This document shows, piece by piece, positions 1 to 64,000 of a stretch of DNA of 64,000 bases. The position numbers and the translations under genes are program-made. Source of the stretch: a bacterium (GTDB taxonomy: Bacteria > Patescibacteriota > Patescibacteriia > Patescibacteriales > UBA12465). Positions within the stretch are counted from its first letter, which is position 1. Each line of letters begins with the position of its first letter. The stretch covers positions 1,854 to 65,853 of the forward strand of contig DAONDZ010000002.1 in assembly GCA_035402825.1 (NCBI GenBank). The letters are read 5' to 3'. The notes below the pieces were generated by a model that saw only the letters and a list, made by a program, of their open reading frames with translations, searched no databases and was not told the origin of the DNA.

Positions 1-602
1 CCTAAAATATCTTGGTGGTTCTGCAATATCTTGCGCAAGTTAATAATGCTGCGGCGCAGATTCAAAATCATGGTTACTGCCTCTTTTTGCTTTTGAGAAA
101 AAATCATGTCTTCCACTTGGCTGATGCCGACGCTATTGCGATCAATCAACAGATAACAATCATTGATTAATTTTTCTAATAGTTCATAGAGCAGGATGAT
201 CGAGGACTCCCAATTATGAGCTAAGAGGGAAGAGCTATCGGTTTTGCATTTTTCAAAGAAAATATTCAAAGCCGGAATATTATGATTATGGACGGTGATT
301 AAATAGCCATGGCTGATAAAAAACTCAATCTCCGCCGGAACGATGCGGCCATTGTCATAGACCGGGAAATGGAGAATCATGAAGAAATAACCTTTCTCTT
401 CGGAAATCATCGGTCGTTGAGAAAAGACCGTAGAAATGGAAGCCTTTAAATGATTCAAATTAAAATCAAAGTTTTTTTTCAAATAGTCAATCTCTTTCTT
501 GCCGGCATTGGTGATATTTATCCAGCGCAGGCTGCCTTTAGTCTTGGGATTATCAATCACAATCTGAGAAATGTGATCGGAGATCTTTTTATATTGCGGC
601 AT
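1..602 (-). CDS. corA: CorA-family Mg2+/Co2+ channel, N-terminal part (C-terminus beyond the left edge)
   Basis: Absent from the ORF track because it runs off the window. Reverse-complement translation from the ATG at 600-602 reads MPQYKKISDHISQIVIDNPKTKGSLRWINITNAGKKEIDYLKKNFDFNLNHL...YFFMILHFPVYD...EIEFFISHGYLITVH with no stop to position 1. This pattern is typical of the CorA cytoplasmic domain. The TM/GMN part is not visible. Confidence 0.55.
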   Translation of the reverse strand, partial: MPQYKKISDHISQIVIDNPKTKGSLRWINITNAGKKEIDYLKKNFDFNLNHLKASISTVFSQRPMISEEKGYFFMILHFPVYDNGRIVPAEIEFFISHGYLITVHNHNIPALNIFFEKCKTDSSSLLAHNWESSIILLYELLEKLINDCYLLIDRNSVGISQVEDMIFSQKQKEAVTMILNLRRSIINLRKILQNHQDIL

Positions 603-675
603 AAGATATTAATGCTTAAATAAATCTATTTTTATTATAACACAATTTGCCAAAATGGGAAAATAGTCTCCTCGG

Positions 676-703
676 TTGCCAAAACTTATGGGTAGTATAT
701 AAT
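676..703 (+). promoter_or_regulatory. Sigma70-like promoter (TTGCCA-16 nt-TATAAT) that would give a leaderless mRNA for the 711 gene
   Basis: TTGCCA at 676-681 and TATAAT at 698-703. Only 7 nt (taaagat) separate the -10 box from the ATG at 711, and there is no SD. Confidence 0.4.
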
Positions 704-710
704 TAAAGAT

Positions 711-1892
711 ATGGTCAACATATTAGGCATTACGCTCTCCGGCGTCAGCCAAAAAGAGGCAATCGCCAAAGTTAAAGATTGGTTGAATGGTGATCAGCCG
801 CATTATATCGTGACTCCCAACCCGGAAATAATCCTGGCAGCTACCAAAAAAAGCGACGAGGAGCTTTTTTATGTCTTAAACCAAGCAGATTTATCCTTGG
901 CTGATGGTATTGGCCTAAAATTTGCAGCTTGGCTTTATGGCAAAAGATTGCCCCGAGCGACTGGAGCCGACTTAGTGCCGGCCATTTTGAAAATGGCTCA
1001 AACCCAACAGAAAAAAGTATTGTTTTTAATCTACAACCAGGGCCTATCTTCGGCCGCCGATATTGAAAAAGTTATTTCAGCCAAATACGCCGGCCTTAAT
1101 TTTGCAGTGAAAGCCATTGGCCGCGACATCCTGGGGCCGGATAATTTAATTAACAATCTGGAAGCCGACATTGTGTTCGTAGCCCTAGGCGCCCCGTATC
1201 AAGAAAAATTTATTTTCCATCATCGCCAGAATATTACTAACCTCAAAGTGGCCGTGGGTATTGGCGGTGCCTTAGATTTCTTAACCAAAAAAGCCCACCG
1301 CGCTCCTCGAGCTTTGCGCTTTGTCGGTTTGGAATGGTTATGGCGCTTGATCCTTAATCCTCGGAGAATAAAAAGAATATTTAATGCTGCCATTATTTTC
1401 CCTTATGAAGTTTTCAAATACCGTTTTATCATCCCTCTAAAATACCGACCCAATGTCGCCTGCTTGCTCTATAAAAAAGAAGGGGATCAATATAAAATAT
1501 TTTTAGTGGAAAGGACTTTAAACCCCGGCCACTGGCAAATGCCGCAAGGCGGTACCGACGGTCTCAGTATTAAAGAGGCAGGGATTAAAGAGTTAAAAGA
1601 AGAAACCGGCAACACTAATTTCAAAGTGATGTCAGTCTACAATTTCCTCTATCGCTATCGCTTTGATTCTGCTTTAGGCAAATGGCCCAGCCAAAGACAC
1701 TTAGGCTACAAAGGCCAGAAACAAGGATTGTTAATCGCCAAGTTCCAAGGAAAAGATGAGGATATCAAAATAAATTTCTGGGACCACTCCGCCTATCAAT
1801 GGGTGGACATTGATGAAGCGGTAAACAAAGTCCATCCCTTGCGGCAAGAATCAACTAAAATATATATTGAAAAATTAAAAGAAATAATTTAA
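711..1892 (+). CDS. Fusion protein: WecG/TagA/CpsF-type glycosyltransferase (GT26) N-terminal domain plus RppH-like Nudix hydrolase C-terminal domain
   Basis: N-terminal ~235 aa show GT26 hallmarks (HYIVTPNPEIILAA, LSLADGIGL, GLEWLWRLILNPRRIKR). The C-terminal ~150 aa carry GHWQMPQGGTDGLSIKEAGIKELKEETG, a Nudix box that is one residue short and slightly degenerate. Confidence 0.7.
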   Translation: MVNILGITLSGVSQKEAIAKVKDWLNGDQPHYIVTPNPEIILAATKKSDEELFYVLNQADLSLADGIGLKFAAWLYGKRLPRATGADLVPAILKMAQTQQKKVLFLIYNQGLSSAADIEKVISAKYAGLNFAVKAIGRDILGPDNLINNLEADIVFVALGAPYQEKFIFHHRQNITNLKVAVGIGGALDFLTKKAHRAPRALRFVGLEWLWRLILNPRRIKRIFNAAIIFPYEVFKYRFIIPLKYRPNVACLLYKKEGDQYKIFLVERTLNPGHWQMPQGGTDGLSIKEAGIKELKEETGNTNFKVMSVYNFLYRYRFDSALGKWPSQRHLGYKGQKQGLLIAKFQGKDEDIKINFWDHSAYQWVDIDEAVNKVHPLRQESTKIYIEKLKEII

Positions 1893-1896
1893 AGCT

Positions 1897-3438
1897 ATGA
1901 ATAATCCAGCCATCCGTCTTCGTTTCGCTCCATCTCCCACCGGATTTCTCCATGTCGGTAATTTACGCACCGCTCTTTTCGGCTATCTGATAGCTAAGAG
2001 CCAGGGCGGCAAATTTATTCTGCGCATTGAAGACACTGACCAAAAGAGAGAAGTGAAGGGGGCAGTAAAGAAGCTACTGGAAATCATGGCTTGGGTGGGC
2101 ATTGAATTTGACGAAGGCCCTTATCAAGGCGGAGAATATGGCCCCTATATCCAAACTCAGAGACTAAAGATATATCAGGAACAAATTGAGAAGCTACTAA
2201 ATGAAGGCCGAGCCTATCGCTGTTTCTGCTCAGCCGAAAGGTTGGAAAAGATGCGCCAAGACCAACAGAAGCATCAAGAGGCACCCCGCTATGACCGCCA
2301 CTGTCGTGATTTAAGCCCGGAAAAAATAGCTGAACACTTAAAGAATGGCGACAGGTTTGTCATTAGGCAAAAGATGCCCTTGGATGGGGAAGTGAAAGTC
2401 TTTGATGAATTGCGCGGCGAGATTGTTTTTCCCGCTCAAGATTTAGAAGATCATGTCTTAATTAAATCAGACGGGATTCCTACCTATCAATTCGCCAGCG
2501 TGGTGGACGATCATTTAATGGCTATTTCTCATGTCACCAGAGGCGACGAATGGCTGCCGTCTTTCCCTAAGAATATTTTGCTCTATCAAGCCTGCGGCTG
2601 GACGCCGCCCAAGTTTATTCATCTGCCATTAATTCTCAACAAGACCGGCGGCAAACTCAGCAAGCGCCAAGGCGATGTGTTCGTGGAAGATTATCGGACT
2701 AAAGGCTACACCCCAGAAGCTTTAATTAACTTCTGCGTACTTTTAGGCTGGCATCCTAAGACTGAAAAAGACAATGAGATATATAGCTTGGCGGAGTTAA
2801 AAAAGATATTCAGCATTTCCGGCATGGGTTCCTCGCCGGCAGTCTTTGATTTAGAAAAACTAAACTACTACAACGGCCATTATTTGCGCCAAAAAAATAT
2901 CGGCGAATTAACCGAGAGCTGTTTGCCATATTTAATAAAAGACAAAATAATCAGCCGCGGTAATATTTTGCAGCGCTTGTTTACAAAAAGTGTACAAGAC
3001 CAAAAAACATACTGCAACCGCTTGGGTCAGAAAAAAATTACCCGCTCTGAGCTGGAAAGAATTATCAGTCTATCACAAGACAGATTAAAAACACTGTCAG
3101 AAATCAGCGAACTAAGCCGCTTCTTATTCCTATCTAAATTAGACTATAATCCGGAACTGTTAATTTGGAAAAACATGAATCGGGAAGAAGCCAAAAACCA
3201 TCTCAATTTCTTTTTAGATATTTTAGAAAAAATCCCGGACACTGAATGGACCAAAGAAAGAATGAACGAAGAAATAATGGAAAGGGTGAAGAGGGAAGAG
3301 CTACCGGCCGGTGAATATCTCTGGCCGCTGAGAATTGCCTTAAGCGGACAGAAAAACAGCCCGGGACCAGCCGAAATAGCCTGGGCTCTAGGCCGGGAAG
3401 GGACATTAAACAGAATTAAAGCGGCTATAGCTAAATAG
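1897..3438 (+). CDS. gltX: Glutamyl-tRNA synthetase
   Basis: Class I signatures are present: PSPTGFLHVGNLRTA (HIGH-type) and KLSKRQG (KMSKS-type), with overall GltX-like sequence. The gene starts 4 nt after the upstream gene. Confidence 0.9.
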   Translation: MNNPAIRLRFAPSPTGFLHVGNLRTALFGYLIAKSQGGKFILRIEDTDQKREVKGAVKKLLEIMAWVGIEFDEGPYQGGEYGPYIQTQRLKIYQEQIEKLLNEGRAYRCFCSAERLEKMRQDQQKHQEAPRYDRHCRDLSPEKIAEHLKNGDRFVIRQKMPLDGEVKVFDELRGEIVFPAQDLEDHVLIKSDGIPTYQFASVVDDHLMAISHVTRGDEWLPSFPKNILLYQACGWTPPKFIHLPLILNKTGGKLSKRQGDVFVEDYRTKGYTPEALINFCVLLGWHPKTEKDNEIYSLAELKKIFSISGMGSSPAVFDLEKLNYYNGHYLRQKNIGELTESCLPYLIKDKIISRGNILQRLFTKSVQDQKTYCNRLGQKKITRSELERIISLSQDRLKTLSEISELSRFLFLSKLDYNPELLIWKNMNREEAKNHLNFFLDILEKIPDTEWTKERMNEEIMERVKREELPAGEYLWPLRIALSGQKNSPGPAEIAWALGREGTLNRIKAAIAK

Positions 3439-3441
3439 TAT

Positions 3442-3470
3442 TTTACAAAAAATATAAAACGTGGTATAAT
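3442..3470 (+). promoter_or_regulatory. Sigma70-like promoter with extended -10 (TTTACA-17 nt-TGgTATAAT); predicts a leaderless mRNA for the M23 peptidase gene
   Basis: TTTACA at 3442-3447 and TATAAT at 3465-3470, preceded by TGg. Only 6 nt separate the -10 box from the ATG at 3477, and there is no SD. Confidence 0.45.
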
Positions 3471-3476
3471 AATCTC

Positions 3477-4703
3477 ATGAAAAAATTACTCAAAATATCT
3501 CTACTCATAATCGTTCTCGGTCTGGCTTTTAATCGAGCTGATTTGGCTTGGGGAGGATATGAAGAAGAGATTAACGACCAGATAAAAACCCTAAACGGCC
3601 AAATATCCGGACAGAAACAAAAAATCAGCGATATCCAAGCTAAACAGCAAAAATATTTGGAAGCCATTAGCCAAAAACAACAAGAACAGAACACTTTAGG
3701 CAATGAACTCAGTATTATCAACGACCGCTTGGAAAAAGCTAATTTAGAAATTGAGGCTACCGAGTTGGAAATTGATAAGACTAATTTGGAAATCAAAAAA
3801 TTAAACATTGATATCCGCAGCAAGGATGAAGCGATATCCAAGAACAAGGAAAAAATAGCCAGCTTATTAAAATTAATGTATAAGCAAGACCAGGTTTCCG
3901 CCTTAGAAATACTACTCTTAAATAACTCCTTATCTGATTTCATCAATCAATTGAAGTATTTGCAAAACACCAACGAAGAGATATTAAATAGTGTAGAAGA
4001 CCTTCAAACGGTCAAAGATAAACTAGAAGCCGACCAACAGATATTATCCGACAAGCAAACGGAATTAGGCAAACTTAAGGCTGTTTTAGACGAGCAACAG
4101 CAGGCTTTAGCCGGAGAACAGCAGAACAAGAGTTATGTTTTGCAAGAAACCCGCCAATCAGAAAAGCAATATCAATTAATGCTCCAACAAGCCAAGAGAG
4201 AACAACAGCAAGCCGAAGCCGATATTTCCAATATGGAAAAAACCATGCGGGAAAAATTGGCCAAATTGAAAAACGGCAACAAGCTAACTTATGACGGCTT
4301 AGCTTGGCCAGTTGCCAAAAACTATATTTCCGCTACTTTCCATGACCCCGACTATCCTTATCGCCGCTCCATTGGCGAACACTCCGGAATTGATATCCGC
4401 GCCAGCTATGGCTCCACTTTAAGGGCAGCGGCTGACGGTTATGTGGCCAGGGTAAAATTTGATGGTTCCAAAAACTATGCTTATATCATGATTGTTCACG
4501 CCAATGGCCTATCCACTGTCTATGGCCACGTCTCCGGTGTCAGCGTCAAGGCTGATGACTACGTAGTCCAGGGTCAGGCTATCGGCCGTACCGGCGGCAT
4601 TCCGGGTTCACCGGGATCAGGACCATTCTGTACCGGCCCGCACCTGCACTTTGAAGTCCGTTCCAACGGCTTACCGGTTGATCCTCTAGAATATTTACCA
4701 TAA
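3477..4703 (+). CDS. Secreted M23/LytM-family metallopeptidase with long N-terminal coiled coil (EnvC-like architecture)
   Basis: Signal/TM N-terminus, ~250 aa of Q/E/K-rich heptad-like sequence, and a C-terminal M23 domain with HSGIDIRA, ADGYV and GPHLHFEV. Confidence 0.8.
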   Translation: MKKLLKISLLIIVLGLAFNRADLAWGGYEEEINDQIKTLNGQISGQKQKISDIQAKQQKYLEAISQKQQEQNTLGNELSIINDRLEKANLEIEATELEIDKTNLEIKKLNIDIRSKDEAISKNKEKIASLLKLMYKQDQVSALEILLLNNSLSDFINQLKYLQNTNEEILNSVEDLQTVKDKLEADQQILSDKQTELGKLKAVLDEQQQALAGEQQNKSYVLQETRQSEKQYQLMLQQAKREQQQAEADISNMEKTMREKLAKLKNGNKLTYDGLAWPVAKNYISATFHDPDYPYRRSIGEHSGIDIRASYGSTLRAAADGYVARVKFDGSKNYAYIMIVHANGLSTVYGHVSGVSVKADDYVVQGQAIGRTGGIPGSPGSGPFCTGPHLHFEVRSNGLPVDPLEYLP

Positions 4704-4712
4704 ATATATTTC

Positions 4713-4742
4713 AAAATCCCCACTCTCTGTGGGGATTTTTTG
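4713..4742 (+). terminator. Rho-independent terminator of the M23 peptidase gene
   Basis: aaaATCCCCActctctgTGGGGATttttt: 7-bp GC-rich stem followed by a T-run. Confidence 0.6.
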
Positions 4743-4745
4743 ATA

Positions 4746-4773
4746 TTAAAAAACCCCGGATTAATTCCGGGGA
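4746..4773 (-). terminator. Rho-independent terminator of the 4782-5819 gene
   Basis: On the minus strand: CCCCGGAattaaTCCGGGGtttttt, a 7-bp stem plus T-run, immediately 3' of the stop at 4782. Confidence 0.55.
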
Positions 4774-4781
4774 TAAAATCT

Positions 4782-5819
4782 TTAGTTTATTGGCAATACA
4801 AGACGAATATCACAGCCCCATTTTATATCGGAGTCAAAATCATAAACAATAAATCTGGGGGAGTCGGTATTAACCAAAACCGCAATTAGCTCTTCTGTGA
4901 GCTTGTCTTTACTAAGCGGTTTATGCTCATCTCTCTTGGCTAAAAAAAGGGTGCCAAATGATTCAAACCCTTCTCCTTCCCTGAGCCAGTTGGGAAATTC
5001 CTGACAAAATTCTATTATCTGGTCTTGGGAAAAAATCTTTTTCTCCCAAGGACCCGGAGCGAAGGAAAATAGTTCTCTTATTTTGCCAGCAAGAATAGGT
5101 TCGTATACTTTCGCTCCAACCTCCGGAGTAGCCGCGCCCAATGGATTAATTTTTACTTGCTTGAGGTCAATATTAAAATATTTAAAGACCCCATTCGTTC
5201 CATTAAGTCTGCGTTTCCCGTCCAGCGATTTAATGGTTAGTGTTTCACCCTTAGAAATAAGCCGTAAAGAACCTACAACCTCGTGTTGTTTCGACAAGGG
5301 ACAAATTATGTCAAAAGTTCCAAAGGTTTTAGGGGAAAGACCGCCAAAAAAATCGCCAAAATCAAGAAATCGAAAACCAACACTCAACCCCTCACTTAAA
5401 TCATTTTTATCCAAATGATTAAATACTGACACCACCACCAAATTATCTTCTGGTTTATGCTCGTCAATTGGTCTATTTTCATCTTTTTTTATCAGAAAAA
5501 AACTAGTGTTGTGACAATTCATTTTTGTCCGATGTTGGCATAATTCTACTACTTGATCCTGGGACAGCCATTTTTGATTCCAGGTACCAGGCAATGAATC
5601 AAAAAACTTTCTGCTAGTCGCATCTCCAAAGGTCCTATAGACAATCACTTCGGCCTCTGAAGTGGCTACACCTGGCTTATTAATACCGTAGTGGTTAAAC
5701 CAAGAGTCAATACCGATATCAAAGACTTCTGGAGATTGACAAATGAGACGTTGGCCGGATAAGGCCTTAATTTTTATTGGTTTCCCAATTGCTCGTAAAT
5801 AGTCGTTTTTATATTTCAT
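4782..5819 (-). CDS. Hypothetical protein made of two tandem copies of a ~165-aa domain
   Basis: The two halves align. Examples: IKIKALSGQRL / LTIKSLDGKRRL; PGTWNQKWLSQDQVVELCQH / PGPWEKKIFSQDQIIEFCQE; FFLIKKDENRPIDEHKP / LFLAKRDEHKPLSKDK. No known family recognised. Confidence 0.5.
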   Translation of the reverse strand: MKYKNDYLRAIGKPIKIKALSGQRLICQSPEVFDIGIDSWFNHYGINKPGVATSEAEVIVYRTFGDATSRKFFDSLPGTWNQKWLSQDQVVELCQHRTKMNCHNTSFFLIKKDENRPIDEHKPEDNLVVVSVFNHLDKNDLSEGLSVGFRFLDFGDFFGGLSPKTFGTFDIICPLSKQHEVVGSLRLISKGETLTIKSLDGKRRLNGTNGVFKYFNIDLKQVKINPLGAATPEVGAKVYEPILAGKIRELFSFAPGPWEKKIFSQDQIIEFCQEFPNWLREGEGFESFGTLFLAKRDEHKPLSKDKLTEELIAVLVNTDSPRFIVYDFDSDIKWGCDIRLVLPIN

Positions 5820-5845
5820 GTTTTAAGTTGTTAAGGTAATAAAAA

Positions 5846-5874
5846 ATTATAGCGCCGCTGATAATACTTGTCAA
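5846..5874 (-). promoter_or_regulatory. Consensus sigma70-like promoter (TTGACA-17 nt-TATAAT) for the 4782-5819 gene
   Basis: The minus strand reads TTGACAagtattatcagcggcgcTATAAT. The -35 is at 5874-5869 and the -10 at 5851-5846. The leader is ~25 nt without an obvious SD. Confidence 0.5.
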
Positions 5875-5919
5875 TTAAAAAAATCCCCTCTAAAAAGGAG
5901 AATTTCTTTGAAAAAACTA

Positions 5920-6876
5920 TTAAAAATCATGGTGGCTATGAACCTTCTTATGAATATCTCTTAGTTGCTTATTGGTGACATGGGTATAAATCTGAGTGGT
6001 GGCGATATTCTTGTGTCCCAAAAACTCTTGGACCAAACGCAAATCAACGCCCTGGGATAATAAGTCAGTGGCAAAAGAATGGCGCAAGGTATGGGGCGTG
6101 GCATTGACTGGCAGGCCGGCAATTTTAACATACTTACTAACCGTCCCTTCAATGCTTTTGACGCTCAAACGCCTGTCAGCGCCGCTCTTATTGGCTCCAG
6201 GACGATAATTAACGAACACGGCCGGGTCCAAGTCCTCCCGCTTGGCTAAATAGGCCTTGAGAGCCGAAACAGCCCGCTCAGAGAAATAAACGGTGCGAAC
6301 CTTGGATCCTTTACCCACAATAGTCAGCTCAAAATCAGTAGTACTGTCGCGAAAGCGCAAATCATCCCGACTGAGCTTAGCTAATTCGGAAACACGCAAA
6401 CCAGTCGAAAACAAAGCTTCGAGTATTGCCTTGTCCCTTAACCCCGCTTCTTTCTTGGTGTCCGGGGCGGCTAATAGTTTTTTTAATTGATCTAATTTTA
6501 AAAACTTTATTTCCCGTTCAGCCCGGTCTTTAGCCAGTTTCACTTTGGAGGGCGGCAGGGAAGTAATGTTCTTTTCCACGAAGAACTCCAGGAGGCTGCG
6601 CAAGGCGATGAGATAATAGTTTTGGGTACTTTTTTTAAGCAGTTTCTTATTCACCGGGTCCACGAAACGAGACAGGAAAATCCGGTATTTCCAGATATGA
6701 TCTTCGGTCAAATCCTGAGGCAGAAGGGAAGAGAGTCCGCTAGCGTTTAGCCATTTAAAAAACTTATTTAAAAATCGGCTATAATTCTCCTGGGTTTTCA
6801 CCGATAGCCCTTTTTCTATCTCCGAATAGTCCAAGAAATCAACTAAATATTTAATTATCGGTTTTTGATTGCTCAT
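5920..6876 (-). CDS. Tyrosine recombinase, XerC/XerD type
   Basis: N-terminal SAM-like core-binding domain plus a catalytic domain with GLRVSEL (R), GKGSKVRTV (K), HTLRHSFAT (HxxR) and LGHKNIATTQIYTHV (H...Y). Confidence 0.8.
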   Translation of the reverse strand: MSNQKPIIKYLVDFLDYSEIEKGLSVKTQENYSRFLNKFFKWLNASGLSSLLPQDLTEDHIWKYRIFLSRFVDPVNKKLLKKSTQNYYLIALRSLLEFFVEKNITSLPPSKVKLAKDRAEREIKFLKLDQLKKLLAAPDTKKEAGLRDKAILEALFSTGLRVSELAKLSRDDLRFRDSTTDFELTIVGKGSKVRTVYFSERAVSALKAYLAKREDLDPAVFVNYRPGANKSGADRRLSVKSIEGTVSKYVKIAGLPVNATPHTLRHSFATDLLSQGVDLRLVQEFLGHKNIATTQIYTHVTNKQLRDIHKKVHSHHDF

Positions 6877-7005
6877 ATAGAGATTATAGCAAAAATATCA
6901 AAAAAAGCCCACAAAAAGCCTAGGTATTGACATATATATTAATATATGGTAATCTAATAGGTCAATTATTCGTATATTAAAAACTAGATTTAAGGAGATA
7001 TAGCC

Positions 7006-7314
7006 ATGGTATTAAAACAGGCAATAAAAAACATACTGAATGAATTGCTCATTATGCAGACATTCGATCGAGATACAACAACGGTCAAAATAGAAAACGC
7101 TCCGGATCATTTCATGGATATGACCGATTGGGATGTCCTGGAAGAATCATTGAGAGAGGTCAGTCAACACGGCGAAGCCTTAAAAAGGGTATCTGAGGCA
7201 ATTTCCGGCATTATCATGAATGCCAGAGTTAGAGCTCTTAGTCAAAGCGAAGAAGAGCTTTTAGAGGCCAAAGTTATCAGGTTGCGCAAAGAGGCAGAAA
7301 AACATTTCGAATAA
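7006..7314 (+). CDS. Hypothetical small acidic helical protein
   Basis: 102-aa ORF with a good SD (taaggagatatagccATG) and a downstream terminator. No family recognised. Confidence 0.4.
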   Translation: MVLKQAIKNILNELLIMQTFDRDTTTVKIENAPDHFMDMTDWDVLEESLREVSQHGEALKRVSEAISGIIMNARVRALSQSEEELLEAKVIRLRKEAEKHFE

Positions 7315-7325
7315 AACAATCAAAA

Positions 7326-7360
7326 ATAAAAAAAAGGACTCCACAAGGGTCCTTTTCTAT
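7326..7360. terminator. Bidirectional rho-independent terminator
   Basis: aaaaaaaAAGGACTCcacaaGGGTCCTTttct: 8-bp stem including one G-U pair. An A-run lies 5' and a T-run 3', so it can terminate the plus gene 7006-7314 and the minus ftsQ transcript. Confidence 0.55.
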
Positions 7361-7466
7361 TGGGGAAGAATAAAGTTTGTGATACTCAAGCCCATTTCAA
7401 CCCTATCCTATACTTCGCATAATGTATATTAATACACCTTATATAAGGGGTATATTAGGGTTTGGC

Positions 7467-7616
7467 TCATTGTAGCATGGTTAAGCCCATTAGATGTACT
7501 TCCGGTGTAAATAACAGAATAATCTTAATTAAGATTAAAAAGATACCAATAACTACTAAGCAAAAAACAAAAACGGCTAAACCGAAAACAAATTTAAATA
7601 AATTTTCACTATTCAT
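7467..7616 (-). CDS. Possible 49-aa single-pass membrane peptide downstream of ftsQ
   Basis: Below the ORF-track size cutoff. It begins with an ATG 18 nt after the ftsQ-like stop. Translation: MNSENLFKFVFGLAVFVFCLVVIGIFLILIKIILLFTPEVHLMGLTMLQ. Hydrophobic core only, with no homology evidence. Confidence 0.3.
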   Translation of the reverse strand: MNSENLFKFVFGLAVFVFCLVVIGIFLILIKIILLFTPEVHLMGLTMLQ

Positions 7617-7634
7617 ATATTTTTAAAATATTAA

Positions 7635-8570
7635 TTATTCGTAAAAAATCTTGTCGCCGTAGCGCAGGTCAATTTTGGTCTTTATCTTATCCTTATAATC
7701 ACCCTTCAATAATACCATTAAATTACGAATTTGTTTATCGCAATCCGACTGCGGGCTCAGATAAACCACAACGCCGCTGGAGAGCCTAGCCTTTAAAGTA
7801 TTATATTCTTGATCCAAGAAGAAACCTGTTAACTGAGAATTATTATCTGCCTTAAAGGCGTCATAGATACCCTTGGAACAATTCAGGTATCCTGGATCAA
7901 TATCTAAACGATTTTCTTTAAGCCGCGGGACAGATTGATTATCAATCACCGGATAGCCAGCCGGTAGCACTGGTTTAGTTGTCAGCACCGGCACGGTGGT
8001 GCTGCTCGTGGTGCTACTAGTGGTACCCATGACTTCTGGCATGGGTTGCTCTAACACCGGCTCGGAATATATTTCATCAACCAAATTACCAGCGGCATCT
8101 AAATAGTATGACTTTCCTTCTTCCTGCCAGATAAAAACATAGTCGCGTTCTTGAATGGTAATTTCTAAAGTATGAAACATTTTCTTCTTAACCATGAGAC
8201 TGGCTAAATGATAGTGATCTTGAATTTCTGGAGTAATTTTATCGCGCTTGAATAGCCAAAGATTATGCTGAGAAAATATTCCCGCCACCTTGTTATCCGC
8301 CTGAGCCCAAACAGCCGTTCGAACTTCGTCAGCCGATATTCTATTGGTGCCAGTGATATTTATTCGCTTAATGATGAAAACTGGCGAAGCAAAAAAGAGC
8401 CAAGTCAAAACACCGACTAGAATGATAAAAGAAAAAATAAAAAATTTCTTGGACCGACCGTCCAAACCTTGGTTGGCTTTATTTTGACGATAGAAAGGAT
8501 TTTCTAATTCTTTACGACAATAGTCCTTCCTTACCCTATTCTTATATGGCTGCCCTGCCCTTGTTGACAT
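7635..8570 (-). CDS. ftsQ: Cell division protein FtsQ/DivIB-like (TM anchor plus POTRA)
   Basis: Basic N-terminus, one TM (FFIFSFIILVGVLTWLFFA) and a POTRA-like start (FIIKRINITGTNRISADEVRTAV). A low-complexity TSSTTSSTT linker is also present. Confidence 0.6.
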   Translation of the reverse strand: MSTRAGQPYKNRVRKDYCRKELENPFYRQNKANQGLDGRSKKFFIFSFIILVGVLTWLFFASPVFIIKRINITGTNRISADEVRTAVWAQADNKVAGIFSQHNLWLFKRDKITPEIQDHYHLASLMVKKKMFHTLEITIQERDYVFIWQEEGKSYYLDAAGNLVDEIYSEPVLEQPMPEVMGTTSSTTSSTTVPVLTTKPVLPAGYPVIDNQSVPRLKENRLDIDPGYLNCSKGIYDAFKADNNSQLTGFFLDQEYNTLKARLSSGVVVYLSPQSDCDKQIRNLMVLLKGDYKDKIKTKIDLRYGDKIFYE

Positions 8571-8587
8571 AATTTGATTTTTATGGC

Positions 8588-9730
8588 TTACACCACCTGA
8601 CGATGAATATTAGCTTGAATCCGCACTAAAACCTCATAAGGAATGGTGTCTGATAGTTTAGCCAAATTAGAAACACAATTAGGAGCTAGCGGATCGGCCG
8701 AGATTACCTCTACCCTATCCCCCACTGATAACGGATTATTATTAATATCCAAAGCGGTTAAATTCATACAGACCCTCCCTGCTATTTTAGCATAAAAAGG
8801 GTGAAGAGATAAACAACGAAACTCAGCCTGGTTGGATAATCCCCTGTCTAGCCCTTCAAAATAACCAAAAGGAATAATAGCAATATTAGTTGGCTGAGTG
8901 GCAATATAGCTCTCGTTGTAAGAGACGCTAGAACCGGCCTCTAGAGCCTGAATAACCACTACCTGCGAAATTACCCGCAAAGCTGGCTTAAGCTTCAGGG
9001 CGGGCAAATAATGGGCGCTGGAAGGCAAAAAAGGATTATACCCATATAAAGCCAATCCGGCACGGTAGGCGGTCAAACGGCTATCGGGCCAAGAAAAGAT
9101 AGCGGCCGAATTGCCCAAATGCAAGGCCGAGGGATTTATTCCTTTGGCTTTTAATTTATCCAGAGCCGCAAAAAAGGCGGCGGTTTGTTTTTGATTCAAA
9201 TCAGAATCGGTGTCAGCCGAAGATAAATGTGAGGCTAAACCGACAATTTGCAAACGAGGCAAATCAGCGGCCACCTCCGCCAAAAAGAGATCTAAATTGC
9301 CAATCCCCTCTCTATTCATACCGGTGTTTATAAACAAATGAACTTTAGCGCCGGCGTGATAGCAAGCTAAATATTTAAACGTTTTAATATTATAAACGCA
9401 AAACTCGGTGCGAGAAAAATTAGCGTAACGATAAGCGGCCAAAGGCATTTCGCCTAAAATTAAGACTCGCCCTTTAAAATAGCGATAGGCTATTTGGGCT
9501 TCCGGAAAAGAATCCACCACCACCATTTGAGCGCTAGTCTTATTCAAAATCCGGCATATCTCTTTCAGCCCATGGCCGTAGGCATTGGATTTCAAAACCG
9601 GCCAAACATCTTTGCCTGGCTGCAAGCTTTGGAGATAAGAAAAATTATCCAGAATATTCTGCTGGATAATTTCCACCCGGTTCAAGGGTTCATATTCCGG
9701 CTTAATCAATTGTCTGAACCAATTCATCAT
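8588..9730 (-). CDS. alr: Alanine racemase
   Basis: PLP-lysine motif VLKSNAYGHGL, with overall Alr length and pattern (RxGxALYG-like AYRAGLALYGYNP). Confidence 0.85.
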   Translation of the reverse strand: MMNWFRQLIKPEYEPLNRVEIIQQNILDNFSYLQSLQPGKDVWPVLKSNAYGHGLKEICRILNKTSAQMVVVDSFPEAQIAYRYFKGRVLILGEMPLAAYRYANFSRTEFCVYNIKTFKYLACYHAGAKVHLFINTGMNREGIGNLDLFLAEVAADLPRLQIVGLASHLSSADTDSDLNQKQTAAFFAALDKLKAKGINPSALHLGNSAAIFSWPDSRLTAYRAGLALYGYNPFLPSSAHYLPALKLKPALRVISQVVVIQALEAGSSVSYNESYIATQPTNIAIIPFGYFEGLDRGLSNQAEFRCLSLHPFYAKIAGRVCMNLTALDINNNPLSVGDRVEVISADPLAPNCVSNLAKLSDTIPYEVLVRIQANIHRQVV

Positions 9731-9733
9731 AGC

Positions 9734-11386
9734 TTATTCCGCGCTCACCACTTGACCGCGGCCGCGGCCCAAGAGATCGGCATCTAAATTAGTACTGAGA
9801 GTATTTAGCTTTCCGCTCATATTTTCTCCGACAAAAGTATCTTTAGCGCTATAAGATATATTATCAGCCAGAATCATCAGTTGGCCTAAATTAGCACTCT
9901 CCGGGAAACAAGAAACCTCAAAGCCAACATAGTATTGCGAGGGGCTAGTCTCTTTATCTACACCATCTAAACTCCAGGTAACGCGTTGAGTCAAATCATT
10001 ATAGCGAAAAGTGCCGGCGCTCATAGTTTTCTTGCCGCTCCACATAGTTCCGGCGGGCAAATCAGCTTGCAAGGAAAAATTCTCTAAACTATTTCCGGAG
10101 TTGCTCACTTCCCAGAATATCCAATAGTTAGTGGCCATGCCGACTTGAGGCGGCAAAGGACCGACCCCGAGCTGATCGCCTTGAGGGCTGTAATAATAAG
10201 CTCCTGATTTTATCTTCAATCGCGAGAAAAATTTCACGGCCGGAGCTTCAACGCGATAGCGCAGCTCATCGCCGGAAAGCTGATAATCAGCCAAGGCGAT
10301 TAAGGTCAGTTTCTGCTCAGTTTCATTCTTGTCTTTAAAAACTACCCCGAAACTAGCCTGTCCCGATCCTTGATAATTCAAAGCTGATTTTAATCGGAAA
10401 GAGCCGGAATTAGGTTCCAAGCTCGGGTTAGCCGAAATCAACCGGACATTATTTAGGCCACCGGCAAAAGAAAAACGTAAATTATTAATAGCTTGCTCGT
10501 TACCGTTTTCATAGCGCAAGTCATAGACCACCTCTTCCCCATTGCGCACTGCTTTAGAACTCGGAGCTAAAACTATTTTAAATTTATTTTCCGTCAAAGT
10601 AATTTCTTGGCGCAACTCTCCTTGCAATCTATTGGTTTTATTAATTTCGGAAAAATACTGCAAACGCAAATCAGCCTTATTCTTATTACCCAAACTGACC
10701 ATAGTCAATTCCACTTCTTTTTTCTCTCCGGCCGAAATAGTGAAAGCATCGGTCGGGCCAGAAACTATTTTAAAATCAGCCGGAGCAGCCAGACTGACCT
10801 TATCAAAATCAACATCACCCTGATTAGCTAATTCCACCTTAGTCTTAAATTCCACGCCTTGATAGATTGTCTCCGGCAGCTGCCAATTAGCCTGCAAAGT
10901 GGAACCGGAAATATTATAGAAAAAAGATTCCACCAAACCGTTGGGACAAATATCACAATTAAAGAAAAAGAAGAGATCTTGCCGCTCATTCAATGCTCCC
11001 CAAACCCGGCCCTTAACTTTAATCTGGCCGTTAGCTCCGGAAGATAGATCATTTAGGCCGATAGCATTGGTCTCGGCGTTAAAATTAGCTGCCGGTTCCA
11101 CTGATTCCAAAACAAAATTATCCGGCCAATTAAAAGACACAGAATTATTTTTAACATCTTTTTGAGCTTTATAATCAATCACGAACTCCACCATTTCGCC
11201 ACTGACTGCCTTTTCAGTATTCAAAGCCACCTTAAAATTAACTACATTTGCCGGCCGCCAAATACGGATAAGCAGCAGGGTTAAGCCTAGCAAGAGAATT
11301 AAAACCACAAAAGCGATATCGGCGACGATATGCCATTTATTTTTCTGATAATATTTCTCCGCTCGCTTTAACCAAAATTGGCGCAT
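9734..11386 (-). CDS. Membrane-anchored surface protein with Ig-like (CARDB/DUF11-like) beta-sandwich repeats; paralog of 38050-40002
   Basis: N-terminal TM (WHIVADIAFVVLILLLGLTLLLI) and beta-rich repeats. It shares the C-terminal motif GPLPPQVG...W.V.N with the 650-aa protein (GPLPPKVG). Confidence 0.5.
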   Translation of the reverse strand: MRQFWLKRAEKYYQKNKWHIVADIAFVVLILLLGLTLLLIRIWRPANVVNFKVALNTEKAVSGEMVEFVIDYKAQKDVKNNSVSFNWPDNFVLESVEPAANFNAETNAIGLNDLSSGANGQIKVKGRVWGALNERQDLFFFFNCDICPNGLVESFFYNISGSTLQANWQLPETIYQGVEFKTKVELANQGDVDFDKVSLAAPADFKIVSGPTDAFTISAGEKKEVELTMVSLGNKNKADLRLQYFSEINKTNRLQGELRQEITLTENKFKIVLAPSSKAVRNGEEVVYDLRYENGNEQAINNLRFSFAGGLNNVRLISANPSLEPNSGSFRLKSALNYQGSGQASFGVVFKDKNETEQKLTLIALADYQLSGDELRYRVEAPAVKFFSRLKIKSGAYYYSPQGDQLGVGPLPPQVGMATNYWIFWEVSNSGNSLENFSLQADLPAGTMWSGKKTMSAGTFRYNDLTQRVTWSLDGVDKETSPSQYYVGFEVSCFPESANLGQLMILADNISYSAKDTFVGENMSGKLNTLSTNLDADLLGRGRGQVVSAE

Positions 11387-11413
11387 ATATTTTTATGATT
11401 AATAAAATAATAA

Positions 11414-13432
11414 TTAAAAATTAGGAATGGTGGCTAAAATTTCAAAAACTCCATTATTATCCAAATCTTCGGTCAGCACCTTTACCCCCTTAGTGTAAGT
11501 ATTGTCATAGGCCATAAACTGACTTTTTATTTTGCCTTGCAAATTAAATATCTTGATATGCGGCCCGCCGGTGGCGCCAGGGCTGGTAACAATTTCATTT
11601 TTACCATCACCATCGACATCGGCGCTGGCGACATAAACGCCGCCCTTAAATCGCTTGTCATAAGCCATGAACTTATTCAACATTTTGCCTCGTTTATCAA
11701 ATACTCTGACTTCTGGACCGCCGCCGGTTCCGGCGCCGGTAATAATATCCTTTTGACCGTCACCATCCATATCGGCACTGGCAATATTAACCCCGCCCTT
11801 AAAATTTTTGTCATAGGCTAAAAAGACACCAAGTAGTTTTCCCTGAGTATTAAAAATTTGTACTTGCGGCGCATAGCCCTTAAAAGCGCCCACCAATATT
11901 TCCGCTTGGCCATTATTATCTAAATCGGCTACCGCCATGCTAATCTGCTCTTTAGTACTTTTATTAATCGGAGCGAATGATTTTATCTTCTGGCCTTGGC
12001 GATAAATACTAATTTGGTTTTGATAATTAGAAACCATTTCTTCTTGGCCGTCACTATCAATATCAGCGATATGAATTTGAGATTGACCCGGCAAACTATC
12101 TAAATAGGAGAAAAAACCGTTCTGGGTCTGTTCGCCTTGATTATTAAAAGACCGAACGAAATAGCCGTTATAGAAGCGGCTATTTTTTATTTCCGTTTTG
12201 CGTTTTAATAAAATGATACCGTCATTAGGATTAACCTTCACCCAATTAACTTTAGTGCCGTCATTGACAGTGCCATCCTGGGAGCCATTAATTTTTTCCA
12301 CTTCTTCAAAACCAAAAACATAGCGCTGGGCTTGATTGGTGGAATTGACTAACACCAAACCATTTTCAAAATCTTTGCGCCAGAGACCAGGTTTGAAAGT
12401 ATCATTTTCCCTATCCAAAAGATTATAGGCCGGATAAAGCGCCCGCCCCAAATCAACGTCATATTCATCATACCACCACAGCTGTCCGTGATCGGTATTA
12501 TTATAGTCATAGCTGAAATAACCACCATCTCTCAACATGGCGCTAGTTAAGGCAAAGCGCATCTTCTGAAAATTATTGCGATCGCCGCTATAAGAATTGA
12601 TGACCGCTAACTGCGGGGTGCGATTATATTTAGCAATCCGATAATATGATTTCATAGATCCGGACCAGGTCCCGCCATTTTCCCAAGGGCTGGGAAAGTT
12701 TTCCATGAGCATGCCATTTAAATAAGGTTGGTAGCCGTCATAAATTAATCCATTGCCCATCAAGATAACATCATTGCCCATTAATCGGCGGCTGAGATCC
12801 AACATTGACTTAACACCGTTGGCCCATTGGCTATTGACGGTGGCGGCACTTTCTGTGCGGCCGTCGTTGTTAATATCAATATCCCCCTTCACCCAGGTAA
12901 CATCTCCCCAGAGATTATCATAATAAATGCCGTCCCAGAGGCCGGTGCTATAAATATTTTCACTGACAAAGCGAGGCAAGAATTGATTGAAGCCGGTATT
13001 AGCGCTGAGGTTAAACATATATGTGCCGGGCCAAAATGAAATCCGTTGGCCAGAACCGTCTTTTAACCAATAAGAAGACTCCACTTGGTCCACCAGCCTT
13101 TTGCGCAAGGTAGCGTTCATTTGCCATTCAGAATTATAGATATCGGCATTAGCTTCTTCGGAAGTGATATAAGCTAAAATAATAATATCGGGATTAAGGG
13201 ATCTGATTCTTTCCAAATTAGCCCGGCTATTTTCTTGGACTTCCATGTCTAAAATCAATAAATCCCAGCGAGCCAATTCTTCCACTTCGTAGTCTTCAAT
13301 AGTCCAACGCAGGAAATAATTAGCTAACTTGGGATTTAAACGCTCATCATCCGCCTCACTAGCGGTGGGGGCAATAATAAATAGAGTTAAGAATAGCAAT
13401 AAAATTGTAGTGATTCTTTTGGTCCAATCCAT
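11414..13432 (-). CDS. Secreted putative glycoside hydrolase (GHL15/GH114-like TIM barrel) with C-terminal FG-GAP/VCBS repeats
   Basis: The TIM-barrel-like N-terminal half (WDLLILDME, PDIIILAYI, LWDGIYYDNLW) is paralogous to 24724-26349. The C-terminus has 5 Ca-binding-type repeats (DIDSDGQEE, DLDNNGQAE, DMDGDGQKD, DVDGDGKNE, DLDNNGVFE). The track start at 13450 is a GTG. The ATG at 13432 (MDWTKRITTILLLF...) gives a clean signal peptide. Confidence 0.6.
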   Translation of the reverse strand: MDWTKRITTILLLFLTLFIIAPTASEADDERLNPKLANYFLRWTIEDYEVEELARWDLLILDMEVQENSRANLERIRSLNPDIIILAYITSEEANADIYNSEWQMNATLRKRLVDQVESSYWLKDGSGQRISFWPGTYMFNLSANTGFNQFLPRFVSENIYSTGLWDGIYYDNLWGDVTWVKGDIDINNDGRTESAATVNSQWANGVKSMLDLSRRLMGNDVILMGNGLIYDGYQPYLNGMLMENFPSPWENGGTWSGSMKSYYRIAKYNRTPQLAVINSYSGDRNNFQKMRFALTSAMLRDGGYFSYDYNNTDHGQLWWYDEYDVDLGRALYPAYNLLDRENDTFKPGLWRKDFENGLVLVNSTNQAQRYVFGFEEVEKINGSQDGTVNDGTKVNWVKVNPNDGIILLKRKTEIKNSRFYNGYFVRSFNNQGEQTQNGFFSYLDSLPGQSQIHIADIDSDGQEEMVSNYQNQISIYRQGQKIKSFAPINKSTKEQISMAVADLDNNGQAEILVGAFKGYAPQVQIFNTQGKLLGVFLAYDKNFKGGVNIASADMDGDGQKDIITGAGTGGGPEVRVFDKRGKMLNKFMAYDKRFKGGVYVASADVDGDGKNEIVTSPGATGGPHIKIFNLQGKIKSQFMAYDNTYTKGVKVLTEDLDNNGVFEILATIPNF

Positions 13433-13473
13433 AATAGGTAAAATTATCACAAAAATGCACTATTGTCAACAAA

Positions 13474-14730
13474 TTATGATTGCGGGACAATTTTTTTCAT
13501 CTTCACAGGCAAATACTGACGCAAGATTTTAGGGATAATCACCGAACCATCGGCCTGCTGGAATTGCTCCAAAATAGCCGGCAACAAGCGGCTAGTGGCT
13601 AATCCTGAGGCATTTAAGGTATGAGGAAAATCATTTTGCTTAGTAATGGAATTTTTGAAGCGCATATTGCCGCGGCGAGCTTGATAATCCAAGGCGTTGG
13701 AAATAGAGCTAACCTCCTTGTAGATTTTCATACTAGGAATCCAAACTTCCAAGTCCACCGTCTTCGCCATGGCCGCCGAACAATCACCGGCCGCCAATTG
13801 GCTGGTTTGAAAATGCAAACCCAATCCCCTGATTAAATCCTCAGCAATTTTTCTTAGCTCAGCAAAAGCCGACCAAGAATCTTCCGGCTTAGTATATTGA
13901 AACAATTCCACCTTATTAAACTGATGGCCACGAATCATTCCCCGCTCTTCCTGGCGATAGCTGCCAGCCTCCCTTCTAAAGCAAGGTGAGTAGGCAAAAT
14001 ATTTTTTAGGCAATTCGTCTTCGGCCAAAATTTCATCACGGTGATAATTGCCCAGCATCATTTCGCTGGTGGCATTTAAACAAAGCTTATCCTGAGTCCA
14101 AAATAAATCATCGCGGAACTTAGGCAAATGTCCGGAGGCATAGGCCGAAGCTTCGTTGAGCAAAAAAGGCGGGATAATAAAAGTATAACCTCTCTTGGTA
14201 TGCTGATCGATAAAATAATTTAATAAAGCCCATTCCAATAAGGCTCCGGCACCTTTATAAATCCAAAAACCGGATCCGGACATTTTGGCAGCTCTTTCAT
14301 AATCAATGATGCCCAATTTGGTAGCTAACTCCACATGATCCTTAGGTTCAAAATTAAATTGCGGCTGAGTACCAAAAGTATACACCACTTCATTATTCTC
14401 TTTGCCACCCGCTTTAACATCGTCAGCCGGCAAATTAGGCAAAGCCGACATCTTGTCTTTTAATTCTGTTTCTACTTTATTTAATTCCTCTTCGATTTTT
14501 TTAATCTCCTCGCCCAAATCTTTCATCTTCTTAATAGTCACTTCATCTGGCTTCACCTTAGACCCCTTGTTCCTTTCGGCTTTCAAGCCCTCCACTTGAG
14601 AAATTAATTCACGCCGCTTGTCGTCTAAAGCAAAAATCTCCGGCAAAGAAAAATCTTCCGGACGCAACCGCTTGTTAAGTGCCGCCTCAGCTTGAGCTTG
14701 ATTGTCCCGCAAATATTTTAAATCCAACAT
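13474..14730 (-). CDS. serS: Seryl-tRNA synthetase
   Basis: N-terminal coiled-coil arm (MLDLKYLRDN...) and a class II core (FRREAGS, GHQFNKVE, ATSRLL). Confidence 0.9.
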   Translation of the reverse strand: MLDLKYLRDNQAQAEAALNKRLRPEDFSLPEIFALDDKRRELISQVEGLKAERNKGSKVKPDEVTIKKMKDLGEEIKKIEEELNKVETELKDKMSALPNLPADDVKAGGKENNEVVYTFGTQPQFNFEPKDHVELATKLGIIDYERAAKMSGSGFWIYKGAGALLEWALLNYFIDQHTKRGYTFIIPPFLLNEASAYASGHLPKFRDDLFWTQDKLCLNATSEMMLGNYHRDEILAEDELPKKYFAYSPCFRREAGSYRQEERGMIRGHQFNKVELFQYTKPEDSWSAFAELRKIAEDLIRGLGLHFQTSQLAAGDCSAAMAKTVDLEVWIPSMKIYKEVSSISNALDYQARRGNMRFKNSITKQNDFPHTLNASGLATSRLLPAILEQFQQADGSVIIPKILRQYLPVKMKKIVPQS

Positions 14731-14734
14731 ATGT

Positions 14735-16279
14735 TTAGCTTACCACTTCGCCTCCGAAGGTTTTTAATAAATTATTTAATAAATTGGTATTGCCTTGACT
14801 GACGACATCATTCTTTACCTCTAGCCCTTCATCAATTTCAGCTTTTATGAGCAGGGGCTTCCCATAGACATCGCTTAAAACCTGTTCCACACTCTGTTTA
14901 ATGCCCTCGGACATTATCCGGTCCTTATGAAACTTATACTTAAAAGCCAGCTCTAGAACTCCATTTTCCGCGCCTCGGACCGCGCAGCCGCTTAACACGA
15001 AGGACAAGGAATGATTCAAATCTTTAATCCGTTTCATCACTTCTCCCCATTTGGCTTCTATCTCAGCGATACTGAAGTTAACCCCGGAAACCGGCTGAGC
15101 CGATTCGGTCTTGATCTTCTCGGCTACCGGCTTAGGACTAACCTTGGTCTCCGGCGGAGACGACGGCAAGGAATTGGAGATATTAGAGGAACCGCATAAA
15201 TCAACTATGGCCAACTCTAGGGGGAGTTGAATAATGAAACTATCTTTTAATTCCTCTAAAGCCAGCAAGAAACGATTAATAAAACGACTAATCTGTTCGG
15301 CGGTCATCTTCTGGCCCAAAGCAGTTATTTTCATCTCTAAACTCTCGCCATAATCCAAGCCTAAAGTTTCAGCTAAACCCGGATTAAATTTAGTAATGAG
15401 TAATTTGCGTAAAACTTCAATTAAATCCGTAGTAAATATTTTTAAATTAACACCAGAATCAACCAATTGATTTACCAGCTTAATGCCAGAGCCGGCATCT
15501 TTAGCCAAAAGATAATCTAATAGTTCTAAAATCTCCTGGAAGGCACTGCGGGGCAAAACTAAATCAGCCTCAGCTTGAGTTATCTCCTGGCCGCCGATAG
15601 ACATAATCTGACCCAAGATGCTTTCCGCATCACGCAGATAACCATCAGCCTGACGAGCTACCGCCTCCAATATTCCCGGTGCTACTTTTATTTTTTCATT
15701 CTTAGTGATATATTCCAACTTCTTAACCATGTCCACCAAGCTGATTCGTTTAAAATCAAATCTTTGACAACGAGAAATAATAGTCAAAGGTACTTTATGA
15801 ACTTCAGTAGTACAAAGCACGAAAATTACATCGCGCGGCGGTTCTTCTAAAGTTTTAAGCAAAGCATTAAAAGCTGAAATGGATAGCATGTGCACCTCGT
15901 CAATGATGAACACTTTATATTTCCCTTTTCCGGGAGCCACTCGGCTAAAATTAATAATATTTTCTCGGACGTGATCAACACCAGTATTGGAGGCGGCATC
16001 AATTTCCATAATATCTAAATGCCGGCCCGAATTGATGGCCCGACAATTATCACATTCATTACAAGGTTCGTAATCATTGTCCTTTCTTTTTTCGCAATTA
16101 ACCGCCTTAGCCAAAACCCGAGCCATGGTAGTTTTTCCCACCGCCCGCGGACCGCAAAACAAATAAGCCTGCGCGATTTTGCCGGACAAAATCTCGTTCT
16201 GGATTATCGTTTTAATATAATTCTGCCCCAAAATATTAGCAAAGTTCTGAGGCCGATATTGTCGGTATAAAGTTGGCAT
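14735..16279 (-). CDS. dnaX: DNA polymerase III subunit gamma/tau
   Basis: Walker A GPRAVGKTTMARVLAKAVNC, a Zn module CEKRKDNDYEPCNECDNC, and the motifs DEVHMLS and SRCQRF. Confidence 0.9.
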   Translation of the reverse strand: MPTLYRQYRPQNFANILGQNYIKTIIQNEILSGKIAQAYLFCGPRAVGKTTMARVLAKAVNCEKRKDNDYEPCNECDNCRAINSGRHLDIMEIDAASNTGVDHVRENIINFSRVAPGKGKYKVFIIDEVHMLSISAFNALLKTLEEPPRDVIFVLCTTEVHKVPLTIISRCQRFDFKRISLVDMVKKLEYITKNEKIKVAPGILEAVARQADGYLRDAESILGQIMSIGGQEITQAEADLVLPRSAFQEILELLDYLLAKDAGSGIKLVNQLVDSGVNLKIFTTDLIEVLRKLLITKFNPGLAETLGLDYGESLEMKITALGQKMTAEQISRFINRFLLALEELKDSFIIQLPLELAIVDLCGSSNISNSLPSSPPETKVSPKPVAEKIKTESAQPVSGVNFSIAEIEAKWGEVMKRIKDLNHSLSFVLSGCAVRGAENGVLELAFKYKFHKDRIMSEGIKQSVEQVLSDVYGKPLLIKAEIDEGLEVKNDVVSQGNTNLLNNLLKTFGGEVVS

Positions 16280-16412
16280 ATTACTCCCCTATTATACCCA
16301 AAAACTAATCTTTTTGCCAGGGGTTGACTGGGTATAAACTTTATGACTAAAACTAATTCCCAACTGATTTTTCCTGCCTAATATAAGCAAATATATTCTT
16401 GTTAATTGGAAA

Positions 16413-16441
16413 TTGACGCCAAAATGACTTTATGATATATT
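16413..16441 (+). promoter_or_regulatory. Candidate promoter (TTGACG-17 nt-TATATT) for the repeat-protein gene
   Basis: TTGACG at 16413-16418 and TATATT at 16436-16441, ~50 nt upstream of a strong SD (caggaggaccctatcATG). Confidence 0.35.
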
Positions 16442-16490
16442 AATCCATTACCTTAACAATAAATTTAATCTAATACAGGAGGACCCTATC

Positions 16491-17417
16491 ATGAATTATG
16501 AAACAGCTTCAGAGCTTTTCCAGTTTTTAAAGACGGAAAAAGAAATATTAAAACTCTTGGCTCAAGTTGAAAGCCAGGATATTGAAGATGCCAGCCGCGG
16601 AGTAATTCCCCTTTTAAAGCTGGAGAAAAAATCAGAACGGCGGATATTAGATATCGTCAAGCAGGCCAACTACAATCAGATTATCTGCGCGGCCGCTCTG
16701 CCGTATATCAAGTCGGAATATCAAATCTTTAACATCATCAAAAAGACTCATGGCCAGAGCGCTGTCTGCCTAGCAGCTATCCCCTGCCTAAAACTGAGGC
16801 AAAAAACTGACAAACAACTTTTGACCGCTCTTAAAAGGATGGGCAGCCATCTGCTGGCTTGTCAGATGATTATTCCCTATTTGAATCTGAAAAAGAAAAA
16901 CCAGGAACAAATTTGGGAGATTATCCAAAAAAGCGGCTATGCCACTGGAATTTGCTTGGAAGCCATTAACCATCTGAAATTAACAGAAAACCAAGCCTTG
17001 ATGCTATTAAGAATGAACGATGATTTTGATTTGAGCCGCAAAGTTATTCCTTATCTGGAGTTAAAAAACAAAACGGAAAGTGAAATCATGGCCTTACTGG
17101 AAAAAATCGGTTATCCGGCCATTGTCTGCTGCGCTGGAATTCAATTTCTCAAACAAGAAGAATTAATTTTGCGCCTCATGACCCTGACTAATTTTCATGT
17201 CGCCGTTTGCCAGCTGGGTGTTAATCTACTCAAACCGGCGGAACAGACAGAAAAAAGGCTTATGGAAATTACCAGAAAGACCGCCTATCACCCCCATCTC
17301 TGCTGGTACTTCATTGCATTCATTAAATCCAAAAAAAGGATTTTAGAAATCATGAAAGGAACCAACTACGACGCCAGAATCTGCAAAGAAGTTTTGCAAA
17401 GGGAAAAATTAAGTTAA
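16491..17417 (+). CDS. Hypothetical alpha-helical tandem-repeat protein (~10 repeats of 27-31 aa, one conserved Cys each)
   Basis: Repeat consensus roughly K.xEx(I/L)(L/M)x(I/L)(I/L)xKxGYxxx(I/V)CxxA(I/L)P(Y/C)LKL. Cys residues fall at 66, 93, 124, 155, 213, 240, 271 and 298. Confidence 0.5.
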   Translation: MNYETASELFQFLKTEKEILKLLAQVESQDIEDASRGVIPLLKLEKKSERRILDIVKQANYNQIICAAALPYIKSEYQIFNIIKKTHGQSAVCLAAIPCLKLRQKTDKQLLTALKRMGSHLLACQMIIPYLNLKKKNQEQIWEIIQKSGYATGICLEAINHLKLTENQALMLLRMNDDFDLSRKVIPYLELKNKTESEIMALLEKIGYPAIVCCAGIQFLKQEELILRLMTLTNFHVAVCQLGVNLLKPAEQTEKRLMEITRKTAYHPHLCWYFIAFIKSKKRILEIMKGTNYDARICKEVLQREKLS

Positions 17418-17421
17418 GCCC

Positions 17422-17455
17422 AAAAAAGCCAGGGACTGCGGTTCTTGGCTTTTTC
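17422..17455. terminator. Bidirectional terminator between convergent genes
   Basis: aaaaAAGCCAGGGActgcggTTCTTGGCTTttt: 10-bp stem (2 G-U pairs) flanked by an A-run and a T-run. Confidence 0.55.
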
Positions 17456-17480
17456 ATATTCTTGAATTTTTAAAATAATC

Positions 17481-20018
17481 TTATTTTGCCACTCCAACTC
17501 GGCGCAATATATCCAGATCCACAATATTTCTGTCTTGACCGAATTTAAAGCGGCTAATCTCTCTAATCTTGGGGCCCAGCCCCTGGCGATAGGTGCCCAT
17601 GAGCGGCCAAACAGTTTGCAGGGAGAAAGGACGAGTGGAAGCGCCGTCCACTAATAGTTTTATAAACCCACCTCGGCCGACATTAACCAAGTCATATTCA
17701 TTAAACACCGGACCGAAATCTTTAACCAAAAATTCAGCGTCCTCCGAACCGACGCGGAAACTGATCATCGTACCGACGTTGCCGAAGATAGCATCTTTAA
17801 TCTTAGAATCTTGATTCTTGTTCAATTGGCCGATATATTGATGGGCCACGGTCAAACACAAAGCGTATTTTCTGGCCTCAGATAATATCTGACAAATAGA
17901 ATCAGTGGTAAAGTTTTGGAACTCATCAATGTAGAGATAGAAATCTTTGCGATCTTCCGGAGCCATATCGGTACGACTCAAAGCGGCCATCAATATTTTG
18001 CCGACGATAATCATACCCAACAGATAAGCATTGGTTTCGCCAATGGCGCCTTTAGGTAATTCCACTAAAAGAATTTTCTGTTTGTCCATCACATCGCGCA
18101 AATTAAAAGCGCTCTTTTGCTGGCCGATAATCGGGCGCATCATATCATTAGAAACAAACGGGGTTAGTTTGGAAGTAATATAGGGGACGATATTAGCCAA
18201 AGCGGCATCACCGCCGGCTTTTTCCGCTTCTTTGCGCCAAAAATCAACCACCGTCGGATTCTGACAACGAGACAATTTCATCCGGCGGAAACTTTCATCG
18301 GCTAGAACCTTGGGCACTTCCATTAAAGTGGAACCGGTTTCGGGATCGTCCATGATTAACAAAAGAGCGTTTCTCATGTATTGCTCAAACATCGGACCGC
18401 CGGTAGATTTCAAATCATACAACTTGTCAAAAATATTAATCATTTCGTTAATCACAAAACTCTTTTGCTCCGGATAGCGGCTATCGTATTCCAGCAAGTT
18501 AAGTCCTAAGGGGCGCTCCATATCGCCAGGAGAGAAAATGATAACATCCTCGGCTCTCTCCGGAGGAATACGGGCTAAAATATCTTCAATCAAATCGCCG
18601 TTCGGATCCATCACGCAAACTCCATCGCCATTTTCAATATCTTGAATGGCCATATTATTCAACATGACGGATTTACCAGTACCAGACTTACCAATGATAT
18701 AGGCATGACGGCGGCGATCCACTCGCTTGATGCGAATGTCAGTCCTAATGCCTCTGAAGATATTGAATCCCAACATCACGCCTTCGTTAGGCAGATTATT
18801 AGGAGCCGGAGCGGTTTTAGACAACAACCAATCAATATTCGGAGTCTCGGTATGAGGCAAGGGGAAATGAAACAGACTGGTCATCTCTTCGGTATTCACT
18901 ACGAAGCTTTGCTTATCAATGAAGCGATGATAGATAAAATTATTAATAGTGTGTTGCTGGTTTTTCTTAATCGGCCGGCGGAAACTATTGCCATATTCGT
19001 AGTAATTATATTCGCTGAAAGCGCTGCCGATATTATCTAAATACATCACGCTCTGCCCCTCAGTCTGAGCGCTTACTACTATTCGGATATTAACGTCTAA
19101 ACCGGCTTTAGAGTTCTTGTCCTCCATTTTCTTGAGCATCTCTCTTTCCTTCTCGCTCAATTGTTTCTGCGGAGCTTGAGGATCCTTATCTTTAGTCTCT
19201 AGCATGCCAAAGGCGCCCAGGATGATATAATAGACAAAAAAATTAAAGGTGCTCTGAAAAGCGTTATTGCCGATTTTAAAGATAGCGCTGACGCTTTGTT
19301 TTTCATAAGCCTTCATCACCATTTTCTTGACCGCTTTATGCCATTGTTTCTTGGCGCTGCGCACCGTGTATTGAATGCTGATACTTTCCTCAGTTTTCAA
19401 TTTTGACATGACATTAATCACCGAGTTCAAAGGATCAGCTTCAATATCGTTATAGGTCTTAATAGGAAAAATAAAACTCCGGCTAGTTTTTAAATAAGCC
19501 GCACTGATATAGCTCTTGGCGTTGAAAGGATTGAAATCACTGACTGCCTCAATAGAGGCCTCGGGATAATAAGCGTGAATTTGCTGTTCAATGTATAAAG
19601 CTTTGTCGGCGGGAGCGGAGACATAAAAAGAAATCCGATTTTGGTGAGCGACTATTTCAAAAGAAAAATGATCACGCCGACCCAAAAATTTAGAGCTCAA
19701 GCTCTTGTCGGCTTTTAATCCGCCGATGGCCGAAAAAACCGTTTCGCCGCGGGCAATCTCTTCCCGCAACTGTTGCAAACTCATATTCTGACCTTCGTCC
19801 TTAGGCTTTTCTTTGGGCAAACGAACAATGAAAACCGTATGATCAAAATGGCTGTTATTCACCGACCAGCGATAGATGAATTTTTTTAAAATCCAGAGAA
19901 CAAAAACTATAGCGGCCAACCAAAAAATCAATGGCCAATTAATTCCAGTCTGATTAATAGCTGCTTCCAGATTCGGATCCACTAAAGGTACGCCGGTTGT
20001 TTCGCCAGTGTAATCCAT
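17481..20018 (-). CDS. Type IV coupling protein-like (VirD4/TraG/TraD-type) P-loop ATPase with N-terminal TM and a ~400-aa uncharacterised module
   Basis: Walker A HAYIIGKSGTGKS, Walker B FYLYIDEFQNF, and LTVAHQYIGQL. The N-terminal module (FSFEIVAHQNRISFYVSAP...YYPEASIEAV...FPIKTY...LFHFPLP) is homologous to the 486-aa protein at 44520-45980. I believe this module corresponds to a Pfam DUF (DUF8128), but that is from memory and unverified. Confidence 0.7.
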   Translation of the reverse strand: MDYTGETTGVPLVDPNLEAAINQTGINWPLIFWLAAIVFVLWILKKFIYRWSVNNSHFDHTVFIVRLPKEKPKDEGQNMSLQQLREEIARGETVFSAIGGLKADKSLSSKFLGRRDHFSFEIVAHQNRISFYVSAPADKALYIEQQIHAYYPEASIEAVSDFNPFNAKSYISAAYLKTSRSFIFPIKTYNDIEADPLNSVINVMSKLKTEESISIQYTVRSAKKQWHKAVKKMVMKAYEKQSVSAIFKIGNNAFQSTFNFFVYYIILGAFGMLETKDKDPQAPQKQLSEKEREMLKKMEDKNSKAGLDVNIRIVVSAQTEGQSVMYLDNIGSAFSEYNYYEYGNSFRRPIKKNQQHTINNFIYHRFIDKQSFVVNTEEMTSLFHFPLPHTETPNIDWLLSKTAPAPNNLPNEGVMLGFNIFRGIRTDIRIKRVDRRRHAYIIGKSGTGKSVMLNNMAIQDIENGDGVCVMDPNGDLIEDILARIPPERAEDVIIFSPGDMERPLGLNLLEYDSRYPEQKSFVINEMINIFDKLYDLKSTGGPMFEQYMRNALLLIMDDPETGSTLMEVPKVLADESFRRMKLSRCQNPTVVDFWRKEAEKAGGDAALANIVPYITSKLTPFVSNDMMRPIIGQQKSAFNLRDVMDKQKILLVELPKGAIGETNAYLLGMIIVGKILMAALSRTDMAPEDRKDFYLYIDEFQNFTTDSICQILSEARKYALCLTVAHQYIGQLNKNQDSKIKDAIFGNVGTMISFRVGSEDAEFLVKDFGPVFNEYDLVNVGRGGFIKLLVDGASTRPFSLQTVWPLMGTYRQGLGPKIREISRFKFGQDRNIVDLDILRRVGVAK

Positions 20019-20023
20019 AGAAA

Positions 20024-20494
20024 TTATTGATGTTTTAATTTAACAATTTTATCCGCCTTAATTTTAGCTTCCTGTTCTAAGAAGAAACGATTGACTCCGG
20101 GAATAACTTTTAACCAATTGCGAATTAGTTCCACGATTTTTTTCATTTTCACCTTAGCTTGGCTCATCAACTGATTGATCTTTCTGGTGGTCTCCTCGCC
20201 CTTGGCCTTAAACTGTCCCTGGGCTTGGGGTGACATTTGTAAATAGGTATCTTCCAAACCTTCGGAAAGAATCTGTTCTATCTGTTCCAAACGAGCTTCA
20301 TATAGCGACTTAGTTCTAACCGGAGCCGCCACGGGAGCACTGGGCTGAGGAGTCGGCTCACCCTTAGTCTCCATCTTTTCAACTTTTTTTTCTATAGCAA
20401 CCTCCACCTGGCTGGAATCATCAGGGGTGGAAATAGCTTCAGACTGCCCCAGGGGAGCAGTTTCAATTTTATTGGCAATATTTTCTTCGGACAT
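20024..20494 (-). CDS. Hypothetical protein (acidic/Pro-rich N-terminus, helical C-terminus), in an operon with the T4CP-like ATPase
   Basis: 156-aa ORF with a 5-nt gap to the ATPase gene and a 2-nt gap from the ferredoxin gene. No family recognised. Confidence 0.45.
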   Translation of the reverse strand: MSEENIANKIETAPLGQSEAISTPDDSSQVEVAIEKKVEKMETKGEPTPQPSAPVAAPVRTKSLYEARLEQIEQILSEGLEDTYLQMSPQAQGQFKAKGEETTRKINQLMSQAKVKMKKIVELIRNWLKVIPGVNRFFLEQEAKIKADKIVKLKHQ

Positions 20495-20496
20495 AG

Positions 20497-20670
20497 TTAT
20501 TCTACGGTAATCGCTTCTACCGGACAGGAAGCAGCGGCGGTTCTAGCGCAATCAGTATTATCCTGGCTAATCACCTCAGACTTCCCGGCTTGGTTCATTT
20601 GAAAGGTATCGGGGCAAGTATTAGCGCATAAACCGCAACCCACGCATAAATCTTGATTAACTTTAATCAT
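20497..20670 (-). CDS. Small single-cluster [4Fe-4S] ferredoxin (57 aa)
   Basis: Below the ORF-track cutoff. Translation: MIKVNQDLCVGCGLCANTCPDTFQMNQAGKSEVISQDNTDCARTAAASCPVEAITVE. The pattern CxxCxxC...CP plus a distal C...CP matches Thermotoga/Pyrococcus-type mini-ferredoxins. SD-like aagga lies 8 nt upstream. Confidence 0.75.
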   Translation of the reverse strand: MIKVNQDLCVGCGLCANTCPDTFQMNQAGKSEVISQDNTDCARTAAASCPVEAITVE

Positions 20671-20698
20671 AATAGAGTCCTTAATAAATTATGGTATT

Positions 20699-20727
20699 AT
20701 TATAACATAATTAGGATACATTGACAA
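20699..20727 (-). promoter_or_regulatory. Promoter (TTGTCA-17 nt-TATAAT) of the ferredoxin/156-aa/ATPase operon
   Basis: The minus strand has TTGTCA at 20727-20722 and TATAAT at 20704-20699. Its -35 overlaps the -35 of the divergent rpmA promoter. Confidence 0.5.
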
Positions 20728-20749
20728 AGAATGGGCTCTTTGCTATATT
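20721..20749 (+). promoter_or_regulatory. Promoter (TTGACA-17 nt-TATATT) of rpmA
   Basis: TTGACA at 20721-20726 and TATATT at 20744-20749. The leader is ~45 nt without a clear SD. Confidence 0.5.
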
Positions 20750-20799
20750 ATTGGAGCCTTTACAAAAACATTTTATTATTTTAATTGCTTTAAAACTAT

Positions 20800-21087
20800 A
20801 TGTCGCATAAGAAAGCGGCTGGTACTACAGCCCTGGGACGAGATTCCCAAAGTAAACGTCTCGGCGTTAAGCTATCTGATGGCCAATATGCCAAAATCGG
20901 TTCCATTATTATCCGCCAACGCGGTACTAAATATCATGTCGGCGCTAATGTAAAACGCGGTAATGATGACACTTTATTCGCTGTTAAGACCGGTTTAGTC
21001 AAATTCACCACCAAGAAAATGAAGAAATTTGATAACACCTTAAAAACCGTTAAAGTTGTTTCCGTCCTACCGGTAGCCGCTAAATAA
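20800..21087 (+). CDS. rpmA: 50S ribosomal protein L27
   Basis: [24 protein letters not shown]...[18 protein letters not shown] is a canonical L27 sequence. It is monocistronic here, with no adjacent rplU. Confidence 0.9.
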
Positions 21088-21100
21088 AAATCAAACAAAA

Positions 21101-21133
21101 AAAAAGACCGTTTTAACCAGCGGTCTTTTTGTT
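21101..21133 (+). terminator. Rho-independent terminator of rpmA
   Basis: aaAAAGACCGttttaaccagCGGTCTTTttg: 8-bp stem plus T-run. Confidence 0.65.
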
Positions 21134-21152
21134 TAACTACTTTGGAAATTAT

Positions 21153-21183
21153 AAAAGCCTTCCGTTGCGGGAAGGCTTTTTTT
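21153..21183. terminator. Second hairpin terminator; on the minus strand it ends the 21203-22093 gene
   Basis: aAAAGCCTTCCgttgcgGGAAGGCTTTtttt: 10-bp stem, T-run on plus, and ttttat after the stem on minus. Confidence 0.6.
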
Positions 21184-21202
21184 CTTAGTTCTTTCGAAAC
21201 GC

Positions 21203-22093
21203 TTACCTTAAGCCGTAGAAGAGGGCCATCGGATTAATTTTGATTCCGATCTCGTTAGCGCCAATTCCGTCGCCCATGGAAGTGCGGGTGTAATAAATAT
21301 CCATGGCGTGGCCGATAAACTTATAAGAATTGAGAGAGATGCCGCCGGTAAATTTCCAGGCGTTAAATGATCCAAAAGGAGTCATATTGGTATATGAAAT
21401 ACCAGCATCAAATCCGATTCCTACTTTATTTCTCTTGCAGCTGATGCCGAAAACTTCGGCACTGTACCCGGCATCGAAGAAAAAAGTTTTCACATCTTCA
21501 TTGTCAAGCGGGGACTTAATGATCTTTTCGCCGAAGGTGGTCTTCATGCTTTCGGAAAATGCGTACGCTCCGAAGAAATGAAGTTCCTGTTCCCGGAAGG
21601 CTTTCACCGTTCCGTTCTTTACACCTTCTGAGGTGATGCCCACTCTTTCGGAAAATATTACCGAATGGGTCACCGCCTCTTTGCGCCAGGTCGTAGCGGT
21701 ACCGTCGTCGTTAATAAATTGGTAGTGGTTAGCTTTAATGAAATATTCGTACCCAACGAATATTTCATTATACACGGATTCATAATAACCCGTTCCACTT
21801 CCCAACCAGCCAAACTGGGTGTTGCCGATCATGCCGCGAATTTTCATACGGTCGCCGGCAGCGGTATCAAGGACGTTGGTTACGTAATTGCACCCGATTA
21901 TAAAATCGATGTACTTGGTCCGGAAGGCCAGGTCAACGATGAATTCGTTGCCTTCACCTAACGTAGCGGTATCCTTCATCATTTTAGTTGATGTGGCGCC
22001 AAGCGCCAGATCAATTGGAGTCGGCCTCTGCTGGGCCATGGCGGTGATAGAAATTATCATCACTGCAAACATTAAAAACATTTTTGCTTTCAT
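21203..22093 (-). CDS. Secreted beta-strand-rich protein, possibly beta-barrel-like; monocistronic
   Basis: Signal peptide MKAKMFLMFAVMIISITAMAQQ. Alternating hydrophobic/polar, Gly/aromatic-rich sequence runs to the C-terminus (GIGFDAGISYTNM..., WKFTGGISLNSYKF..., IGIKINPMALFYGLR). It has its own promoter and terminator. Confidence 0.5.
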   Translation of the reverse strand: MKAKMFLMFAVMIISITAMAQQRPTPIDLALGATSTKMMKDTATLGEGNEFIVDLAFRTKYIDFIIGCNYVTNVLDTAAGDRMKIRGMIGNTQFGWLGSGTGYYESVYNEIFVGYEYFIKANHYQFINDDGTATTWRKEAVTHSVIFSERVGITSEGVKNGTVKAFREQELHFFGAYAFSESMKTTFGEKIIKSPLDNEDVKTFFFDAGYSAEVFGISCKRNKVGIGFDAGISYTNMTPFGSFNAWKFTGGISLNSYKFIGHAMDIYYTRTSMGDGIGANEIGIKINPMALFYGLR

Positions 22094-22125
22094 GATTATG
22101 TGTATTTATAAGGTTCATACTATAG

Positions 22126-22173
22126 TTTAACTACCTCCTAAATTCCCTGGCAGAAGCTTAGGAGGTAGTTAAA
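22126..22173. repeat. Perfect 16-bp inverted repeat with a 16-nt loop, inside the predicted 5' UTR of the 21203-22093 gene
   Basis: TTTAACTACCTCCTAA (22126-22141) ... TTAGGAGGTAGTTAAA (22158-22173). The arms contain CCTCC/GGAGG. Confidence 0.85.
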
Positions 22174-22227
22174 TTAATACCCAAAATACAAAAATCAAAA
22201 AGCGGGGTAAAAGAACAATAACTGTAT

Positions 22228-22256
22228 ATAATAGCACAAATAATTACAAGTGTCAA
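22228..22256 (-). promoter_or_regulatory. Promoter (TTGACA-17 nt-TATTAT) of the beta-rich protein gene
   Basis: The minus strand has TTGACA at 22256-22251 and TATTAT at 22233-22228. This predicts a ~125-nt 5' UTR that contains the 16-bp hairpin. Confidence 0.45.
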
Positions 22257-22316
22257 TACTTTCCCCAAAATACACAAAAACCCCGGATTTACGAGGTTTT
22301 TGCTTATTTTTGAGTA

Positions 22317-23102
22317 TTATTTCAAGATATTACGGATATTCCCCTGCCCTTCAATATCAAAGTTTTCATCATTCTCGGAGATATCATCTTCTTCGTAACC
22401 GCCTTCACGGCCAGCTTGATTTTGTTGTGGCAAAAAATTAGTTTCCAAATTTCTAGCCTGACGCTTCTTCCCTTTTCTTCGGAAAAGATTCATATCATAT
22501 TTTTCTTCTGGGAAAAGGTAGATATAGATGAAACCGATAGCTAGGCCAAGAACCAAGGATAGCCCGAAGTTAATCGGCAAATTAGGTTGGGTGGGATAGC
22601 GGGAAACCAAGGGCTCGTCCACCACCGTTACCTTCACTGAGCTGCCGATTCCCTGATAGACAGAGTTCTGAGTCATCAAGACATTGTTAACCGCTAAAGC
22701 GATTTGCTTGGCTTGATAGCTACTCGGATGATAAATAGTGATATTAATGAAACCGGAATCAGCCATTCCCCTAGCACTAACAGTATTCTGCCAGGTTTTT
22801 AATTGCTTAATGGAGTCGCCCTGAAAATAGGAGCGATCAATATTAAAGCCGGAATCTAGAACCATATTATAGAAGGAGTTGGAATAAGTCACTTCTGATA
22901 ATAGGCTGCTTAAATACTCCACAGAGCGGGAAACAGCAAAAGGATCCACCCCACTAGCGCCTTCTTGAATAACCAACAGTCGAGACTTAGCCCCATACTT
23001 AAAAGTCTGGGAGAAAGTAACTAGACCGCCGATCAACAAGAAGATCAAGATCCAAGTGATCAGGGTGCCTTTTTTTCTTTTAAATAATTGTTGAAATTCC
23101 AT
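22317..23102 (-). CDS. Wzz/polysaccharide co-polymerase-like chain-length determinant
   Basis: The topology is TM1 near the N-terminus (TLITWILIFLLIGGLVTF), a soluble middle, then TM2 (FGLSLVLGLAIGFIYIYLF) and a short acidic cytoplasmic tail. The gene sits in a glycan-locus context. Confidence 0.5.
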   Translation of the reverse strand: MEFQQLFKRKKGTLITWILIFLLIGGLVTFSQTFKYGAKSRLLVIQEGASGVDPFAVSRSVEYLSSLLSEVTYSNSFYNMVLDSGFNIDRSYFQGDSIKQLKTWQNTVSARGMADSGFINITIYHPSSYQAKQIALAVNNVLMTQNSVYQGIGSSVKVTVVDEPLVSRYPTQPNLPINFGLSLVLGLAIGFIYIYLFPEEKYDMNLFRRKGKKRQARNLETNFLPQQNQAGREGGYEEDDISENDENFDIEGQGNIRNILK

Positions 23103-23214
23103 ATAAGTAGCCGACGCGGTTGATTCCTATCAGAGAAACCAACCGCCTCGATGGTTATAATATAATTAGAGGCTAACCATATTATAACACATTATTTATA
23201 TTTTAGTAATCAGT

Positions 23215-24573
23215 TTAATTAGTGGTAGTAATCTCAAAAGCGGTGCTATAAGTCAGCTTGGACTTCTCGCCCACCACTTTGATATCCACTCTTTCGTGAG
23301 CCACTGCTACGCTAGGATTGCTGGCTTGGCTCTGAGCGATAGAAACTGCATTAGTCCAGGCTTCGGTAGAAACACCCGGGACAGTTATCTCCTGCTTAAA
23401 GCGACCATTGGCGTCAGCATTAATAGTATAGGTAGCGCTCTGGCCGAAAAGCACAGTCAATTTTTCATTCGGCAAGTAACCGCCGCCGGATAACAAGATC
23501 TCGGCATTGGTCGGCGCAGCCACAGTGTTAACGCGTAAATATAAGTTTTCCTTAACATCTACTCGGGTATCCTCCTGGCCCCGGAAAGAGGCTAGCTTGC
23601 GCAAGCTGCTGTCCAAGACTAAAACGGAAGAGTTATTGAATACTACTAATTTTTCACCGCTAGAGGTGGTCACGGCTTTCATGCCCATGGCCCAACCCTC
23701 GGTACCAGCAATACCACCGGTCTTTTGAGAAGACACTAGCTTCATGCCGTTCTTGTTTAGCTTTACTACGCCTAAACCATTGGAGAAATAAAGATAATCG
23801 TTGCCGGTAGAAACAGCGTCGTAACCCGGGTTGCCAGAATGTTCAAAGCGGCCCAAGATCGCTCCAGAATTGAAGTCAATCTTCTTGGCGCTTAAATCAT
23901 CAACTACATAGACAGCTTCATCTAAAGCGTCAAAATATAAGTTGCGATTACCATTACCGCTGCGGTAGTTAACCTGCAAGCTTCTGACTACGGAACGAGT
24001 AGTGCGGTCAAAAACTTCAATTTCGGTATTCTTGATATTGAAGATATAGCGACCGGTATCATTAGAACGAATGTTATAAGGCACGGAGTTGGTAATATCA
24101 TAAGAATCGATTACATCCATATTCTGGTTGTAGATTTTCACGCCCCGAGCTGAGATGGTGACGATATTATCGCCGAATTTATCCACCCGGTTATACCATT
24201 CCCAATAGGTGTTGGTCATCTTCTTGGTCAAATCAGCCGAATTAAGGCTGGTGATATCATATTTATACAAGGAGAAACCGGAAATAGCATAAGCATATAA
24301 GCGGCCATTTTCCTCGCTCAATTTGACATCATAGAAGTTGTCATCTTTGTTAAATCGGGCGTCAAAAGGTCTGACATCCACGAATCTAACTAATTGATCG
24401 CCTTCCAACTTGAAAATTTCCAAGCGATCGCTATTGGCGGTAGCGGTCACGACTACATCGCGATAAGCGATGGCGTCGCCGGAATAATAAGCCCGGACCT
24501 TAGAATCGCCCGGTAAAGCGGCGGCTCCTAAGCCCAAAACGCTAACTAGAAACACTAATAAAGCTTTTTTCAT
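23215..24573 (-). CDS. Secreted protein, probable beta-propeller with C-terminal Ig-like domain
   Basis: Signal peptide MKKALLVFLVSVLGLGAAA, repeated beta-strand blades, and a C-terminal ~80 aa (LSGGGYLPNEKLTVLFGQSATYTINADANGRFKQEITVPG) that looks Ig/CarboxypepD_reg-like. Confidence 0.45.
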   Translation of the reverse strand: MKKALLVFLVSVLGLGAAALPGDSKVRAYYSGDAIAYRDVVVTATANSDRLEIFKLEGDQLVRFVDVRPFDARFNKDDNFYDVKLSEENGRLYAYAISGFSLYKYDITSLNSADLTKKMTNTYWEWYNRVDKFGDNIVTISARGVKIYNQNMDVIDSYDITNSVPYNIRSNDTGRYIFNIKNTEIEVFDRTTRSVVRSLQVNYRSGNGNRNLYFDALDEAVYVVDDLSAKKIDFNSGAILGRFEHSGNPGYDAVSTGNDYLYFSNGLGVVKLNKNGMKLVSSQKTGGIAGTEGWAMGMKAVTTSSGEKLVVFNNSSVLVLDSSLRKLASFRGQEDTRVDVKENLYLRVNTVAAPTNAEILLSGGGYLPNEKLTVLFGQSATYTINADANGRFKQEITVPGVSTEAWTNAVSIAQSQASNPSVAVAHERVDIKVVGEKSKLTYSTAFEITTTN

Positions 24574-24723
24574 ATTTTTTAGAAAAAATTTATGTATTTA
24601 TTTAATATATCAAAACATTATACTTTAACACATTTTTTTACGAATGTCAATAATATATCATATAAAAAGAAAACTGTCAATAGAAAAAGACATCAAACAA
24701 AAAAGGCTCATTTAAGGCCTTTT

Positions 24724-26349
24724 TTAGTAGCGACCGACGATAATCTCAGTAATTTCGTCTTTATTTAAATCTTCGCTTAATAGATCTAATTTACCGCTTT
24801 TCCCTAAATTTTCCACAGAGAAACTGGCTAAGAGCTTGGCTCTGAGGCTAAAAATCTTTAGTTTATCCTGTCCCCCAGCTGGCAAAGTAGCGATTTCCAG
24901 CTGGCCATCGCCATTATAATCCCCTAAAGACACCAAAACCGCGGCGGTTTTTAGTCGGGGATAAGGATTAAATGCCCCTACCAGCTTCTGATTATAATAT
25001 ATCCACACCCCCGGGCGGCTATAAGCTCCTGAGCCCTTTATCCCCACCCCATTGATTAAATTAGTTCTAGCCCCCTTTTGTACCTTGCTACTGACTAATT
25101 GAGTGGCCACGGTTTTCCCGGATAAATCATAGCCGCTATAAGTGCCACCTGAAAATAAAGACGATTGAAGAGAACGCACTCTTTCCAGGAGCCAACCGCT
25201 GCGGGCAGGCACGGAAATGCTTTTCGTTTTAGCTTTTTTCCCCACTAAGCGATATTCTGTTTCCAAATTAATAGTCGTTTCTTGAGCTTGAGGATTTAAA
25301 ATGGCTAGGCCATTTCTAAACTCCCGGCGATAATACTTGGCGCCGGTTTCATCAAATAATTCCTGAGCTGCGCCTAAGGGTTCGCCTAAATTAAAATCGT
25401 ATTCTTTAAACCACCAAGATTGACCGTGGTCGGAAATATTGCGGTCAAAGCTGAAATAAATGTTATCAAACAAAACCGAGCTGGAGAGTCCGTAAAGACG
25501 CCGAGAAAAATTGTCGCTCTCGTTGTTGGTTAGATTAAAAACATAAATTTGCGGAGACAAGTTAACCGCTTGAATTTTCTGATAGCTGGAAATATTATCT
25601 TCCCAGGTACCCCGTCCTTCATAAACGCTGGGAAAATCTTCAAACAAACGGCCGTTTAAATATTGGTGATACGGCAGATAGGAACTGCTGTTAGCCAATA
25701 AAATATATTTTGAGCCGACTCTATCACGAGTAGCTGACAAAATATTCTCCACACCTTCTTGCCAGGCTCTATTTAACTCCGCAGTTCCCTCCCGACGGCC
25801 ATCGCCGTTTATATCTACATCGCCGCCATTTAGCCAGGCAACATCTTCCCAGAGATTATCAAAAAAGATTCCATCCCAGAGACCGGAAGACAGAATTTCT
25901 TCGTCTATAAAGCGGGGCAAGTAATCATCAAAACCACTATTGGCCACGTTAATCATCCAGGTGTCCGGCCAAAAACTGATTTTTTTGCCGGCTTCATCGC
26001 GCAGATACCAAGAATCCGGCAGAGCAGCAAACATTTTTTGCCGCAGGGGGATATTATATAAGGCGGTATCGTTTCTAATTTCCTGGGAGCTGATATAGGC
26101 CAGAATAATGATATCGGGATGGAGCTCTTTAATCTTTTTCAATCTTTGCGGATTAACCGCCTGATTTTCCATGTCTAATATTAGAACGTCAAACTTAGCC
26201 AATCCCGCCACCTCAGCATCGGTTATTTGCCAACGCAAAAAAGCATTGGCGGTTTTAGGATTAGCCTGGCCAATGCTCGCGGCTGAAGCGAAACTAGCTC
26301 CGCCCAGAAGGCTTAGAGCTAAAAATAAAATTATGATTTTTTGGCGCAT
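24724..26349 (-). CDS. Secreted putative glycoside hydrolase (GHL15/GH114-like) with a short FG-GAP C-terminus; paralog of 11414-13432
   Basis: Signal peptide present. NPKTANAFLRWQITDAEVAGLAKFDVLILDME...HPDIIILAYIS...LWDGIFFDNLW aligns closely with the 678-aa protein. C-terminal motifs GDYNGDGQLE and EDLNKDEITE are present. Confidence 0.6.
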   Translation of the reverse strand: MRQKIIILFLALSLLGGASFASAASIGQANPKTANAFLRWQITDAEVAGLAKFDVLILDMENQAVNPQRLKKIKELHPDIIILAYISSQEIRNDTALYNIPLRQKMFAALPDSWYLRDEAGKKISFWPDTWMINVANSGFDDYLPRFIDEEILSSGLWDGIFFDNLWEDVAWLNGGDVDINGDGRREGTAELNRAWQEGVENILSATRDRVGSKYILLANSSSYLPYHQYLNGRLFEDFPSVYEGRGTWEDNISSYQKIQAVNLSPQIYVFNLTNNESDNFSRRLYGLSSSVLFDNIYFSFDRNISDHGQSWWFKEYDFNLGEPLGAAQELFDETGAKYYRREFRNGLAILNPQAQETTINLETEYRLVGKKAKTKSISVPARSGWLLERVRSLQSSLFSGGTYSGYDLSGKTVATQLVSSKVQKGARTNLINGVGIKGSGAYSRPGVWIYYNQKLVGAFNPYPRLKTAAVLVSLGDYNGDGQLEIATLPAGGQDKLKIFSLRAKLLASFSVENLGKSGKLDLLSEDLNKDEITEIIVGRY

Positions 26350-27560
26350 ACTTCTTTAAATATTTCCAAAAGTCCGCGGTAATGGTGTGGCAAAGTCAAA
26401 TCAAAAACTAATTGCTTGGCTTTCTGTCCCATGAAATCTAGTTTGATCTTATCCAGACTATCAATTTTAGCTGCCAAGTCAAGACTATCGCCGCGGGTGA
26501 ACAAGAATCCGGAAATACCCGGTTTAATCAATTCTCCTAATCCGCCGGTTTGAGAAGCGATAACTACTTTGCCTAGAGCCAAGGATTCCAACAAACTAAA
26601 AGGCATATTTTCCAGCCACAGAGACGGAATAACTATAGCTTTAGCTCGAGCAATTAAAGGCTTTAAATCCTTTTGACTTAAATTTCCCAAAAATTTCACC
26701 CGGCTAGATAATCCTAATTCTTCTGTCAGTTTCTTCAAATTAGCCTCCGCCGGCCCACTGCCAGCAATTCGCAAAGGTAAATCGGTTTTAGTGTGAACCA
26801 AGGAGCGAAGCAAGACATCGATTCCCTTTTCCGGAGATAAGCGGCCAAAATATAGCAGATAATTTTCGCCCAGCTCCGGCAGCTCTTTAGCGATGGGAGT
26901 GTCAATGAAATTGTAGAGTAGTTTAATTTTCTCCGCCGGGACGCCGAAAGAAACGCAGGTATCTTTCATGAATCGGCTGGGAGCGATATAGGCGGCAATA
27001 TTCTTTTCGTAGATCTGCCAAATTTTGTGGTGAAGATACATTTCGGTCATTACCAAAGAACTCATGGCTAGAGAGTTTTTAAAACAACAATGAGTCACCG
27101 CGTTATAGTACTTCCCGCCCCGACAGCGATAGCAGATTTCGTTATGAGTAAAAAGCTGATAGTTGGGGCAAATCAGTTTGTAGTCATGCAAATGCATCAC
27201 CACCGGAATATTATATTTCTTGGCCACATCCAAAATGGAAGGCGATATCTGATGATAGATATTATGAATATGAATAATTTCTGGTTGAAAATCTTTTACT
27301 AATTTTTCAAATTTTTGCTTAGCTTCCCGGCTATAAATTATCCGCCCCGGAGCTATCAATTTGTCGCGTAAGCCTCCCTCGTTAAAACTGATCCGGGAAA
27401 CAAAATATTTCTCTTGCGGGCTAGGCAAATTCTTGGGGTGCTGCATGGAAAAAACTGCCACCTGGTGACCTTGTTTTTTGAGGTATTCGGTAATGTCTAA
27501 AAAATATTTCTCCGCCCCGCCTCGTAAATAATGGAACTTATTAACCTCTAAGATGCGCAT
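26331..27560 (-). CDS. Glycosyltransferase family 4 (GT-B)
   Basis: N-terminal GGAEKY and C-terminal PSLWLENMPFSLLESLALGKVVIASQTGGLGELI (the EX7E region). Confidence 0.8.
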   Translation of the reverse strand: MRILEVNKFHYLRGGAEKYFLDITEYLKKQGHQVAVFSMQHPKNLPSPQEKYFVSRISFNEGGLRDKLIAPGRIIYSREAKQKFEKLVKDFQPEIIHIHNIYHQISPSILDVAKKYNIPVVMHLHDYKLICPNYQLFTHNEICYRCRGGKYYNAVTHCCFKNSLAMSSLVMTEMYLHHKIWQIYEKNIAAYIAPSRFMKDTCVSFGVPAEKIKLLYNFIDTPIAKELPELGENYLLYFGRLSPEKGIDVLLRSLVHTKTDLPLRIAGSGPAEANLKKLTEELGLSSRVKFLGNLSQKDLKPLIARAKAIVIPSLWLENMPFSLLESLALGKVVIASQTGGLGELIKPGISGFLFTRGDSLDLAAKIDSLDKIKLDFMGQKAKQLVFDLTLPHHYRGLLEIFKEVCAKKS

Positions 27561-27562
27561 AA

Positions 27563-28651
27563 TTAATGGATTAAATCATAATAGAGCAGCTCATATTCAG
27601 CCGCTACTTTCCTGATATCAAAACGCTCCCTAATGTCTGATTGTAATTTCTCACCTAGAGCTCTGAACTGCGGCGAATCAACCTGAGACAAGGCATACTC
27701 AATCTTCTCAGCCATATCGCCAATCTCTTGGGGGTCAAACAAAATACCGGTCTCTCCGTCTTTAATCACTTCCTTAATCCCATCCACGCGGGAAGCTAAA
27801 ACCGGCAAGCCCTTGAGACCGGCCTCCAAAAGCACTATCCCCAACCCTTCCCACAAAGACGGCAGAATGAAGAAATCCAATTGACTCAAAAATCCGCTAA
27901 CATCTTTTTGTAACCCGACTAATTTTATCTTCTCACCCAAATTAAAATCTTTAATTTGTTTTTCTAAAACCGGCCGCAGGTCGCCGCTACCGGCAATCAG
28001 GCACAAAAAATTGCGATCTTTAAATAAAGACAAAGCCTCAATTAAAGAACCGAAATTTTTCTGGGTAGCTAACCGGCCGATGCTGCCGAAAATAACCGCT
28101 TCGCCGGGCTGGCGGTGATAAGCCTCGCCTTGAAACTTAGAAAGCTCTAATCCGTTATAGATCACCCGCACTTTTTCCTCAGGAACTTGATAGCGCTTAA
28201 TTAAATCTTTTTTCACCGCTTCCGATATCGCCACGATATATTTAGCAAAATGTCCGGTCCAAGATTTCAAAAAATTATAGCTGCCGCCTTCTTGCAAATT
28301 AACATTCTGTTCGGTGGAAATTATCCCCTTCACTTTTAACATTCGCGCCGCCAAACGGCCATAGACATCGCCGCCTAATTGGGTGTGCACTATGTCCGGC
28401 CGCAATTTTTTCATTTTGAACAGTAGTGCTAAAAAATTAAAGGGATCTAGCCGCCATCTTTTTTTGAGAGCATAAACCGGAATTTCCAAAGCCAGGGCTT
28501 CTTCCCAGAAAAAACCGGCATGATCAAACAAGATAAGCGAAGGAGAAAACTTAGCTTTATCCAAATTTTTTATTAAATCCAAAATAAAGCGCTCGGCACC
28601 GCCAGCCTCTAAAGAAGGAATGACATAAGTAATTTTTATCTTCTCGGCCAT
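27563..28651 (-). CDS. Glycosyltransferase family 4 (GT-B)
   Basis: YVIPSLEAGGAERF and PSLWEGLGIVLLEAGLKGLPVLASRVDGIKEVI. The track start at 28666 is a GTG. The ATG at 28651 (MAEKIKITYVIPS) removes the overlap with the upstream gene. Confidence 0.8.
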   Translation of the reverse strand: MAEKIKITYVIPSLEAGGAERFILDLIKNLDKAKFSPSLILFDHAGFFWEEALALEIPVYALKKRWRLDPFNFLALLFKMKKLRPDIVHTQLGGDVYGRLAARMLKVKGIISTEQNVNLQEGGSYNFLKSWTGHFAKYIVAISEAVKKDLIKRYQVPEEKVRVIYNGLELSKFQGEAYHRQPGEAVIFGSIGRLATQKNFGSLIEALSLFKDRNFLCLIAGSGDLRPVLEKQIKDFNLGEKIKLVGLQKDVSGFLSQLDFFILPSLWEGLGIVLLEAGLKGLPVLASRVDGIKEVIKDGETGILFDPQEIGDMAEKIEYALSQVDSPQFRALGEKLQSDIRERFDIRKVAAEYELLYYDLIH

Positions 28652-28652
28652 A

Positions 28653-30032
28653 TTATTTTTTTTCACGGCGACGATATTTTTCTGTCACTAAGGCCACGGC
28701 CACTAAAGCGATGGCCACGGGCACCCAGAGCTTGCCTTTGTAATAGGAAGTATTAAAAAATTGATAAGCAATACCGCCCAAGGCTCCGACACCCAAAGGC
28801 AGTAATAGCTCTTTTTCGGCCTGATATTTCTTCAGCGGCAATATTAATTGAGAAAAGATAGACCAAAGAAAAAAGACAAAAGCCAAAACCCCCACTGCCC
28901 CCATTTCTGCCAAAACCTTTTGCCCCACGCCATGAGAATCCAAGGGATCGCCGTATTTAGCTCCGAAACGAACATTATCTTCCACCAAATTCACAAACAT
29001 GCCCGGACCATAACCAAAGACCGGATGAACGGTAAAAGCGGTATAAGCTATCTGAGTGAGTAACCAACGATTTTCCGTAGAGCTGGTGTTGCTTTCCTGT
29101 AATTGATCCATGCGCATAATAAAAGGAGTTAAGACCAAAAGACCAACCACAATCATCATAATAATCTGCTTAGAACTCCAAGCTCGGGCATGGATATAAA
29201 AATTATCCACCACAAAATACAAAGCTATTTCTAATCCCAAAACAATCCAAGCCGTTCGGGAGAAGGTGGCCACGGTCACTAGCAATAAGAAAATGAAAAG
29301 AATATCAAAGAATCTTCTGGTTCGCAGCGACTTATACCAATATTTCAAAGCCAAGACGAAGAAAGTGATAATCACCAAAAACTCCGCAATCAAATTATGA
29401 TTATAGCCCAATGGCCAGACTCCAAAGACGGCAATAGGCTGAACGCGGAAAAAAGCGTTATACCAATCCTGGTAATACAGCGAGGCTACGCCCATTAGCG
29501 CTATAGCCAAACCGGAAATAACCAGCATGATTATCGCTCGGCGCAAAATATCACCATTCTTGATAACGTTATAGGGAAAGAAAATATAGGCTAAATAGAA
29601 AAATAGCAACCAACGCAAGCTATACCAAAAAGAAAAAAGAATATAATCGCCCATTAAACTAGAAATCAGAGCGGCGGCCAAAAATAATAAAAACGGCAGA
29701 AGCAGCGGCCATTTAATTTGCGACCAGGGATTTTGTCCTCGAGCCCAGAAAAATAATTGCTGTAAAAAGAAGGCCAAGACCGCTAACACTCCTAGAGCTT
29801 CCGGTAGAGACAAGCTGAATCCCCCAGCCGTGAAGCTTAAATTGATTAGGGGCAAAGATAAAATTAAGACATATAAAGCTAGAATCGGTTGGATAGTAAA
29901 GACGCCTAAAATTAAGACTATTCCCCAAAAAATCAAAATCCAAGTTAAATACCAAGGCATTAATGCCAAAACCACTAAACTAGAAAAGAAAAAAATCGAA
30001 AAAAGCCCCAGCCACAATCGTTTGATCAGCAT
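28653..30032 (-). CDS. O-antigen ligase/Wzy-like polytopic membrane protein
   Basis: At least 10 predicted TM segments, a Wzy_C-like FSRTAWIVLGLEI region, and a large loop with YGPGMF. It sits in a locus of glycosyltransferases. Confidence 0.6.
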   Translation of the reverse strand: MLIKRLWLGLFSIFFFSSLVVLALMPWYLTWILIFWGIVLILGVFTIQPILALYVLILSLPLINLSFTAGGFSLSLPEALGVLAVLAFFLQQLFFWARGQNPWSQIKWPLLLPFLLFLAAALISSLMGDYILFSFWYSLRWLLFFYLAYIFFPYNVIKNGDILRRAIIMLVISGLAIALMGVASLYYQDWYNAFFRVQPIAVFGVWPLGYNHNLIAEFLVIITFFVLALKYWYKSLRTRRFFDILFIFLLLVTVATFSRTAWIVLGLEIALYFVVDNFYIHARAWSSKQIIMMIVVGLLVLTPFIMRMDQLQESNTSSTENRWLLTQIAYTAFTVHPVFGYGPGMFVNLVEDNVRFGAKYGDPLDSHGVGQKVLAEMGAVGVLAFVFFLWSIFSQLILPLKKYQAEKELLLPLGVGALGGIAYQFFNTSYYKGKLWVPVAIALVAVALVTEKYRRREKK

Positions 30033-30075
30033 AAGTTTAAAAAATAAATAACACTAATATTATAGCAAAAACCGG

Positions 30076-30113
30076 ATAAATAAAAAAGCCCGGCGCATGC
30101 ACCAAGCTTTTAT
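30076..30113 (-). terminator. Rho-independent terminator of the TPR gene
   Basis: Minus-strand RNA AAGCUUGGUGcaugCGCCGGGCUU followed by UUUUUAUUUAU. Confidence 0.55.
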
Positions 30114-30131
30114 TAAAGATGAGGTTTGACC

Positions 30132-30890
30132 TCACTTTAATTTCAATAATTTTTGGAGGATTTCTACCCCCTCCTTAGTCTTCCCTATTTGCACCAGGGA
30201 AATACCCAGAGTCTTCAGAAGAACCGGATCAGTTGCCTTGAGGTGATAGGCCGGCTTCAGAAAACTGACTACCTTGTCATATTTCCCCAGGTAATAATAG
30301 CTCATCCCAGCCGAAAAATAGATGTCGTAGCTGCGCTGAAAGCTGAGTAAGTTTTCAAAGCTAGTCGCCGCCTCGGCATACATCTCCAGTTGGTAGTAGC
30401 TCCTTCCCAGGTAATAGTAGCTCATAGTGTCCTGACGGAACTTTTGGGCGGCCAGCATGGCATCGACGACTTTCTGGGCGTTAAGAAACTGATCCAGCTT
30501 ATAATAGCAAACCCCCAGATGGAAGTTGTTGCTATAGCCCGGCTCAATTTTTACTGATTCCAAAAAACTATTGGCAGCATCAGTATAGCGACCGGAGTTA
30601 AATAAGCACATTCCTTTGAGCTCAGCCCCGGCGGCAGCTTGACCGCAGTTAATAGCTGAATCGGCAAAAACAGCAGCGGCACCATACTTTGCTTGGGCGA
30701 ACTTTTCTTTAGCCAAGCTGAGATATAATAATCCCATCTTAGCCTGATCGGCGCACCAGGATTTCTGATAATTTTCCTTCATGATTTTGATTTCGTTCTT
30801 CAACGAATCAACTTTGTTGGTCTTGCCCTTCTGAGCAAAAACGGCGGTGGAAACAACCGCCAAAACTAAAAACAGATACCATTTCTTCAT
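30132..30890 (-). CDS. Secreted TPR-repeat protein; monocistronic
   Basis: Signal peptide MKKWYLFLVLAVVSTAVFAQ and about 5-6 TPR-like units (e.g. YYYLGRSYYQLEMYAEAATSFENLL, GMSYYYLGKYDKVVSFLKPAY). Confidence 0.65.
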   Translation of the reverse strand: MKKWYLFLVLAVVSTAVFAQKGKTNKVDSLKNEIKIMKENYQKSWCADQAKMGLLYLSLAKEKFAQAKYGAAAVFADSAINCGQAAAGAELKGMCLFNSGRYTDAANSFLESVKIEPGYSNNFHLGVCYYKLDQFLNAQKVVDAMLAAQKFRQDTMSYYYLGRSYYQLEMYAEAATSFENLLSFQRSYDIYFSAGMSYYYLGKYDKVVSFLKPAYHLKATDPVLLKTLGISLVQIGKTKEGVEILQKLLKLK

Positions 30891-30980
30891 GATTCAAGGT
30901 ATTAAGGTTAAACATTTATTTTTAAAGGCCAAATAGTGCAATATATATAATTATCATTTATTTTGGTTGCTGTCAAGGCG

Positions 30981-31019
30981 AAAAATAACACAAAACCGCG
31001 GCTAAAATAAGCCGCGGTT
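30981..31019 (-). terminator. Rho-independent terminator of the DUF4012-like gene 31036-32967
   Basis: The minus strand reads AACCGCGGCttattttaGCCGCGGTTttgtgttattttt: 9-bp GC-rich stem plus a T-rich tail. Confidence 0.65.
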
Positions 31020-31035
31020 CTATATTTAAAGCAGT

Positions 31036-32967
31036 TTATTGTAATCCTACCTGTAAGCTCTGGTCAGCGGTTAAAGTCGATTCGGTTTCTAATTTTCCGC
31101 CACTGGAAACGTTAAGGGCGGCGCTCATTCCGGCGGCGCTATTAATCTCGGAAAGAAAATCCAAGCTCAAGTCTAAAGCCTTAGCTCGATTGCCCGCCTG
31201 TTTCTGAATTAGCAAATTATAATTCCCCTCTTTCACCTGGCTCCAAACTGAATCCGGTAATTTATATTCAAATTCCAAATAGCCTTCTTCGCCCGGTTCA
31301 ATGGACAAGAAAGAACCGAAATAAGTTTTAGCTTTAGTCTCATCATCAAAAGTATCATCCTTGACTTCTAAGCTGCCATCAACGTAACCGGCTGACTTAA
31401 TCAGTTTTGATCCTTGCGGCACATAGACTCTAGTGTAGCTGCGATAGCGGGTAGTCTTCCAATCAAATCCACCGCCATGGCGATAATCTATTCTGACTTT
31501 AGCATATAACCCATCATCCTTTTCGGACAAAGAATAGTCAATGGTTTTTTCCATAACTCGATCAGTCTTGAAGGCGGCCAAGTTGGCGTCCACCACCATT
31601 AGATAGTCATTGGGCGAAGCCTTCATTTCCCCGTTCCAACCTAAACTCTTGGCTATATTTTGGAGAGAGCGATCGTTGAAATAAACTAAAATGTTTTTTT
31701 GATAGATGTCGGAGTTCACCGTCTGCAGTAATTCGGCGTAACGGCTGGTGGGCAAATTAAACAAACGATCTTTGAGGACACTGAATATTTCGCCAATAAC
31801 TTTTTTTCTATCCCATTGCGATTCTCCGCGATCGCGATAAGCCATTTCCACTTCATATTGCAAGAGTTCTACAAAATTATCTTTAGTATATTCCTGGCCG
31901 CCCACAGTAATCGGACCGACTAGATATAATAAGTTGGTGACGAAAGTTGGAGTAATTGCTAAGACGCCATCAAAGTTAGGAGCGGGGTTAATCGTCGGAT
32001 CATTGCTATAAGGCGCCTCAGTTTTGTAAGCCCATTCAATCTGCTTGGCAGAAGTCGGCCAATCTGGAGACCAGTTGGAATCACGTAAATACCAATTGCT
32101 CACGCCTAAATATTTTTGAATCGGCCAAGGCGGCACCACTTTAAAATTAGGATTAATGGAGGCCGGCATATCTAAGTGATATGAATCATGGGTCTGAATA
32201 GTCACCACGCTGCCGTTTTTGACCTGCATCACTCCTAAGGTACCGATAAAGCCGCCGGTGGGACGCAATTCATCGCTATTTTGTAAAACTATTAAATAAT
32301 TGGAAGCTTGAGGGTAACCAGCTACTTGGGGCAAAATCTGGGAGAGGGTCAAAGCTTGGCTCAAAAGTTCCGAGCCTAAAATCAATTTATCCCGGACATC
32401 ATTAATCTGCCCTTTCAATACTCCTAAAAATCCTTGACCGGAAACTTGGCGCAAATCCATAGAAGCCAAATCAATGTCGGCTTTCAAGCCATTCAACTCC
32501 GGTCCGGATTCATAGAGCAAGCGCAAGATTTCTCTTTTTTTAGTTTCTGATAAATCATTAAAGCTCCGGCCTGGTTCATCAGCTATCGCGCCTTCTATTT
32601 TTTCAGCCACTAAGGAGCCGCGGGCAACGGAACGACTCAATACTTCAGCCGTCTTGAGTAGATATTCCCACTCCGCCAAAGTGTCCTGGGAATAATTAAA
32701 GCTCTGCCAGACTTTCTTAGCCCGCAAACTGCTTAAATATTCCGAACCGCTTTTAAAATTATTACTCGCCTTATCCGCCGATTCCGAAGCTGCGGCAAAA
32801 TCGCCGGATTGCAATTGAGCGGCCGCCGCTTCTAAATTGTTTTTCCCGGCCATCGCCGATTTATATAAATGCGGCGCGCCAAAAATCAAAGGCAAATTGA
32901 GAATCAAAACTATGCCAATGAATATCAACGCTGCTAACCCCAAATAACGTAAAATTTTTCCGATCAT
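31036..32967 (-). CDS. DUF4012-like membrane-anchored protein; paralog of 40014-42422
   Basis: N-terminal TM and a helical region, then conserved blocks: LRPTGGFIGTLGVMQVKNGSV, DWPTSAKQIEW, DGVLAITPTFVTNLL, YLMVVDANLAAFKTDRVM and RVYVPQGSKLI. Confidence 0.7.
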   Translation of the reverse strand: MIGKILRYLGLAALIFIGIVLILNLPLIFGAPHLYKSAMAGKNNLEAAAAQLQSGDFAAASESADKASNNFKSGSEYLSSLRAKKVWQSFNYSQDTLAEWEYLLKTAEVLSRSVARGSLVAEKIEGAIADEPGRSFNDLSETKKREILRLLYESGPELNGLKADIDLASMDLRQVSGQGFLGVLKGQINDVRDKLILGSELLSQALTLSQILPQVAGYPQASNYLIVLQNSDELRPTGGFIGTLGVMQVKNGSVVTIQTHDSYHLDMPASINPNFKVVPPWPIQKYLGVSNWYLRDSNWSPDWPTSAKQIEWAYKTEAPYSNDPTINPAPNFDGVLAITPTFVTNLLYLVGPITVGGQEYTKDNFVELLQYEVEMAYRDRGESQWDRKKVIGEIFSVLKDRLFNLPTSRYAELLQTVNSDIYQKNILVYFNDRSLQNIAKSLGWNGEMKASPNDYLMVVDANLAAFKTDRVMEKTIDYSLSEKDDGLYAKVRIDYRHGGGFDWKTTRYRSYTRVYVPQGSKLIKSAGYVDGSLEVKDDTFDDETKAKTYFGSFLSIEPGEEGYLEFEYKLPDSVWSQVKEGNYNLLIQKQAGNRAKALDLSLDFLSEINSAAGMSAALNVSSGGKLETESTLTADQSLQVGLQ

Positions 32968-32969
32968 AT

Positions 32970-33590
32970 TTAATTGGTTAAATTATTCTTTTGTCGAGCC
33001 GCCTTTTCCCAAATAGACTGCCCCAGTTCATTAAGTAGTAATATCTGCTGGGACTCCAAGATGCCATAAAGAAAAACATCCACTATCTCCTGACGATAGT
33101 TAAACTCGGTCTCGTCCATTAAAGTGAAATTAATCTCCTTGCCCAGCTCCTGTTCTAATTTTTTGATCAACTCCAAAAACTTCGGCCGCTTAACCTTGGC
33201 CACCACCAGCATGTCAGTTTGAGCCTGCGGATAGCCAGTAAAAGAACCGGTTAGTAGGACTAGCTTAGGCTGGCCCTCTTGTTTTAAAGCCTTAACAAAG
33301 TTTTCACTGGCCAAAATCTGAGCCTTGAGCAGTAAGCTCCTAATTTCCGGATACAATAAAAAAGCCTGATTGGCCTGATAGTATTTTTTGTCGGAAGTCT
33401 TGTTGCCCTCAGCCTTATCAGAAATCAAAAGACCTGATTCCTGCATCTTTTGCAATTCGCGGCGCACAGCATTAACCTGCAAGCGCAAATCCCGCGCCAA
33501 TTGACGCAAATAATAGCGTTCGGCGGGATTAAGCAGAAATTGCTTTAAAATCTTGACTCGGGCTTTAGAACCAAAAAAGTAGTCGAGCAT
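32970..33590 (-). CDS. Winged-helix (ArsR-like) transcriptional regulator with a C-terminal nucleotidyltransferase-like domain
   Basis: SKARVKILKQFLLNPAERYYLRQLARDLRLQVNAVRRELQKMQESGLL is a typical wHTH. The gene starts 2 nt upstream of the DUF4012-like gene. Confidence 0.6.
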   Translation of the reverse strand: MLDYFFGSKARVKILKQFLLNPAERYYLRQLARDLRLQVNAVRRELQKMQESGLLISDKAEGNKTSDKKYYQANQAFLLYPEIRSLLLKAQILASENFVKALKQEGQPKLVLLTGSFTGYPQAQTDMLVVAKVKRPKFLELIKKLEQELGKEINFTLMDETEFNYRQEIVDVFLYGILESQQILLLNELGQSIWEKAARQKNNLTN

Positions 33591-33677
33591 AAAAATGGGA
33601 TATTTCCCTATTTTTTATTTTTATAGTATAATATTATAATATAATCAACAAAAACACAAGTTAGACCCGGATACTTT

Positions 33678-35780
33678 ATGTATACTAAAATCGCCCCGGT
33701 ATTAATTAACGCCGAGCAAAAAAACCACAGCGTGGTCCAGCTTTTTTTGGCTGAACCGACACCGCACGAAGAAAAATGGGCCGGCACTCTTTTCGCTCTC
33801 CTGGAAATTGAAACTAAAAAGAACCAGGCCCAAAGAGTGATTGATTTCATCATCGGCGCTTTAAACAGCCATTATTACCAAAATGAAAAAATCGCCCTGC
33901 GGGAAAAAATACCGACTCTCAAAATAGAAAATATTTTTGAAACCGCCCTAGTTAAGGTCAACCAGGATCTTTTAGATTTTCTGGCTCGAGAAAAAATAGA
34001 TTTAAACCCCCGGCAAATTAGCGCTACCATCGGCATCATCCACGAAAACCAGCTCCACTTTTCTAACATCGGCAAATCCCAAGCTCTGCTTCTCAACCAA
34101 GATGATACCGATCGCTATCATTTAATTAATGTGGAGAAGAATGAACATCGACCGCAAAAATACGCCGGCGAAACTTTGAGTTTCAAAAAGCTCTTCTCTT
34201 CCATCATCTCCGGCGAGATGCCGCCTAAATCATATTTCTTGTTTGCCAACGAAGCTTTGGCCGAATACCTCTTTAATCGCGAACTGATTGAAATCATCAC
34301 TAAATTGGCTCCGACCGGTGCCGCCGAACAGATTAAAAATACTTTAGGAAAAATTAATCCCTATGTTCCCTTTGCCGGTTTGATTATCAAAAATACCGTC
34401 CAAACGGAAACTGACAGTGTTTATACTTACAACCCTAATCATATCCAACCGACAGTTGAGGAAAGAACCCCGGTAGCAATTAATGAATCAGAAACGGAAA
34501 CAGAAAAAATAATGGCGGCCGACTCTCCGCTTAGTCCTCAAAAAATCTCCTGGCTTGGATCTTGCCTGCTCTGGCCCTTCCGTTTGATTGGCAAAACGTT
34601 CAACAAGCTCTTTGGTCTCTTCAAATTTAAATCTAAAGACAAGGCGGCCGAAGTTTTAGGCCTAGAGAATAAACCGCTGAAAGGCATGCGAATTCCAGGC
34701 AAAAAGAGAAAGACTATTAAAATCATTATTATCCTCTGCCTCTTGGCTTTATTAGTAAACCTAGGCGTTCAAAAACTTAACTTAAAAAGACAGGATAAAA
34801 GCCAGGAAGCTAAGCAATATGAGGAACAAATCTTGCAAAAAGAAAACCAAATAGAATCCTATTTGCTCTATAATGACGAAAAATCAGCCCAACAAGTATT
34901 AGCCGAATTAAAGACTTTAATTAATGGCATTCCGGAGCCGATCAAGGCTAAAATCAATAACTACAGTGAACTGCTCAACACCTATAATACTCAATTAGGG
35001 AAGTTAGAGCATGTGGACACCGTCCAGGCTCAGCCGGAATGGTTTAATTTCTCCGGTGTGAGCCCGGAAAATATCATCATCACCGGCAATCGCCTGTTAG
35101 CAGCCGATTCCGACACCAAGACTATTTATCAAATTGATTTAAATAGCCGCGCCTCTTCAACGCTAAATATTGCCGAAGCTGGCAATTTAAATAATTATGC
35201 AGTTTCCAAGAACGGCAATGCCTATTATGGTGATGGTCAGAAAATCTGGAAATGGGCCAACGGTCAAATTAGCACTACTACCATTGCCTTAACCGGCGAA
35301 CTCAGCGCTTTGGATACCTATAACAACAAGCTGTATATTTTAGATAAACCCAAAAGCCAAGTCTATCGCTACGCGCTAGACGACCAGAATAATTGGACCG
35401 GTGGCGAATCTCGCCTTAAAGGCTCTAATGATTTCTCAGCGGTAGTGTCTTGGTCAATTGATAACAGTACCACCCAGGGAGCTATTTATCTCCTCAAAAA
35501 TAATGGCCAGGCCTTGAAATATTTTGATGGCGCCAACCAAACTTTTTCTTTAGCCGCTATTGAACCGGCCCTCACTCAGGGCAATAAGATTAAGGTTGCC
35601 AAAAATATCTATGTTTTAGACAGCGCCAATAAACGAATTATCGTCTTCTCTAAAGATGGTAAGTTTATCAAACAATATCAGAGCGAACAATTCAATTCTC
35701 TAACCGATATGGCCCTAGATTCAGCAGAGAAAAATATCTACCTCTTAAACGGCCCGGTCATCTATCAAATCAAACTCTAA
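33678..35780 (+). CDS. Hypothetical membrane protein: N-terminal cytoplasmic domain, central TM, coiled coil, C-terminal NHL-like beta-propeller
   Basis: TM at IKIIIILCLLALLVNLGV. The C-terminus has repeated blades (KLYILDKPKSQVYRY, IYVLDSANKRIIVFSKDGKFIKQY, NIYLLNGPVIYQI). Any PP2C/SpoIIE-like resemblance in the N-terminal ~200 aa is weak. Confidence 0.45.
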   Translation: MYTKIAPVLINAEQKNHSVVQLFLAEPTPHEEKWAGTLFALLEIETKKNQAQRVIDFIIGALNSHYYQNEKIALREKIPTLKIENIFETALVKVNQDLLDFLAREKIDLNPRQISATIGIIHENQLHFSNIGKSQALLLNQDDTDRYHLINVEKNEHRPQKYAGETLSFKKLFSSIISGEMPPKSYFLFANEALAEYLFNRELIEIITKLAPTGAAEQIKNTLGKINPYVPFAGLIIKNTVQTETDSVYTYNPNHIQPTVEERTPVAINESETETEKIMAADSPLSPQKISWLGSCLLWPFRLIGKTFNKLFGLFKFKSKDKAAEVLGLENKPLKGMRIPGKKRKTIKIIIILCLLALLVNLGVQKLNLKRQDKSQEAKQYEEQILQKENQIESYLLYNDEKSAQQVLAELKTLINGIPEPIKAKINNYSELLNTYNTQLGKLEHVDTVQAQPEWFNFSGVSPENIIITGNRLLAADSDTKTIYQIDLNSRASSTLNIAEAGNLNNYAVSKNGNAYYGDGQKIWKWANGQISTTTIALTGELSALDTYNNKLYILDKPKSQVYRYALDDQNNWTGGESRLKGSNDFSAVVSWSIDNSTTQGAIYLLKNNGQALKYFDGANQTFSLAAIEPALTQGNKIKVAKNIYVLDSANKRIIVFSKDGKFIKQYQSEQFNSLTDMALDSAEKNIYLLNGPVIYQIKL

Positions 35781-35794
35781 AATTGAAAATAAAT

Positions 35795-35832
35795 AAAATA
35801 AAACAACGGGATTTCTCCCGTTGTTTTATTTT
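35795..35832. terminator. Strong bidirectional terminator between convergent genes
   Basis: Perfect 17-bp stem AAAATAAAACAACGGGA-tttc-TCCCGTTGTTTTATTTT. Confidence 0.8.
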
Positions 35833-35843
35833 GCAAAATTGAA

Positions 35844-36242
35844 TTATTTCAAAGTGACTTTAGCGCCAGCTTCTTCCAATTCTTTCTTGATCTTTTCAGC
35901 ATCTTCCTTCTTAACGCCTTCCTTAACCATCTTCGGAGCGGCATCAACCAAGTCTTTAGCTTCCTTCAAACCTAATTCAGTGATAGCGCGGACAGCTTTA
36001 ATGACATTGATTTTGTTGGCACCGGCATCAGTCAACTCCACATCGAAGGAAGTCTTTTCTTCAGCGGCAGCGGCACCAGCGGCAGCCGGAGCCATCATCA
36101 TGGCCGGAGCGGCAGCGGAAACACCAAACTTTTCTTCTAAGATTTTAACCAATTCGGCCAAATCTAGAACACTCATCTTTTCGATTTCCTCAACTAAAGA
36201 TTTAAATTTAGCCGGGATTTCAATAGTCTTGTTTTCTTCCAT
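35844..36242 (-). CDS. rplL: 50S ribosomal protein L7/L12
   Basis: N-terminal dimerisation helix, an Ala-rich hinge ([18 protein letters not shown]) and a C-terminal domain ([23 protein letters not shown]...[10 protein letters not shown]). Confidence 0.9.
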
Positions 36243-36270
36243 ATTATTGGATTTAAAATTAATAAATTAA

Positions 36271-36801
36271 CTAGGCGGTCTTTTTATCGCCAATCGCTTT
36301 TAAGGTCGTCACCAATCCGCGTAAATTGCCGGCCAAGACATTAACGAAGCCGGAAATCGGAGCATTCATAGATCCCACCATCTGAGCGTATAATTCTAAG
36401 CGGCTCGGTAGTTTAGCTAAATTTTCCACCTGCTCCTTGGAGATATAACGACCTTCCAAGATACCACCGACAAAACCTAATTTATCCTCTTTGTCCTTGC
36501 GGAAATTATGGATAACTTTAGCCGGAGCGACTTCGTCGCCGTAGGAAAACACAGCTGCCACCTGCCCCTCAAACGCACGGGCACTTAGACCCTCAATCGG
36601 ATTATTCTTGAAAGCTAAATCTAATAAGGTCTTCTTGGCCACATAGTATTCTCCATTCTCGGCTCGCAATTTTTGGCGCAACTCTTCGTTCTCTTTAACG
36701 CCTAAACCTTTGAACTGAGCGAAGACTACGGATTTGGACCGTTTGATCTTGTCAGATAAGCCCGCTAGAACATCCCTTTTTTGTTCTTTGCTTTTGGGCA
36801 T
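36271..36801 (-). CDS. rplJ: 50S ribosomal protein L10
   Basis: Typical L10 sequence (SVVFAQFKGLGVKENEELRQKLR...), located immediately upstream of rplL. Confidence 0.9.
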   Translation of the reverse strand: MPKSKEQKRDVLAGLSDKIKRSKSVVFAQFKGLGVKENEELRQKLRAENGEYYVAKKTLLDLAFKNNPIEGLSARAFEGQVAAVFSYGDEVAPAKVIHNFRKDKEDKLGFVGGILEGRYISKEQVENLAKLPSRLELYAQMVGSMNAPISGFVNVLAGNLRGLVTTLKAIGDKKTA

Positions 36802-36920
36802 ATGTATTTGTTAAATAATAAAAAACTGCGTATTTACCGCAGACAAAAATAACCAAGAATGGTTTTTACCTCGGCAAGTCTTATTTTTATGCTTGCGGTC
36901 TGCGGTAATATTAAGTTATA
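36802..36920 (-). promoter_or_regulatory. rplJ (L10) leader with a long-range helix and a mutually exclusive terminator hairpin (attenuator)
   Basis: In the minus-strand RNA, TTACCGCAGAC (36908-36898) pairs with GTCTGCGGTAA (36844-36834). Alternatively, CTGCG (36842-36838)-gtaaata-CGCAG (36830-36826) forms a hairpin followed by TTTTTTATTATT. Confidence 0.5.
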
Positions 36921-36925
36921 AATCA

Positions 36926-36954
36926 ATTTTAGCTCAAAGCTGGCCGCCTGTCAA
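36926..36954 (-). promoter_or_regulatory. Promoter (TTGACA-17 nt-TAAAAT) of the rplJL operon
   Basis: The minus strand has TTGACA at 36954-36949 and TAAAAT at 36931-36926, directly after the tgt stop. Confidence 0.5.
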
Positions 36955-36956
36955 GG

Positions 36957-38045
36957 CTATTTCATAAGCGATTGATAAAACTCCAAATTGTTCAAACTGG
37001 CGATTCGGGAAGCCAAGGGGTCGCCTAATTTGAATAAATGGTGTAAATAAGCCCGAGAATGCCCTTTAACCAGGTTTAAATGGCTCTGAGCGTTAATTGG
37101 CTGCCAATTGGTACGATATTTGGAGTTATTGATATTAACCGCTTCATAGCCCTTAGATTTCTTGGATTTAAAAAACAACCGGCCATGACGCCCTTCCCGG
37201 GTAGGGATAACACAATCAAACAGGTCCCAGCCCATCTTTTGACAGCGCTTAATATCTTCCGGGGTGCCGACGCCGAGCGCAAACCGAATTTTATCAGCGG
37301 GAATAATATTGGCGGTAAACTTCAAGACTTGGCCCAAGAATTTTCCCTGGACATCCACTGGCCGGGCGCCGAAACCATAGCCATCAAAGCCAATTTCTAC
37401 CAGCCCCCGAGCACAACGCTCTCTTAAATCTAATTCAGCGCCACCTTGAATAACAGAAAAAATCAATGGCTTTTTCTTGCCGGTTAATTTTCTTTTCTGG
37501 CATTGCTTTTCATATTCTATCTTCGCCCGTTTCGCCCAGTTAATAGTCCGCTCCACTGCCTGTTCTAGCTGAATCCTAGAAAAATCATTGGGCGGACAAT
37601 CATCCAAACAAACCATCATATCCACGCCTAAATCAAATTGAATTTGAATTGACTTCTCCGGAGTCAAAACATGACGAGAGCCGTCCAAAGGAGATTTGAA
37701 AATAACTTCATCATCGGTAATCTTCCCCATCTGCGGATTCTTATGAATCAAAGAGAAAACCTGGAAGCCGCCGCTATCGGAAAGCAAGGGACCATCCCAG
37801 TTCATGAACTTATGCAATCCCCCGGCGGCTTTAATGATTTTCATTCCCGGTTGGAGATAAAGATGAAAGGTGTTTACCACCAAGGCTTTAGTGCCGGTAG
37901 CCAGAACTTCATCTTTGCTCAACAGTTTCACCAACCCGCGCGTAGCGTCCGGCATGAAAGCCGGGGTATGCAAAACACCGTGAGCGGTAGAAATCGCTCC
38001 GGTGCGCGCTTTAATTTGATGTTGATGATTAATAACTTTAAACAT
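36957..38045 (-). CDS. tgt: tRNA-guanine transglycosylase homolog (divergent; zinc site absent)
   Basis: HTPAFMPDATRG, LSDSGGFQVFSL, VCLDDCPP, LGVGTPEDI, LFDCVIPTREGRHG and SRAYLHHL are all Tgt blocks. The CxCxxC...H zinc ligands read S.L..V...N here. Confidence 0.85.
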   Translation of the reverse strand: MFKVINHQHQIKARTGAISTAHGVLHTPAFMPDATRGLVKLLSKDEVLATGTKALVVNTFHLYLQPGMKIIKAAGGLHKFMNWDGPLLSDSGGFQVFSLIHKNPQMGKITDDEVIFKSPLDGSRHVLTPEKSIQIQFDLGVDMMVCLDDCPPNDFSRIQLEQAVERTINWAKRAKIEYEKQCQKRKLTGKKKPLIFSVIQGGAELDLRERCARGLVEIGFDGYGFGARPVDVQGKFLGQVLKFTANIIPADKIRFALGVGTPEDIKRCQKMGWDLFDCVIPTREGRHGRLFFKSKKSKGYEAVNINNSKYRTNWQPINAQSHLNLVKGHSRAYLHHLFKLGDPLASRIASLNNLEFYQSLMK

Positions 38046-38049
38046 GTAA

Positions 38050-40002
38050 TTATTCCACCCGACCGTCGTTATTTAAACTGGCAATATCGTCATCCTCCAA
38101 ACGAGTAGTCTTGGCCTGGCTCTTTAAATTAATATTTTCCTGAGTGTCAACGTCCAGAGCACTGACTGCCGCTCCGTTAGAGATAACCATGATCTTATTT
38201 TGATCTTCATTGCGCGGTGTCAAACTGATATAGAAAGAGGCGGTCTGTTGATATTTATTATTTTCCCATTTATCAATTTGCCAAACTACGCGGCGAGAGT
38301 TGTTGTCATAATAGACGGAACCCAAACCAGTTTCTTCCCGACCCTCAAAATTAATGTAGGCCGGCAAAGGATATTCTACCTTAAGATTATTCAATTCATG
38401 TAAATTATTATCCAAACGCCACAGCACTTTAAAAGTAGTTTTTTCTCCAACTTTAGGCGGCAAAGGACCGGAACCGACCGGGACATTGTCTTCGTCGAAA
38501 TATCGAATTTGTTCGGCAAAACGCAAATCGCTGTTAATTTTGCTCACCACCACGTTGCTGCGATTATCAGTATTGCCTTCCTTAATTTCTCCGCCGCCCA
38601 CATTGAATTGGGCGTAGCTTCTAATCTGAAAATCTTTACCCAAATCAGATTCTTGAAAATTAGCGACATTGACACTAAAATCAATCCGGCCTTCTTTATC
38701 CGGCAAAAGTTCCTTTAGTTCCGGCACCTCATCTTTAGTCCAAATAATGGAGCCATTTCGTTTCTGGCCTTTATACTTATCTTTTAAGCTATTCCAATCT
38801 ACCATATCCCCTTCCACTACGGCCATGATTACGACATCCTTCAAAGAGCTTTGACCTCGGTTCACAAAGTTCAAAGAATAGTTCAAGGTGGAACCGAAAT
38901 TGACGGCCTGATCGCCCGGTTGATCATTTAAATTCAAAACCAAACTCAGAGTGCTGTTTAATACCTCCACGGACAAAGCTTGTTCCCAGACCAAATAATT
39001 CTTGCCATTAGCTAAAGCCTCCAAACGTAAATTAATCGGCTCTTGGTTGTCTACTTTTTCTTTAGCTCGGTATTTAATATCTAAATCTTGATTGGCATTA
39101 TTTTTATCAAATCCTTTAAGCCGCCAAGAATTATCACTTAATTTCTCCACTTGCAGAGTGGTCATATTATTAGCCGCTACTGGATTAACACTCAAAAGTT
39201 CAATATTAGGCGGCAACTTAACCACGAGATCCAAGCTTTCCGGCAAAATTTGATAGTTACTAAAGGTTAGGTTGATACGGCTTTCTTCGTTCAATAAGGC
39301 AGTAGAAGCTGATATCGCTTCCACCTTAAAACCTAAATCTTTGACGCTAACCACGGCTGAGGTTTCAGTCTTAAATTCCAAACTGAAACTTTGCCAACGA
39401 TAAGTGCCACTGGCTAATAATAGATTATCACTGCCAGCGACAGCCAGCATTTTGCCTTTTATCTTCAGACTGCCGGTTTGGTTAGCTCCTAAAGAACCGA
39501 TATCCCAAGAATTCTGATTCTGGCTGGGAGAAGGCAAACTTTCGGTGAAAACAAAATTATCCGGATAAGTTATTTCTATTTTAACTCCCTCTAAATTTGA
39601 TTGGCTGTTATTTTTATAATTAACCTCATAGAGCAGCTCTTCTCCGGTTTGAACCTGAGCGGGGGCATTAACGCTTAATTCCAAAAGATTACTGTTCTTG
39701 GGGCGATAATTAAAAAAATAGAAGTAAGCGCCATAAGCCAAAGCGCCCACCACTAAAGTGATAAGCAAAGCCCGGAAAAAGGCGCCGAACTTAGAACGAC
39801 CCCGGCCCCGATTGATTTTTTTAACATCAATTATCCGACCATTTTCGTCTTCATAAATTTCCAGGAGTTCATCATCAGTATCAGCCGAAAAGTCAGCCCG
39901 AGAAATAGTTTTTTCTTCGGGCAGCGGTTTCTCTACAAACTCAGTTTCCACCGGTTCTGCTTCTTCAATGTGCGGTTGGCGTACTTTTATTTTTTTAGGC
40001 AT
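38050..40002 (-). CDS. Membrane-anchored surface protein with Ig-like (CARDB/DUF11-like) repeats; paralog of 9734-11386
   Basis: Acidic N-terminus, TM (FGAFFRALLITLVVGALAYGAYFYFF), beta-rich repeats and the shared GPLPPKVG block. Confidence 0.5.
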   Translation of the reverse strand: MPKKIKVRQPHIEEAEPVETEFVEKPLPEEKTISRADFSADTDDELLEIYEDENGRIIDVKKINRGRGRSKFGAFFRALLITLVVGALAYGAYFYFFNYRPKNSNLLELSVNAPAQVQTGEELLYEVNYKNNSQSNLEGVKIEITYPDNFVFTESLPSPSQNQNSWDIGSLGANQTGSLKIKGKMLAVAGSDNLLLASGTYRWQSFSLEFKTETSAVVSVKDLGFKVEAISASTALLNEESRINLTFSNYQILPESLDLVVKLPPNIELLSVNPVAANNMTTLQVEKLSDNSWRLKGFDKNNANQDLDIKYRAKEKVDNQEPINLRLEALANGKNYLVWEQALSVEVLNSTLSLVLNLNDQPGDQAVNFGSTLNYSLNFVNRGQSSLKDVVIMAVVEGDMVDWNSLKDKYKGQKRNGSIIWTKDEVPELKELLPDKEGRIDFSVNVANFQESDLGKDFQIRSYAQFNVGGGEIKEGNTDNRSNVVVSKINSDLRFAEQIRYFDEDNVPVGSGPLPPKVGEKTTFKVLWRLDNNLHELNNLKVEYPLPAYINFEGREETGLGSVYYDNNSRRVVWQIDKWENNKYQQTASFYISLTPRNEDQNKIMVISNGAAVSALDVDTQENINLKSQAKTTRLEDDDIASLNNDGRVE

Positions 40003-40013
40003 ATTGATATAAA

Positions 40014-42422
40014 TTATTCTTTAAATAATAGATAATAATAATGATCACCCAATAAGGGTTGAGAGCTTCTGTTCTTCCCTTCCATTATACCTAAATCATT
40101 AGGATATTGCCAGGCAATTTGGTGGCGACTTTGATTGACTAAATTCCAATAAAAGCTCCGATTCAACGCTCCCGGCTGGCTTTGCACCAAGAGTGAATAG
40201 CGGTATTTATTTTCCTTCTTCCATAAAGACCGAATCTTATTCCAAAACCCGGAGACCGGGGCTTTTTTTAAAGCAAACGGCAATTCATAGCGCAAATTAA
40301 TTAGAGCAGTCTCTCCCGGATCAACTATGGACCAATTGGCAAAAACCGTCTTGCCGTCTTCGGAATATATTTTGGTATTACTGCGACTATCAATCTCCGC
40401 CGATACTTCATTTTCCTGGATAAAAGAATTGGTCTCCGCTGCAGCTATCGGCGTTTCAAAAGCTGCTGCATCCGGACTTTCAAAACCGCTGGCCGAAATC
40501 AATTTAGATCCTTGTGGTACATAAACCCGTAACCAATCTAAATTACGCAAGCCGGTGAATGGTTCGCCCTTCACTCCCTGATGAGCCCGACTAATGGTTA
40601 GATTAGCCTCTAGCTGACCGTTAGGAGATATCACTAATTCATAATCAATGTGCTCTTTAATCACCCGATCGGTCTTGCCGCCGCCGATATTGGTATCTAC
40701 CACCGAAAGATAATCATCGGGCGCCGCTTCAATCTTCCCGCCCCAAGAATTATCAACCACCTGCTTTTCCAGCTTGGGATCGGAGAAATATAATAAGATT
40801 TGTTTCTCATTTAAATTATCATTCATGATGCGCAAAAGCTCCGGTAAGGTTTGGCCGTTTAAGCGATTAGGAATGTCCGCCATCAGCTTGTCAAACAAAG
40901 CGCCAATAATCTTTTTTGGTTCTTTAATATCGGTTTCCTTGGCAATCTTTTCGTTTTTTTGTACTGTCTCCGGCAATTTCTGCCCCCAATTTGAACTGGT
41001 GGAATATAATTCCGGCTGACCGTTTTTTTCGATAATCGCCTGAGTAGTCGCCCAGAAATTATCAGCATCAATAGTGACCCCATAATCAGCTTGCAAATCA
41101 ACCGGGCCAAAAACTTTCAACAAATCCTCAATGACCGTCGGTGTCACCGCGATCACTCCGTCCACAGTCGGCCCATCGCTTTTTTCATAAAACCACATTA
41201 AGTTGCGGGCGCTTCTTTCCCAATCCGGCCACCAATTAGCGTCCCAAAAATACCACAGCGCCGATACTAAGCGCAAAGGTTCGGGAGCGGCCACTAAGGC
41301 GCGCATCCCCCCGGCCGTTTCATATGATCCGCCAGCAGGAATAGTTAAATTCTTGATGCGTCCCGATTTGACGTCCAGCAAGGCATAGCTGCCAATGAAT
41401 CCGCCACTGGCTCGCAATTCGTTGTTATTTTGAAAGACAAAAAGATAACGGCGATCTTGACTGCCCCCTAAAAAATTATTAGCTTGATCGGTAAAATTAA
41501 CTAACTCAGTTAAGGCCTTAGACAGGTTCTGACTTTGTTCCTGAAGACTGATTAGAGTGTCTTGATATTCAGTCGGAAAACGCTTAACCTTTAGGCTGCT
41601 TAAAGTATGATTTAGTTTATCCACTTTCTCTTGAGCTAATTTTGCCCCCTCACCAAACTTATCAATCACCTCAATTAAAGACTTAGATTCTCCGATATTG
41701 CTTTGAGATAATGATTGCCAAAGTCCAGCCAAGCTTTCGCCCAATTCAGCGGTTTGCAAACCGATTTGAGCTATCTTCTTGCCTTCGCTAGCCAGTTTCA
41801 CTTCCGGGTTAGAAGACAAGGAGCTTAAAGCTAAAGCCAGTTCATCTACTTGGTTAAAATCATCTTCAATCTGACGGAAACTGTCAGCAGCGCCGGCAAA
41901 ACTCTTCCCTGCGGCCGCAATATCACCCTGACCGACTTTCTGAGAAGCGGTGAGCATCGCAGTCAAAGCATCTTTGGATTGAGATAATAAATCAGCTCGA
42001 AAGCCATTGGGCTGAGCTAAATAATAATAACTGATTAATTTAAAAGGAATCGCCAACAAAAGCAAAATAAGAGCAAAGTATAAAAAATAACGCCAAGTGA
42101 TTCGATCCTTCTTCCCTGACCACAAACTTTCTTCGCGCCGCAGCAAATTAAAACGAGTTTCAGGAAATAAGGTTGGCTGTTTTTTCTGACGGAAGTGGGA
42201 CCAAGTAATCTTAATTTTTTTTAAAATCCGGCGCCACAGAGATTCTCCGGGTTCAGTCGGCCGCTTCTTTTCCGGACGCATAAAATTAGGGCCAGAAGAT
42301 TTCTGACGACGCTTGGGATGAGCGGCAGCGGTAATTTCCGGCCGCAGATCAACCAAAAAATTAGAGCCGCGCGCTAAATTCTTAGCTGAGTTTAATTTTA
42401 CCCTAACTTGTTTTTTGGCCAT
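40014..42422 (-). CDS. DUF4012-like membrane-anchored protein; paralog of 31036-32967
   Basis: Basic N-terminus, TM, a helical region, then LRASGGFIGSYALLDVKSGRI, DWERSARNLMW, DGVIAVTPTVIEDLL, YLSVVDTNIGGGKTDRVI and RVYVPQGSKLI. Confidence 0.7.
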   Translation of the reverse strand: MAKKQVRVKLNSAKNLARGSNFLVDLRPEITAAAHPKRRQKSSGPNFMRPEKKRPTEPGESLWRRILKKIKITWSHFRQKKQPTLFPETRFNLLRREESLWSGKKDRITWRYFLYFALILLLLAIPFKLISYYYLAQPNGFRADLLSQSKDALTAMLTASQKVGQGDIAAAGKSFAGAADSFRQIEDDFNQVDELALALSSLSSNPEVKLASEGKKIAQIGLQTAELGESLAGLWQSLSQSNIGESKSLIEVIDKFGEGAKLAQEKVDKLNHTLSSLKVKRFPTEYQDTLISLQEQSQNLSKALTELVNFTDQANNFLGGSQDRRYLFVFQNNNELRASGGFIGSYALLDVKSGRIKNLTIPAGGSYETAGGMRALVAAPEPLRLVSALWYFWDANWWPDWERSARNLMWFYEKSDGPTVDGVIAVTPTVIEDLLKVFGPVDLQADYGVTIDADNFWATTQAIIEKNGQPELYSTSSNWGQKLPETVQKNEKIAKETDIKEPKKIIGALFDKLMADIPNRLNGQTLPELLRIMNDNLNEKQILLYFSDPKLEKQVVDNSWGGKIEAAPDDYLSVVDTNIGGGKTDRVIKEHIDYELVISPNGQLEANLTISRAHQGVKGEPFTGLRNLDWLRVYVPQGSKLISASGFESPDAAAFETPIAAAETNSFIQENEVSAEIDSRSNTKIYSEDGKTVFANWSIVDPGETALINLRYELPFALKKAPVSGFWNKIRSLWKKENKYRYSLLVQSQPGALNRSFYWNLVNQSRHQIAWQYPNDLGIMEGKNRSSQPLLGDHYYYLLFKE

Positions 42423-43578
42423 ATAAAATTTTCTGATAAACCTGAACCGTTTGATAAGCGCAATTCCACCAGCTATAAAGCTTGACTCGCTCTCGACCGC
42501 GGGCGATCAAATCCTGTCGCAATTTTTCATCGCTCAAAATTAATTTCGCCTGCTTAACCATATCAGCAATATTACGCGGATCAAAATACAGAGCCGCTTC
42601 CCCTAAAATTTCCGGCAGTGATGATTGGTCAGAACTAAGCACCGGGCAATTCTTGGCCATAGCCTCTAAAGGCGGCAAGCCAAATCCTTCATAAAAAGAA
42701 GGAAAAATATAAGCCCGAGCTTTTTCGTATAATAACTCCAATTCTTGATCCGGCACATAGCCTGGGAAAATGACGCCGGACAAACCCAATTCCTGAGCAT
42801 AAGCCTGAACCCGTTCATAAAAATAATCCGGCTTGCCGACTAAAACTAAACTTAACTGAGGATAATCTTCCTGTAATTTTTTAAAAGCCCTTAGTAACCC
42901 TTCTAAATTCTTGTGCGGATAAGCATTGCCGATATAGAGCAAAAAGTTGGCAGGGATATGATATTTCTGCAAAGCCGTACCGGCGTCTATTTTCTGAACA
43001 AATAAAGAATCATGACCACGAGCTAAATTAGCCACTCCTTCATAAGTAACCACGATTTTTTCCGGAGCAATCTTGAATTGCTCAATAATATCCTGCTTAG
43101 TGAAATTAGAAACGGTAATCACTTGTCGGGCGCGGCGCAGAGCCGAGGCGATAATTTGGCGATAGGCCAAATTTTTCAGACGATATAAAATCGGACTTAA
43201 AGTGCTGGCTCTTTGAGTTGGAAACTTAGTCAGAATCAAATCATGGACAGTGACCACCAAGGGACAAGGCAAAAAAAACGACACATTAAAATGCGGCACA
43301 TGGAGCAAGTCTAATTTAGCTCGCCAAAAATAAAAAGGCAGAACTACCTGTTCCTTCCAACCATACCACCGAATGGGCGCCATGACTTTTTTGACCCGGC
43401 CAATAGCTTCCGGCGGGATAATTAATTCGTCAAAATTGTCTCGGCTCAAAAATATAATATATTCGTTGTCAGTATCAATATTAATAGCATTATCCACCAG
43501 CTCTTGGACATAACGCCCCAAGCCCTTGCCTAAAGGACCATAAAAGCGAGCATCAATGCCAATTCGTTTGCCGGCCAT
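42403..43578 (-). CDS. Glycosyltransferase family 4 (GT-B)
   Basis: IGIDARFYGPLGKGLGRY and FPSFYEGFGLPPLEAMAKNCPVLSSDQSSLPEI (EX7E). It overlaps the downstream DUF4012-like gene by 20 nt. Confidence 0.8.
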   Translation of the reverse strand: MAGKRIGIDARFYGPLGKGLGRYVQELVDNAINIDTDNEYIIFLSRDNFDELIIPPEAIGRVKKVMAPIRWYGWKEQVVLPFYFWRAKLDLLHVPHFNVSFFLPCPLVVTVHDLILTKFPTQRASTLSPILYRLKNLAYRQIIASALRRARQVITVSNFTKQDIIEQFKIAPEKIVVTYEGVANLARGHDSLFVQKIDAGTALQKYHIPANFLLYIGNAYPHKNLEGLLRAFKKLQEDYPQLSLVLVGKPDYFYERVQAYAQELGLSGVIFPGYVPDQELELLYEKARAYIFPSFYEGFGLPPLEAMAKNCPVLSSDQSSLPEILGEAALYFDPRNIADMVKQAKLILSDEKLRQDLIARGRERVKLYSWWNCAYQTVQVYQKILYGQKTS

Positions 43579-43581
43579 AAG

Positions 43582-44508
43582 TTATGCTTTCTTTAATTTA
43601 GCGTGCTTAATCTCACGGAATGACAGCCACAAGAAAAGCATCAAGAGCAACAAGGTGTTAAGCGGAGCCAACCAAAAAGGATAATGGCGGCCGAAACTCT
43701 CTAAAATCATAATTAACCCCAACATGCCAATAGAATACATGGCACCATTCTTCAAATAAGCAAATTTGGAAATCAAATTAATACCGCGGATAGTAAACTC
43801 TCTGACCACAAAAGCGCCTAAGCCGTTGCCGATAATAATCAAAGGAACGCTCATGGTAAAAGCGAAAGCGCCGATAACACCATCAATGGAAAAACTGGCA
43901 TCTAATACTTCCAGATACATAATCTTGCTCCAAGCGCTAATCCCCGGCGACATCAGCTGCTTCTCTTTTTCTTCGGCGTTCTTCTTGAAGCCGTCGGTAA
44001 TAAAGAAGGCACTGATACCAATGGTAGCGGCCAAAGCTAATATCGGATTAATCTTTAAGGAAAAATAAACCACCAGAACAGTAATAATAGAAGAGAAGGC
44101 ATAGAACCATGCCCCGCGGCGATGAATCATGCCCTCCACCAAGAAAGCATATTTTTTCTCTTCTAAGAATAACCAAGCCAAGAAAACTAATAATAGATAG
44201 ACACCGCCGCCTAAAAGTAGCAAAGGTTTAGAGGCGTCCAAATATTCTTTAATTTGAGGATCATTAGAGAAAACTGCGGTAATCACCCCGCCAATAGGCA
44301 AAGCCGGATTAGCTATCCAAACTATCAAAAATGGCAAAACACCGCGAACAACAAAAACGGCGAACAGTAGCCCCCAAAATAAAAAAATCTTCCGGTATTT
44401 CTCCGGCATGGTTTTTAAAATATGGGCATTAACGATAGCATTATCAACGCTGCTGATTATTTCGAACAAACACAAACCAAAGATTACAATGATAGTACTC
44501 CAAATCAT
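43582..44508 (-). CDS. DUF475/TerC-superfamily integral membrane protein
   Basis: FEIISSVDNAIVNA near the N-terminus, a second LDASFSIDGVIGAFA motif, and about 8 TM segments. Confidence 0.6.
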   Translation of the reverse strand: MIWSTIIVIFGLCLFEIISSVDNAIVNAHILKTMPEKYRKIFLFWGLLFAVFVVRGVLPFLIVWIANPALPIGGVITAVFSNDPQIKEYLDASKPLLLLGGGVYLLLVFLAWLFLEEKKYAFLVEGMIHRRGAWFYAFSSIITVLVVYFSLKINPILALAATIGISAFFITDGFKKNAEEKEKQLMSPGISAWSKIMYLEVLDASFSIDGVIGAFAFTMSVPLIIIGNGLGAFVVREFTIRGINLISKFAYLKNGAMYSIGMLGLIMILESFGRHYPFWLAPLNTLLLLMLFLWLSFREIKHAKLKKA

Positions 44509-44519
44509 AGATTTAAAAA

Positions 44520-45980
44520 CTAGCCGAAGGGCAGATTGGATGGGACTTGACCGGAAGATTCTTCCGCCGCCGCATTCTTCGCCGCTTCTTTAATAATATT
44601 TTTAGGACTAATACTTTCAGTTTCCATTTCCAAAGAATCAATTGGCTCCAAGGCTTCTTGATAAACAATAGTCTCTTCGCTCGGTAATGATATCGGCGGC
44701 TTAGCTTTCTTGGCCGGAGTCTTCTGAACCATCGGAGCTTTAACCGTGGCATCCATCGGGAAGTGCCAAACCGTAGCCAATTCTTCCACATTATAAATCC
44801 CCGGCATGCGGCCGGCATACCAATCACGATTAATATAGTTAGTAACTATCCGGCGCTTGCGTTCGTTTAAACGTCTGACTTTAGTAAAGAAAGCCGTAGA
44901 GGTCGCGGTGTAGTTCATATCCGGCTTAAAAGCATTCAAATCTAAAGCCGAGAACTGTTTAATATAGCCAACAAAGCCGTTAAAAACTTTTTTCGGATTA
45001 TAAACCTCTTTCTTCCCTACATAAACCATACGCAATTTAGCGCGGAATCCTAATTTAGAAACTTTCTGATGCAAGCCTTCCACCTGCTTCTTCTGCTTCG
45101 GTTTTAACTCTACCATGGAAAGCGGTTTAAATTCTTTCTCTTGGGTAGCTAAATCATTGCCAAAAGCATAAACGAATTCGCTGGTTTGGGCGATACCCAT
45201 ATTCAATTGGTCAATCAATTTATTAGCCCCAGTGACTTTCGGCTTTTTGCCGATAATCTTTTCAATTTCTCGGTCCGCTTCATCCATCCAATCAAAACCG
45301 ATAGGAATCAAAAGAATCTGATACCATAATTGTTCGCCACGGACCAAAGAGCTGCAAAGATCCATTAGCGAGGCCATCGGGTCTTTAAAAAATATTTCAG
45401 TCGGTCCCATCTTGTGTTCAAATTCTTCATAACAACGAATGGGAAACATCTGATTAGCGCTTTGAATAAACTCCGCGCCCGCCACATCATAGTCATCATT
45501 AGGATAAATCTTCGGGATACCCTCAGTATAATCATCAATCTCGGTAATTTCTGCATCGGGATATTGAGAATAGACAGCTGATTCCACTAAATTCTTATAA
45601 TCTACTGGAGTGCGAATAATAAACTGGGTGTAGCCGTCAATACTGACTATCTCCAAACTAAAAATCAATTGAACCTTCCCTTCCCAATATTTTTCAAACC
45701 AGTTAATAGTACTGTGAGCGCCGGCTAAATAGGCCAAAAGATTTTCCACGGCCCGAGGCGATTGTTCATTGAGCCGCGGAATGTCTAGGGCCAAATAAGT
45801 ATATTTAATCGGGCCGACAAACTTCCCTTGGACATATAAAAGCCAAGCTTCTTTGGCGAACATCAAGAAGATGATAGCAATGATCAACCAGCCGTAATAA
45901 GCCATGAAATGCCAAAGCATGACATCGGGCGGCAGGAGAAAAAACTCTTGAATTGGCGAGATATCCAAAACAATATTCAT
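44520..45980 (-). CDS. Membrane-anchored protein homologous to the N-terminal module of the T4CP-like ATPase (no ATPase domain)
   Basis: N-terminal TM, then FSLEIVSIDGYTQFIIRTPVDYKNLVESAVYSQYPDAEITEI, FPIRCY and TVWHFPMD. Each block matches one in residues ~55-420 of the 845-aa protein. No Walker motifs are present. Confidence 0.55.
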   Translation of the reverse strand: MNIVLDISPIQEFFLLPPDVMLWHFMAYYGWLIIAIIFLMFAKEAWLLYVQGKFVGPIKYTYLALDIPRLNEQSPRAVENLLAYLAGAHSTINWFEKYWEGKVQLIFSLEIVSIDGYTQFIIRTPVDYKNLVESAVYSQYPDAEITEIDDYTEGIPKIYPNDDYDVAGAEFIQSANQMFPIRCYEEFEHKMGPTEIFFKDPMASLMDLCSSLVRGEQLWYQILLIPIGFDWMDEADREIEKIIGKKPKVTGANKLIDQLNMGIAQTSEFVYAFGNDLATQEKEFKPLSMVELKPKQKKQVEGLHQKVSKLGFRAKLRMVYVGKKEVYNPKKVFNGFVGYIKQFSALDLNAFKPDMNYTATSTAFFTKVRRLNERKRRIVTNYINRDWYAGRMPGIYNVEELATVWHFPMDATVKAPMVQKTPAKKAKPPISLPSEETIVYQEALEPIDSLEMETESISPKNIIKEAAKNAAAEESSGQVPSNLPFG

Positions 45981-46024
45981 AAATTAAAAGCTGCTTTTAT
46001 TATACCATAAAGCCGAAAAACGTT

Positions 46025-46057
46025 AAAGACGGCGGACTCTTTCGAGCCGCCGTCTTT
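46025..46057 (-). terminator. Hairpin terminator after the sigma-r4/HARE-HTH gene
   Basis: 11-bp GC-rich stem AAAGACGGCGG...CCGCCGTCTTT. The T-tract on the minus strand is interrupted (aacgttttt). Confidence 0.5.
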
Positions 46058-46076
46058 ATAGTAAAAAATTGATTGT

Positions 46077-47093
46077 TTATTTAGCCCATTCCTTGAGGGC
46101 GTAAAGTCCTCGGCCGACCAGCTCATAGCGGTCATCTAAGATTAATTCGTTGTGAACAGTACCGGCGTTAGCCTTCTTGCTGTCAAAACCGATTTCATTA
46201 ATCTTAGCAGCGATATCGGTAAAGTGCATCGGTTGACCATTATTCTTCAAAATCAAGTAAATCTTATCACTGATTTTTTTCGGTTTAATTTCCGGCCATT
46301 CATTAATACCCCAATGACCGAATTTATTGCGATCAATATTCTTAGCAGCCTGAATTAAGGAATATAGAACCTTATTAGCATTAATCACTTCGGCTTTCTC
46401 CGGGAAAATCTCACTCTTGAAAATAGGGTGTAAGTTACTATCAATAGAAGTCTTCAGTTTATCCTGATGACGGTTATAGCTATCTGACTTATTAATCAAT
46501 TCTAAAAGCTGATCAATGGTCATGGTAGTATTGCCCTTTTCTACCTGGCGGGTAATCTCTTTGGCCAAGTCTTCTAAATGCTCAATGGAGTTATCCTTCA
46601 ACTTATAATAGGAATTAAATTCGTTGGATTTGTCCACCTTGTCTACTTGGTCTTCTAAAAGCTGAGAGATGATAAAATCAAAGTTCTTCTTGTATAAATC
46701 CCTTTCGGAATCGTCACCTTTAGTATCAATACAGAACATAGCCATTACATCCAATAAGAACTCCCGGTCCATTAAACCGCCGTGTTCTTGTAATAATTGG
46801 CTAACAGCTGATTTAACAGTGCTGAGATAGCTATCTAAATATTCTAATTTCTTTAATTTCCGCAAGCTGCTGGATTCTATTTGGCGAACGCGCTCTCTGG
46901 TCAGTTTATGAAGACGACCAATTTGCTCCAAGGTTTCGGCTTCACCGCCCTTCAAAGCAAAACGACGAGTCAAGATGTCTCTTTCTCGTTCCAAGAGTTC
47001 GTCAAACAAACTATTAACCAACTTAATGGCATTGAGTTTGCTTAATTCTTCAGCCTTTTTGTTGCTGATAATTTTCTCCAATAGATTATCCAT
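46077..47093 (-). CDS. Sigma-70 region-4-like HTH protein with a C-terminal HARE-HTH (RpoE-delta-like) domain
   Basis: DILTRRFALKGGEAETLEQIGRLHKLTRERVRQIESSSLRKLKK is region 4. The C-terminal IYLILKNNGQPMHFTDIAAKI...VHNELILDDRYELVGRGLYALKEW looks HARE-HTH-like. No region 2 is recognisable. Confidence 0.6.
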   Translation of the reverse strand: MDNLLEKIISNKKAEELSKLNAIKLVNSLFDELLERERDILTRRFALKGGEAETLEQIGRLHKLTRERVRQIESSSLRKLKKLEYLDSYLSTVKSAVSQLLQEHGGLMDREFLLDVMAMFCIDTKGDDSERDLYKKNFDFIISQLLEDQVDKVDKSNEFNSYYKLKDNSIEHLEDLAKEITRQVEKGNTTMTIDQLLELINKSDSYNRHQDKLKTSIDSNLHPIFKSEIFPEKAEVINANKVLYSLIQAAKNIDRNKFGHWGINEWPEIKPKKISDKIYLILKNNGQPMHFTDIAAKINEIGFDSKKANAGTVHNELILDDRYELVGRGLYALKEWAK

Positions 47094-47178
47094 ATATAGT
47101 CAAGTTTATTTATAACTTTCTATATATTGGCAGATTTTTTTTAATTAGTCAAGGGGTAGCGGCAACTAGTTATCAACA

Positions 47179-48213
47179 CTATTGTTCAATACCGTCAAAC
47201 ATCATTTTCTCCAGGTTTTTCAAGGGAATTTTAACTTTCAGCGATTCTTGACGCCAAGTGATATAGTGCCTCTCTCTTTTCAGCCTTTTTAGCTCTTTTA
47301 AAAGATAGGGAGAAAACAGGGCGGTAAAAACGACCCGCTTTTGGTAGTATAACCAGCTCAAAAATCTTATCTTTCCGGTATAGGGCAAAAACAAATACTT
47401 TTTGTAGATTAAAGCCTGGCCGTAGAAAGACCAGCCTTTAACTTTCCGGCTCTTAGACCAATAAGCTCGCCAAATCTTCAGACACTTATTCCCGGCCGCG
47501 CTGGCACTGCGGTCATGATAGACCTTAGCTCTGGGCTCTAGCCAGGCAGACCAGCCAGCTAGCTGCAAACGATAGGCTAAATCAATATCCTCTTTATACA
47601 TAAAAAACATTTCATCCAAATACTCTTTTTGGCCGAATTCGTCCAAGAAGGCCACATCCTCCAAAGCAGACATATTGAAAAGAGCGGCGGCTCCGGTAGC
47701 GCCGAAGATATAACCGGGATTAAATGAAAAAGATTTCTGGCCTTGATGCTTGTCCCAAAAATGATGACGAGCGTCCAAGGCGATTCCATCGCTATCAATA
47801 ATATCGGTTAAAATCTCTTGCTTGAAATTCCAATGCAGAAGCCGTGGCGAAACCGAACCCAGGCGCCCCGAACTGATGGCGGCCAACATTAGCTTCAAAC
47901 TTTGAGGGTCTAAAAAGGTATCAGGATTAATCATCAAGAAATAATCCGCTCCCCAAGCGGAAGCGGCGGCCATAATTTGATTATAGGCTTTAGCGAAGCC
48001 GATATTAGCGCCGGAGAAATGATATTGAATCCAATGATATTCTTTCTCAATATATTCCCAATTCTGATTAGCACGCTGATCGCTATTATCAATACACCAC
48101 ACTCGAGATTCGCCCCCGACCAAAGATAGAGCCTGAAATAGACTGGGCAGGAAATAAGGCAAGTACTGGCTGCTATGTTCGTTATAAGCGATAAAACCGA
48201 CGGCTAACTTCAT
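47179..48213 (-). CDS. Glycosyltransferase family 2 (rhamnosyltransferase-like)
   Basis: N-terminal GT-A pattern (VGFIAYNE...CIDNSD...GFAKAYN...YFLMINPDTF). Confidence 0.75.
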   Translation of the reverse strand: MKLAVGFIAYNEHSSQYLPYFLPSLFQALSLVGGESRVWCIDNSDQRANQNWEYIEKEYHWIQYHFSGANIGFAKAYNQIMAAASAWGADYFLMINPDTFLDPQSLKLMLAAISSGRLGSVSPRLLHWNFKQEILTDIIDSDGIALDARHHFWDKHQGQKSFSFNPGYIFGATGAAALFNMSALEDVAFLDEFGQKEYLDEMFFMYKEDIDLAYRLQLAGWSAWLEPRAKVYHDRSASAAGNKCLKIWRAYWSKSRKVKGWSFYGQALIYKKYLFLPYTGKIRFLSWLYYQKRVVFTALFSPYLLKELKRLKRERHYITWRQESLKVKIPLKNLEKMMFDGIEQ

Positions 48214-48223
48214 AATATTAAAA

Positions 48224-49489
48224 TTAAGATTTAAGCCAAGAACCGTCTTGGCGCACTAATAATTTTTGGGCGTAATTAGGATTAAGCATTAATTCTTTAA
48301 CTAGTTTTTCCAACCTGCCCCCCTGAGAAGCTTTAATCAAAATCAAATCATCTATCTTGATCATTTCCTTTATCTTCTCAGTCGCTTCTTCTCGGGTGGC
48401 AAAATAAAAAATCTTTTTTTCCGACAAACCCTCAGCCGAAGCTCCTTGAGCGATGAATTTGGTTAAAGAACCGACTAACAAAAGATAATCCGGCTTGAGC
48501 CGAGCTGCTTGCTCCCCCACTTGTCGATGGCCCGCTTCGGCGGCAGCACCCAATTCTAACATTTCACCCAAAACTAATATCAACCGACCGTAACGATCTT
48601 TTATTTTCGCCACCACTTCCAAGGCAGCCAAAGCTGAGCTAGGAGCACTGTTATAGGTATCATCAATAATGGTACTGCCTTCAATGCCCGGAATTAATTG
48701 CAGACGACCGGCCGGTAATCTGAATTTCTTGAGAGCCAAAACAGCTTCGATTAAATTTTCCTCCAAAGAAACTGCCGTGGCCAGAGCGGCTAAAGCGGCA
48801 TAGACCGCTGGATAACCTAAAACTTCGTCTAAAAAGACCGGGATAGTAGAGCCTTGATAGTTGACCTTAAAATGCATGCCTCGCTCATCAAAGACTATAT
48901 CTTGAGCCCAAAAATCGGCTCCCTCTTGCAGGCCATAAGTTAAAACTTTAACCCGGCTGTCTTGAACCATTTGTCGGGTTCCTTCATTATCATAATTTAA
49001 AATCGCCGTACCGCCTTTCACTACACCAGCAATCAAGCTTTGTTTTTCTTGGCGTAATTTTTCTGCCGAGCCGAAAAAAGCTAAATGCGATTCCCCGACG
49101 CCGGTAATGACTGCCACTCGTGGTGAGACAATGCTCAAAAGATAATTCATATCGCCGGGCCGATCTACGCCCATTTCTAAAACTAAAATTTCAGGGTAAT
49201 TTTTATCTTTTAAAATCATCAACCCAAAAAATTTAAACAGCAAACCCAACCAAGCGCGAATTGATTTTCCCGGCGCCGAAATATTCAAAATACTCAGCGG
49301 CAAACCCAATTCATTATTATAGTTCTTCAAGGTAGCCCGAGTTCTATGAAATTGGGATAAAACCGTAGAGACAGCCTCCTTGGTACTGGTTTTGCCGACG
49401 CTGCCGGTAATACCAATAATATCGGGATGATATTTGAAAAGCACCGCCTTAGCGAGATATTTTAAGATAAATTGAGCTATTTTTTCCAT
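48224..49489 (-). CDS. murF: UDP-N-acetylmuramoyl-tripeptide--D-alanyl-D-alanine ligase
   Basis: Mur ligase P-loop GITGSVGKTSTKE, DDTYNSAP, and dcw-cluster context next to ftsI. Confidence 0.85.
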   Translation of the reverse strand: MEKIAQFILKYLAKAVLFKYHPDIIGITGSVGKTSTKEAVSTVLSQFHRTRATLKNYNNELGLPLSILNISAPGKSIRAWLGLLFKFFGLMILKDKNYPEILVLEMGVDRPGDMNYLLSIVSPRVAVITGVGESHLAFFGSAEKLRQEKQSLIAGVVKGGTAILNYDNEGTRQMVQDSRVKVLTYGLQEGADFWAQDIVFDERGMHFKVNYQGSTIPVFLDEVLGYPAVYAALAALATAVSLEENLIEAVLALKKFRLPAGRLQLIPGIEGSTIIDDTYNSAPSSALAALEVVAKIKDRYGRLILVLGEMLELGAAAEAGHRQVGEQAARLKPDYLLLVGSLTKFIAQGASAEGLSEKKIFYFATREEATEKIKEMIKIDDLILIKASQGGRLEKLVKELMLNPNYAQKLLVRQDGSWLKS

Positions 49490-49493
49490 ATAA

Positions 49494-51422
49494 TTAGCGT
49501 TCTTTGGGTACCTGATAATACTTTAACAGAAAATCGGCAATTTCGCCAAATATCGGCGCCGCGGAACTTTCGGCGAACTTATCAGCCGGCTTATCTAATT
49601 TCACCAACATTACAAAGCGCGGATTATCAATCGGAGCCATACCAATGAAGGTGTGAATGAATTGATTCTCCAAATAGCCGCCGTTAGGTGCGGCAATCTG
49701 GGCGGTACCGGTTTTGCCGCCGACATAATAACCAGCGGCACCGGCTCGTTTAGAATGGCCGTTCTCCACCACATCGGCCAACATCGCTCGGATAGTTCGA
49801 GCTGAACGTTCTGAGATTACTCGACTGACCTCCTGAGGCGAAACAGTTACCCGGCTATCATCGGGACGAACAATTTCTCTGACTAAATAAGGGCGCATTA
49901 AAATCCCGTTGTTGGCAATGGCGGCATAAGACATCAGCATCTGCAGGGGCGTAACGGCAATGCCTTGGCCGAAAGAAGCGGTCGCGGCGTCAATCGGTTT
50001 TATTTTATCCCCCCGGCTCAATGATCGGATATCCCCTTTCAGTTCGCCGGCCAATTCAATGTTAGTTAATTTTCCAAAACCAAATCTTTCCACATAATCA
50101 CCAAATACCTTGCCGCCAATTTGTTCCATGGCGAAAATAGCGCCGGTATTTAAAGACAGATTCAAAACCGTAGTCATGTCCGTAACGCCATGAGCGCCGC
50201 TTTTAGCATAATCCGAATTACTGATCGGCTTGGGCCAACCAGAAATCATTACCTGTCCAGTATCATTATAGGTCGTGGTCGGGCTCACCTTGCCTTGGTC
50301 TAAGGCAGCTGACATAGTAATCACTTTGAATACCGATCCTGGTTCATATTGAGAAGAAACTGCCGGGTCCATAAAAACCTTAATATCATCCACCTTAGAA
50401 TAATCGTTAGGATTGTAATTCGGCCAAGAACATAAAGCGATAATCGCCCCAGTCTTCGGATTGGCCACAATAATGGTACCACTCTCAAACTTATACTTTC
50501 CCACCCCTTCTTCTAATTTCTTGCAAACGAAAAATTGAACAGCTCGATCAATAGTGAGAATCAAATCACTGCCATTTTCCGGCTTGATATAATCCTTGTT
50601 GTTCACGCGCACCACCTCAGAGCCGCTGGCATTCTTGTTGCCCTTCAAATAGCCCTCTCGCCCCTTCAAGTCGCCATTAAAATATTCTTCCAATCCGTAA
50701 TTGCCCTGATTCTCATAATTTACAAAACCAAGCATCTGAGCGCCTAAACTATTTTCCGGATAATAGCGCTGCGGCACCAAATCAAAACCTAGCCCTTGAT
50801 AAACGACATTAGTACCGACGGCATTTTCTCCTTTTTTGTAGATTTTCCCGTTGCGCAATTCCAAACTATTCTCCGGCAGATTTAAAGCTAAGGCATAGAA
50901 ACGCAATAAATCTTCATCACCGGATTTTTTAATTAAAATTTCATAAGGATCATTAGCTTTCTGCAAATGGGCCAGATAATAGGACAGAGAGCGATTTTTC
51001 AAAATATCATCAGCCGTAGAAGAACTAGTAGTGGCAGTATTTTCGGCTTGATAATCATCAGGCATATCGCCGGCCCCAAAAACGGCATATAACTTTTCTG
51101 CTAAAAAATTAGCTTGTTCCGGAGATAAATCTTTAGGCACGGCGTAGATAGAAGCGAAATTACGATAAGTAGCCAAGAGCGATAGTTCATTCTTTCTTTG
51201 ATTATCACTATAGTTATTCACCCAAATCTGTCCGCGGCGCGGCAAAAGCTGAGTATCCACTCGTTGCTGTTTGTCCGCTTTGGAGCTATAAAAATCAGCC
51301 TTGATGATTTGCAAATAATATAACCGAGCCGCCATGGCTAACCCCAATAAAAAAAGAACCGCTATCAAATAACGGAGCCGAGAATTTTGCCAAGCGCTGG
51401 GAACTTCTTTTCTAATTGCCAT
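49494..51422 (-). CDS. ftsI: Class B penicillin-binding protein (FtsI/PBP2 transpeptidase)
   Basis: N-terminal TM, SxxK (GSVFK), SxN (SNS) and KTG (GKTGTA). Confidence 0.85.
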   Translation of the reverse strand: MAIRKEVPSAWQNSRLRYLIAVLFLLGLAMAARLYYLQIIKADFYSSKADKQQRVDTQLLPRRGQIWVNNYSDNQRKNELSLLATYRNFASIYAVPKDLSPEQANFLAEKLYAVFGAGDMPDDYQAENTATTSSSTADDILKNRSLSYYLAHLQKANDPYEILIKKSGDEDLLRFYALALNLPENSLELRNGKIYKKGENAVGTNVVYQGLGFDLVPQRYYPENSLGAQMLGFVNYENQGNYGLEEYFNGDLKGREGYLKGNKNASGSEVVRVNNKDYIKPENGSDLILTIDRAVQFFVCKKLEEGVGKYKFESGTIIVANPKTGAIIALCSWPNYNPNDYSKVDDIKVFMDPAVSSQYEPGSVFKVITMSAALDQGKVSPTTTYNDTGQVMISGWPKPISNSDYAKSGAHGVTDMTTVLNLSLNTGAIFAMEQIGGKVFGDYVERFGFGKLTNIELAGELKGDIRSLSRGDKIKPIDAATASFGQGIAVTPLQMLMSYAAIANNGILMRPYLVREIVRPDDSRVTVSPQEVSRVISERSARTIRAMLADVVENGHSKRAGAAGYYVGGKTGTAQIAAPNGGYLENQFIHTFIGMAPIDNPRFVMLVKLDKPADKFAESSAAPIFGEIADFLLKYYQVPKER

Positions 51423-51437
51423 ATTCTATATCTTTCA

Positions 51438-51486
51438 ATCAGCGCCCAATCAAGCTAAAAAGGTCGGGGCTTAAACGGGCGCTGAT
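51438..51486. repeat. 10-bp inverted repeat with a 29-nt loop in the ftsL-ftsI intergenic spacer
   Basis: ATCAGCGCCC (51438-51447) ... GGGCGCTGAT (51477-51486). Confidence 0.7.
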
Positions 51487-51496
51487 CAAAAACCAT

Positions 51497-51811
51497 CTAT
51501 TTCTTAGCCAAAACTTCAGAACCAACGGAAATATACTCAATCTGATCAATGGCTACCAATTTTAAATCTTTAATTTTCTGATCCAAGGAACCATATGATT
51601 CCATGGCCAGCTTCTTGTTTTTAAAATCCTGGTTAGCGCCATTTAAAACTCCTACCTGATGGCGCAATTCTTCTAGTTTGAATCCCTTCACTACCAAATT
51701 ATTCATTCCCACTAAATAGTAGGCACCGCCAACAACCACGGCAATCAAGAGCAGAAAATTAATCGCTCCGAGATAACATTTTTTATTTTTGAAACTGTAG
51801 TAGGTGCCCAT
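51497..51811 (-). CDS. ftsL: FtsL-like small bitopic division protein
   Basis: 104 aa, one TM (AINFLLLIAVVVGGAYYLV) followed by a helical segment, positioned between rsmH and ftsI. Confidence 0.5.
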   Translation of the reverse strand: MGTYYSFKNKKCYLGAINFLLLIAVVVGGAYYLVGMNNLVVKGFKLEELRHQVGVLNGANQDFKNKKLAMESYGSLDQKIKDLKLVAIDQIEYISVGSEVLAKK

Positions 51812-51832
51812 AGCAATATTTAAAAATTATTA

Positions 51833-52774
51833 TTAAATTCTTTCTGCCCCTCTTAATTTAGCGCTGCGGGAACGGGGATTTTGCTTAATTTCAGCCGCAG
51901 TCGGGATTAATACTTTTTTGGTAATGATTTTTAATTTAGCTCGATGATTACAACGGCAAACCGGGAAATTCGGCGGACAAACGCAATCACGACTAGCTTC
52001 TTTGAAAAAATCTTTCACTATCCTATCTTCCAAACTATGAAAAGAAACGATAACCAATCTTCCCCCTGGAGCTAAAACATTCAACGCGGCTCGCAAAGCA
52101 GTTTCTAAATTATCCAATTCTCCATTAGTGGCCATGCGCAAGGCTTGAAATACCTGAGTAGCGGGGTGAATTTTGCTTTTAGGATTTCGGGGAGAAACTG
52201 ACAAAATTATCTGGACTAATTGATCGGTGGTGGTAATTTTCTCCTCCGCTCTCTTTTTGACTATCGCCTGAGCAATCGCTCCGGCCCTTCTCTCTTCGCC
52301 ATAGACTCTAAAAATATGAATCAATTCGTTAAGGGTAGAATTATTAATCATCTTCGCAGTGCTGCGCAAACTTTGCGGACCGAAAGCCATATCGAGCGGG
52401 CGGGAATCTTGAAAAGAAAAACCTCTATTCGGATCAGCTAATTGGTTGGAGGATAATCCCAGGTCTAAAACAATGCCGTTAACCTTAACATCTTTTCCTA
52501 AATATTCAGCGGCTAAAGAATCTAAGTTTTTAAAATTACCTTCGGCTAAAACAATTTGCGGCCAATCATTCTGTTCTATTCTTTCTCTTTCTCGAGAAAT
52601 AGCTTGCGGATCTAAATCAATCGCCAATACCTGACCCGACTTTCCCACCGCTTGAGCCAAAGCTTCGGTATAACCGCCGCCGCCCAAGGTGCCGTCAATA
52701 AATATTTCCCCCTGTCTAGGCCGCAAGTATTTGATTACTTCCGCTAGCATCACTGGTAAATGAACGTTTTCCAT
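51833..52774 (-). CDS. rsmH: 16S rRNA (cytosine1402-N4)-methyltransferase
   Basis: HLPVMLAEV, DGTLGGGGY, DLGLSS and SFHSLEDR. The track start at 52801 is a GTG that overlaps mraZ. The ATG at 52774 (MENVHLPV) is more likely. Confidence 0.9.
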   Translation of the reverse strand: MENVHLPVMLAEVIKYLRPRQGEIFIDGTLGGGGYTEALAQAVGKSGQVLAIDLDPQAISRERERIEQNDWPQIVLAEGNFKNLDSLAAEYLGKDVKVNGIVLDLGLSSNQLADPNRGFSFQDSRPLDMAFGPQSLRSTAKMINNSTLNELIHIFRVYGEERRAGAIAQAIVKKRAEEKITTTDQLVQIILSVSPRNPKSKIHPATQVFQALRMATNGELDNLETALRAALNVLAPGGRLVIVSFHSLEDRIVKDFFKEASRDCVCPPNFPVCRCNHRAKLKIITKKVLIPTAAEIKQNPRSRSAKLRGAERI

Positions 52775-52784
52775 GGCTGTCAAA

Positions 52785-53216
52785 TTAAATTCCCAAATCA
52801 CCTAATTCTTCCGCAATACTATTGCTGTTCTTTTCGGTCTCAGCCTTATAATTATTCCAAGCCGCTTCATCCCAAATTTCTAAATGACTATATAAACCGG
52901 CGATAATTATTTTTTTACTTAAAGTGGCGAAACGACGCAGATATTCCGGCAAGGTGATGCGTCCCTGATTATCAAACTCTAAATCCATGGCGCCGGCCAA
53001 CATATGGCGAGAAAAAGCTCTAGTGCGGGATTGGCTGATAGGCAAAGCGGCGAACTTCTTGGCAATACCCTGCCATTCTTCTTTGCTATACAAAAATAAG
53101 CAATTGTCTAAACCCTTAGTGACAACTGCTCCTTTCTTTAAAATAGACCGAAACTTAGCCGGAATAGCCAAGCGTCCTTTGTCATCCAAATTGTGTTGAT
53201 ATTCGCCGATAAACAT
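52785..53216 (-). CDS. mraZ: Transcriptional regulator MraZ
   Basis: MFIGEYQHNLDDKGRLAIPAKFR and a second SpoVT-AbrB repeat (FDNQGRITLPEYLR). The track start at 53234 is a GTG, and the ATG at 53216 gives the canonical N-terminus. Confidence 0.9.
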   Translation of the reverse strand: MFIGEYQHNLDDKGRLAIPAKFRSILKKGAVVTKGLDNCLFLYSKEEWQGIAKKFAALPISQSRTRAFSRHMLAGAMDLEFDNQGRITLPEYLRRFATLSKKIIIAGLYSHLEIWDEAAWNNYKAETEKNSNSIAEELGDLGI

Positions 53217-53266
53217 ATGAAAAATTAAATTCACCTCGCTTCCCCACTGTTCACCTATACAATGTA

Positions 53267-53295
53267 ATTATACACCACTTTGAACCTCTGGTCAA
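53267..53295 (-). promoter_or_regulatory. Consensus promoter (TTGACC-17 nt-TATAAT) of the mraZ/dcw operon
   Basis: The minus strand has TTGACC at 53295-53290 and TATAAT at 53272-53267. Confidence 0.6.
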
Positions 53296-53311
53296 CACAA
53301 TTAAATTGGCT

Positions 53312-53350
53312 AAAATAAAACAAAAAAGACGCTATTAGCTAGCGCCTCTT
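53312..53350 (-). terminator. Terminator after the histidine phosphatase gene (end of the cca-to-phosphatase operon)
   Basis: The minus strand reads AGAggCGCTAgctaaTAGCGTCT followed by tttttgttttatttt. Confidence 0.5.
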
Positions 53351-53365
53351 TTAGTTATTCACAGC

Positions 53366-54049
53366 TTAGTCCACTAAAGTGATAAATAGGTCTTCGTTAG
53401 GTTCATGAGGTAAATGAGAAATATTATTGATGTAGCCGACTTTAATATAGCCATCGCGGTCAATTACCAATTTGCTAATTGAGGATTGATAGATCTCTAA
53501 AGATAGAAAACCAATGATATCGGCATTGACGATACTGGTGATAATAGTCTTGATAATATTACCATGACAGAATAGAGCTACCCGCTTGCCGCGGTTGTGG
53601 TGATAAATATCAGCCAACAAGCGCCGGGCTTCGGTCTGCATGGTATCCAGCTGTTTATCCAGCCGGCGATAATGCACTAGCTTGCTCTTGCGGGCTGTTT
53701 CGGAAGTATTAAAATATTTTATCCGATGCCAATCATGCCAATCAATTTCATTCAAGCGCTCGTCAATAATCAATTTCTTGCCGGTCTTCTCCACTAATGG
53801 CCGGGCAGTTTCTTGAGATCGCAATAATTCACTGGCGTATATTTTATCAATCTCTTTTTTGAGCATGATCTTTGTCAGATACTGTCTTTGCTTCAAACCG
53901 ACGACAGAAAGCGGCATATTAAAATCACCCACGGTTTTTTCAGTGGAATAATCGGGATTGCCGTGGCGTACCAAGTAGATAACCGTATAAGGCTGGCGCG
54001 TTTTGGGTTTTAATTTAATGTATGGGTTCTGATATTGCCTCTTAGTCAT
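53366..54049 (-). CDS. Histidine phosphatase superfamily (phosphoglycerate mutase-like) protein
   Basis: VIYLVRHGNPDYS (RHG motif) and a later FCHGNIIK. The track start at 54076 is a TTG that overlaps sod. The ATG at 54049 lies 1 nt after the sod stop. Confidence 0.7.
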   Translation of the reverse strand: MTKRQYQNPYIKLKPKTRQPYTVIYLVRHGNPDYSTEKTVGDFNMPLSVVGLKQRQYLTKIMLKKEIDKIYASELLRSQETARPLVEKTGKKLIIDERLNEIDWHDWHRIKYFNTSETARKSKLVHYRRLDKQLDTMQTEARRLLADIYHHNRGKRVALFCHGNIIKTIITSIVNADIIGFLSLEIYQSSISKLVIDRDGYIKVGYINNISHLPHEPNEDLFITLVD

Positions 54050-54050
54050 A

Positions 54051-54641
54051 TTAGGATTTAAAATTAGCGGCGGCAAATTCCCAATTCAAGAGATGATCAA
54101 TAATCGCCTGGACATAATCGCCGCGGCGATTTTGATAGTCTAAATAATAAGCATGCTCCCAAACATCAATAGTTAAAAGCGGCTTGGCGCCCTGAGCCAA
54201 AGGATTGTCAGCATTACTCGTCTTGCTAATCTGCAACTTCCCCGCTTCATAAACTAACCACACCCAGCCGCTGCCGAATTGAGCCAAGGCAGCCGCCTTT
54301 AATTCTTCCTTAAATTTATCCACTCCCCCGAAATCAGTTTCAATTTGCGCTAATAGCTCGCCGGCCAATTCGGTCTGCGGCTTTAAGCTTTGCCAATAGA
54401 AATCATGATTAAACACCTGGGCGGCATTATTAAAAATTCCAGCCGCCTCACTTTTGCCAGCCGTTCCTTTAATTATTTCTTCCAAGCTCTGCGTCTCCCA
54501 AACAGTTCCCGCCACCAGCTTATTCAAATTATCCACGTAAGCCTGATGATGCTTGCCATAATGGAAGCTAAGAGTATTCTCCGAAATATATGGGGCTAAG
54601 ACCTCCGGAGAAAAAGGCAAAGGCTTTAAATTGAAAGACAT
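54051..54641 (-). CDS. Fe/Mn superoxide dismutase
   Basis: [29 protein letters not shown] and [15 protein letters not shown]. Confidence 0.9.
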
Positions 54642-54653
54642 ATGTTTTTTAAG

Positions 54654-55397
54654 TTAGGCTATAATAAATTTTAATAATAGCATTATCCCTAATCCCAAAA
54701 TAATTCCCGCAAACTGGCGTAGACCACTCAATAAACTAACCTCTTTCTTTAATTCCGGAATCAAATCAGCGGTGGCGATATAAATAAAGCTGCCGGCAGT
54801 CAAAGGAATAATCAAATCAATAAACCCCTGGCTATTAGTCCCGAAAAACCAAGCCAAGACTGCGCCGATTACAGAAAACGAAGCGGAGAGAAGATTCAAG
54901 GCTAAAGCGCGCTTGGGTTTGTAGCCGGCATGAAGCAAGGTGCCAAAATCGCCCAGCTCTTGCGGTATTTCATGAGCAATAACGGCAATGGTGGTGACTA
55001 TTCCTAAACGGAAATCAACTAAAAAGCTGCCAGCGATAATGAAACCGTCAATTAAATTATGCAGCCCGTCTCCTACTAAATTCATCATTCCCACCGGATG
55101 AGGATGATTCTCATTGGGCGAGAGATGGCAATGGCGCCAATGGACAATCTTTTCCAAAACGAAAAATAATAATACGCCGGCCACTAAAGTTATCCAGAGC
55201 TCCAGGCCGTTATTCTTCGCCACCGCTTCCGGCAATAGATGGAAAAAGGTATCACCAATTAATGTTCCAGCCGAAAAACTAACCAAGAACATTATTAAAC
55301 GATTCAAATTATTTTTGGAAACGGTCAAGACTAAGATACCCAGAAGAGAAATCAGGGAGGTAATAATTGAGGCTAGTAGAATATAAATTAGGGTCAT
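54654..55397 (-). CDS. zupT: ZIP-family divalent metal (zinc) transporter
   Basis: 8 TM segments, HNLIDGFIIAGSF and AHEIPQELGDFG. Confidence 0.8.
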   Translation of the reverse strand: MTLIYILLASIITSLISLLGILVLTVSKNNLNRLIMFLVSFSAGTLIGDTFFHLLPEAVAKNNGLELWITLVAGVLLFFVLEKIVHWRHCHLSPNENHPHPVGMMNLVGDGLHNLIDGFIIAGSFLVDFRLGIVTTIAVIAHEIPQELGDFGTLLHAGYKPKRALALNLLSASFSVIGAVLAWFFGTNSQGFIDLIIPLTAGSFIYIATADLIPELKKEVSLLSGLRQFAGIILGLGIMLLLKFIIA

Positions 55398-55400
55398 AGA

Positions 55401-55811
55401 TTATTTTTTCTTAGCTGCTTTAGGTTTTTTATTTTCAGTCTGCTTCTTTTCATATTCGGCAATTACGTTCTTGAGTCCTTCCACCGCCATTACGGAACAA
55501 TGGACTTTCTGATTGGGCAAGCCACCTAAATCGGAAACGATAGTGGACCAATCAAATTTCTTAGCTTGAGCCAAAGTCATTCCCTTTACTTTCTCAGTCA
55601 TCACTGAAGCGGTGGCAATATTAGACGCACAGCCGAAAGACAAGAATTTAATGTCTTTAATCTTGCCCTTTTCCACTTTAATGGAAAAAGACAATTGATC
55701 GCCGCACACTCGGTTGCCAATCTCAATTACTGCATCAGCATTTTTTACTTCCCCAATATTTTTCGGATGCAAAAAATGATTGATAGTTTTTTTAGTATAA
55801 TTAAGGGCCAT
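55401..55811 (-). CDS. NifU/IscU-type Fe-S cluster scaffold
   Basis: Three conserved Cys in context (NRVCGDQ, FGCASNIATAS, VHCSVMA). Confidence 0.8.
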   Translation of the reverse strand: MALNYTKKTINHFLHPKNIGEVKNADAVIEIGNRVCGDQLSFSIKVEKGKIKDIKFLSFGCASNIATASVMTEKVKGMTLAQAKKFDWSTIVSDLGGLPNQKVHCSVMAVEGLKNVIAEYEKKQTENKKPKAAKKK

Positions 55812-55821
55812 ATGATTTAAG

Positions 55822-56976
55822 TTAATTTTTAATCGGGGAAAAACTGCGCAAACGGCTCACGGTTTTCTGAAGAGCCTTAAGAGCGTAGTCAATCTCTTTC
55901 TTGGTATTATATTTTCCCAAAGAAAATCTAATATTGCTATTTAAATTATCATCAGCTATTCCCAGGGCTGCCAAAACTGAAGAGCTCTTCAAGTTTAAAG
56001 CCGAGCAGGCTGAACCGGTGGAGACATAGACGCCTTGGTAAGATAAATCCATTAAAATAGCTTCTCCTTCAATACGGGAGAACATCAAATTTAAATTATT
56101 GGGCGTCCGTTTCTTCAAATCGCCGTTAATATTAACGTCAGGAATATTCTTTTTAATCTGCGCTAAAAGATAATCCCGCAGTTCTTTAACCTTTTTGAGA
56201 TAAGCGGTACGTTCTTGATAAGCTAAAGTCAAAGCCTCGGTAAAACCGATGATGCCCGGCACGTTATAAGTTCCGGCCCGCATTCCTTTCTCTTGGCCGC
56301 CGCCGACAATCAGCGGCTTAATTCTGACCGCCGGATTAATAACGGCCAAACCCACCCCCAAAGGACCATAGAACTTATGCCCCGATAGGCTCAAGAAATC
56401 AATATTATCTTTTTCAATATTGATCTTCAAATAAGGCACCGCCTGAACCGCATCGGTATGGAAAAGAACTCCTCGCTCATGAACTAAGCGGCTAATAGCG
56501 GCAATGTCCTGGATAGTACCAATCTCATTATTAACCGTCATAATGGAGACTAAAACCGTTTGGGGGCCGATTAAATTTTTCAATTTCCCCAAATCAATTA
56601 ATCCTCGGCTATCCACCGGCGCTATATCCACTTTAAAGCCTTCGTCTTCTAGCTCTTTGGCCGACTGGCGAACGCAAGGATGTTCAATAGCCGAAATAAT
56701 CAAATGATTGCCCCGCTCTCGATTAGCTCGCATCACCCCCTTGATGATGAAGTTATTAGCTTCAGTAGCCGAAGCGGTAAATACCAAGCGTTCCGGTTTA
56801 ACTCCCAAGAGCTGACCGATTTTAATTTTGCATTTTTTAATAGCCGCGTCATTGTCTTGCCCTAATTTATGAATACTGGAAGCGTTGCCAAAATGATTCA
56901 AAAAATAAGGCTTCATCCGAGCTAAAACGCGCGGATCAATCCTGGTGGTAGCGGCATTATCTAAATAAACCTGCAT
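55822..56976 (-). CDS. Cysteine desulfurase (NifS/IscS class)
   Basis: PLP-Lys SGHKFYGP and the catalytic loop STGSACS. Confidence 0.85.
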   Translation of the reverse strand: MQVYLDNAATTRIDPRVLARMKPYFLNHFGNASSIHKLGQDNDAAIKKCKIKIGQLLGVKPERLVFTASATEANNFIIKGVMRANRERGNHLIISAIEHPCVRQSAKELEDEGFKVDIAPVDSRGLIDLGKLKNLIGPQTVLVSIMTVNNEIGTIQDIAAISRLVHERGVLFHTDAVQAVPYLKINIEKDNIDFLSLSGHKFYGPLGVGLAVINPAVRIKPLIVGGGQEKGMRAGTYNVPGIIGFTEALTLAYQERTAYLKKVKELRDYLLAQIKKNIPDVNINGDLKKRTPNNLNLMFSRIEGEAILMDLSYQGVYVSTGSACSALNLKSSSVLAALGIADDNLNSNIRFSLGKYNTKKEIDYALKALQKTVSRLRSFSPIKN

Positions 56977-56981
56977 ATGAT

Positions 56982-57611
56982 TTATTTTAGCTCAATAGCA
57001 TTAATAATCGCATCAACGGTGGGATGATTTTGGACGGTGTTGTTGACCGGCAAAGCTTCAATTTTGTCCACAACATCCATGCCGGATACTACCTTGCCGA
57101 AATTAGTATGTTTGCCATCTAGCCAAGGAGTGGCCTCGGCGGTCACGATGAAAAATTGAGAACCATTGGTGTTGGCGCCGCCGTTAGCCATGGCCAAAGA
57201 ACCGCGCACTAAAGGATGATTATTAATTTCATCTTGGAAATAATAACCCGGTCCGCCAGTGCCGTCATCGGACCAATCATCATCTTTGCTGTTAGGACAG
57301 CCGCCTTGGATCATAAAGTCGGTAATCACTCGGTGAAACTTAGTGCCGGTATAGAATCCGTCCTTAACTAAATTCATAAAATTATTGACGGTCACCGGGG
57401 ACTCCGGATAGAACTCCACTTCAATATTTCCCATGTTGGTCTTGATTATCGCACCGGTATACTTGGCGAAATAATCATCTTGCTCCGGCAAAACCCGAAC
57501 GTTTTCCGGAATAGTATTGTTTGTCTCTGACATATTTTTGTTTTCCTTACTGCAAGCACTTAAGGTTAGGGTCAAAATTAAACCCAAAAATAACCATAAA
57601 TAGCGTTTCAT
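56982..57611 (-). CDS. Cyclophilin-type peptidyl-prolyl isomerase lipoprotein
   Basis: Lipobox LTLSAC, plus [13 protein letters not shown] and GSQFFI. Confidence 0.85.
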
Positions 57612-57677
57612 AAGTTTAAATAATTAATTATCTTATTATTAAATTATAGTATATTTTTAGTCTTTTAGCCACCCGGT

Positions 57678-59147
57678 CTAAACCTTAAAATCGTGGCGCA
57701 GAGACTCGTCGGCCTCTTCTTGTTTCTCGGCAATAATCTCCTGAGCTTTGCTACGTAAGCTTTCTAAGTTCTCAGTGCTTAATTCCCTGGCCTGAGACAA
57801 GAGATACTCCTTAGTATTTAACTCCGGATCTTCAATTACCTGCGCTAAAAGCACCTCCAAAATAGCACCCATCTTTGGACTGGGCTCCATTTTCAATTCA
57901 GTCATTAGATCATGGCCGTTAATCTTTAACATCTTAACTGAGACCGGATCATTTTGCACTTTTTCCATCATATACTGCAAATGTCTCAGCTTATAGGGCA
58001 CGGCGCTTTTTAGCCCCGAACCCAAACGATCAGCAACCCGCAAGTCAATCAAGTCCTGCAAATTTTCCCGGCCGGTCTTGGCGATTAAGCGCCGCACCGA
58101 AGCGGCTGTCACTTCTCCGACCTGGTAATAGAACATATGATTGCGAACCAAATTCACCACCCTGAATATTTCCGCGGTACTGAACTTTAATCTCTTCATG
58201 ATTCTCTCCGTCATCTTGGCCCCGATATATTCATGGTTATAGAAAGACGGATGGCCGCCCACCAGCTTATAAGCCTTAGGTTTGCCCACATCATGAAGCA
58301 AAGCCGCCAAACGCACCGGCCACTCGGAACTAGGACAATATTTCAAAGACAATAAATTATGCTCTAAAACCGGATAGATATGATGATAATGCTGTTTAGT
58401 GTCCTTGCCGTCTTCCAGCTCAGGAATAATATATTGCAGCAGCTTGTATTGACTCAGGGCCCTAATTCCCATTTCGGGACGATCAGAGGATAGTATTTTT
58501 ATCAACTCATCATGAATGCGTTCCGGAGCGATAAATTTCAAACCGCCAGCCATTTTCACGATACCGCGGCCAGTCTTGTCTTCTAGACCAAAACCCAACT
58601 GGCAAGTAAAGCGAATAGCCCGCATTAAACGCAAGGCGTCTTCTTTAAATCTATCCACCGGTTCGCCGACCGCCCGGATAATCTTTTTTTCAATATCCTT
58701 TTGCCCCCCGAATAAGTCAACTAAAATATATTTTTTGCCATCTAAAACAATCGGATTGCCCGCTAGTCCGGGGCGCTCCGGAGTCAAAGCTAAAGCGTTG
58801 ACCGTGAAATCACGGCGCTTCAAATCTTCCTCAATATTATCTTCAAAGCAAACTTCGTCCGGATGTCTCCGATCGTTGTAGCCTTTTTCGGAGCGATAAG
58901 TGGTAATTTCCAAAACATCGCCCGCTTCATTATGAGTTGGCAAAATGACGGTACCAAAGCTGTTCTCATACTTAGCTTCTGAAAAGATATCCAAAATCTG
59001 CTCCGGCCGGGCCGAAGTGGCTAAATCCCAATCGCTGGCGTCTTTGCCCATTAGCAAATCACGCACTGCTCCGCCGACGAAGTAGGCTTCATAGCCGCTT
59101 TCCCATATTCTATTTAAAGCCGTTAAGGCATATTCGGGTATTTTCAT
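57678..59147 (-). CDS. cca: CCA-adding tRNA nucleotidyltransferase with HD domain
   Basis: GGAVRDLLMGKDASDWDLAT, RRDFTVNAL and the HD region LLHDVGKP. Confidence 0.8.
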   Translation of the reverse strand: MKIPEYALTALNRIWESGYEAYFVGGAVRDLLMGKDASDWDLATSARPEQILDIFSEAKYENSFGTVILPTHNEAGDVLEITTYRSEKGYNDRRHPDEVCFEDNIEEDLKRRDFTVNALALTPERPGLAGNPIVLDGKKYILVDLFGGQKDIEKKIIRAVGEPVDRFKEDALRLMRAIRFTCQLGFGLEDKTGRGIVKMAGGLKFIAPERIHDELIKILSSDRPEMGIRALSQYKLLQYIIPELEDGKDTKQHYHHIYPVLEHNLLSLKYCPSSEWPVRLAALLHDVGKPKAYKLVGGHPSFYNHEYIGAKMTERIMKRLKFSTAEIFRVVNLVRNHMFYYQVGEVTAASVRRLIAKTGRENLQDLIDLRVADRLGSGLKSAVPYKLRHLQYMMEKVQNDPVSVKMLKINGHDLMTELKMEPSPKMGAILEVLLAQVIEDPELNTKEYLLSQARELSTENLESLRSKAQEIIAEKQEEADESLRHDFKV

Positions 59148-59259
59148 AGCATTTTTAGTATATTATATTAGCCTCTAATTGGCAAATTATTGACAAAATA
59201 TATAATCTATTATACAATTCTCGGTTATTTACTAAGTTGAACCTTCAAATATCTTAACC

Positions 59260-59622
59260 ATGACAGCATCATATGAAAAAGTGGAACATCTTTTCAAAAA
59301 GATGGAAGCTTTCTTTGCCCGCCAAGCCAGAGAGGAAGCCGATTATATCTTTATTTTAATGGCCCTCTATTGCACCGTGGAACTTATTGAACCGGAGCAA
59401 AAAGAAACCCTGAGAATCTTTCAGGAAAAGTTTGCGGAGTTAAAAGCCAACCACATTGATGAAATGATTGACGGTGACATGCAAATGCTCATCAATCGAA
59501 TTACCAAAAAGCTGGAGCAAATCAATGCTCTGTGCTCCTCCGAAACCGAAGTTGACCCAACAGGAAAAAATGAATTGCTGAATAGCCAAATTAACTTGGT
59601 GGTCAGCCGGTTAAAATATTAA
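59260..59622 (+). CDS. Hypothetical helical protein
   Basis: 120-aa ORF followed by a strong terminator. No family recognised. Confidence 0.4.
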   Translation: MTASYEKVEHLFKKMEAFFARQAREEADYIFILMALYCTVELIEPEQKETLRIFQEKFAELKANHIDEMIDGDMQMLINRITKKLEQINALCSSETEVDPTGKNELLNSQINLVVSRLKY

Positions 59623-59633
59623 ACTACCGAAAC

Positions 59634-59670
59634 AAAAAAAGGCACGCGCCAAAAACGCGTGCCTCTTTAA
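59634..59670. terminator. Bidirectional terminator between convergent genes
   Basis: aaaaaaAGGCACGCGccaaaaaCGCGTGCCTcttt: 9-bp GC-rich stem. Confidence 0.7.
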
Positions 59671-59689
59671 TTGCCTAATGAAAATTATT

Positions 59690-59950
59690 CTATTCCCCAA
59701 ATACCACGCTCTCCACCTTGATGCCTTTAAGAGCTCTGATTTTTTCTACCAATTCATCAATCCGATCCTTCTCCGCCTCTACGGCTAAAACGATTAATCC
59801 CGGACATTGGGAAACGCAACGTTTTTCCACGTTGACTCCCATTCGGGCATTAATCAAATGGCCGGACTCGGTTAGCAGCTCGTTTAAACCGGCCACATTA
59901 GCTTGGCGATCGGAAACGAGAATGGTAATTGAACCAAGAACTTGATTCAT
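59690..59950 (-). CDS. TM1266-like small ACT-fold protein (putative iron-only hydrogenase system regulator family)
   Basis: 86 aa. ITILVSDRQANVAGLNELLTESGHLINARMGVNV...LIVLAVEAEKDRIDELVEKIRALKGIKVESVVF follows the TM1266/TIGR03959 pattern as I remember it. It sits at the end of the hydrogenase gene string. Confidence 0.65.
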   Translation of the reverse strand: MNQVLGSITILVSDRQANVAGLNELLTESGHLINARMGVNVEKRCVSQCPGLIVLAVEAEKDRIDELVEKIRALKGIKVESVVFGE

Positions 59951-59960
59951 ATGATTAATA

Positions 59961-60491
59961 TTATATTCTTCTTAACCATTTTAAAATAAAGAAAGCAATA
60001 ATTCCGCCTAAGAGCGCCGAAAATAATTGCGGCCAGGACATCATGGCGTTTACTAAAGTTTCCAGGCGTGGTTCATTTAAAAATTTCACCACTGCTTTAG
60101 CCACCACGAACAAAAAAGCGAATTTAAATAAAGCGCCGGAAACCACTGCCGGCCAATAGGGCTCATTGCCTTTTAAGCGATAATATAAATAGTTAATGGT
60201 GCTGATAAAAACTAAATTAGATAAAATTATCACCGGTACTAGCGGGGCCATTATCGGTAGTAATAACCCGCCGCTTAGAGCCATTAAACTAGGCACGAAA
60301 GCCACCAAGGCGGCTAGGCGCCAGCCGCTTAAAAACAAAACGATTATTAAAACAGCATTAACTAGTGGTCCAGTTATCCATTGATTATGAATAAAAAAAG
60401 GCGCCGCCGCGGCAGTAAATGCCAGAAGCAAAGACCAAACCCAAGTTCGGCTATCTACTTTCTCCAAAGCTAGACTGGAAGTTAAAGCCAT
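59961..60491 (-). CDS. Polytopic membrane protein (5-6 TM), function unknown; ECF S-component-like at best
   Basis: 176 aa of mostly TM helices (FFIHNQWITGPLVNAVLIIVLFL...). It starts 1 nt after the hydA stop. Confidence 0.45.
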   Translation of the reverse strand: MALTSSLALEKVDSRTWVWSLLLAFTAAAAPFFIHNQWITGPLVNAVLIIVLFLSGWRLAALVAFVPSLMALSGGLLLPIMAPLVPVIILSNLVFISTINYLYYRLKGNEPYWPAVVSGALFKFAFLFVVAKAVVKFLNEPRLETLVNAMMSWPQLFSALLGGIIAFFILKWLRRI

Positions 60492-60492
60492 A

Positions 60493-62205
60493 TTATTTTC
60501 GCTTCTTATATTTAGTGTGCAACACGCTATGCCCTAATTTATTATCCTCCAGCCATTTTAGTACATCCAGAACCTCTTGATTCTTATGCGCCTGGCGAAT
60601 AGATTTAAACTTATCAATCTCATACAAGGATTTAATTCTTTCTTTTCTGATTTTAGCATTAGTGGGAATCGGCTGACCGCCGCCGCCGATACATCCTCCC
60701 GGACAAGCCATGACTTCGATATAATGATATTTTTTCAAATGCGGCAAAACCTTATCTATTACCCCGATACCATTCACCACCGCTACTTTAAGTTTCTGGC
60801 CGCCAATATCAATAGTTGCTTCCCTAAACTCCTCTAAGCCCCGCACTTCTTTGAAATCAATCCGGGAATTACAAAGCTTGGCCTTTTCATCTTGGCAAAC
60901 CAAAGAATAGGCCGTGCGCAGAGCCGATTCCATTACCCCGCCCGAAGAACCATAAATCACGGCCGCTCCAGAGCCTTCGTTAAATATCTTGTCGCTAGCC
61001 ATCGGCTCCAGTTTGGTAAAATCAATTTTCTTTTTCTTGAGCATATAGGCCAGCTCGCGAGTGGTAATCACATAGTCCACCGGATAAAGTCCGTTGACTT
61101 TCATTTCTTCCCGTCGGCATTCAAACTTCTTAGCCGTACAAGGCATCACCGAGACCACTACAATTTTTTTTGGATCAACTTTTAACTTCTTAGCCCAATA
61201 AGTTTTAATAATTCCCCCCAAATGGATTTGCGGCGAACGAGAAGTAGTTAGATTAGGAATCAACTCCGGGTGGAAAAACTCCACGTACTTCACCCAGGCT
61301 GGACAGCAGGAAGTAATCATGGGAAGCTGAGCTTTCTTATCACTCAAACGTTTTAACAACTCCTGAGCTTCCACCATAGTTGTAACATCGGCGCTGAAAT
61401 TAACATCAAAAACATTCTTGAATCCCAGTTTCTTCAATCCCGCCACAGTGCGGCCAGTAGCCAATTCGTTATAGGGTAAACCAAATTCTTCTCCCAGGGT
61501 CACTCGAACCGAAGGAGCGAATTGCGCTACCACTATCTTTTTCTTATCCGCCAAAACTTTTTCCACCTTATCCCAATCAGCCTGTTCTTGAGCCGAAGCT
61601 ACCGGACAATGCAAAGCGCATTGGCCGCAATAGATACAATCAATTTTTTTGTTTTTAGTGGGTATTATTTCCTGATTAATTCCCTTGCCGTTAATTTCCA
61701 AATAATTGATATTTTGCATCTTGGAACAGGCATCCACACAATTTCGGCAATCAATACATTGGCTGCCGTCAATTTCTACGGCATTAGCGAATTTATAGGT
61801 CTTTCTTTTTGATTTACGATCATAGAAACGATTAATCTTGATATTATATCTCTTAGCCAAATCCAACAGCGCGCAATCAAACCGCAAGGTGCAATTAGAG
61901 CACTTTTCAATATGCTCGGCAAAAAGCAATTCAATATTGGAATTGCGAGAAACCTCCACGAGTGGCGAATCAGTTTGCACTTCCATCCCCTCTTGAACCA
62001 CAGTGGAACAAGCGGTTTGTAATTTCCGACAGCCAGCCACCTCCACCACGCAAACCCGGCAGTTAGCCTTCACCTTGAAGTCCGGATGCTGGCACAAAGC
62101 CGGCACAAAGATATTATTATCTTTAGCCGCTTCCAAAATAGTCTGCCCGGGAGTAGCTTTAACTTTTTGGCCGTTAATTTTTAGATTAATCAATTTCGAA
62201 GCCAT
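60493..62205 (-). CDS. hydA: [FeFe]-hydrogenase catalytic subunit, CpI-like M3 architecture
   Basis: N-terminal 2Fe-2S fold (CQHPDFKVKANCRVCVVEV), a His-ligated 4Fe-4S (HIEKCSNCTLRFDC) and two ferredoxin 4Fe-4S motifs (CIDCRNCVDAC, CIYCGQCALHCP). H-cluster motifs are TSCCPAWV, MPCTAKKFE and EVMACPGGCIGGGGQP. Confidence 0.9.
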   Translation of the reverse strand: MASKLINLKINGQKVKATPGQTILEAAKDNNIFVPALCQHPDFKVKANCRVCVVEVAGCRKLQTACSTVVQEGMEVQTDSPLVEVSRNSNIELLFAEHIEKCSNCTLRFDCALLDLAKRYNIKINRFYDRKSKRKTYKFANAVEIDGSQCIDCRNCVDACSKMQNINYLEINGKGINQEIIPTKNKKIDCIYCGQCALHCPVASAQEQADWDKVEKVLADKKKIVVAQFAPSVRVTLGEEFGLPYNELATGRTVAGLKKLGFKNVFDVNFSADVTTMVEAQELLKRLSDKKAQLPMITSCCPAWVKYVEFFHPELIPNLTTSRSPQIHLGGIIKTYWAKKLKVDPKKIVVVSVMPCTAKKFECRREEMKVNGLYPVDYVITTRELAYMLKKKKIDFTKLEPMASDKIFNEGSGAAVIYGSSGGVMESALRTAYSLVCQDEKAKLCNSRIDFKEVRGLEEFREATIDIGGQKLKVAVVNGIGVIDKVLPHLKKYHYIEVMACPGGCIGGGGQPIPTNAKIRKERIKSLYEIDKFKSIRQAHKNQEVLDVLKWLEDNKLGHSVLHTKYKKRK

Positions 62206-62207
62206 AA

Positions 62208-62963
62208 TTATTTAGTCTTGCTCTTGATTTGTTTCAAATCACGATAGATAAAATAGGTATAGACCAAAAACCAAGGGGTCAATAAATAGGAAGCGATTTG
62301 AATGATAAAATTATAGGCCATTTCAGCTGTTCCCCCATCGGCCATTACTGCTCGCGGGATAGAAACGATAATACTGACAATAATCATGAATAGGCCGAAA
62401 TAAATGTAGCGACCAAACACTGGCCACCAATAGCCTTTCACCAAACCTTTACTGGCCTTAATTGCCTGATATCCTCTTACCCCTTCAAAAATGAAGACGA
62501 AGAAAGACATAGAATAAAACACCCAGAATATAATACCAGGTACAATCAGCAACAAGGACCAAGCCAAAACCAACAATCCGGTTAACAGTGATAGACCCAA
62601 ACCGGACCAGAAAATTTTGCGAGTAGCTTTATAGTTAGTCTTAAAATCAGCTTTCGGATCCTTGACCACTAAATACATACCAACTTGGCCGCGGAAAGCA
62701 AAATAAATAGTTAACAGCAATAAGATAGCTGAAACAACGCCACCAACAATCATTAACCAAGTCTTGCCGGCCAAGAAAGAACCGCCCATTAACAAAGTGA
62801 TGACAACGGTAAAAATGATAATCGGCACCACCATGGCCAAAATCATCTTGAACATGGCTTTGAAATTAGCCTTATACCAATTAAACGAGTCCTTGAACAA
62901 TTGCCAAGGCGCGGTAATCCGATAACTCAATTGAGGTCCGGATTGATTTTGTTCTTCATTCAT
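62208..62963 (-). CDS. Polytopic membrane protein (about 6 TM), function unknown
   Basis: 251-aa ORF between the nuoF-like gene and hydA. The downstream gap is 2 nt and the upstream gap 23 nt. Confidence 0.45.
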   Translation of the reverse strand: MNEEQNQSGPQLSYRITAPWQLFKDSFNWYKANFKAMFKMILAMVVPIIIFTVVITLLMGGSFLAGKTWLMIVGGVVSAILLLLTIYFAFRGQVGMYLVVKDPKADFKTNYKATRKIFWSGLGLSLLTGLLVLAWSLLLIVPGIIFWVFYSMSFFVFIFEGVRGYQAIKASKGLVKGYWWPVFGRYIYFGLFMIIVSIIVSIPRAVMADGGTAEMAYNFIIQIASYLLTPWFLVYTYFIYRDLKQIKSKTK

Positions 62964-62986
62964 ACTTTTTTTATTTAATTAATTTT

Positions 62987-64000
62987 TTACGTATTTAAAA
63001 TTTTGTCTAATTTGTCATTCCACACATTTTCCAAATAGCTCTTAACCGATACCGGCAAAGCGGCCCCCAAAGCGCAGAAAGAGCTTTGTTCTAAATCGCT
63101 CAATATGGCATTTAAGAACTTCTGATCTAATTCCCCCTTTTTTAGTAAATCCCAAAGGCGATAGGTGCCTTCGCGGCAAGGCGTACATTGCCCGCAAGAA
63201 TTATCTTTAAAGAACTGAAACCAAGACAACATTAATTTCTTAGGATCGGTTTTGAATAAATCATAAACGGTAATGGAGCCGGCACCGGAAACTAATTTTT
63301 CTAGTTGCTGACTGTTTAAAACTTCCCCGCTGGCATCGCCTCCCACTTGGACAAAGAAGGGCTTGTTCGGCCAATTATCGCTTTCTACCAATATTCTTTT
63401 GATGGTCCACTTAGAAGGATAGACAAAAACTCCGGGATGGGGTAAAGCGCCATTTAAGGAATAGAAACGAAAATCATAATACTCGTTTTGATTCACCAAG
63501 GAAACGTTATAGAAAGTCTCCACATTATTAATCAGCGTCGGCCGACCAAACAATCCTTCTTCAGTCGGAAAAGGCGGACGCAAGCGCGGCTCTAATCTTT
63601 GGCCCTCAATTAGATTTAAAATTGTCGTTTCCTCGCCGCCGATATAGCCGGCGCCTTCCGGCTTCACAAAGAACTCCAGCTTCCCTTTCAATTTCTGGCG
63701 ATTGACCGCCGCAGTTAATATTTTTTTATACTCTTGATAATATTTGGGATTGATATAAAAATAGATTTTCTCAGCTCCCAAAAACTCCCAAGCTAAACGG
63801 ACTCCCTCCAGCACTCTCTCCGGATAATTCGCTAAGATAAAACCATCCTTTAAAATCCCCGGTTCACCCTCAGCGGCATTAATCACGATATAAGGCTTAA
63901 CCTTCTTGGTCATTGCCGCCTCTTTCACCGCCTGCCACTTTAAAGCCGTCGGATAACAAGCTCCGCCGCGGCCGATGAGGTTTGCCTGTTTAATTTTTGC
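62987..64000 (-). CDS. NuoF/HydB-like NADH-binding flavoprotein subunit (N-terminus beyond the right edge)
   Basis: The track starts at a GTG at 63928, but the frame stays open to the window end and reads AKIKQANLIGRGGACYPTALKWQAVKEAA..., which is the GRGGAGFPTGLKW motif. Later motifs are NAAEGEPG, GYIGGEETTILNLIEG, PPFPTEEGLFGRPTLINNVETF and the N3 cluster SCGQCTPCREG...FCALG. Confidence 0.85.
   Translation of the reverse strand, partial: AKIKQANLIGRGGACYPTALKWQAVKEAAMTKKVKPYIVINAAEGEPGILKDGFILANYPERVLEGVRLAWEFLGAEKIYFYINPKYYQEYKKILTAAVNRQKLKGKLEFFVKPEGAGYIGGEETTILNLIEGQRLEPRLRPPFPTEEGLFGRPTLINNVETFYNVSLVNQNEYYDFRFYSLNGALPHPGVFVYPSKWTIKRILVESDNWPNKPFFVQVGGDASGEVLNSQQLEKLVSGAGSITVYDLFKTDPKKLMLSWFQFFKDNSCGQCTPCREGTYRLWDLLKKGELDQKFLNAILSDLEQSSFCALGAALPVSVKSYLENVWNDKLDKILNT

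Follow-up and report, generated by a model that had tools for sequence, protein, structure and literature searches.

Within the window, the 64-kb stretch of Patescibacteria DNA analyzed here, three minus-strand open reading frames encode, in the order of transcription, proteins of 57, 156 and 845 amino acids, with gaps of only 2 nt and 5 nt between them. The sole upstream intergenic region holds a strong sigma-70-type promoter that is the best promoter-like site on the minus strand within 17200-21200 and lies back-to-back with a divergent rpmA promoter (20721-20749, plus strand). Promoter-like sites numbered 15 against 8.8 +/- 2.8 in shuffles, an excess that by count alone is weak evidence. 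From the gene spacing and the position of the promoter, we accept the single transcription unit put forward in the original prediction; the orthologues of the three genes keep their order in at least 31 other genomes, which is beyond chance. At the other end, a hairpin between the 845-aa gene and a convergent ORF (16491-17417) is a probable bidirectional terminator. The features are as follows.

20699-20727, minus strand: sigma-70-type promoter TTGTCA-17-TATAAT with extended -10 TG (sequence read; 11 of 12 positions matched, TG present)
20497-20670, minus strand: ferredoxin, 57 aa, single-cluster [4Fe-4S], CxxCxxCxxxCP...C...CP (Fer4_13, 54 bits; cut-off 24.5)
20024-20494, minus strand: 156-aa partner protein (gene order and alignment; no significant Pfam match)
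17481-20018 including stop codon, minus strand: DUF8128-type type IV coupling protein (T4CP) homologue, 845 aa (Pfam/NCBIfam matches, AF2, Foldseek)
19875-19931, minus strand: TM helix, residues 30-48 (single N-terminal hydrophobic segment)
18729-19850, minus strand: DUF8128 (PF26449) N-module, residues ~57-430 (clusters, AF2, Foldseek, HMM)
17484-18728, minus strand: TrwB/VirD4-type P-loop NTPase domain, residues 431-845 (Pfam; TrwB, E 1e-7; DotL, E 1e-5)
18669-18692, minus strand: Walker A GKSGTGKS, residues 443-450, preceded by DRRRH at 434-438
18126-18467, minus strand: helical insertion (all-alpha domain) within the NTPase domain, residues ~518-631
17916-17939, minus strand: Walker B region YLYIDEFQ, residues 694-701
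17423-17454, listed on the plus strand: hairpin with a 14-pair stem, a GC core and A and T runs on its flanks, the T-run being read on the minus strand

The window also encodes an [FeFe]-hydrogenase with IscS/NifU, and a tyrosine recombinase of the XerC/D type (5920-6876), which lies some 10 kb off in a group of division and cell-wall genes.

Domain architecture of the ATPase

The C-terminal half of the 845-aa protein scored above the Pfam gathering cut-offs for TrwB_AAD_bind, T4SS-DNA_transf and TraG-D_C and contains the motifs GKSGTGKS, LYIDEFQNF and AHQYIGQL, in agreement with its earlier description as a VirD4/TraG/TraD-like NTPase with one N-terminal TM helix. More than 3000 homologues were found, with PF26449 as well as PF10412, PF02534 and PF12696; PF26449 is labelled DUF8128, the family that the original prediction had named. 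In the AF2 model (pLDDT 85.8) a continuous helix spans residues 28-55, and a hydrophobic segment above threshold is present near the N-terminus in 43 of 44 family members; its N-terminal flank holds 0-2 Lys/Arg residues, usually none, versus typically 3-6 on the C-terminal flank. The predicted topology places the N-terminus outside and the remainder in the cytoplasm. Foldseek aligned the NTPase domain with TrwB at TM-scores of 0.64-0.68 and an rmsd of 4.4-5.3 over approximately 420 columns, and also matched Cagbeta, DotL and HerA. Across 44 sequences, down to 33% identity, G443, G446, G448, K449, D434, R435, R437 and H438 were invariant, as were D698, E699, Q727, R716 and K717. A Pfam scan of the ATPase revealed no Fe-S or flavin motif.

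The N-terminal membrane anchor is shared with the classical T4CPs of solved structure, TrwB of R388, VirD4, TraD, Cagbeta and DotL. Compared with TrwB, the Walker A region aligns at E 1e-7, and the nucleotide-binding domain with its all-alpha insertion superposes on it. There are also differences: classical T4CPs such as TrwB have two TM helices, whereas one is predicted here; TrwB and VirD4 lack the ~380-aa domain found here between the TM helix and the ATPase; and the relaxase/T4SS context of classical T4CPs is missing. The protein also scored far under the cut-offs of the NCBIfam TraD/VirD4 equivalog models (51.6 vs 366, with the others similar).

The N-module has an alpha/beta structure and contains, at residues ~245-285, a linker that is poorly conserved and modelled with low confidence. 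It occurs in 1847 representative clusters and is N-terminal in full-length members, most of which are ~800-860 aa long. When its AF2 model (pLDDT 84.5) was compared with the PDB by Foldseek, the best 14 matches were all TrwK/VirB4 (E 1e-5 to 2e-3, TM-score 0.40-0.43), and TrwK, the VirB4 of R388, also gave the best E-values for the full-length model, with alignments spanning both proteins. VirB4 shares the plan of a ~400-aa N-domain followed by a RecA-like ATPase, ~800 aa in total. By sequence the module had no PDB match, and neither HMM nor hhalign comparisons supported a likeness to the VirB4 N-terminal domain in sequence; the resemblance is predicted at the fold level only. The window protein differs from VirB4 in scoring 25 bits against the TIGR00929 cut-off of 643, in having a C-terminal domain nearer to the VirD4/TrwB profiles, and in having its gene outside any T4SS locus; Patescibacteria encode their genuine VirB4 as a distinct protein (PMC12102498).

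By tblastn, 18 plasmids covered at least 80% of the ATPase query, and identity to plasmid proteins was 23-27%. Examples of such plasmid proteins are WP_003349917 of Bacillus methanolicus pBM69, an 885-aa protein annotated as 'DUF87 domain-containing' from a B. subtilis plasmid of 27.5 kb, and WP_331738717 from a linear plasmid of Embleya (Streptomycetaceae). They have the same architecture and length as the window protein over the full span (812-885 aa), align with its residues 87-820 at 24-26% identity, and share C-terminal TrwB_AAD_bind, TraG-D_C and DUF87 matches, with T4SS-DNA_transf also in the Embleya protein. An HMM built from Patescibacteria N-modules matched the N-termini of the Bacillus and Embleya T4CPs (E 4e-36 to 9e-21), but it did not match the VirB4-like proteins of the same plasmid loci. 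Their genes adjoin those for a Replic_Relax relaxase, PrgI/VirB3, a VirB4-like ATPase and an NlpC/P60 cell-wall hydrolase. Since this architecture is common to genes in the T4CP position on monoderm conjugative plasmids, it is no CPR-specific fusion, and the earlier picture of an ATPase fused to an uncharacterised module does not hold: judged by sequence comparison, the module is an ancestral, integral part of the DUF8128 T4CP subfamily. Unlike the plasmid genes, the window gene has none of these neighbors within 64 kb; it is chromosomal, vertically inherited and paired with the 156-aa protein, which the plasmid loci examined lack.

The 156-aa partner and the ferredoxin

Alignment of the 156-aa protein agreed with the acidic/Pro-rich N-terminus and helical C-terminus noted before. 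The first ~65 residues are variable and probably disordered, and the C-domain of ~90 residues is conserved and helical (...GEET..KIN...W-L..IPGVN.FFLEQEAKIKADKI). The protein had no significant Pfam match (one sub-threshold hit to DUF2057), no NCBIfam match and no PDB sequence match, and a Pfam domain was found in none of its 992 homologous clusters. In 56 of 66 loci a homologue immediately precedes the ATPase gene, at a median gap of 3.5 nt; the pairing spans two different gene-order types, and the small protein (E 9e-48) persists beside an ATPase of 45% identity. Synteny therefore shows that the 156-aa protein and the ATPase form the conserved unit, without the ferredoxin. We propose, from gene order, that the small protein may interact with the ATPase and adapt or regulate it. 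At one locus, L060, the two genes appear to be fused; such a product would carry the cytoplasmic partner on the predicted outside N-terminus, at odds with both the topology and a simple adaptor model.

The 57-aa ORF, correctly named a ferredoxin in the original prediction, behaves differently. Homologues were detected by tblastn in 35 of 80 loci; the extended CxxCxxCxxxCP...C...CP pattern was scored in 23 of the 35, and the core CxxCxxC...CP motif was seen in all 12 orthologue sequences inspected. A ferredoxin gene lies within 1 kb upstream in 31 of the 62 loci that have enough upstream DNA, all of them in one clade, where the median gap is 10 nt (2 nt in the window). In the more distant loci that keep the pair, the 3.5 kb of upstream DNA contained no ferredoxin-like ORF, and the gene is absent from the gene contexts P0243, P0285 and P0394. 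Conservation of the triplet was thus borne out within a single clade, and more distant loci keep only the 156-aa protein and the ATPase. Within the ferredoxin clade, rpmA, a pyrG-like (CTP-synthase-like) gene, dnaX and serS are equally syntenic, so the adjacency of the ferredoxin carries no specific functional signal. The ferredoxin entries taken from the Southlakia annotation include no stand-alone ferredoxin gene. The ferredoxin, encoded by the operon's first gene in one clade only, probably does not belong to the ATPase machine; it would be an ordinary low-potential electron carrier whose gene rides at the head of a constitutively expressed operon.

Chromosomal inheritance and Southlakia counterparts

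Gene order around the ATPase is conserved in 80 genomes. In dozens of them, at 54-73% identity, the gene lies between rpmA and dnaX, a fixed position that points to vertical inheritance and not mobility, and it sits among housekeeping genes (rpmA ... dnaX-serS) away from T4SS and relaxase loci. We class the gene with the DUF8128 T4CP subfamily, as a chromosomal member passed on by vertical inheritance. Median identity was 64% for the ATPase versus 51% for DnaX, and in 51 of 53 loci the ATPase was better conserved than DnaX. Tandem ATPase paralogues were seen at one locus (L086).

Orphan coupling-protein homologues in Patescibacteria are already published, so the 'orphan' state of the gene is no novelty: Quinonero-Coronel et al. 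(2025) reported 5,713 VirD4-type homologues across 2,918 Patescibacteria genomes, or roughly two in each, of which only 148 lie near virB4 (PMC12102498). The T4SS of Patescibacteria, a descendant of the monoderm MPF-FATA type, has its own locus, in which no T4CP is recognisable (PMC12102498, PMC10633639). These homologues, together with SEML1_0142 and SEML1_0293 of Southlakia epibionticum, are the same kind of ATPase as ours, far from virB4 on the chromosome; the N-domain, the small partner and the ferredoxin operon are undescribed in that work (PMC12102498).

SEML1_0142 (1019 aa) has a ~380-aa N-region followed by a P-loop domain at 381-800 and belongs to a core, Patescibacteria-enriched family. 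In the Tn-seq data of Wang et al. (2023) it was scored ES at three of three time points and is class I essential; SEML1_0141, a 139-aa gene product encoded 12 nt upstream, received zero insertions. The published work cited the homologue as non-essential, whereas Table S1 of Wang et al. (2023) calls both SEML1_0142 and SEML1_0141 essential. The second paralogue, SEML1_0293, is non-essential. A neighbor-joining tree was star-like and did not place the window protein relative to the two Southlakia paralogues; architecture and gene context make SEML1_0142 a probable orthologue of the DUF8128 ATPase family. A saccharibacterial DUF8128 ATPase with 35% identity to the window protein over 839 aa shares with SEML1_0142 the order ComM(-)/small membrane protein/small protein/ATPase, and its small partner has no detectable homology to the 156-aa family. 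What is new here is that the ATPase evolves more slowly than DnaX and that its probable Southlakia orthologue and the small gene upstream are called essential. The ultra-small Patescibacteria apparently keep the ATPase and its small partner as important genes.

A proposed coupling ATPase and its alternatives

A Pfam scan of 53 of the other window ORFs of at least 100 aa, among them essentially every non-overlapping one, found no VirB4, VirB6, relaxase or pilin, as had been claimed before. With neither a T4SS nor a relaxase close by, the T4CP-like ATPase is no classical conjugative coupling protein, and on this point too the original prediction stands; overall its observations are confirmed and its interpretation is partly supported. 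We favor, with a probability of roughly 55%, a domesticated coupling ATPase that belongs to the non-conjugative T4SS of Patescibacteria and has the small protein as its adaptor. The single TM helix would anchor the ATPase in the membrane with the ~380-aa N-domain in the cytoplasm, and the protein may assemble as a membrane-tethered hexameric, ATP-driven motor. Such a motor could recruit and push or pull a macromolecular substrate for a relaxase-less T4SS encoded elsewhere in the genome, and would dock to the inner-membrane complex through its VirB4-like N-domain. The 156-aa protein would serve it in the manner of T4CP-binding accessory proteins or of CagZ, the small helical regulator of Cagbeta (PDB 8dol, a Foldseek match) and a precedent for a small partner. 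Against a T4SS role, the window showed neither a physical nor a genetic link to a T4SS, the locus of which, if this organism has one, lies outside it, and just 148 of the 5,713 Patescibacteria homologues lie near virB4.

Those same counts favor a T4SS-independent housekeeping motor, in which the ATPase and its partner were exapted for an essential membrane-associated DNA task (replication, topology or segregation) or for moving some other substrate independently of the T4SS channel. The published authors raised exaptation themselves (PMC12102498). SEML1_0142 is class I essential, as are information-processing genes, whereas most Southlakia T4SS genes are class II, a hint of a role beyond or other than the T4SS. 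Conservation exceeding that of DnaX fits as well, and so do the recurrent neighbors with DNA-replication or DNA-topology functions: the next gene downstream is dnaX in P0243 and in the clade of the window, and gyrB-gyrA lie downstream of the saccharibacterial orthologue. This adjacency may be plain housekeeping collinearity, however, and is absent in Southlakia and P0363; the complete and essential canonical FtsK of Southlakia (SEML1_0096) means that the ATPase is no FtsK replacement; and all characterised relatives with the DUF8128 architecture are T4SS coupling proteins. We consider such a motor unlikely beside the domesticated coupling ATPase.

The redox-linked translocase implied by the original prediction, with the ferredoxin as a dedicated partner gating or powering the ATPase complex, is highly improbable. 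Co-transcription, the short spacing kept across 31 loci and the conserved cluster ligands in the orthologues examined speak for it, but the ferredoxin is confined to one clade in which housekeeping neighbors are just as syntenic, the ATPase lacks any Fe-S or flavin motif, and the obvious ferredoxin client in the genome is the [FeFe]-hydrogenase. The idea that an integrated conjugative or mobilisable element left the gene behind, as a classical T4CP with its partner genes just out of view, has even less to recommend it and is effectively refuted by the conserved housekeeping synteny. Full-length homologues do occur on conjugative plasmids and the window does contain a tyrosine recombinase gene; identity to the plasmid proteins is only 23-27%, the recombinase is a distant one of the XerC/D type in a division and cell-wall setting, relaxase, VirB4 and other T4SS genes are absent from 64 kb, and the rpmA-dnaX position kept in dozens of genomes indicates vertical descent. 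We give equally little credence to a HerA- or MADS mad8-type ATPase acting in anti-phage defence. PADLOC matched mad8 (E 1.5e-12) and HerA (6e-5) on the ATPase core, and HerA was also found by Foldseek, but these matches are limited to the generic P-loop core (residues 432-765) and no other defence-system component lies nearby. A near-universal, slow-evolving and vertically inherited gene with a probable essential orthologue is the opposite of what defence islands display.

The operon and its genomic setting

The ferredoxin (a 57-aa ORF), its 156-aa neighbor p156 and the ATPase, an 845-aa DUF8128-type T4CP homologue, are encoded by three close-set minus-strand ORFs, with gaps read from the sequence of 2 nt between ferredoxin and p156 and 5 nt between p156 and the ATPase. 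ORF coordinates, gaps and the promoter site confirm the operon layout of the original prediction.

Features of the ferredoxin operon and its borders
20800-21087, plus strand: rpmA, divergent from the ferredoxin operon
20727-20699, minus strand: promoter TTGTCA-17-TATAAT, an 11/12 match with TG extension (promoter-like site scan)
20670..20497, minus strand: ferredoxin ORF, 57 aa (sequence, Fer4_13 match)
20494..20024, minus strand: p156 ORF, 156 aa (sequence)
20018..17481, minus strand: ATPase ORF, 845 aa (sequence, Pfam)
17423-17454, no strand assigned: hairpin between the ATPase and the convergent ORF 16491-17417 (sequence)

The region 20699-20749 holds two high-scoring, back-to-back promoter-like sites, each an 11/12 match with TG and with adjoining -35 hexamers. 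This pair, in the 129-nt intergenic region, would serve rpmA on the plus strand and the ferredoxin operon on the minus strand. Convergent with the ATPase, and situated between it and dnaX, is a 308-aa ORF (16491-17417, plus strand) in which ~35-aa repeats with a recurring Cys-containing motif (e.g. ICAAALPYIK, VCLAAIPCLK, ACQMIIPYLN) can be seen by eye. Pfam assigns it to no family, none of the 80 related loci has a homologue, and it is apparently a lineage-specific insertion.

A Pfam scan of 53 other window ORFs of at least 100 aa, essentially all the non-overlapping ones, returned housekeeping, cell-envelope, [FeFe]-hydrogenase and Fe-S assembly genes. Among these ORFs in 64 kb, the scan found neither VirB4 nor VirB6 nor a relaxase or pilin, and it detected no genes of a VirB4-type locus with VirB3, VirB6 and VirB8, which bears out the claim that the window holds no other T4SS parts. 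Relaxase and T4SS genes were also missing from the recurrent flanking families, identified by eye, within 6 kb on either side in the 80 related loci. T4CPs are expected to be encoded with a relaxase and/or a T4SS on a conjugative element; the ATPase gene is not, and its housekeeping position is conserved.

Four minus-strand genes of the window (11414-13450, 24724-26349, 31036-32967 and 40014-42422) encode two GHL15 proteins that carry FG-GAP repeats, along with two large DUF4012 proteins. Interspersed among them are genes for GT4 and GT2 glycosyltransferases, a Wzy_C ligase and a Wzz-like protein, and the whole makes up a large cell-surface polysaccharide region around the operon. A 296-aa protein (21203-22093, minus strand) with a signal-peptide-like N-terminus, MKAKMFLMFAVMIISITAMAQQ, has a beta-rich, porin-like composition that is odd in a presumed monoderm organism; it has no Pfam match and a single weak tblastn match (24% identity, in related locus L001). 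Near FtsQ-like and alanine racemase genes lies a XerC/D-type tyrosine recombinase (5920-6876, minus strand; Phage_integrase and Phage_int_SAM_1), which is no sign of a mobile element.

Domains and kinship of the ATPase

The C-terminal half of the ATPase scored above the Pfam cut-offs for TrwB_AAD_bind (38.9 bits; cut-off 20.5), T4SS-DNA_transf (33.6; cut-off 20.1) and TraG-D_C (27.9; cut-off 22). Homologues as little as 33% identical still have Walker A, Walker B and the other ATPase core residues unchanged, so the protein is presumably active as an enzyme. It matched more than 3000 database clusters, of which the best 120 were full-length, 64-89% identical and from Patescibacteria/Falkowbacteria-type MAGs. 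All 120 of these best-listed homologues carry precomputed PF26449 and T4CP domains. PF26449 is named DUF8128, the family that the original prediction had named for the N-module (residues ~57-430), and membership of the window protein was taken from these homologues. With the N-module as query, 1847 representative clusters were matched; in full-length members, mostly of ~800-860 aa, the module is N-terminal. A literature search for DUF8128 or PF26449 found no paper.

A single hydrophobic N-terminal helix was above threshold in 43 of 44 family members, flanked by 0-2 K/R residues (usually 0) on its N-side and typically 3-6 on its C-side. The conserved helix and this positive-inside bias place ~790 residues of the ATPase, by prediction, in the cytoplasm. 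T4CPs usually have two TM helices; the ATPase shares an N-terminal membrane anchor with classical T4CPs, but has one helix instead of two.

An AlphaFold2 model of the ATPase built on a 44-sequence alignment (pLDDT 85.8, pTM 0.75) predicts a helical insertion at residues 518-631, forming an all-alpha domain inside the nucleotide-binding domain. The modeled C-terminal domain (residues 431-845), insertion included, aligned with TrwB at TM 0.64-0.68 and rmsd 4.4-5.3, and also matched Cagbeta, DotL and HerA. The full-length model gave its best E-values against full-length TrwK/VirB4, in alignments covering both proteins, and the top 14 PDB matches of a separate N-module model (pLDDT 84.5) were solely TrwK/VirB4 chains (E 1e-5 to 2e-3, TM 0.40-0.43). 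Sequence-level support was absent: an N-module profile search of PDB sequences found nothing, a DUF8128 HMM did not match plasmid VirB4-like proteins, and hhalign, run against a thin VirB4 profile made from three sequences, returned probabilities of 0.4% for the N-module and 41% for the full-length ATPase. We therefore take the modeled likeness between the N-module and the VirB4 N-domain as a fold resemblance, not as proven homology. The ATPase does not bear the VirB4 sequence signature (TIGR00929, 25.1 bits versus a cut-off of 643, in the C-terminal motif only), and Pfam detected no CagE_TrbE_VirB. The FtsK alpha and gamma domains were likewise absent in Pfam searches, with FtsK_SpoIIIE at 13.6 bits, below its cut-off of 24.

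When the ATPase was searched against 72,556 plasmids by tblastn, 412 plasmid records matched, 18 of them with a single match, 23-27% identical, that takes in 80% or more of the query. Homologues of 812-885 aa on Bacillus methanolicus pBM69, a 27.5-kb B. subtilis plasmid and an Embleya linear plasmid directly adjoin a Replic_Relax relaxase-type gene, near PrgI/VirB3, a VirB4-like ATPase, 'conjugal transfer proteins' and an NlpC/P60 hydrolase; they occupy the coupling-protein position of monoderm conjugation modules. An HMM built solely from Patescibacteria N-modules matched the N-termini of three plasmid homologues (E 4e-36, 4e-36 and 9e-21) and left the VirB4-like proteins of the same loci unmatched. 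Because proteins in the T4CP position on plasmids match both over their full length and at the N-terminus, sequence comparison indicates that the TM-DUF8128-ATPase architecture is ancestral to a subfamily of monoderm T4CPs, in agreement with the published descent of the Patescibacteria T4SS from the MPF-FATA class (PMC12102498). The same architecture in these plasmid proteins contradicts the view that the ATPase had been fused to a special uncharacterised module.

The p156 partner, the ferredoxin and gene order

Synteny was followed in 80 genome loci with an ATPase identity of 54-73%. A p156 homologue lies within 400 nt upstream of the ATPase in 56 of the 66 loci with enough upstream DNA, at a median gap of 3.5 nt. 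Flanking genes were named by eye from the sequences, save where the Pfam scan of the window orthologue applied. The type A order is S41-protease-like, CTP-synthase-like, rpmA (minus), ferredoxin, p156, ATPase, dnaX, serS and GHL15; type B reads cysS-like, dus-like, corA-like (minus), p156, ATPase, a gene for a 224-aa protein, dnaX and a patatin-like gene. The p156/ATPase pair is kept in both orders, and p156 also accompanies a 45%-identical ATPase (hmmsearch E 9e-48). Still more distant relatives have at the p156 position a non-homologous small protein whose N-terminus is of low complexity and whose C-terminus is structured. Searches with the p156 family yielded no Pfam match above threshold (one weak sub-threshold DUF2057) and found no relative in NCBIfam, PADLOC or the PDB sequences. 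Median identity across the same loci was 64% for the ATPase, 51% for DnaX and 71% for ribosomal protein L27, and the ATPase was more conserved than DnaX in 51 of 53 loci. We conclude that the ATPase is a membrane-tethered, cytoplasm-facing, catalytically intact T4CP-type P-loop ATPase that has a fixed place in the chromosome and is co-transcribed with p156, its dedicated small protein.

The gene for DnaX lies directly downstream of the ATPase in type A and one gene downstream in type B. It is also found 1.5 kb downstream at the locus of the distant homologue P0243, and gyrB-gyrA follow the saccharibacterial orthologue. The ATPase thus repeatedly adjoins DNA-replication/topology genes (L001-L080, L082, L087), which may be meaningful or plain housekeeping collinearity.

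The ferredoxin matched Fer4_13 at 54 bits (cut-off 24.5) and Fer4_15 at 50.1 (cut-off 22.4), as a single-cluster [4Fe-4S] ferredoxin. Conservation of the 57-aa ORF was confirmed by 35 homologues in tblastn, 23 of which show an extended pattern with an extra Cys pair, and by the four-ligand core motif CxxCxxC...CP in all 12 orthologue sequences inspected; it is a real, conserved gene. It occurs in 31 of 62 loci, in every case type A, and no CxxCxxC...CP ORF was found within 3.5 kb upstream in loci other than the ferredoxin-bearing type A. Hence the predicted synteny of ferredoxin, p156 and ATPase stood for the triplet in those 31 loci but failed elsewhere, where the ferredoxin is absent and only the pair persists. 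Because unrelated type A flanking genes are equally collinear, ferredoxin synteny is no argument for a functional link. The supposed tie between a redox carrier and a translocase ATPase comes down to a clade-limited operon arrangement with no specific support, and we have discarded the idea that the ferredoxin is mechanistically coupled to the translocase. Plausible clients or suppliers of the ferredoxin in the genome are a 570-aa [FeFe]-hydrogenase with Fer2_4, NADH-G_4Fe-4S_3 and Fer4 domains (60493-62205, minus strand) and, near it, a cluster encoding Fe/Mn superoxide dismutase, a ZIP transporter, NifU and an IscS-like protein (54051-56976, minus strand).

Some loci depart from the common arrangement. 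At L060 (3694-6726), p156 is in frame with the ATPase in a single 1010-aa ORF (junction ...KLKQEES|MNYQG...), which could be a genuine fusion or a stop codon lost in the MAG; a real fusion would be at odds with the prediction that the ATPase TM helix has its N-terminus outside. L086 carries tandem DUF8128 ATPase paralogues (499-3021 and 3046-5208; 36% identical; HMM E 3e-116 and 3e-81), as expected if a Patescibacteria genome has about two T4CP homologues. The star-like NJ tree assigns the window ATPase to neither of the two Patescibacteria paralogue lineages.

Possible roles of the p156/ATPase unit

Patescibacteria account for a large share of bacterial diversity and depend on host cells. The ATPase family is among their most conserved membrane ATPases. 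Its status as an 'orphan' T4CP is not new, since Quinonero-Coronel et al. 2025 (PMC12102498) reported VirD4-type homologues in 2,918 of the 3,035 Patescibacteria genomes, 5,713 in all, of which just 148 lie near virB4, and suggested possible exaptation. In that study 96% of genomes have T4CP homologues and 80% have VirB4, a difference that is no sign of independence: by our own arithmetic, it is about what incomplete MAGs and a two-copy versus a single-copy gene would produce. The DUF8128 domain is also already catalogued. What is modestly new is that the ATPase is kin to monoderm plasmid T4CPs over its full length and that DUF8128 has a predicted VirB4-like fold, together with the widespread p156 family, ATPase conservation above that of DnaX, and the overlooked essentiality of a gene pair in Southlakia epibionticum, SEML1_0141/0142.

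Tables S1 and S2 of Wang et al. 2023 (PMC10633639) list two T4CP-type genes in Southlakia, both far from the T4SS locus. PMC12102498 cites the Southlakia homologue as non-essential; in Table S1, SEML1_0293 (921 aa) is indeed non-essential (NE), but SEML1_0142 is scored ES at all three time points and so counts as a class I essential gene, of which there are only 61. Its product, of 1019 aa with a P-loop domain at residues 381-800, is a member of a core family enriched in Patescibacteria, and SEML1_0141 (139 aa), 12 nt upstream, received zero insertions. The DUF8128 ATPase P0394, called saccharibacterial via a 71%-identical relative labelled Candidatus Saccharibacteria, is 35% identical to the window ATPase over 839 residues and has the same context as SEML1_0138-0142: ComM (minus), a small membrane protein, a small protein and the ATPase. 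By its architecture and context, SEML1_0142 is probably a DUF8128 T4CP that, together with its small partner, makes up a two-gene unit of the same kind as p156/ATPase.

The reading that we favor, with a probability of roughly 0.55, is that the p156/ATPase unit serves a domesticated, relaxase-less Patescibacteria T4SS. The ATPase would act as the hexameric motor of this T4SS, encoded elsewhere in the genome; its VirB4-like N-domain would dock it onto the membrane complex, and p156 would be an adaptor or regulator, for which CagZ-Cagbeta (PDB 8dol, among the fold matches) is a precedent. Full-length T4CP kinship, a dedicated partner and an essential, probable orthologue pair in Southlakia nominate the two-gene unit for genetic and structural work on the Patescibacteria T4SS. 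The main rival, an essential role independent of any T4SS and possibly linked to DNA, agrees with the class I essentiality in Southlakia and with the recurrent adjacency to dnaX or gyrBA, and we consider it possible but distinctly less probable. Substitution for FtsK is ruled out: the FtsK Pfam score is under its cut-off, and we removed the idea because Southlakia has a complete, essential FtsK besides.

A bolder variant, which we hold only as an outside chance, is that the unit is a motor pulling host RNA or DNA inwards through a domesticated T4SS pilus, as a coupling protein reversed or repurposed for import. A 2026 preprint (10.64898/2026.06.21.733656) describes a cultivated Patescibacterium that takes up host RNA, with T4SS-pilus-like tubes at the host interface, by a mechanism that its authors declare unresolved. 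Import, if true, would explain why the ATPase family is near-universal, slowly evolving, relaxase-free and, in Southlakia, apparently essential. Our findings sharpen the open question of macromolecule exchange between hosts and Patescibacteria and add no new category. Very unlikely, each in its own right, are a dedicated redox-ATPase system, a remnant of an integrated conjugative element and a defence system. An integrated conjugative element was rejected on the conserved housekeeping synteny, and a defence system was rejected as well. PADLOC matched the ATPase to HerA and the MADS defence ATPase mad8 on the P-loop core only, with no supporting context; p156 and the ferredoxin had no PADLOC match, and Pfam scans of the neighboring genes detected no defence domains.

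In distant loci, Pfam gave no clue to the function of neighboring genes (the 224-aa protein C5 and the membrane-protein cluster of L084). At L084 (2604-12582), the ATPase gene (39% identical) lies inside a same-strand run of unannotated membrane proteins. Upstream of it are encoded an FtsQ-like POTRA protein and a protein of 597 aa that has multiple hydrophobic segments; downstream come four small TM proteins and a protein of 532 aa that contains a poly-Pro stretch. This run may encode a larger machine in that lineage.

Follow-up and report, generated by a model that had tools for sequence, protein, structure and literature searches.

A single-gene transcription unit beside rpmA

The window analysed here is a stretch of 64 kb of Patescibacteria DNA, in which a gene for a 296-aa protein lies between a Wzz-like gene and rpmA and is equipped with signals of its own. 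On the minus strand, it is preceded by a promoter (TTGACA-17-TGcTATTAT), a conserved 5' box and an RNA hairpin, and it is followed by its own terminator; in the closest relatives, the leader has a further part, a 5' segment predicted to pair with the AUG. The sigma-70-type promoter (22228-22256) consists of TTGACA at 22256-22251, a 17-nt spacer ending in TGc, and TATTAT at 22233-22228. It scores 11/12, and the TG makes it an extended -10 promoter, in agreement with the initial annotation, which had placed a promoter of the gene's own here. The same architecture is found 5' of every orthologue examined.

The 5' UTR, previously put at ~125 nt, measures about 125-130 nt. It begins with the conserved 5' box GTTCTTTTA (22208-22216), predicted to be single-stranded and located at roughly +5 to +14 of the transcript, followed by the anti-start segment GCUUUUUGAUU (22193-22203), which pairs with the start-codon region in the minimum-energy fold. 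The leader RNA hairpin (22126-22173) comes next in the mRNA, with its 5' arm at 22173-22158, its loop at 22157-22142 and its 3' arm at 22141-22126. The translation initiation region AAUCAUGAAAGC (22086-22097, AUG at 22093-22091) is the predicted pairing partner of 22193-22203. The coding sequence, taken from the ORF call, spans 21203-22093, and its first 20 codons specify a Sec signal peptide.

The gene's own intrinsic terminator (21153-21180) is a GC-rich 11-bp hairpin between A/T runs that could work bidirectionally, and an equivalent terminator stands 3' of the gene in the related loci L001 and L004. Beyond it, a repeat search placed the terminator hairpin of rpmA on the plus strand at 21097-21134, with a T-rich arm at 21121-21134. 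The 10-mer GTTTAACTAC is present at 21131-21140, outside the functional unit, where we judge it a chance match, and at 22125-22134, where it is merely the outer end of one hairpin arm.

A resident gene and a coincidental repeat

Counting 11 assemblies and one short contig, 12 further sources of Falkowbacteria-like genomes have a positional orthologue in the slot between the Wzz-like gene and rpmA, with one copy per locus. The gene order of L001 is that of the window, with the Wzz-like gene, the slot gene and then rpmA in opposite orientation, and both L001 and L003 encode a 54% identical protein between the Wzz-like gene and rpmA. In eleven more Falkowbacteria-like assemblies, a gene for a signal-peptide protein of 270-310 aa lies beside rpmA in the same orientation and slot; the Wzz-like gene is also visible in 10 of these 11, and the contig of L007 breaks off immediately upstream of the slot gene. 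L004 encodes a 58% identical protein on a 1.1-kb contig without flanking genes and is informative only for the repeat discussed below. The gene is thus ancient and long resident at this locus, not a mobile cassette.

The slot protein diverges much faster than its surroundings. It is 54% identical in L001, as against 75-90% for the neighbouring proteins, and in L006, where the neighbours retain 52-77% identity, it gives no tblastn match at E 1e-5; profile and BLAST chains nevertheless connect the L006 protein to the family. Three homologous-protein searches found 3, 4 and 13 relatives, a full HMMER scan of 1.84 billion representatives returned 5 matches, and scanning metagenome contigs at the protein level yielded none, which leaves a family of only about 20 sequences among the billions searched. 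By these comparisons, the family is tiny and very fast-evolving, as would be expected of a surface protein facing hosts or phages. It is also new, having no Pfam, PDB or source annotation.

The two copies of the 10-mer had been described as bracketing the gene, and both exact copies are indeed there, each on the plus strand and with no other occurrence in the 64-kb window. The third, inverted copy that had been claimed at 22164-22173 agrees in only 9/10 bases, being the partner of TTTAACTAC(C) with T rather than C at position 22174; no third exact copy exists on either strand. The two intergenic regions compared are 115 and 223 nt long and AT-rich, and an exact direct repeat of 10 nt or more arose between them in 204/2000 dinucleotide shuffles (about 10%); a repeat of the same length appeared in 69/1252 sliding real-sequence controls (5.5%). 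Under the right null, the observed repeat does not exceed chance. The downstream copy overlaps the terminator of rpmA, to whose T-tract arm (21121-21134) its first 4 nt belong, and it is absent from the orthologous loci L001 and L004. In 1.1 Mb of related loci, the 10-mer occurs once, as the hairpin-arm copy in L005, whose contig is identical to the window. The flanking direct repeat is a coincidence.

The initial annotation had suggested that the gene might be a horizontally acquired cassette, with the 10-mer as a target-site-duplication-like repeat. We regard a single-gene cassette of any such kind (integron, transposon or other insertion), with the hairpin as an attC-like recombination site, as extremely improbable. 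The 10-mer is admittedly rare, with two occurrences in the window against 0.08 expected for that word and the single one in the related loci, RYYYAAC/GTTRRRY is matched in the window by the hairpin's outer 7-mers, and the gene lies in the upper tail of the window genes in codon usage and GC3. Against this stand the repeat statistics, the normal GC content of the gene, which equals that of its neighbours, and synteny: the same slot is occupied in all 12 further sources, at protein identities down to <20%, and in L001 and L003 the repeat is missing although the gene stands at the same site (L004 adds only the missing copy), an outcome that the initial annotation had itself named as a refutation. 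An attC site would be expected 3' of a usually promoterless ORF and to form an imperfect R''-L''/L'-R' stem with extrahelical bases, whereas the hairpin here follows a consensus promoter, precedes the start codon and is a perfect 16-bp stem with zero extrahelical bases. The 7-mer fit, which had been put forward as no more than a curiosity, is real in the window and is found only there, failing in L001, L008, L011 and L016. The asymmetry of G.U pairs described below likewise indicates selection on RNA rather than DNA. Integron cassettes, moreover, should come in arrays and vary in presence, and the window has one such element in 64 kb, in a gene fixed in the same slot. For a transposon or IS with a target-site duplication, the repeat is within chance, the unit has neither a transposase nor terminal inverted repeats, and orthologues lack the downstream copy. 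A repeated palindrome of the REP or MITE type can also be dismissed, since the hairpin has one copy in the 64 kb and, within the 1.1 Mb of related loci, recurs at orthologous positions alone.

A predicted outer-membrane-type barrel with signs of high expression

The signal peptide, MKAKMFLMFAVMIISITAMA followed by QQ (A-M-A/QQ, residues 1-20), is of the Sec type and was recognized from the outset, and the AQ motif at its cleavage site is kept in nearly all relatives. The mature protein is rich in Gly, Thr and aromatic residues (G 11.7%, F 8.4%, Y 5.5%). Hydrophobic and polar faces alternate along its predicted strands, in agreement with the Gly/aromatic-rich alternating pattern noted earlier. 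The AlphaFold model, computed from an alignment of only 17 database sequences, is of moderate confidence (pLDDT 76.3, pTM 0.70) and shows a meander of about 12-14 long strands. When the model was compared with the PDB using Foldseek, the top 50 matches were all outer-membrane barrels of Gram-negative bacteria, with E-values down to 8.7e-7 and TM-scores of at most 0.51; for autotransporter domains, the query-normalised TM-score (TMq) was 0.39-0.51. The resemblance to outer-membrane beta-barrels proposed in the initial annotation thus holds at the level of the predicted fold.

Sequence comparison assigns the protein to no known family: neither the query nor any of 8 positional orthologues had a Pfam match, and a PDB profile search with the query gave no match at E <= 10. 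The relative P0004 matched Pfam OMP_b-brl at E = 0.036, below the cut-off. The C-terminus, ..NPMALFYGLR, is predicted to be helical and lacks the final aromatic residue (usually Phe) of a canonical beta-signal; in some relatives (P0004, L011), W is the last residue. CPR bacteria are described as monoderm (PMC8871954), so that a membrane barrel would have no obvious place in these cells. The product is probably a major secreted envelope protein exposed at the surface.

The composition of the gene gives no foreign signal. Its GC3 of 0.55 is among the highest of the 43 ORFs, and the deviation in codon usage comes down to favoured C-ending codons: TAC, ATC and TTC (Tyr, Ile and Phe) are preferred as in ribosomal proteins, and AAC, GAC and ACC are likewise preferred over background. 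This bias, which ribosomal proteins share for Tyr, Ile and Phe, points to high expression rather than to foreign origin. The strong promoter and the high-expression codon bias that would go with a stabilising leader are both present, in the form of the 11/12 promoter with its extended -10 and the C-ending codons. Judging from promoter, codons and architecture, the gene is probably strongly expressed. The same combination is described for S-layer genes, whose 5' UTRs are long and structured, whose codon usage is biased and whose promoters are strong (PMC3666127).

A conserved RNA hairpin in the leader

The hairpin was found as originally reported, a perfect 16-bp inverted repeat (22126-22141/22158-22173) with a 16-nt loop. 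The repeat extends to 19 nt at 95%, and the loop adds about 4-5 further pairs; the core of the resulting rod comprises 16-22 bp. In an alignment of six sequences, 94.7% of the cells are paired and 12/22 pairs show compensatory changes, a result reached by 0/500 shuffles. G.U pairs occupy 19 cells of this alignment and C.A mismatches 4, and because G.U is so much the commoner of the two, the structure is assigned to the mRNA strand. Likewise, across 49 leaders, the stem is longer in the sense than in the antisense direction in 37, and the reverse holds in 7 (p = 2e-6), with 100 G.U pairs in the sense stems and 33 in the antisense ones. The fold is stable (z-score -5.5 in the window, -7.3 in L001), and a covariance model (R1) retrieves instances on which it was not trained (L007, L177, L180, L086). 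The RNA-level control that had been offered as a second reading of the hairpin is hence supported in outline, by the compensatory changes and the G.U bias of the mRNA strand.

The leader is a conserved RNA hairpin that was previously undescribed. Among the 4227 families of Rfam, none matches it; the sole match at gathering score in the window is an L10 leader elsewhere, and the best sub-threshold match within 22050-22300 reaches 20.9 bits against a cut-off of 41 bits. Across leaders, the stems are uninterrupted or nearly so and 16-27 bp long, the loops vary in sequence and length, and the spacing between the arms ranges from about 16 to 35 nt. Conservation of sequence within the arms is partial (TTNARYTAYC), and a G.U pair at columns 64/83, adjoining a 1x1 internal loop, is kept in 5/6 sequences. 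Three orthologues (L012, L014, L090) have no hairpin and retain the 5' box on leaders of ~35 nt; the hairpin is hence modulatory rather than essential.

Several specific functions were considered for this structure and rejected. The pairing of CCUCCU with AGGAGG, to which the initial annotation drew attention, is real in the window and is not conserved among relatives: the same arm positions read GGAGA in L001, GAUGG in L016 and AAUGA in L006, and the corresponding arm reads AAAGG in L007. AGGAGG also lies 40 nt from the AUG, so that neither SD/anti-SD sequestration nor a STAB-SD-like stabiliser fits. An upstream ORF starting at the AUG at 22118 would be out of frame and 15 nt from AGGAGG, and its start is AUA in L001 and L004. 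An intrinsic terminator or attenuator would require a U-tract after the 3' arm, where there is none.

The 5' box and the start codon

The 5' box has the family consensus GTTCTTTGA (GTTCTTT(G/T/A)A) and is kept in all subfamilies, even where the proteins are <20% identical. A combined search for promoter and box in 1.18 Mb of related DNA gave 22 matches, 21 of which precede members of the gene family. In the window, the box is absent from the other 11 promoter-like sites, so it is no general promoter feature of this sequence. Its distance from the -10 element varies from 5 to 12 nt. In metagenomes, the box is enriched 5' of long hairpins before other genes, with stems of at least 14 bp in 27/100 cases compared with 4/98 and 1/31 in controls; the box-plus-hairpin leader thus also precedes unrelated genes, at least two of which have named relatives in Patescibacteria. 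The box may be where a trans-acting factor common to genes with this type of leader binds. UUCUUUGA is nearly complementary to what we take to be the universal '907' region of 16S rRNA, a match that may well be due to chance.

Between box and hairpin, the anti-start segment forms a duplex with the initiation region of -10.8 kcal/mol, compared with -6.2 +/- 2.0 kcal/mol in shuffles (p = 0.018), and equivalent UUUCAU-type boxes occur in L001, L004, L086 and L180. The mean pairing probability of positions -15 to +5 is 0.74, against 0.50 +/- 0.12 for 43 control genes, and that of the AUG is about 1.0 in 5/7 close relatives. Occlusion of the AUG is significant only for the window, L001, L004, L086 and L180, and not for L006, L007, L016, L087 and L177; U-rich leaders facing A-rich initiation regions also raise the background. 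The initiation region has no Shine-Dalgarno sequence nearby.

Interpretation

Given this evidence, we favour, with reasonable though not strong confidence, a joint explanation in which positions 21153-22256 of the minus strand are one self-contained transcription unit, long resident in Falkowbacteria-like Patescibacteria, that encodes a major secreted envelope protein with a predicted outer-membrane-type beta-barrel fold and carries a leader acting post-transcriptionally. The near-consensus promoter with its extended -10 would drive an mRNA of ~1 kb. Its leader of roughly 127 nt would start with the conserved single-stranded box (GUUCUUU-R-A) and continue into a long rod with the hairpin as its core; in the closest relatives and in the window itself, pairing between the 5' 'anti-AUG' segment and the start codon would form the foot of this rod. 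Such a leader, which we infer to act after transcription, might shield an abundant mRNA from decay, as the slpA (S-layer) and ompA leaders do, and the occlusion of an initiation region without a Shine-Dalgarno sequence might set or gate the rate of translation. The leader would stabilise the mRNA, gate its translation, or both. Classical 5' stabiliser hairpins lie within a few nucleotides of the 5' end; here, at least 13 nt are predicted to be unpaired.

The same features can be read in other ways. The hairpin could be a processing site for RNase III, whose cleavage would take off the upper part of the rod, let the weaker base helix come apart and so free the AUG and activate expression, as in the lambda N and T7 0.3 leaders, or start decay, as in autoregulation of the pnp type. 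What is conserved would suit this, namely a helix of 16-27 bp with variable loops rather than an aptamer, with the G.U pair beside the 1x1 internal loop in 5/6 sequences, and the base of the rod does occlude the AUG in the closest relatives; we think it unlikely nonetheless, as 16 bp is short for a classical substrate and hairpin-less orthologues exist. In leaders of the cspA type and in that of rpoS, folding governs access to the initiation region, and the cold box of cspA (a shared 5' element) and the anti-antisense activation of rpoS by DsrA would be the analogues of a regulated translational switch. Such a switch could be an RNA thermometer, or an sRNA or protein acting in trans could bind the 5' box and invade the anti-AUG arm. 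The conserved single-stranded box directly adjoins the anti-AUG segment, its presence before unrelated genes with long leader hairpins suggests a regulon, and the AUG is almost invariably paired in the 5/7 close relatives mentioned. Still, at -43 kcal/mol the rod greatly exceeds known thermometers in stability, even if only its base helix of 8-11 bp would have to melt, and the box also fits TTNTTT and could therefore act at the level of DNA or transcription; we give the switch a low probability. A purely DNA-level role, with the inverted repeat and the box serving as the operator of a dimeric repressor or as a promoter-proximal pause signal (e.g. of the NusG type), seems very unlikely to us. 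The box at about +1 to +14 does overlap the initially transcribed region, its TTCTTT fits the TTNTTT pause motif known from B. subtilis, and the arms are conserved in part as TTNARYTAYC. Yet the arms change in sequence while staying complementary and vary in spacing over about 16 to 35 nt, which is unusual for an operator, the box is found 5 to 12 nt from the -10 element, and G.U pairs are tolerated on the sense strand only (100 versus 33, with longer sense stems in 37 versus 7 leaders).

The leader represents an undescribed class, consisting of a conserved 5' box and a covarying long hairpin, that recurs before unrelated Patescibacteria genes and offers a candidate handle on post-transcriptional regulation where gene control is almost uncharted. 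The tidy 'cassette with flanking repeat' is removed as a false lead, and in its place stands a predicted fold resembling outer-membrane barrels in a phylum thought to have no outer membrane. As the CPR envelope and host interface are poorly understood, a probably abundant envelope protein is a target for metaproteomics, cryo-ET labelling and studies of host interaction. A bolder proposal, tentative and in our own estimate rather doubtful, is that Falkowbacteria-like cells, though held to be monoderm, make a genuine transmembrane barrel of the outer-membrane protein type as a major product, from a lineage-specific, hypervariable family, and that this gene belongs to a Patescibacteria-wide post-transcriptional regulon defined by promoter, GUUCUUUGA box and long hairpin. 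Were the barrel part of this true, it would imply an unrecognised outer lipid layer, a toga-like layer or a pore array, or else a barrel inserted into the host membrane at the episymbiotic interface.

Comparison with known systems

One close parallel to the leader is that of the Lactobacillus slpA S-layer genes, which are likewise monocistronic, encode an abundant secreted envelope protein (abundance being inferred in our case) from an efficient promoter with biased codons, and have a 5' UTR of >100 nt that folds into a stable hairpin (PMC3666127). Lactobacillus S-layer proteins are also small, at 25-71 kDa (PMC3666127), and in this resemble the 296-aa protein. The two leaders share no sequence relationship, however, the conserved 5' box and, in close relatives, the pairing of the AUG belong to the present leader, and the present protein is a predicted closed barrel and not a known S-layer fold. 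The stabiliser stem-loops of E. coli ompA provide a second parallel: there too, a hairpin in the 5' UTR precedes the gene of a major envelope protein of the beta-barrel type and is proposed to prolong the life of the mRNA. In ompA, the hairpin has to stand at the very 5' end, whereas in the present leader the unpaired stretch comes before the rod, and the RNases of this organism may differ. As an analogy only, the cspA cold box and rpoS/DsrA leaders share with ours a short common box close to the 5' end and, after it, a long structured leader, without any sequence similarity. To an integron cassette with its attC site, the unit is similar in having a single ORF beside a palindrome whose outer 7-mers, in the window, fit RYYYAAC...GTTRRRY, but its hairpin is 5' of the ORF and after the gene's own promoter, perfect and unique in 64 kb, and the gene is fixed clade-wide.

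As for the protein, its predicted fold resembles the Gram-negative outer-membrane barrels of 12-16 strands (AaaA, NalP, BrkA and EstA; CymA; FapF; PelB/BcsC/PgaA), with which it shares a Sec signal peptide, strands of alternating faces, richness in Gly and aromatic residues, and a predicted meander in which all strands pair with their next neighbours. Unlike these, it has no sequence or Pfam similarity and no passenger domain, its C-terminus (..FYGLR) is predicted to be helical, and its host phylum is described as having neither an outer membrane nor BAM. While no toga-like layer is documented for Falkowbacteria, the beta-barrel arrays of the Thermotogae toga, as outlined in a preprint (bioRxiv 10.1101/2022.09.22.508938), set a precedent for an outer envelope layer built of barrels in a lineage with an atypical envelope.

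Gene layout and genomic context

The gene under study, hereafter the barrel gene, encodes a protein of 296 aa on the minus strand (22093-21203), and reading 20700-22700 together with the ORF listing confirmed the layout described in the initial annotation. It is followed by its own terminator (21180-21153, minus strand) and, beyond this, by the terminator hairpin (arms 21097-21110 and 21121-21134) at the 3' end of rpmA (20800-21087, plus strand; Ribosomal_L27 in Pfam, E = 2e-30). Upstream, a 223-nt spacer separates it from a weakly Wzz-like gene (22317-23102, minus strand; PF02706, E = 3e-5). The barrel gene has its own TTGACA-17-TATTAT promoter (22256-22228, minus strand; score 11/12, with a TG ahead of the -10 element), followed by the perfect 16-bp inverted repeat, formed by TTTAACTACCTCCTAA at 22126-22141 and its perfect reverse complement at 22158-22173. 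The 10-mer GTTTAACTAC, which had been noted to bracket the gene, has just two copies in the window, one at 21131 and one at 22125; the supposed third, inverted copy matches at only 9/10 positions, because position 22174 is a T.

A surface-polysaccharide cluster (22317-32967, minus strand) ends at the barrel gene. According to Pfam, its members are the Wzz-like protein, a Wzy_C polymerase or ligase, two GT4 glycosyltransferases, GHL15, a TPR protein and DUF4012, and it also encodes a 452-aa secreted protein without Pfam domains. Elsewhere, upstream of rplJ-rplL, a ribosomal protein L10 leader (RF00557; 36811-36923, minus strand) narrowly passes the gathering score with 45.1 bits; nothing else in the window matches Rfam at that level, and the 64 kb contain no tRNA genes. 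The window has just three perfect inverted repeats with arms of 15 bp or longer, one of them within the coding sequence (21736-21770; 15 bp with a 5-nt loop, TAATGAAATATTCGT tgggt ACGAATATTTCATTA), where it overlies a conserved YNEIFVGYEYFIK motif. There is no palindrome at the corresponding positions of L001 and L004, the loci of the closest orthologues, and this repeat is therefore lineage-specific.

Residence and divergence of the barrel gene

The initial annotation considered the unit a possible horizontally acquired cassette, with the 10-mer as the mark of insertion. While GTTTAACTAC itself is a rare word, a 10-mer common to both AT-rich spacers was found in 204/2000 dinucleotide shuffles, in 399/2000 when either orientation was allowed, and in 69/1252 sliding real-sequence controls, which is chance level. 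Furthermore, the copy at 22125 simply forms the outer end of one arm of the hairpin, the copy at 21131 shares its first four bases with the rpmA terminator T-tract, and the downstream copy is missing at L001 and L004. The direct repeat is no evidence of insertion.

Close relatives of the protein are rare: only three were found among 5.8 billion clustered proteins, and scanning all 1.84 billion representatives with HMMER gave five matches. The relative P0003 (54% identical) is encoded on a 160-kb NCBI contig with the gene order of the window, namely the Wzz-like gene, the barrel gene, rpmA (in opposite direction), a ferredoxin gene, a 155-aa ORF and a DUF8128/TraG-like ATPase gene. Via this ATPase, 80 loci were taken from species-representative genomes, with record titles reading 'Candidatus Falkowbacteria' or 'Patescibacteria group'. 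The gap between the Wzz-like gene and rpmA measures 1.1-1.6 kb in 10 of the 80, and each of these ten slots holds one gene, oriented as in the window, for a signal-peptide protein of 270-310 aa. At an eleventh locus (L007), the slot gene adjoins rpmA, and the contig is cut just upstream of it. Related contigs thus carry the barrel gene at the same Wzz-like/rpmA site, with one copy per locus. The copy in one Patescibacteria genome (L013, 4903-5779) is split into two overlapping ORFs of 154 and 173 aa, by either a frameshift (a pseudogene) or an assembly error.

The slot proteins form subgroups with 20-40% identity between them. BLAST chains connect these subgroups, as does the query profile, which in a local search reached L006 at E = 6e-12 and L016 at 1e-6. 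At L001, the neighbours are 75-90% identical to their counterparts, compared with 54% for the barrel protein; at L006, they are 52-77% identical, and the barrel protein has no tblastn match at 1e-5. Synteny and these comparisons show a gene that is resident and fast-evolving. The distant members P0005 (at L087) and P0006 (at L090) are found in other genomic contexts, and the unit therefore moved over deep time, yet it is no cassette; the cassette reading is essentially excluded.

Likewise, composition gives no sign of foreign origin. The GC content of the barrel gene (0.45) equals that of its neighbours, and its GC3 (0.55) and codon-usage distance lie in the upper tail of 43 ORFs. The gene deviates by favouring codons that end in C (Tyr TAC 0.53 vs 0.15 in the background, Ile ATC 0.48 vs 0.27, Phe TTC 0.48 vs 0.34), and for these three amino acids ribosomal proteins do so too; the Asn, Asp and Thr codons are shifted in the same direction relative to the background. 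The bias points to the classical signature of high expression, not to that of foreign DNA. The TPR gene of the polysaccharide cluster (30132-30890) has a similarly high GC3 (0.556) and codon-usage deviation.

A predicted membrane barrel

Neither the query nor eight positional orthologues matched a Pfam family, one relative gave a sub-threshold match to OMP_b-brl (E = 0.036), and a PDB profile search with the barrel protein returned no match. AlphaFold models improved from a pLDDT of 57 with 3 sequences to 76.3 (pTM 0.70) with 17 sequences, and the latter model consists of an N-terminal signal helix, ~12-14 long antiparallel meander strands and a short C-terminal helix. The resemblance to outer-membrane β-barrels noted initially holds for this predicted fold, as the best 50 Foldseek matches in the PDB are all Gram-negative outer-membrane barrels. 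They include AaaA (E = 8.7e-7, TMq 0.51), NalP, Hbp, AIDA-I, BrkA, EstA, CymA, FapF and the polysaccharide porins PelB and BcsC; BFVD likewise gave autotransporter and OMP barrels. The strand faces alternate between hydrophobic and polar, and the composition is rich in Gly, Thr, Phe and Tyr. The C-terminus (..NPMALFYGLR), a conserved family motif, differs from the canonical terminal-Phe β-signal of OMPs. CPR bacteria are described as monoderm (PMC8871954), so that a membrane barrel would be unexpected.

The leader hairpin as a conserved RNA structure

Leaders from the window, L001 and L004 can be aligned, and their promoters and early leader regions are almost identical despite proteins that are only 54-58% identical. 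Folding of the 5' UTR yields a stable rod, with -43.3 kcal/mol (z = -5.5) in the window and -47.5 kcal/mol (z = -7.3) in L001. In an alignment of six leaders (these three with L016, L006 and L087), analyzed with RNAalifold and an explicit pair count, a 22-bp helix has 94.7% of its cells paired and compensatory double changes at 12 of its 22 pairs. The covariation score of 0.52 (vs 0.25 +/- 0.04 in shuffles) was reached by 0/500 shuffles, and the signal collapses once the partners are slid by 1-3 columns. The alignment contains 19 G.U cells vs 4 C.A cells, so the constraint acts on the mRNA strand. Judged by this covariation, the hairpin is a conserved RNA structure. A covariance model trained on the six leaders scored 107-141 bits for sense matches vs 42-57 bits for antisense ones, and recovered leaders from outside the training set at L007 (90 bits), L180 (85 bits), L177 (69 bits) and L086 (48 bits). 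No Rfam family matched the hairpin leader.

The pairing of CCUCCU with AGGAGG pointed out initially does exist in the window, but the AGGAGG arm reads GGAGA, GAUGG or AAUGA in the aligned relatives and AAAGG in L007. Given this variability and its distance of 40 nt from the AUG, the Shine-Dalgarno-like sequence is incidental. A role as terminator is ruled out, as no U-tract follows the hairpin.

The 5' box and predicted pairing with the start codon

Every subfamily has its own TTGACA-17-TAnnAT promoter, and a conserved box, GTTCTTTGA, lies 5-12 nt past the -10 element (in the window GTTCTTTTA, 22216-22208, minus strand). Promoter and box together have 22 matches in 1.18 Mb of related DNA, 21 of which precede the barrel gene family, and the box is absent from the other promoter-like sites of the window. 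In most subfamilies, the box is followed by a long hairpin of different sequence (15-25 bp in L008, L010, L011, L062 and L076); L012, L014 and L090 have short leaders with the box and no hairpin.

In the window and its nearest relatives, the sequence immediately past the box complements the start region. The anti-AUG segment of the window is GCUUUUUGAUU, predicted to pair with AAUCAUGAAAGC, and UUUUCAUG or UUUCAU boxes are found in L001, L004, L086 and L180. The duplex energy beats shuffles in the window and these four loci (p = 0.002-0.04), with no excess in L006, L007, L016, L087 and L177. The initiation region has a pairing probability of 0.61-0.82 (vs 0.50 +/- 0.12 in 43 control genes), and in most members the AUG lacks an adjacent Shine-Dalgarno sequence. 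In L001 (5886-5894) and L004 (54-62), the 9-mer TTTAACTAC lies inside and just past the 5' box (GTTCTTTAACTAC). Its TTAACTA core complements the TAGTTAA of the hairpin's 3' arm, so that alternative pairing is possible in these two leaders; the window lacks this arrangement. L076 has an AGGAGG ~25 nt upstream of the AUG (~4770-4801), with a small GC hairpin (CCCCUC aaaaa GGGG) between them. The layout is reminiscent of split arrangements like that of T4 gene 38, where the Shine-Dalgarno sequence and the AUG are brought close by an intervening hairpin.

Similar leaders in front of other genes

A scan of metagenome contigs for the promoter and box pattern gave at least 119 loci, many of which are surely chance matches. 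Among the distinct matches listed, however, uninterrupted stems of at least 12 bp within 120 nt occur in 36/100 downstream vs 10/98 upstream, and stems of at least 14 bp in 27 downstream vs 4 upstream; of 31 promoter-like sites in Patescibacteria loci that lack the box, only one has a stem of 14 bp or more. Across 49 leaders, the sense stem is longer than the antisense stem in 37 and shorter in 7 (Wilcoxon p = 2e-6), with 100 G.U pairs in sense vs 33 in antisense. Loci among L092-L210 show TTGACA-17-TGcTAnnAT, then GTTCTTTGA, then a 12-27 bp RNA hairpin before unrelated genes; examples are L108 (2440-2566, minus strand), L206 (1757-1843, minus strand), L160 (241-355, minus strand), L125 and L111. 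The downstream genes among the matches listed are diverse and include those for a lipoprotein (L108), a KH-domain protein, members of unknown families and, in L206, an OMP-like protein of 199 aa with ..CYF at its C-terminus. For two of these proteins, the named members of their clusters come from 'Patescibacteria group' and 'Candidatus Falkowbacteria'. These matches indicate that the leader type extends beyond the barrel gene, and its architecture looks like a wider, undescribed leader class. At L087, a second similar hairpin leader (763-888, minus strand; ATTTATTGAATTATCT/AGATAGTTCAATAAAT) with its own promoter precedes a divergent 53-aa ORF (616-777, minus strand), back to back with the leader of the barrel-protein homolog P0005.

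Discussion

The unit combines a consensus promoter, a monocistronic gene with its own terminator, expression-type codon bias and a long structured leader. Its product has a signal peptide and evolves very fast although the neighbours are conserved, and a surface-polysaccharide cluster lies alongside. Read from sequence features, this is the profile of a putative major surface or envelope protein gene. Together with the match to S-layer genes described below, the profile favours an mRNA-stabilising, translation-setting leader, and overall we regard it as reasonably probable that the unit is an envelope protein gene with such a leader, which would stabilise the barrel-gene mRNA and set its translation.

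The initial suggestion of RNA-level control by the 5' hairpin is backed in outline by the covarying 22-bp helix and by its constraint at the level of the mRNA; an operator or pause site acting in the DNA ranks as a minor rival. Within RNA-level control, two mechanistic variants are live: processing of the leader by RNase III, and a switch by a trans-factor or thermometer, which would act through the 5' box and the anti-AUG arm.

In the literature and databases searched, we found no description of the barrel family, of the leader class (a 5' box with a covarying hairpin, absent from Rfam) or of the occurrence of both in a supposedly monoderm phylum. The kinds themselves are already known, both OMP-like barrels and structured leaders that precede genes for abundant envelope proteins. 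Lactobacillus S-layer genes, for instance, combine efficient promoters and codon bias with a long 5' UTR folding into a stabilising structure, and the barrel unit is like them in all three expression features (PMC3666127).

Follow-up and report, generated by a model that had tools for sequence, protein, structure and literature searches.

A putative two-subunit NADH-linked [FeFe]-hydrogenase of Patescibacteria encoded with dispensable membrane-protein genes

Introduction

Why should an [FeFe]-hydrogenase gene of a patescibacterium lie between genes for two polytopic membrane proteins? The locus occupies one end of a 64,000-nt stretch of DNA (hereafter the window; positions 1,854-65,853 of contig DAONDZ010000002.1, assembly GCA_035402825.1, Patescibacteriota UBA12465). 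The original prediction for it offered two answers, a membrane-tethered hydrogenase complex or co-expressed transporters. On balance, and with some reserve, we favour a soluble two-subunit NADH-linked [FeFe]-hydrogenase, in which the 176-aa membrane protein would be an S-component-like supply protein and the 251-aa membrane protein a generic bystander.

Results

Operon structure

All five ORFs predicted for the minus strand were found, in the order NuoF-like flavoprotein, 251-aa membrane protein, HydA, 176-aa membrane protein and TM1266-like ACT protein, and the gaps of 23, 2, 1 and 10 nt between them were reproduced from the ORF coordinates. The features of the locus are as follows.

59636..59668, no strand assigned: intrinsic terminator hairpin (15-bp stem, 7 G-C pairs, minus-strand T-run)
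59690..59950, minus strand: 86-aa TM1266-like ACT protein, putative small-ligand-binding regulator (PF21699, 45.2 bits, cut-off 27)
59961..60491, minus strand: hymD-like gene, 176-aa six-helix membrane protein, ECF S-component-like (PF12822 at E=2.7e-4, fold, synteny)
60493..62205, minus strand: hydA, 570 aa, group A [FeFe]-hydrogenase (Fe_hyd_lg_C at E=1.3e-90, Fer2_4, Fe_hyd_SSU)
62208..62963, minus strand: yciC-like gene, product a YciC/UPF0259/DUF975-like polytopic membrane protein, 251 aa (homologue families, AlphaFold2)
62987..beyond 64000, minus strand: hydB-like gene, short NuoF-type flavoprotein (Complex1_51K at E=1.4e-34, NADH_4Fe-4S at E=1.2e-15)

As predicted, the hydB-like gene runs off the window: its frame is open to the edge, reading ...GRGGACYPTALKW..., and on the parent contig its 5′ end lies 18 nt further on, giving a full product of 343 aa (locus L001:8188-9219). 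The ORF list gives a 313-aa version with a GTG start; the real gene runs past the window edge. Just outside the window, the parent contig carries a GAPDH gene 8 nt upstream of the hydB-like gene, and 29 nt ahead of the GAPDH start is a promoter-like sequence that includes an extended -10 element. At the other end, the strong terminator hairpin lies 22 nt past the ACT stop codon; it has a mirror hairpin on the plus strand and also follows the convergent orf120, so that it can serve both strands. Because the gaps are short (8 nt after GAPDH, then the four given above), a promoter-like site precedes GAPDH and a strong terminator lies past the ACT gene, we conclude that gap (GAPDH), hydB-like, yciC-like, hydA, hymD-like and TM1266-like genes form a six-gene operon, of which the window holds the downstream part. 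The NuoF-like, HydA and ACT proteins have no hydrophobic segments; the 251-aa and 176-aa proteins are strongly hydrophobic, and multi-helix membrane folds were predicted for both.

Conservation of the locus

Conservation was counted over 50 species-level loci with room around HydA. The short NuoF adjoined HydA in all 50 and is thus the invariant core of the locus together with HydA, and GAPDH lay upstream in 41/50; the NuoF-HydA pair also occurred in the more distant loci L156, L160, L162 and L159. The 251-aa gene was found beside HydA in 24 loci and was missing there in 26, the 176-aa gene was present in 18 and missing in 32, and the TM1266-like ACT gene was present in 18. The full arrangement of the window, with all three accessory genes, was seen in only 3/50 loci, and 6/50 loci had none of the three. 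Both membrane genes are accessory and dispensable at the locus, and probably not structural, which leaves the obligatory form of the membrane-tethered complex unsupported. The operon as such is typical of Falkowbacteria-like Patescibacteria (CPR) and is the standard, probably H2-producing, enzyme operon of one group of these ultra-small bacteria.

The catalytic subunit

HydA carries the three H-cluster motifs that had been reported for it, TSCCPAW at residue 298, MPCTAKKFE at residue 354 and EVMACPGGCIGGGGQP at residue 497, and retains the proton-relay cysteine of TSCCP. Motifs for one His-ligated and two ferredoxin-type [4Fe-4S] clusters are also present, as are N-terminal [2Fe-2S] cysteines; the layout is CpI-like (M3), with a NuoG-like N-terminal iron-sulfur chain. 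The protein passed TIGR02512 (FeFe_hydrog_A; 464.6 bits, cut-off 405.95), and its best NCBIfam model was NF040763, 'NADH-dependent [FeFe] hydrogenase, group A6', at 663.3 bits, under the cut-off of 765. Among solved structures, HydA1 of the HydABC enzymes came closest (469 and 462 bits), and CpI followed at ~410 bits. Because the motifs are intact, TIGR02512 is passed and the protein is closer to HydA1 of HydABC than to CpI, HydA is, judged by its sequence, a catalytic group A [FeFe]-hydrogenase of the multimeric type.

The flavoprotein

The NuoF-like protein is core-only, as had been proposed: Complex1_51K and NADH_4Fe-4S are its only domains, both above the Pfam cut-offs, and it is predicted to carry an FMN/NADH site and one [4Fe-4S] cluster, whose four cysteines recur in 87-88 of 88 relatives. 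Its alignments to PDB entries begin at Nqo1 residue 52 and stop before the C-terminal ferredoxin domains of HydB. Compared with canonical NuoF it lacks ~50 N-terminal residues and is ~35-40 residues shorter internally, and the 337 aa encoded within the window fell below the cut-off of the NuoF equivalog TIGR01959 (190.9 against 558.65 bits). The variant motifs GRGGACYP and YIGGEE are both present.

We then compared the protein with the criteria of Losey et al. 2020 (PMC7311640) for non-bifurcating HydB, which are Tyr instead of Phe next to the FMN site, Thr/Ser at T. maritima HydB position 232, Lys/Ser/Ala instead of Met at position 234, no GGPSG and no extra iron-sulfur domains; positions 232 and 234 were assigned by inference, through alignment to T. 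kivui HydB. A Tyr precedes the (I/V)xGEE motif and a Lys stands in the xKD motif in 88/88 HydB-like sequences, and the SLBB motif reads GG[D/E]A[S/A]GE instead of GGPSG. At position 232 the window protein has Ile and its relatives mostly Val. By these markers the HydB-like protein resembles the flavoproteins of non-bifurcating NADH-dependent hydrogenases in all but one of the Losey markers.

Every characterised NuoF-type module has a NuoE-like partner, fused or separate (PMC7311640). When the contig was extended, as the original prediction had suggested, no NuoE-like gene was found within 10 kb, and a motif scan detected no ORF with the NuoE cysteine motif beside ~150 related loci. That the HydB-like protein would be stable and functional without such a partner is an assumption.

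The accessory proteins

The 176-aa gene starts 1 nt downstream of hydA. Its product matched PF12822 below the cut-off (21.5 against 30.7 bits); among 64 relatives, 62 matched this family at E<0.01, the best at E=3.8e-10. The AlphaFold2 model (pLDDT 85.1) has the six-helix fold of an S-component, and its five best Foldseek matches were all RibU structures (TM-score 0.62-0.67), headed by T. maritima RibU (TM-score 0.63-0.67, probability 1.0) and including S. aureus RibU. General PF12822 was the only S-component family matched, with no hit to a substrate-specific or riboflavin-specific one, and the family profile retrieved no PDB sequence. Conservation was highest (0.87) in the predicted outward loops (H35, Q37, G74, G75) and lowest (0.54-0.56) in the inward loop L4 and the N-terminus, and Lys and Arg lie mostly on the predicted cytoplasmic side. 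S-components normally need an EcfT/EcfA module. Among ~150 related loci, just 6 ABC-ATPase-like ORFs were seen.

When loci were collected from the side of the 176-aa gene, HydA lay just upstream in 39/44, and a 176-aa-type gene, short NuoF and HydA recur together elsewhere in a different gene order; this association with the hydrogenase clearly exceeds chance. The linkage is not exclusive, as stand-alone CPR copies lie away from any hydrogenase (L092, L103, L130, L131) and half of the sampled distant family members adjoin none. The gene of one distant member follows that of a hydrogenase-domain/MCP fusion after 5 nt, and no flavoprotein is encoded in the vicinity; this points to a link with the hydrogenase domain itself and not with flavin. 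In public records, CPR relatives are named '[Fe] hydrogenase, HymD subunit', 'iron hydrogenase' or 'riboflavin transporter'. The original prediction had considered such arrangements undescribed for CPR hydrogenases; for the 176-aa gene this does not hold, given the homologues already named HymD. The HymD name stems from the hymABCD cluster of Eubacterium acidaminophilum.

The 251-aa protein itself had no Pfam match at E<0.01 and remained under every curated threshold, with weak NCBIfam matches to YciC (17.4 bits, cut-off 227) and BPSS1780. Of 30 homologues, 16 matched PF06790 and 10 matched PF10110, which places its relatives in the generic YciC/UPF0259, GPDPase_memb and DUF975 families. The AlphaFold2 model is all-helical (pLDDT 91.9) and its fold matches were weak, the best being the choline-transporter-like CTL1. 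A Nealsonbacteria relative adjoins YceG and no hydrogenase. Judged by the sequences collected here, the gene is an accessory confined to a Falkowbacteria-like subgroup. Its protein type also occurs elsewhere, and a match to generic YciC/DUF-type families is what the original prediction had named as speaking against its own reading. The transporter reading of the two membrane proteins stands in part: the 176-aa protein is transporter-like in its predicted fold and in the family of its relatives, and the relatives of the 251-aa protein belong to generic membrane families.

The ACT protein, besides its PF21699 match, hit three further models below their cut-offs: ACT_AHAS_ss (24.4 against 27 bits), NikR_C (21.5 against 22 bits) and TIGR03959 (48.9 against 60.8 bits).

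Maturation genes

In agreement with the claim that no maturases were in view, no ORF of at least 280 aa in the 64-kb window had a radical-SAM CxxxCxxC motif, the HydF motif matched nothing but HydA itself, and no HydE/F/G-like ORF was identified beside ~150 related loci. The flanks of these loci (+/-6-8 kb) held only three ORFs with a radical-SAM motif (L013, L027, L031), which are unclassified and were picked out by motif alone; in two of them a C-terminal CxxCx(20-24)C motif is present as well.

Alternative readings

Could the membrane proteins hold the enzyme at the membrane? The 176-aa protein, alone or together with the 251-aa protein, might be a structural anchor for HydA and HydB at the cytoplasmic membrane, and the translationally close spacing on either side of hydA (1-2 nt), the frequent HydA adjacency of the 176-aa gene, a linkage that survives changed gene order and the 'HymD subunit' names all fit such a role, as does the distant member beside a soluble hydrogenase-domain/MCP fusion, for which an anchor would be a plausible need. 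We nevertheless consider the anchor unlikely: the 176-aa gene is missing beside HydA in 32 and the 251-aa gene in 26 of the 50 loci, stand-alone copies of the 176-aa gene exist, the modelled fold is that of a ligand-binding S-component, and conservation peaks in the predicted outward loops while the docking-side L4 and N-terminus are the least conserved parts. Another reading concerns the electron donor. The 57-aa ORF at 20497-20670, put forward as a candidate redox partner, does encode a single-cluster [4Fe-4S] ferredoxin (Fer4_13, E=2.8e-14), and together with the similarity of HydA to HydA1 of bifurcating HydABC this could suggest a ferredoxin-dependent or electron-bifurcating hydrogenase. 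However, the ferredoxin gene lies 40 kb from the operon, its neighbour resembles a type IV secretion coupling-protein gene, and nothing ties the ferredoxin to the operon; the HydB-like protein lacks GGPSG and extra iron-sulfur domains and has the Tyr and Lys of non-bifurcating enzymes, and HydC/NuoE was found neither on the contig nor beside the ~150 related loci. This makes a ferredoxin-based mechanism quite improbable.

A further possibility starts from the missing maturases: the reduced genomes would lack HydE/F/G, and the 176-aa S-component-like protein would import a host-made H-cluster precursor or aid cofactor insertion. The lack of maturase-motif ORFs in the window agrees with this, as does the finding of only three such ORFs, unclassified, in the flanks of related loci, and so does the position of the TM1266-like gene, normally associated with maturase genes and here beside hydA. 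The linkage of the 176-aa gene also reaches a hydrogenase-domain protein without a flavoprotein partner. Against it, the search for HydE/F/G spanned just 64 kb plus flanks, the 176-aa gene is missing from most related hydrogenase loci, and of the distant family members sampled, half stand beside no hydrogenase. We also know of no S-component with an organometallic substrate, which counts against the bypass. In keeping with the idea, [FeFe]-hydrogenases that are active without maturases have been considered in archaea and in some eukaryotes (PMC11216029); we rate it as very improbable all the same. In its boldest form, these genome-reduced and probably host-dependent bacteria would make an active hydrogenase without HydE/F/G, and the RibU-like protein would obtain from the surroundings or a host either a ready-made part of the H-cluster or some other factor specific to the hydrogenase. 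Such uptake would explain the relatives encoded beside hydrogenase-domain proteins without a flavoprotein partner, and we regard it as a long shot.

Discussion

The soluble two-subunit enzyme that we favour is built on what the sequences show, namely gene content, protein families, similarity of folds, synteny statistics and sequence markers. NADH, presumably the specific donor, would hand a hydride to the FMN of the short NuoF-type HydB, and electrons would pass from the single [4Fe-4S] cluster of HydB through the NuoG-like chain of HydA to the H-cluster. Catalysis probably runs towards H2, and H2 release would regenerate NAD+ from the NADH that the co-transcribed GAPDH produces. Electron bifurcation, ferredoxin and a NuoE-type subunit would have no part in it. 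The 176-aa protein, an S-component by its modelled fold, would most likely bind or take up a small molecule needed by the enzyme; the 251-aa YciC-type protein would have entered the operon in one subgroup. A RibU top match at a TM-score of ~0.65 and 12-18% identity cannot assign the substrate of the 176-aa protein, for which riboflavin, as a source of the FMN of HydB, may be the simplest candidate, if a weak one. This weak riboflavin case counts against the proposal, as do Ile/Val at position 232, a NuoF without NuoE and the fact that NADH-driven H2 formation is favourable just at very low H2 pressure (PMC7311640).

If short NuoF and HydA work as proposed, they would make up the most stripped-down NADH-linked hydrogenase known, two proteins with no NuoE-type module, wired directly to GAPDH. 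This would give a concrete account of how fermentative Patescibacteria shed reducing power as H2 and feed H2-consuming neighbours or hosts. For the 176-aa protein, a modelled identity as ECF S-component-like would turn an "unknown membrane subunit" into a testable ligand-binding hypothesis.

That a vitamin-transporter-like protein of the 176-aa type accompanies such hydrogenases is, by name and description, already known, from the HymD names and from the survey by Greening and colleagues 2024, which lists the comparable uncharacterised gene 'hyd6TM' (PMC11216029). Like the 176-aa protein, HymD and hyd6TM are small proteins described with 4-6 transmembrane helices and are encoded next to group A hydA; the likeness is one of description and source-given names. 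Neither source assigns a function, and the passages on HymD/hyd6TM do not mention the S-component/RibU-like fold. RibU (5KC4, 5KBW, 3P5N) shares with the 176-aa protein the six-helix fold, a similar size (163-171 aa), the TM-scores given above and the PF12822 membership of the family, and differs in its low sequence identity. Homologues of the 251-aa protein match YciC/UPF0259/DUF975/GPDPase_memb, families of no known function that offer no mechanistic explanation for it. Members of the TM1266 family (TIGR03959, 'iron-only hydrogenase system regulator, putative') are likewise small, ACT-like and encoded with [FeFe]-hydrogenase genes; the ACT gene here lies beside hydA, not hydE/F/G, and only in the 18 of 50 related loci.

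Among hydrogenases, the bifurcating HydABC enzymes of Thermotoga maritima (7P5H) and Thermoanaerobacter kivui (7Q4V, 8A6T) include the nearest HydA1 subunits, at the bit scores given above, and a HydB core that aligns over the FMN and [4Fe-4S] region. In contrast to them, the CPR pair has no HydC, and its HydB-like protein lacks the N-terminal [2Fe-2S] domain, the C-terminal 2x[4Fe-4S] domain and all of the bifurcation-type sequence markers. The non-bifurcating NADH-dependent hydrogenases (PMC7311640) retain a NuoE-like [2Fe-2S] module, either in fusion with HydB or in the form of HydC, whereas the CPR pair has none; the CPR HydB-like protein also lacks the first ~50 residues of canonical NuoF and has Ile/Val for Thr/Ser, and the CPR operon additionally includes GAPDH and, in some loci, membrane-protein and ACT genes. 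With these enzymes the CPR pair shares a group A HydA joined to a NuoF-type flavoprotein, the Tyr and Lys markers, the absence of GGPSG and of additional ferredoxin domains on the flavoprotein, and the same proposed role, the formation of H2 from NADH at low H2 pressure.

Organization of the hydrogenase operon

The ORF list and direct translation bore out the original prediction of five co-directional minus-strand genes running from a NuoF-like to an ACT gene, and the ORF coordinates gave the same intergenic gaps of 23, 2, 1 and 10 nt:

62987 to beyond the window end, minus strand, NuoF-like (hydB-like) gene
62208-62963, minus strand, 251-aa gene
60493-62205, minus strand, hydA, 570 aa
59961-60491, minus strand, 176-aa gene
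59690-59950, minus strand, ACT gene, 86 aa

In a simple hydropathy scan, the 251-aa and 176-aa products each showed several hydrophobic segments, as expected of the membrane proteins they had been taken for, and none were seen in the NuoF-like, HydA or ACT proteins.

The window forms part of a 148.7-kb metagenome contig (ENA ERZ27257423 k141_1034351), on which the region upstream of it was read. On this extension the full-length NuoF-like protein is 343 aa long, a GAPDH gene ends 8 nt upstream of its gene, and PSP1, EF-Ts and ribosomal protein S2 lie further upstream. Because a promoter-like site with an extended -10 element was found just before GAPDH and a terminator with a 15-bp stem 3′ of the ACT gene, the transcription unit most likely comprises gap, the hydB-like gene, the 251-aa gene, hydA, the 176-aa gene and the ACT gene. 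The terminator is bidirectional and common to the operon and a convergent 120-aa ORF (59260-59622, plus strand). This ORF has no family match, and the related locus L003 was the one HydA-seeded locus with a homologue of it, a weak one. In the NCBI record of the source organism, the locus tags are PKI61_04235 for the 176-aa protein and PKI61_04050 for the 251-aa protein, about 37 genes apart, yet a single gene separates the two in the window; this distance may stem from another assembly or another order of contigs there.

Only the 120-aa ORF and a CCA-adding enzyme gene separate the operon from a group of iron-sulfur assembly and metal genes just downstream (53366-57611, minus strand), encoding a PPIase, a NifS-like cysteine desulfurase, NifU_N, a ZIP metal transporter, an Fe/Mn superoxide dismutase and a histidine phosphatase. 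One related locus (L159) repeats the order S2, EF-Ts, PSP1, GAPDH, HydB, HydA, CCA enzyme, PPIase, NifS. Elsewhere in the window we noted two paralogous pairs of large secreted or membrane proteins, one with GHL15 (putative glycosyl hydrolase) and FG-GAP repeats (11414-13450 and 24724-26349) and one of DUF4012 proteins (31036-32967 and 40014-42422).

The NuoF-type flavoprotein and HydA

The NuoF-like protein consists of an FMN/NADH domain and an N3-type [4Fe-4S] domain and nothing else, in agreement with its description as core-only. In PDB alignments, Thermus Nqo1 is matched from residue 52 onwards, so that about 50 N-terminal residues are absent from the NuoF-like protein, and the alignments stop short of the C-terminal ferredoxin domains that HydB proteins carry. 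Since the best 120 database relatives all measure 308-376 aa, this short form is the norm of the lineage and not a truncation artefact. Across 88 distinct relatives, the four cluster cysteines vary little or not at all, the variant position of GRGGACYP is occupied by Cys, Gly, Ser or Arg, and the canonical cysteine of YICGEE is mostly Gly.

Losey et al. (PMC7311640) described markers by which non-bifurcating NADH-dependent enzymes can be told from bifurcating ones, and these were placed on the clade through alignment to T. kivui HydB. In all 88 relatives the GEE motif is preceded by Tyr and not Phe, and Lys rather than Met fills the corresponding marker position; the clade has GG[D/E]A[S/A]GE in place of GGPSG and no extra clusters. 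One marker is atypical, with Ile or Val instead of the expected Thr or Ser. The search for a nuoE-like gene that had been proposed with the original prediction found none on the extended contig around the operon, and a motif scan of about 150 related loci returned no NuoE-motif ORF.

HydA contains Fe_hyd_lg_C, Fer2_4 and Fe_hyd_SSU domains; it also matches the NuoG-type domain for a His-ligated cluster, more weakly and below threshold. The full set of three H-cluster motifs is present, as are the cysteines for the accessory clusters, and the protein scores above the cut-off of the curated group A model TIGR02512. With motifs and model match complete, a sensory role, considered at the outset as a possible objection, is ruled out, and HydA is, as judged from sequence, a catalytic enzyme. 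Among solved structures, HydA1 subunits of HydABC scored 469 and 462 bits versus about 410 for monomeric CpI, which puts HydA closer to HydA1 of the multimeric enzymes.

Conservation of the locus

Scanning genomes that represent species yielded 69 HydA loci. Their labels are almost all Falkowbacteria, Patescibacteria, Nealsonbacteria, Komeilibacteria or Peregrinibacteria, or else evidently wrong ones for bins of this kind, and the cultured Minisyncoccus archaeiphilus is among them. The window proteins were compared with every ORF of these loci, and the 50 with enough flanking DNA were counted.

Genes found beside HydA in 50 loci (accessory genes: 251-aa, 176-aa and ACT)
Short NuoF: 50/50
GAPDH: 41/50
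CCA-adding enzyme: 36/50
251-aa gene: 24/50
176-aa gene: 18/50
ACT gene: 18/50
None of the three accessory genes: 6/50
All three accessory genes, as in the window: 3/50

The NuoF/HydA pair is the invariant unit and the membrane genes are optional. Of the five-gene order whose conservation had been in question, the NuoF/HydA core was retained at all 50 loci counted and the full accessory set at three. For many HydA loci, L002 and L003 among them, this clearly patescibacterial operon stands in one of several public genome bins labelled 'Candidatus Omnitrophota' or 'uncultured Gammaproteobacteria', labels that look wrong.

The 176-aa HymD-like membrane protein

We retrieved 302 homologues of the 176-aa protein, many with a precomputed match to PF12822 (ECF S-component), under source names such as '[Fe] hydrogenase, HymD subunit', 'iron hydrogenase', 'ECF transporter S component' and 'riboflavin transporter'. 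PF12822 was matched by 62 of 64 family members. The family is unusually conserved (mean column identity 69%), with invariant residues including H35, Q37, N45, S68, N92, K123, W153 and Q155. Its profile matched no PDB sequence, even at E≤10. The AlphaFold2 model (pLDDT 85) has six helices, and its best fold matches were T. maritima and S. aureus RibU (TM-score 0.62-0.67, probability 1.0), with no other comparable match.

Starting from the 176-aa side, the family profile gave 80 metagenome loci, 44 of them with room for neighbours; HydA lay immediately upstream in 39 of the 44 and the gene stood in unrelated contexts in five. A profile search of 1.84 billion representatives returned 989 clusters, from which eight distant members were sampled: three showed the order membrane gene, short NuoF, HydA, one lay 5 nt after a Fer4/Fe-hydrogenase-domain/MCP fusion, and four had no adjacent hydrogenase. 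From these linkage counts and distant members, we place the family in the S-component superfamily as a branch tied to hydrogenases, with a linkage that outlasts gene rearrangement. A one-off random insertion, raised earlier as a possible explanation, is ruled out by so consistent a linkage.

The fusion neighbour lies in a non-CPR genome (GCA_054025675.1, locus L153:3962-6510). This 677-aa protein joins Fer4, an Fe-hydrogenase H-domain and a methyl-accepting chemotaxis signalling domain, and resembles a chemoreceptor for hydrogen that is accompanied by a small membrane partner of its own.

The 251-aa and ACT proteins

The 251-aa protein itself matched YciC and BPSS1780 no more than weakly; of 30 homologues, 16 matched UPF0259/YciC, 10 GPDPase_memb and 3 DUF975. 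Its model is confident (pLDDT 92) and the fold matches are weak (CTL1, probability 0.95, TM-score 0.52, followed by CysZ); no PDB sequence matched the family profile, even at E≤10. One 42%-identical relative lies within the same kind of hydrogenase operon, and a Nealsonbacteria relative (30% identical) adjoins YceG. The protein probably belongs to a generic membrane family recruited into the operon in one subgroup, and its casting as a specific hydrogenase partner is not supported. The ACT protein scores above the cut-off of PF21699 (TM1266-like) and below that of TIGR03959.

Interpretation of the operon

The best reading of the operon is a minimal, soluble, non-bifurcating NADH-linked hydrogenase with optional membrane proteins. 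It would recycle glycolytic NADH; the optional S-component-like 176-aa protein would supply some small molecule, and the optional generic 251-aa protein would accompany the hydrogenase. The simplest guess for the small molecule is flavin; the MCP-fusion neighbour argues for the family being tied to the hydrogenase domain itself, against flavin.

We give lower weight to the 176-aa or 251-aa protein being a true membrane anchor. If it has the N-in/C-in topology usual for S-components, most Lys and Arg residues of the 176-aa protein sit on its predicted inner side; conservation in the family peaks in the predicted outward loops L1 and L3 (0.87) and is lowest in the inward loop L4 and the N-terminus (0.54-0.56), a pattern more in keeping with an outward-facing ligand pocket than with a surface for docking in the cytoplasm. 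A maturase-bypass importer, also of lower weight, would agree with the lack of maturases in view. Motif scans of local DNA, covering the window and the locus flanks, found no radical-SAM-motif ORF of at least 280 aa and no genuine HydF-motif ORF in the 64 kb; the flanks of all fetched loci held three radical-SAM-motif ORFs (in L013, L027 and L031), two with a C-terminal CxxCx(20-24)C motif. The HydF-motif regex matches were HydA itself. A literature search on HydE/F/G or maturases in Patescibacteria found nothing relevant. A ferredoxin-dependent hydrogenase likewise has lower weight than the NADH-linked reading.

The mini-ferredoxin (20497-20670) suggested as a candidate redox partner lies 40 kb from the hydrogenase and was rejected as a supported partner. 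This 57-aa single-cluster [4Fe-4S] protein (Fer4_13, E=2.8e-14) belongs to a minus-strand region (17481-20670) in which it is followed by an unannotated 156-aa ORF and an 845-aa type IV secretion coupling-protein-like ATPase (TrwB/TraG domains), an odd pairing.

The operon components and their association are already in databases and literature. Such an arrangement had been thought undescribed for CPR hydrogenases; for the 176-aa gene the association is not new, since the HymD label stands in public annotation and PMC11216029 names a 'hyd6TM' gene as group A hydrogenase-associated, giving it no function. HymD otherwise appeared in the literature found only as gene-table mentions. Non-bifurcating enzymes that have been characterised retain a NuoE-like module, either as a fusion or on its own. 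A flavoprotein partner apparently wholly devoid of that module, at the contig and about 150 related loci, is distinctive, as is the model-based identification of the HymD-like protein as putatively S-component-like.
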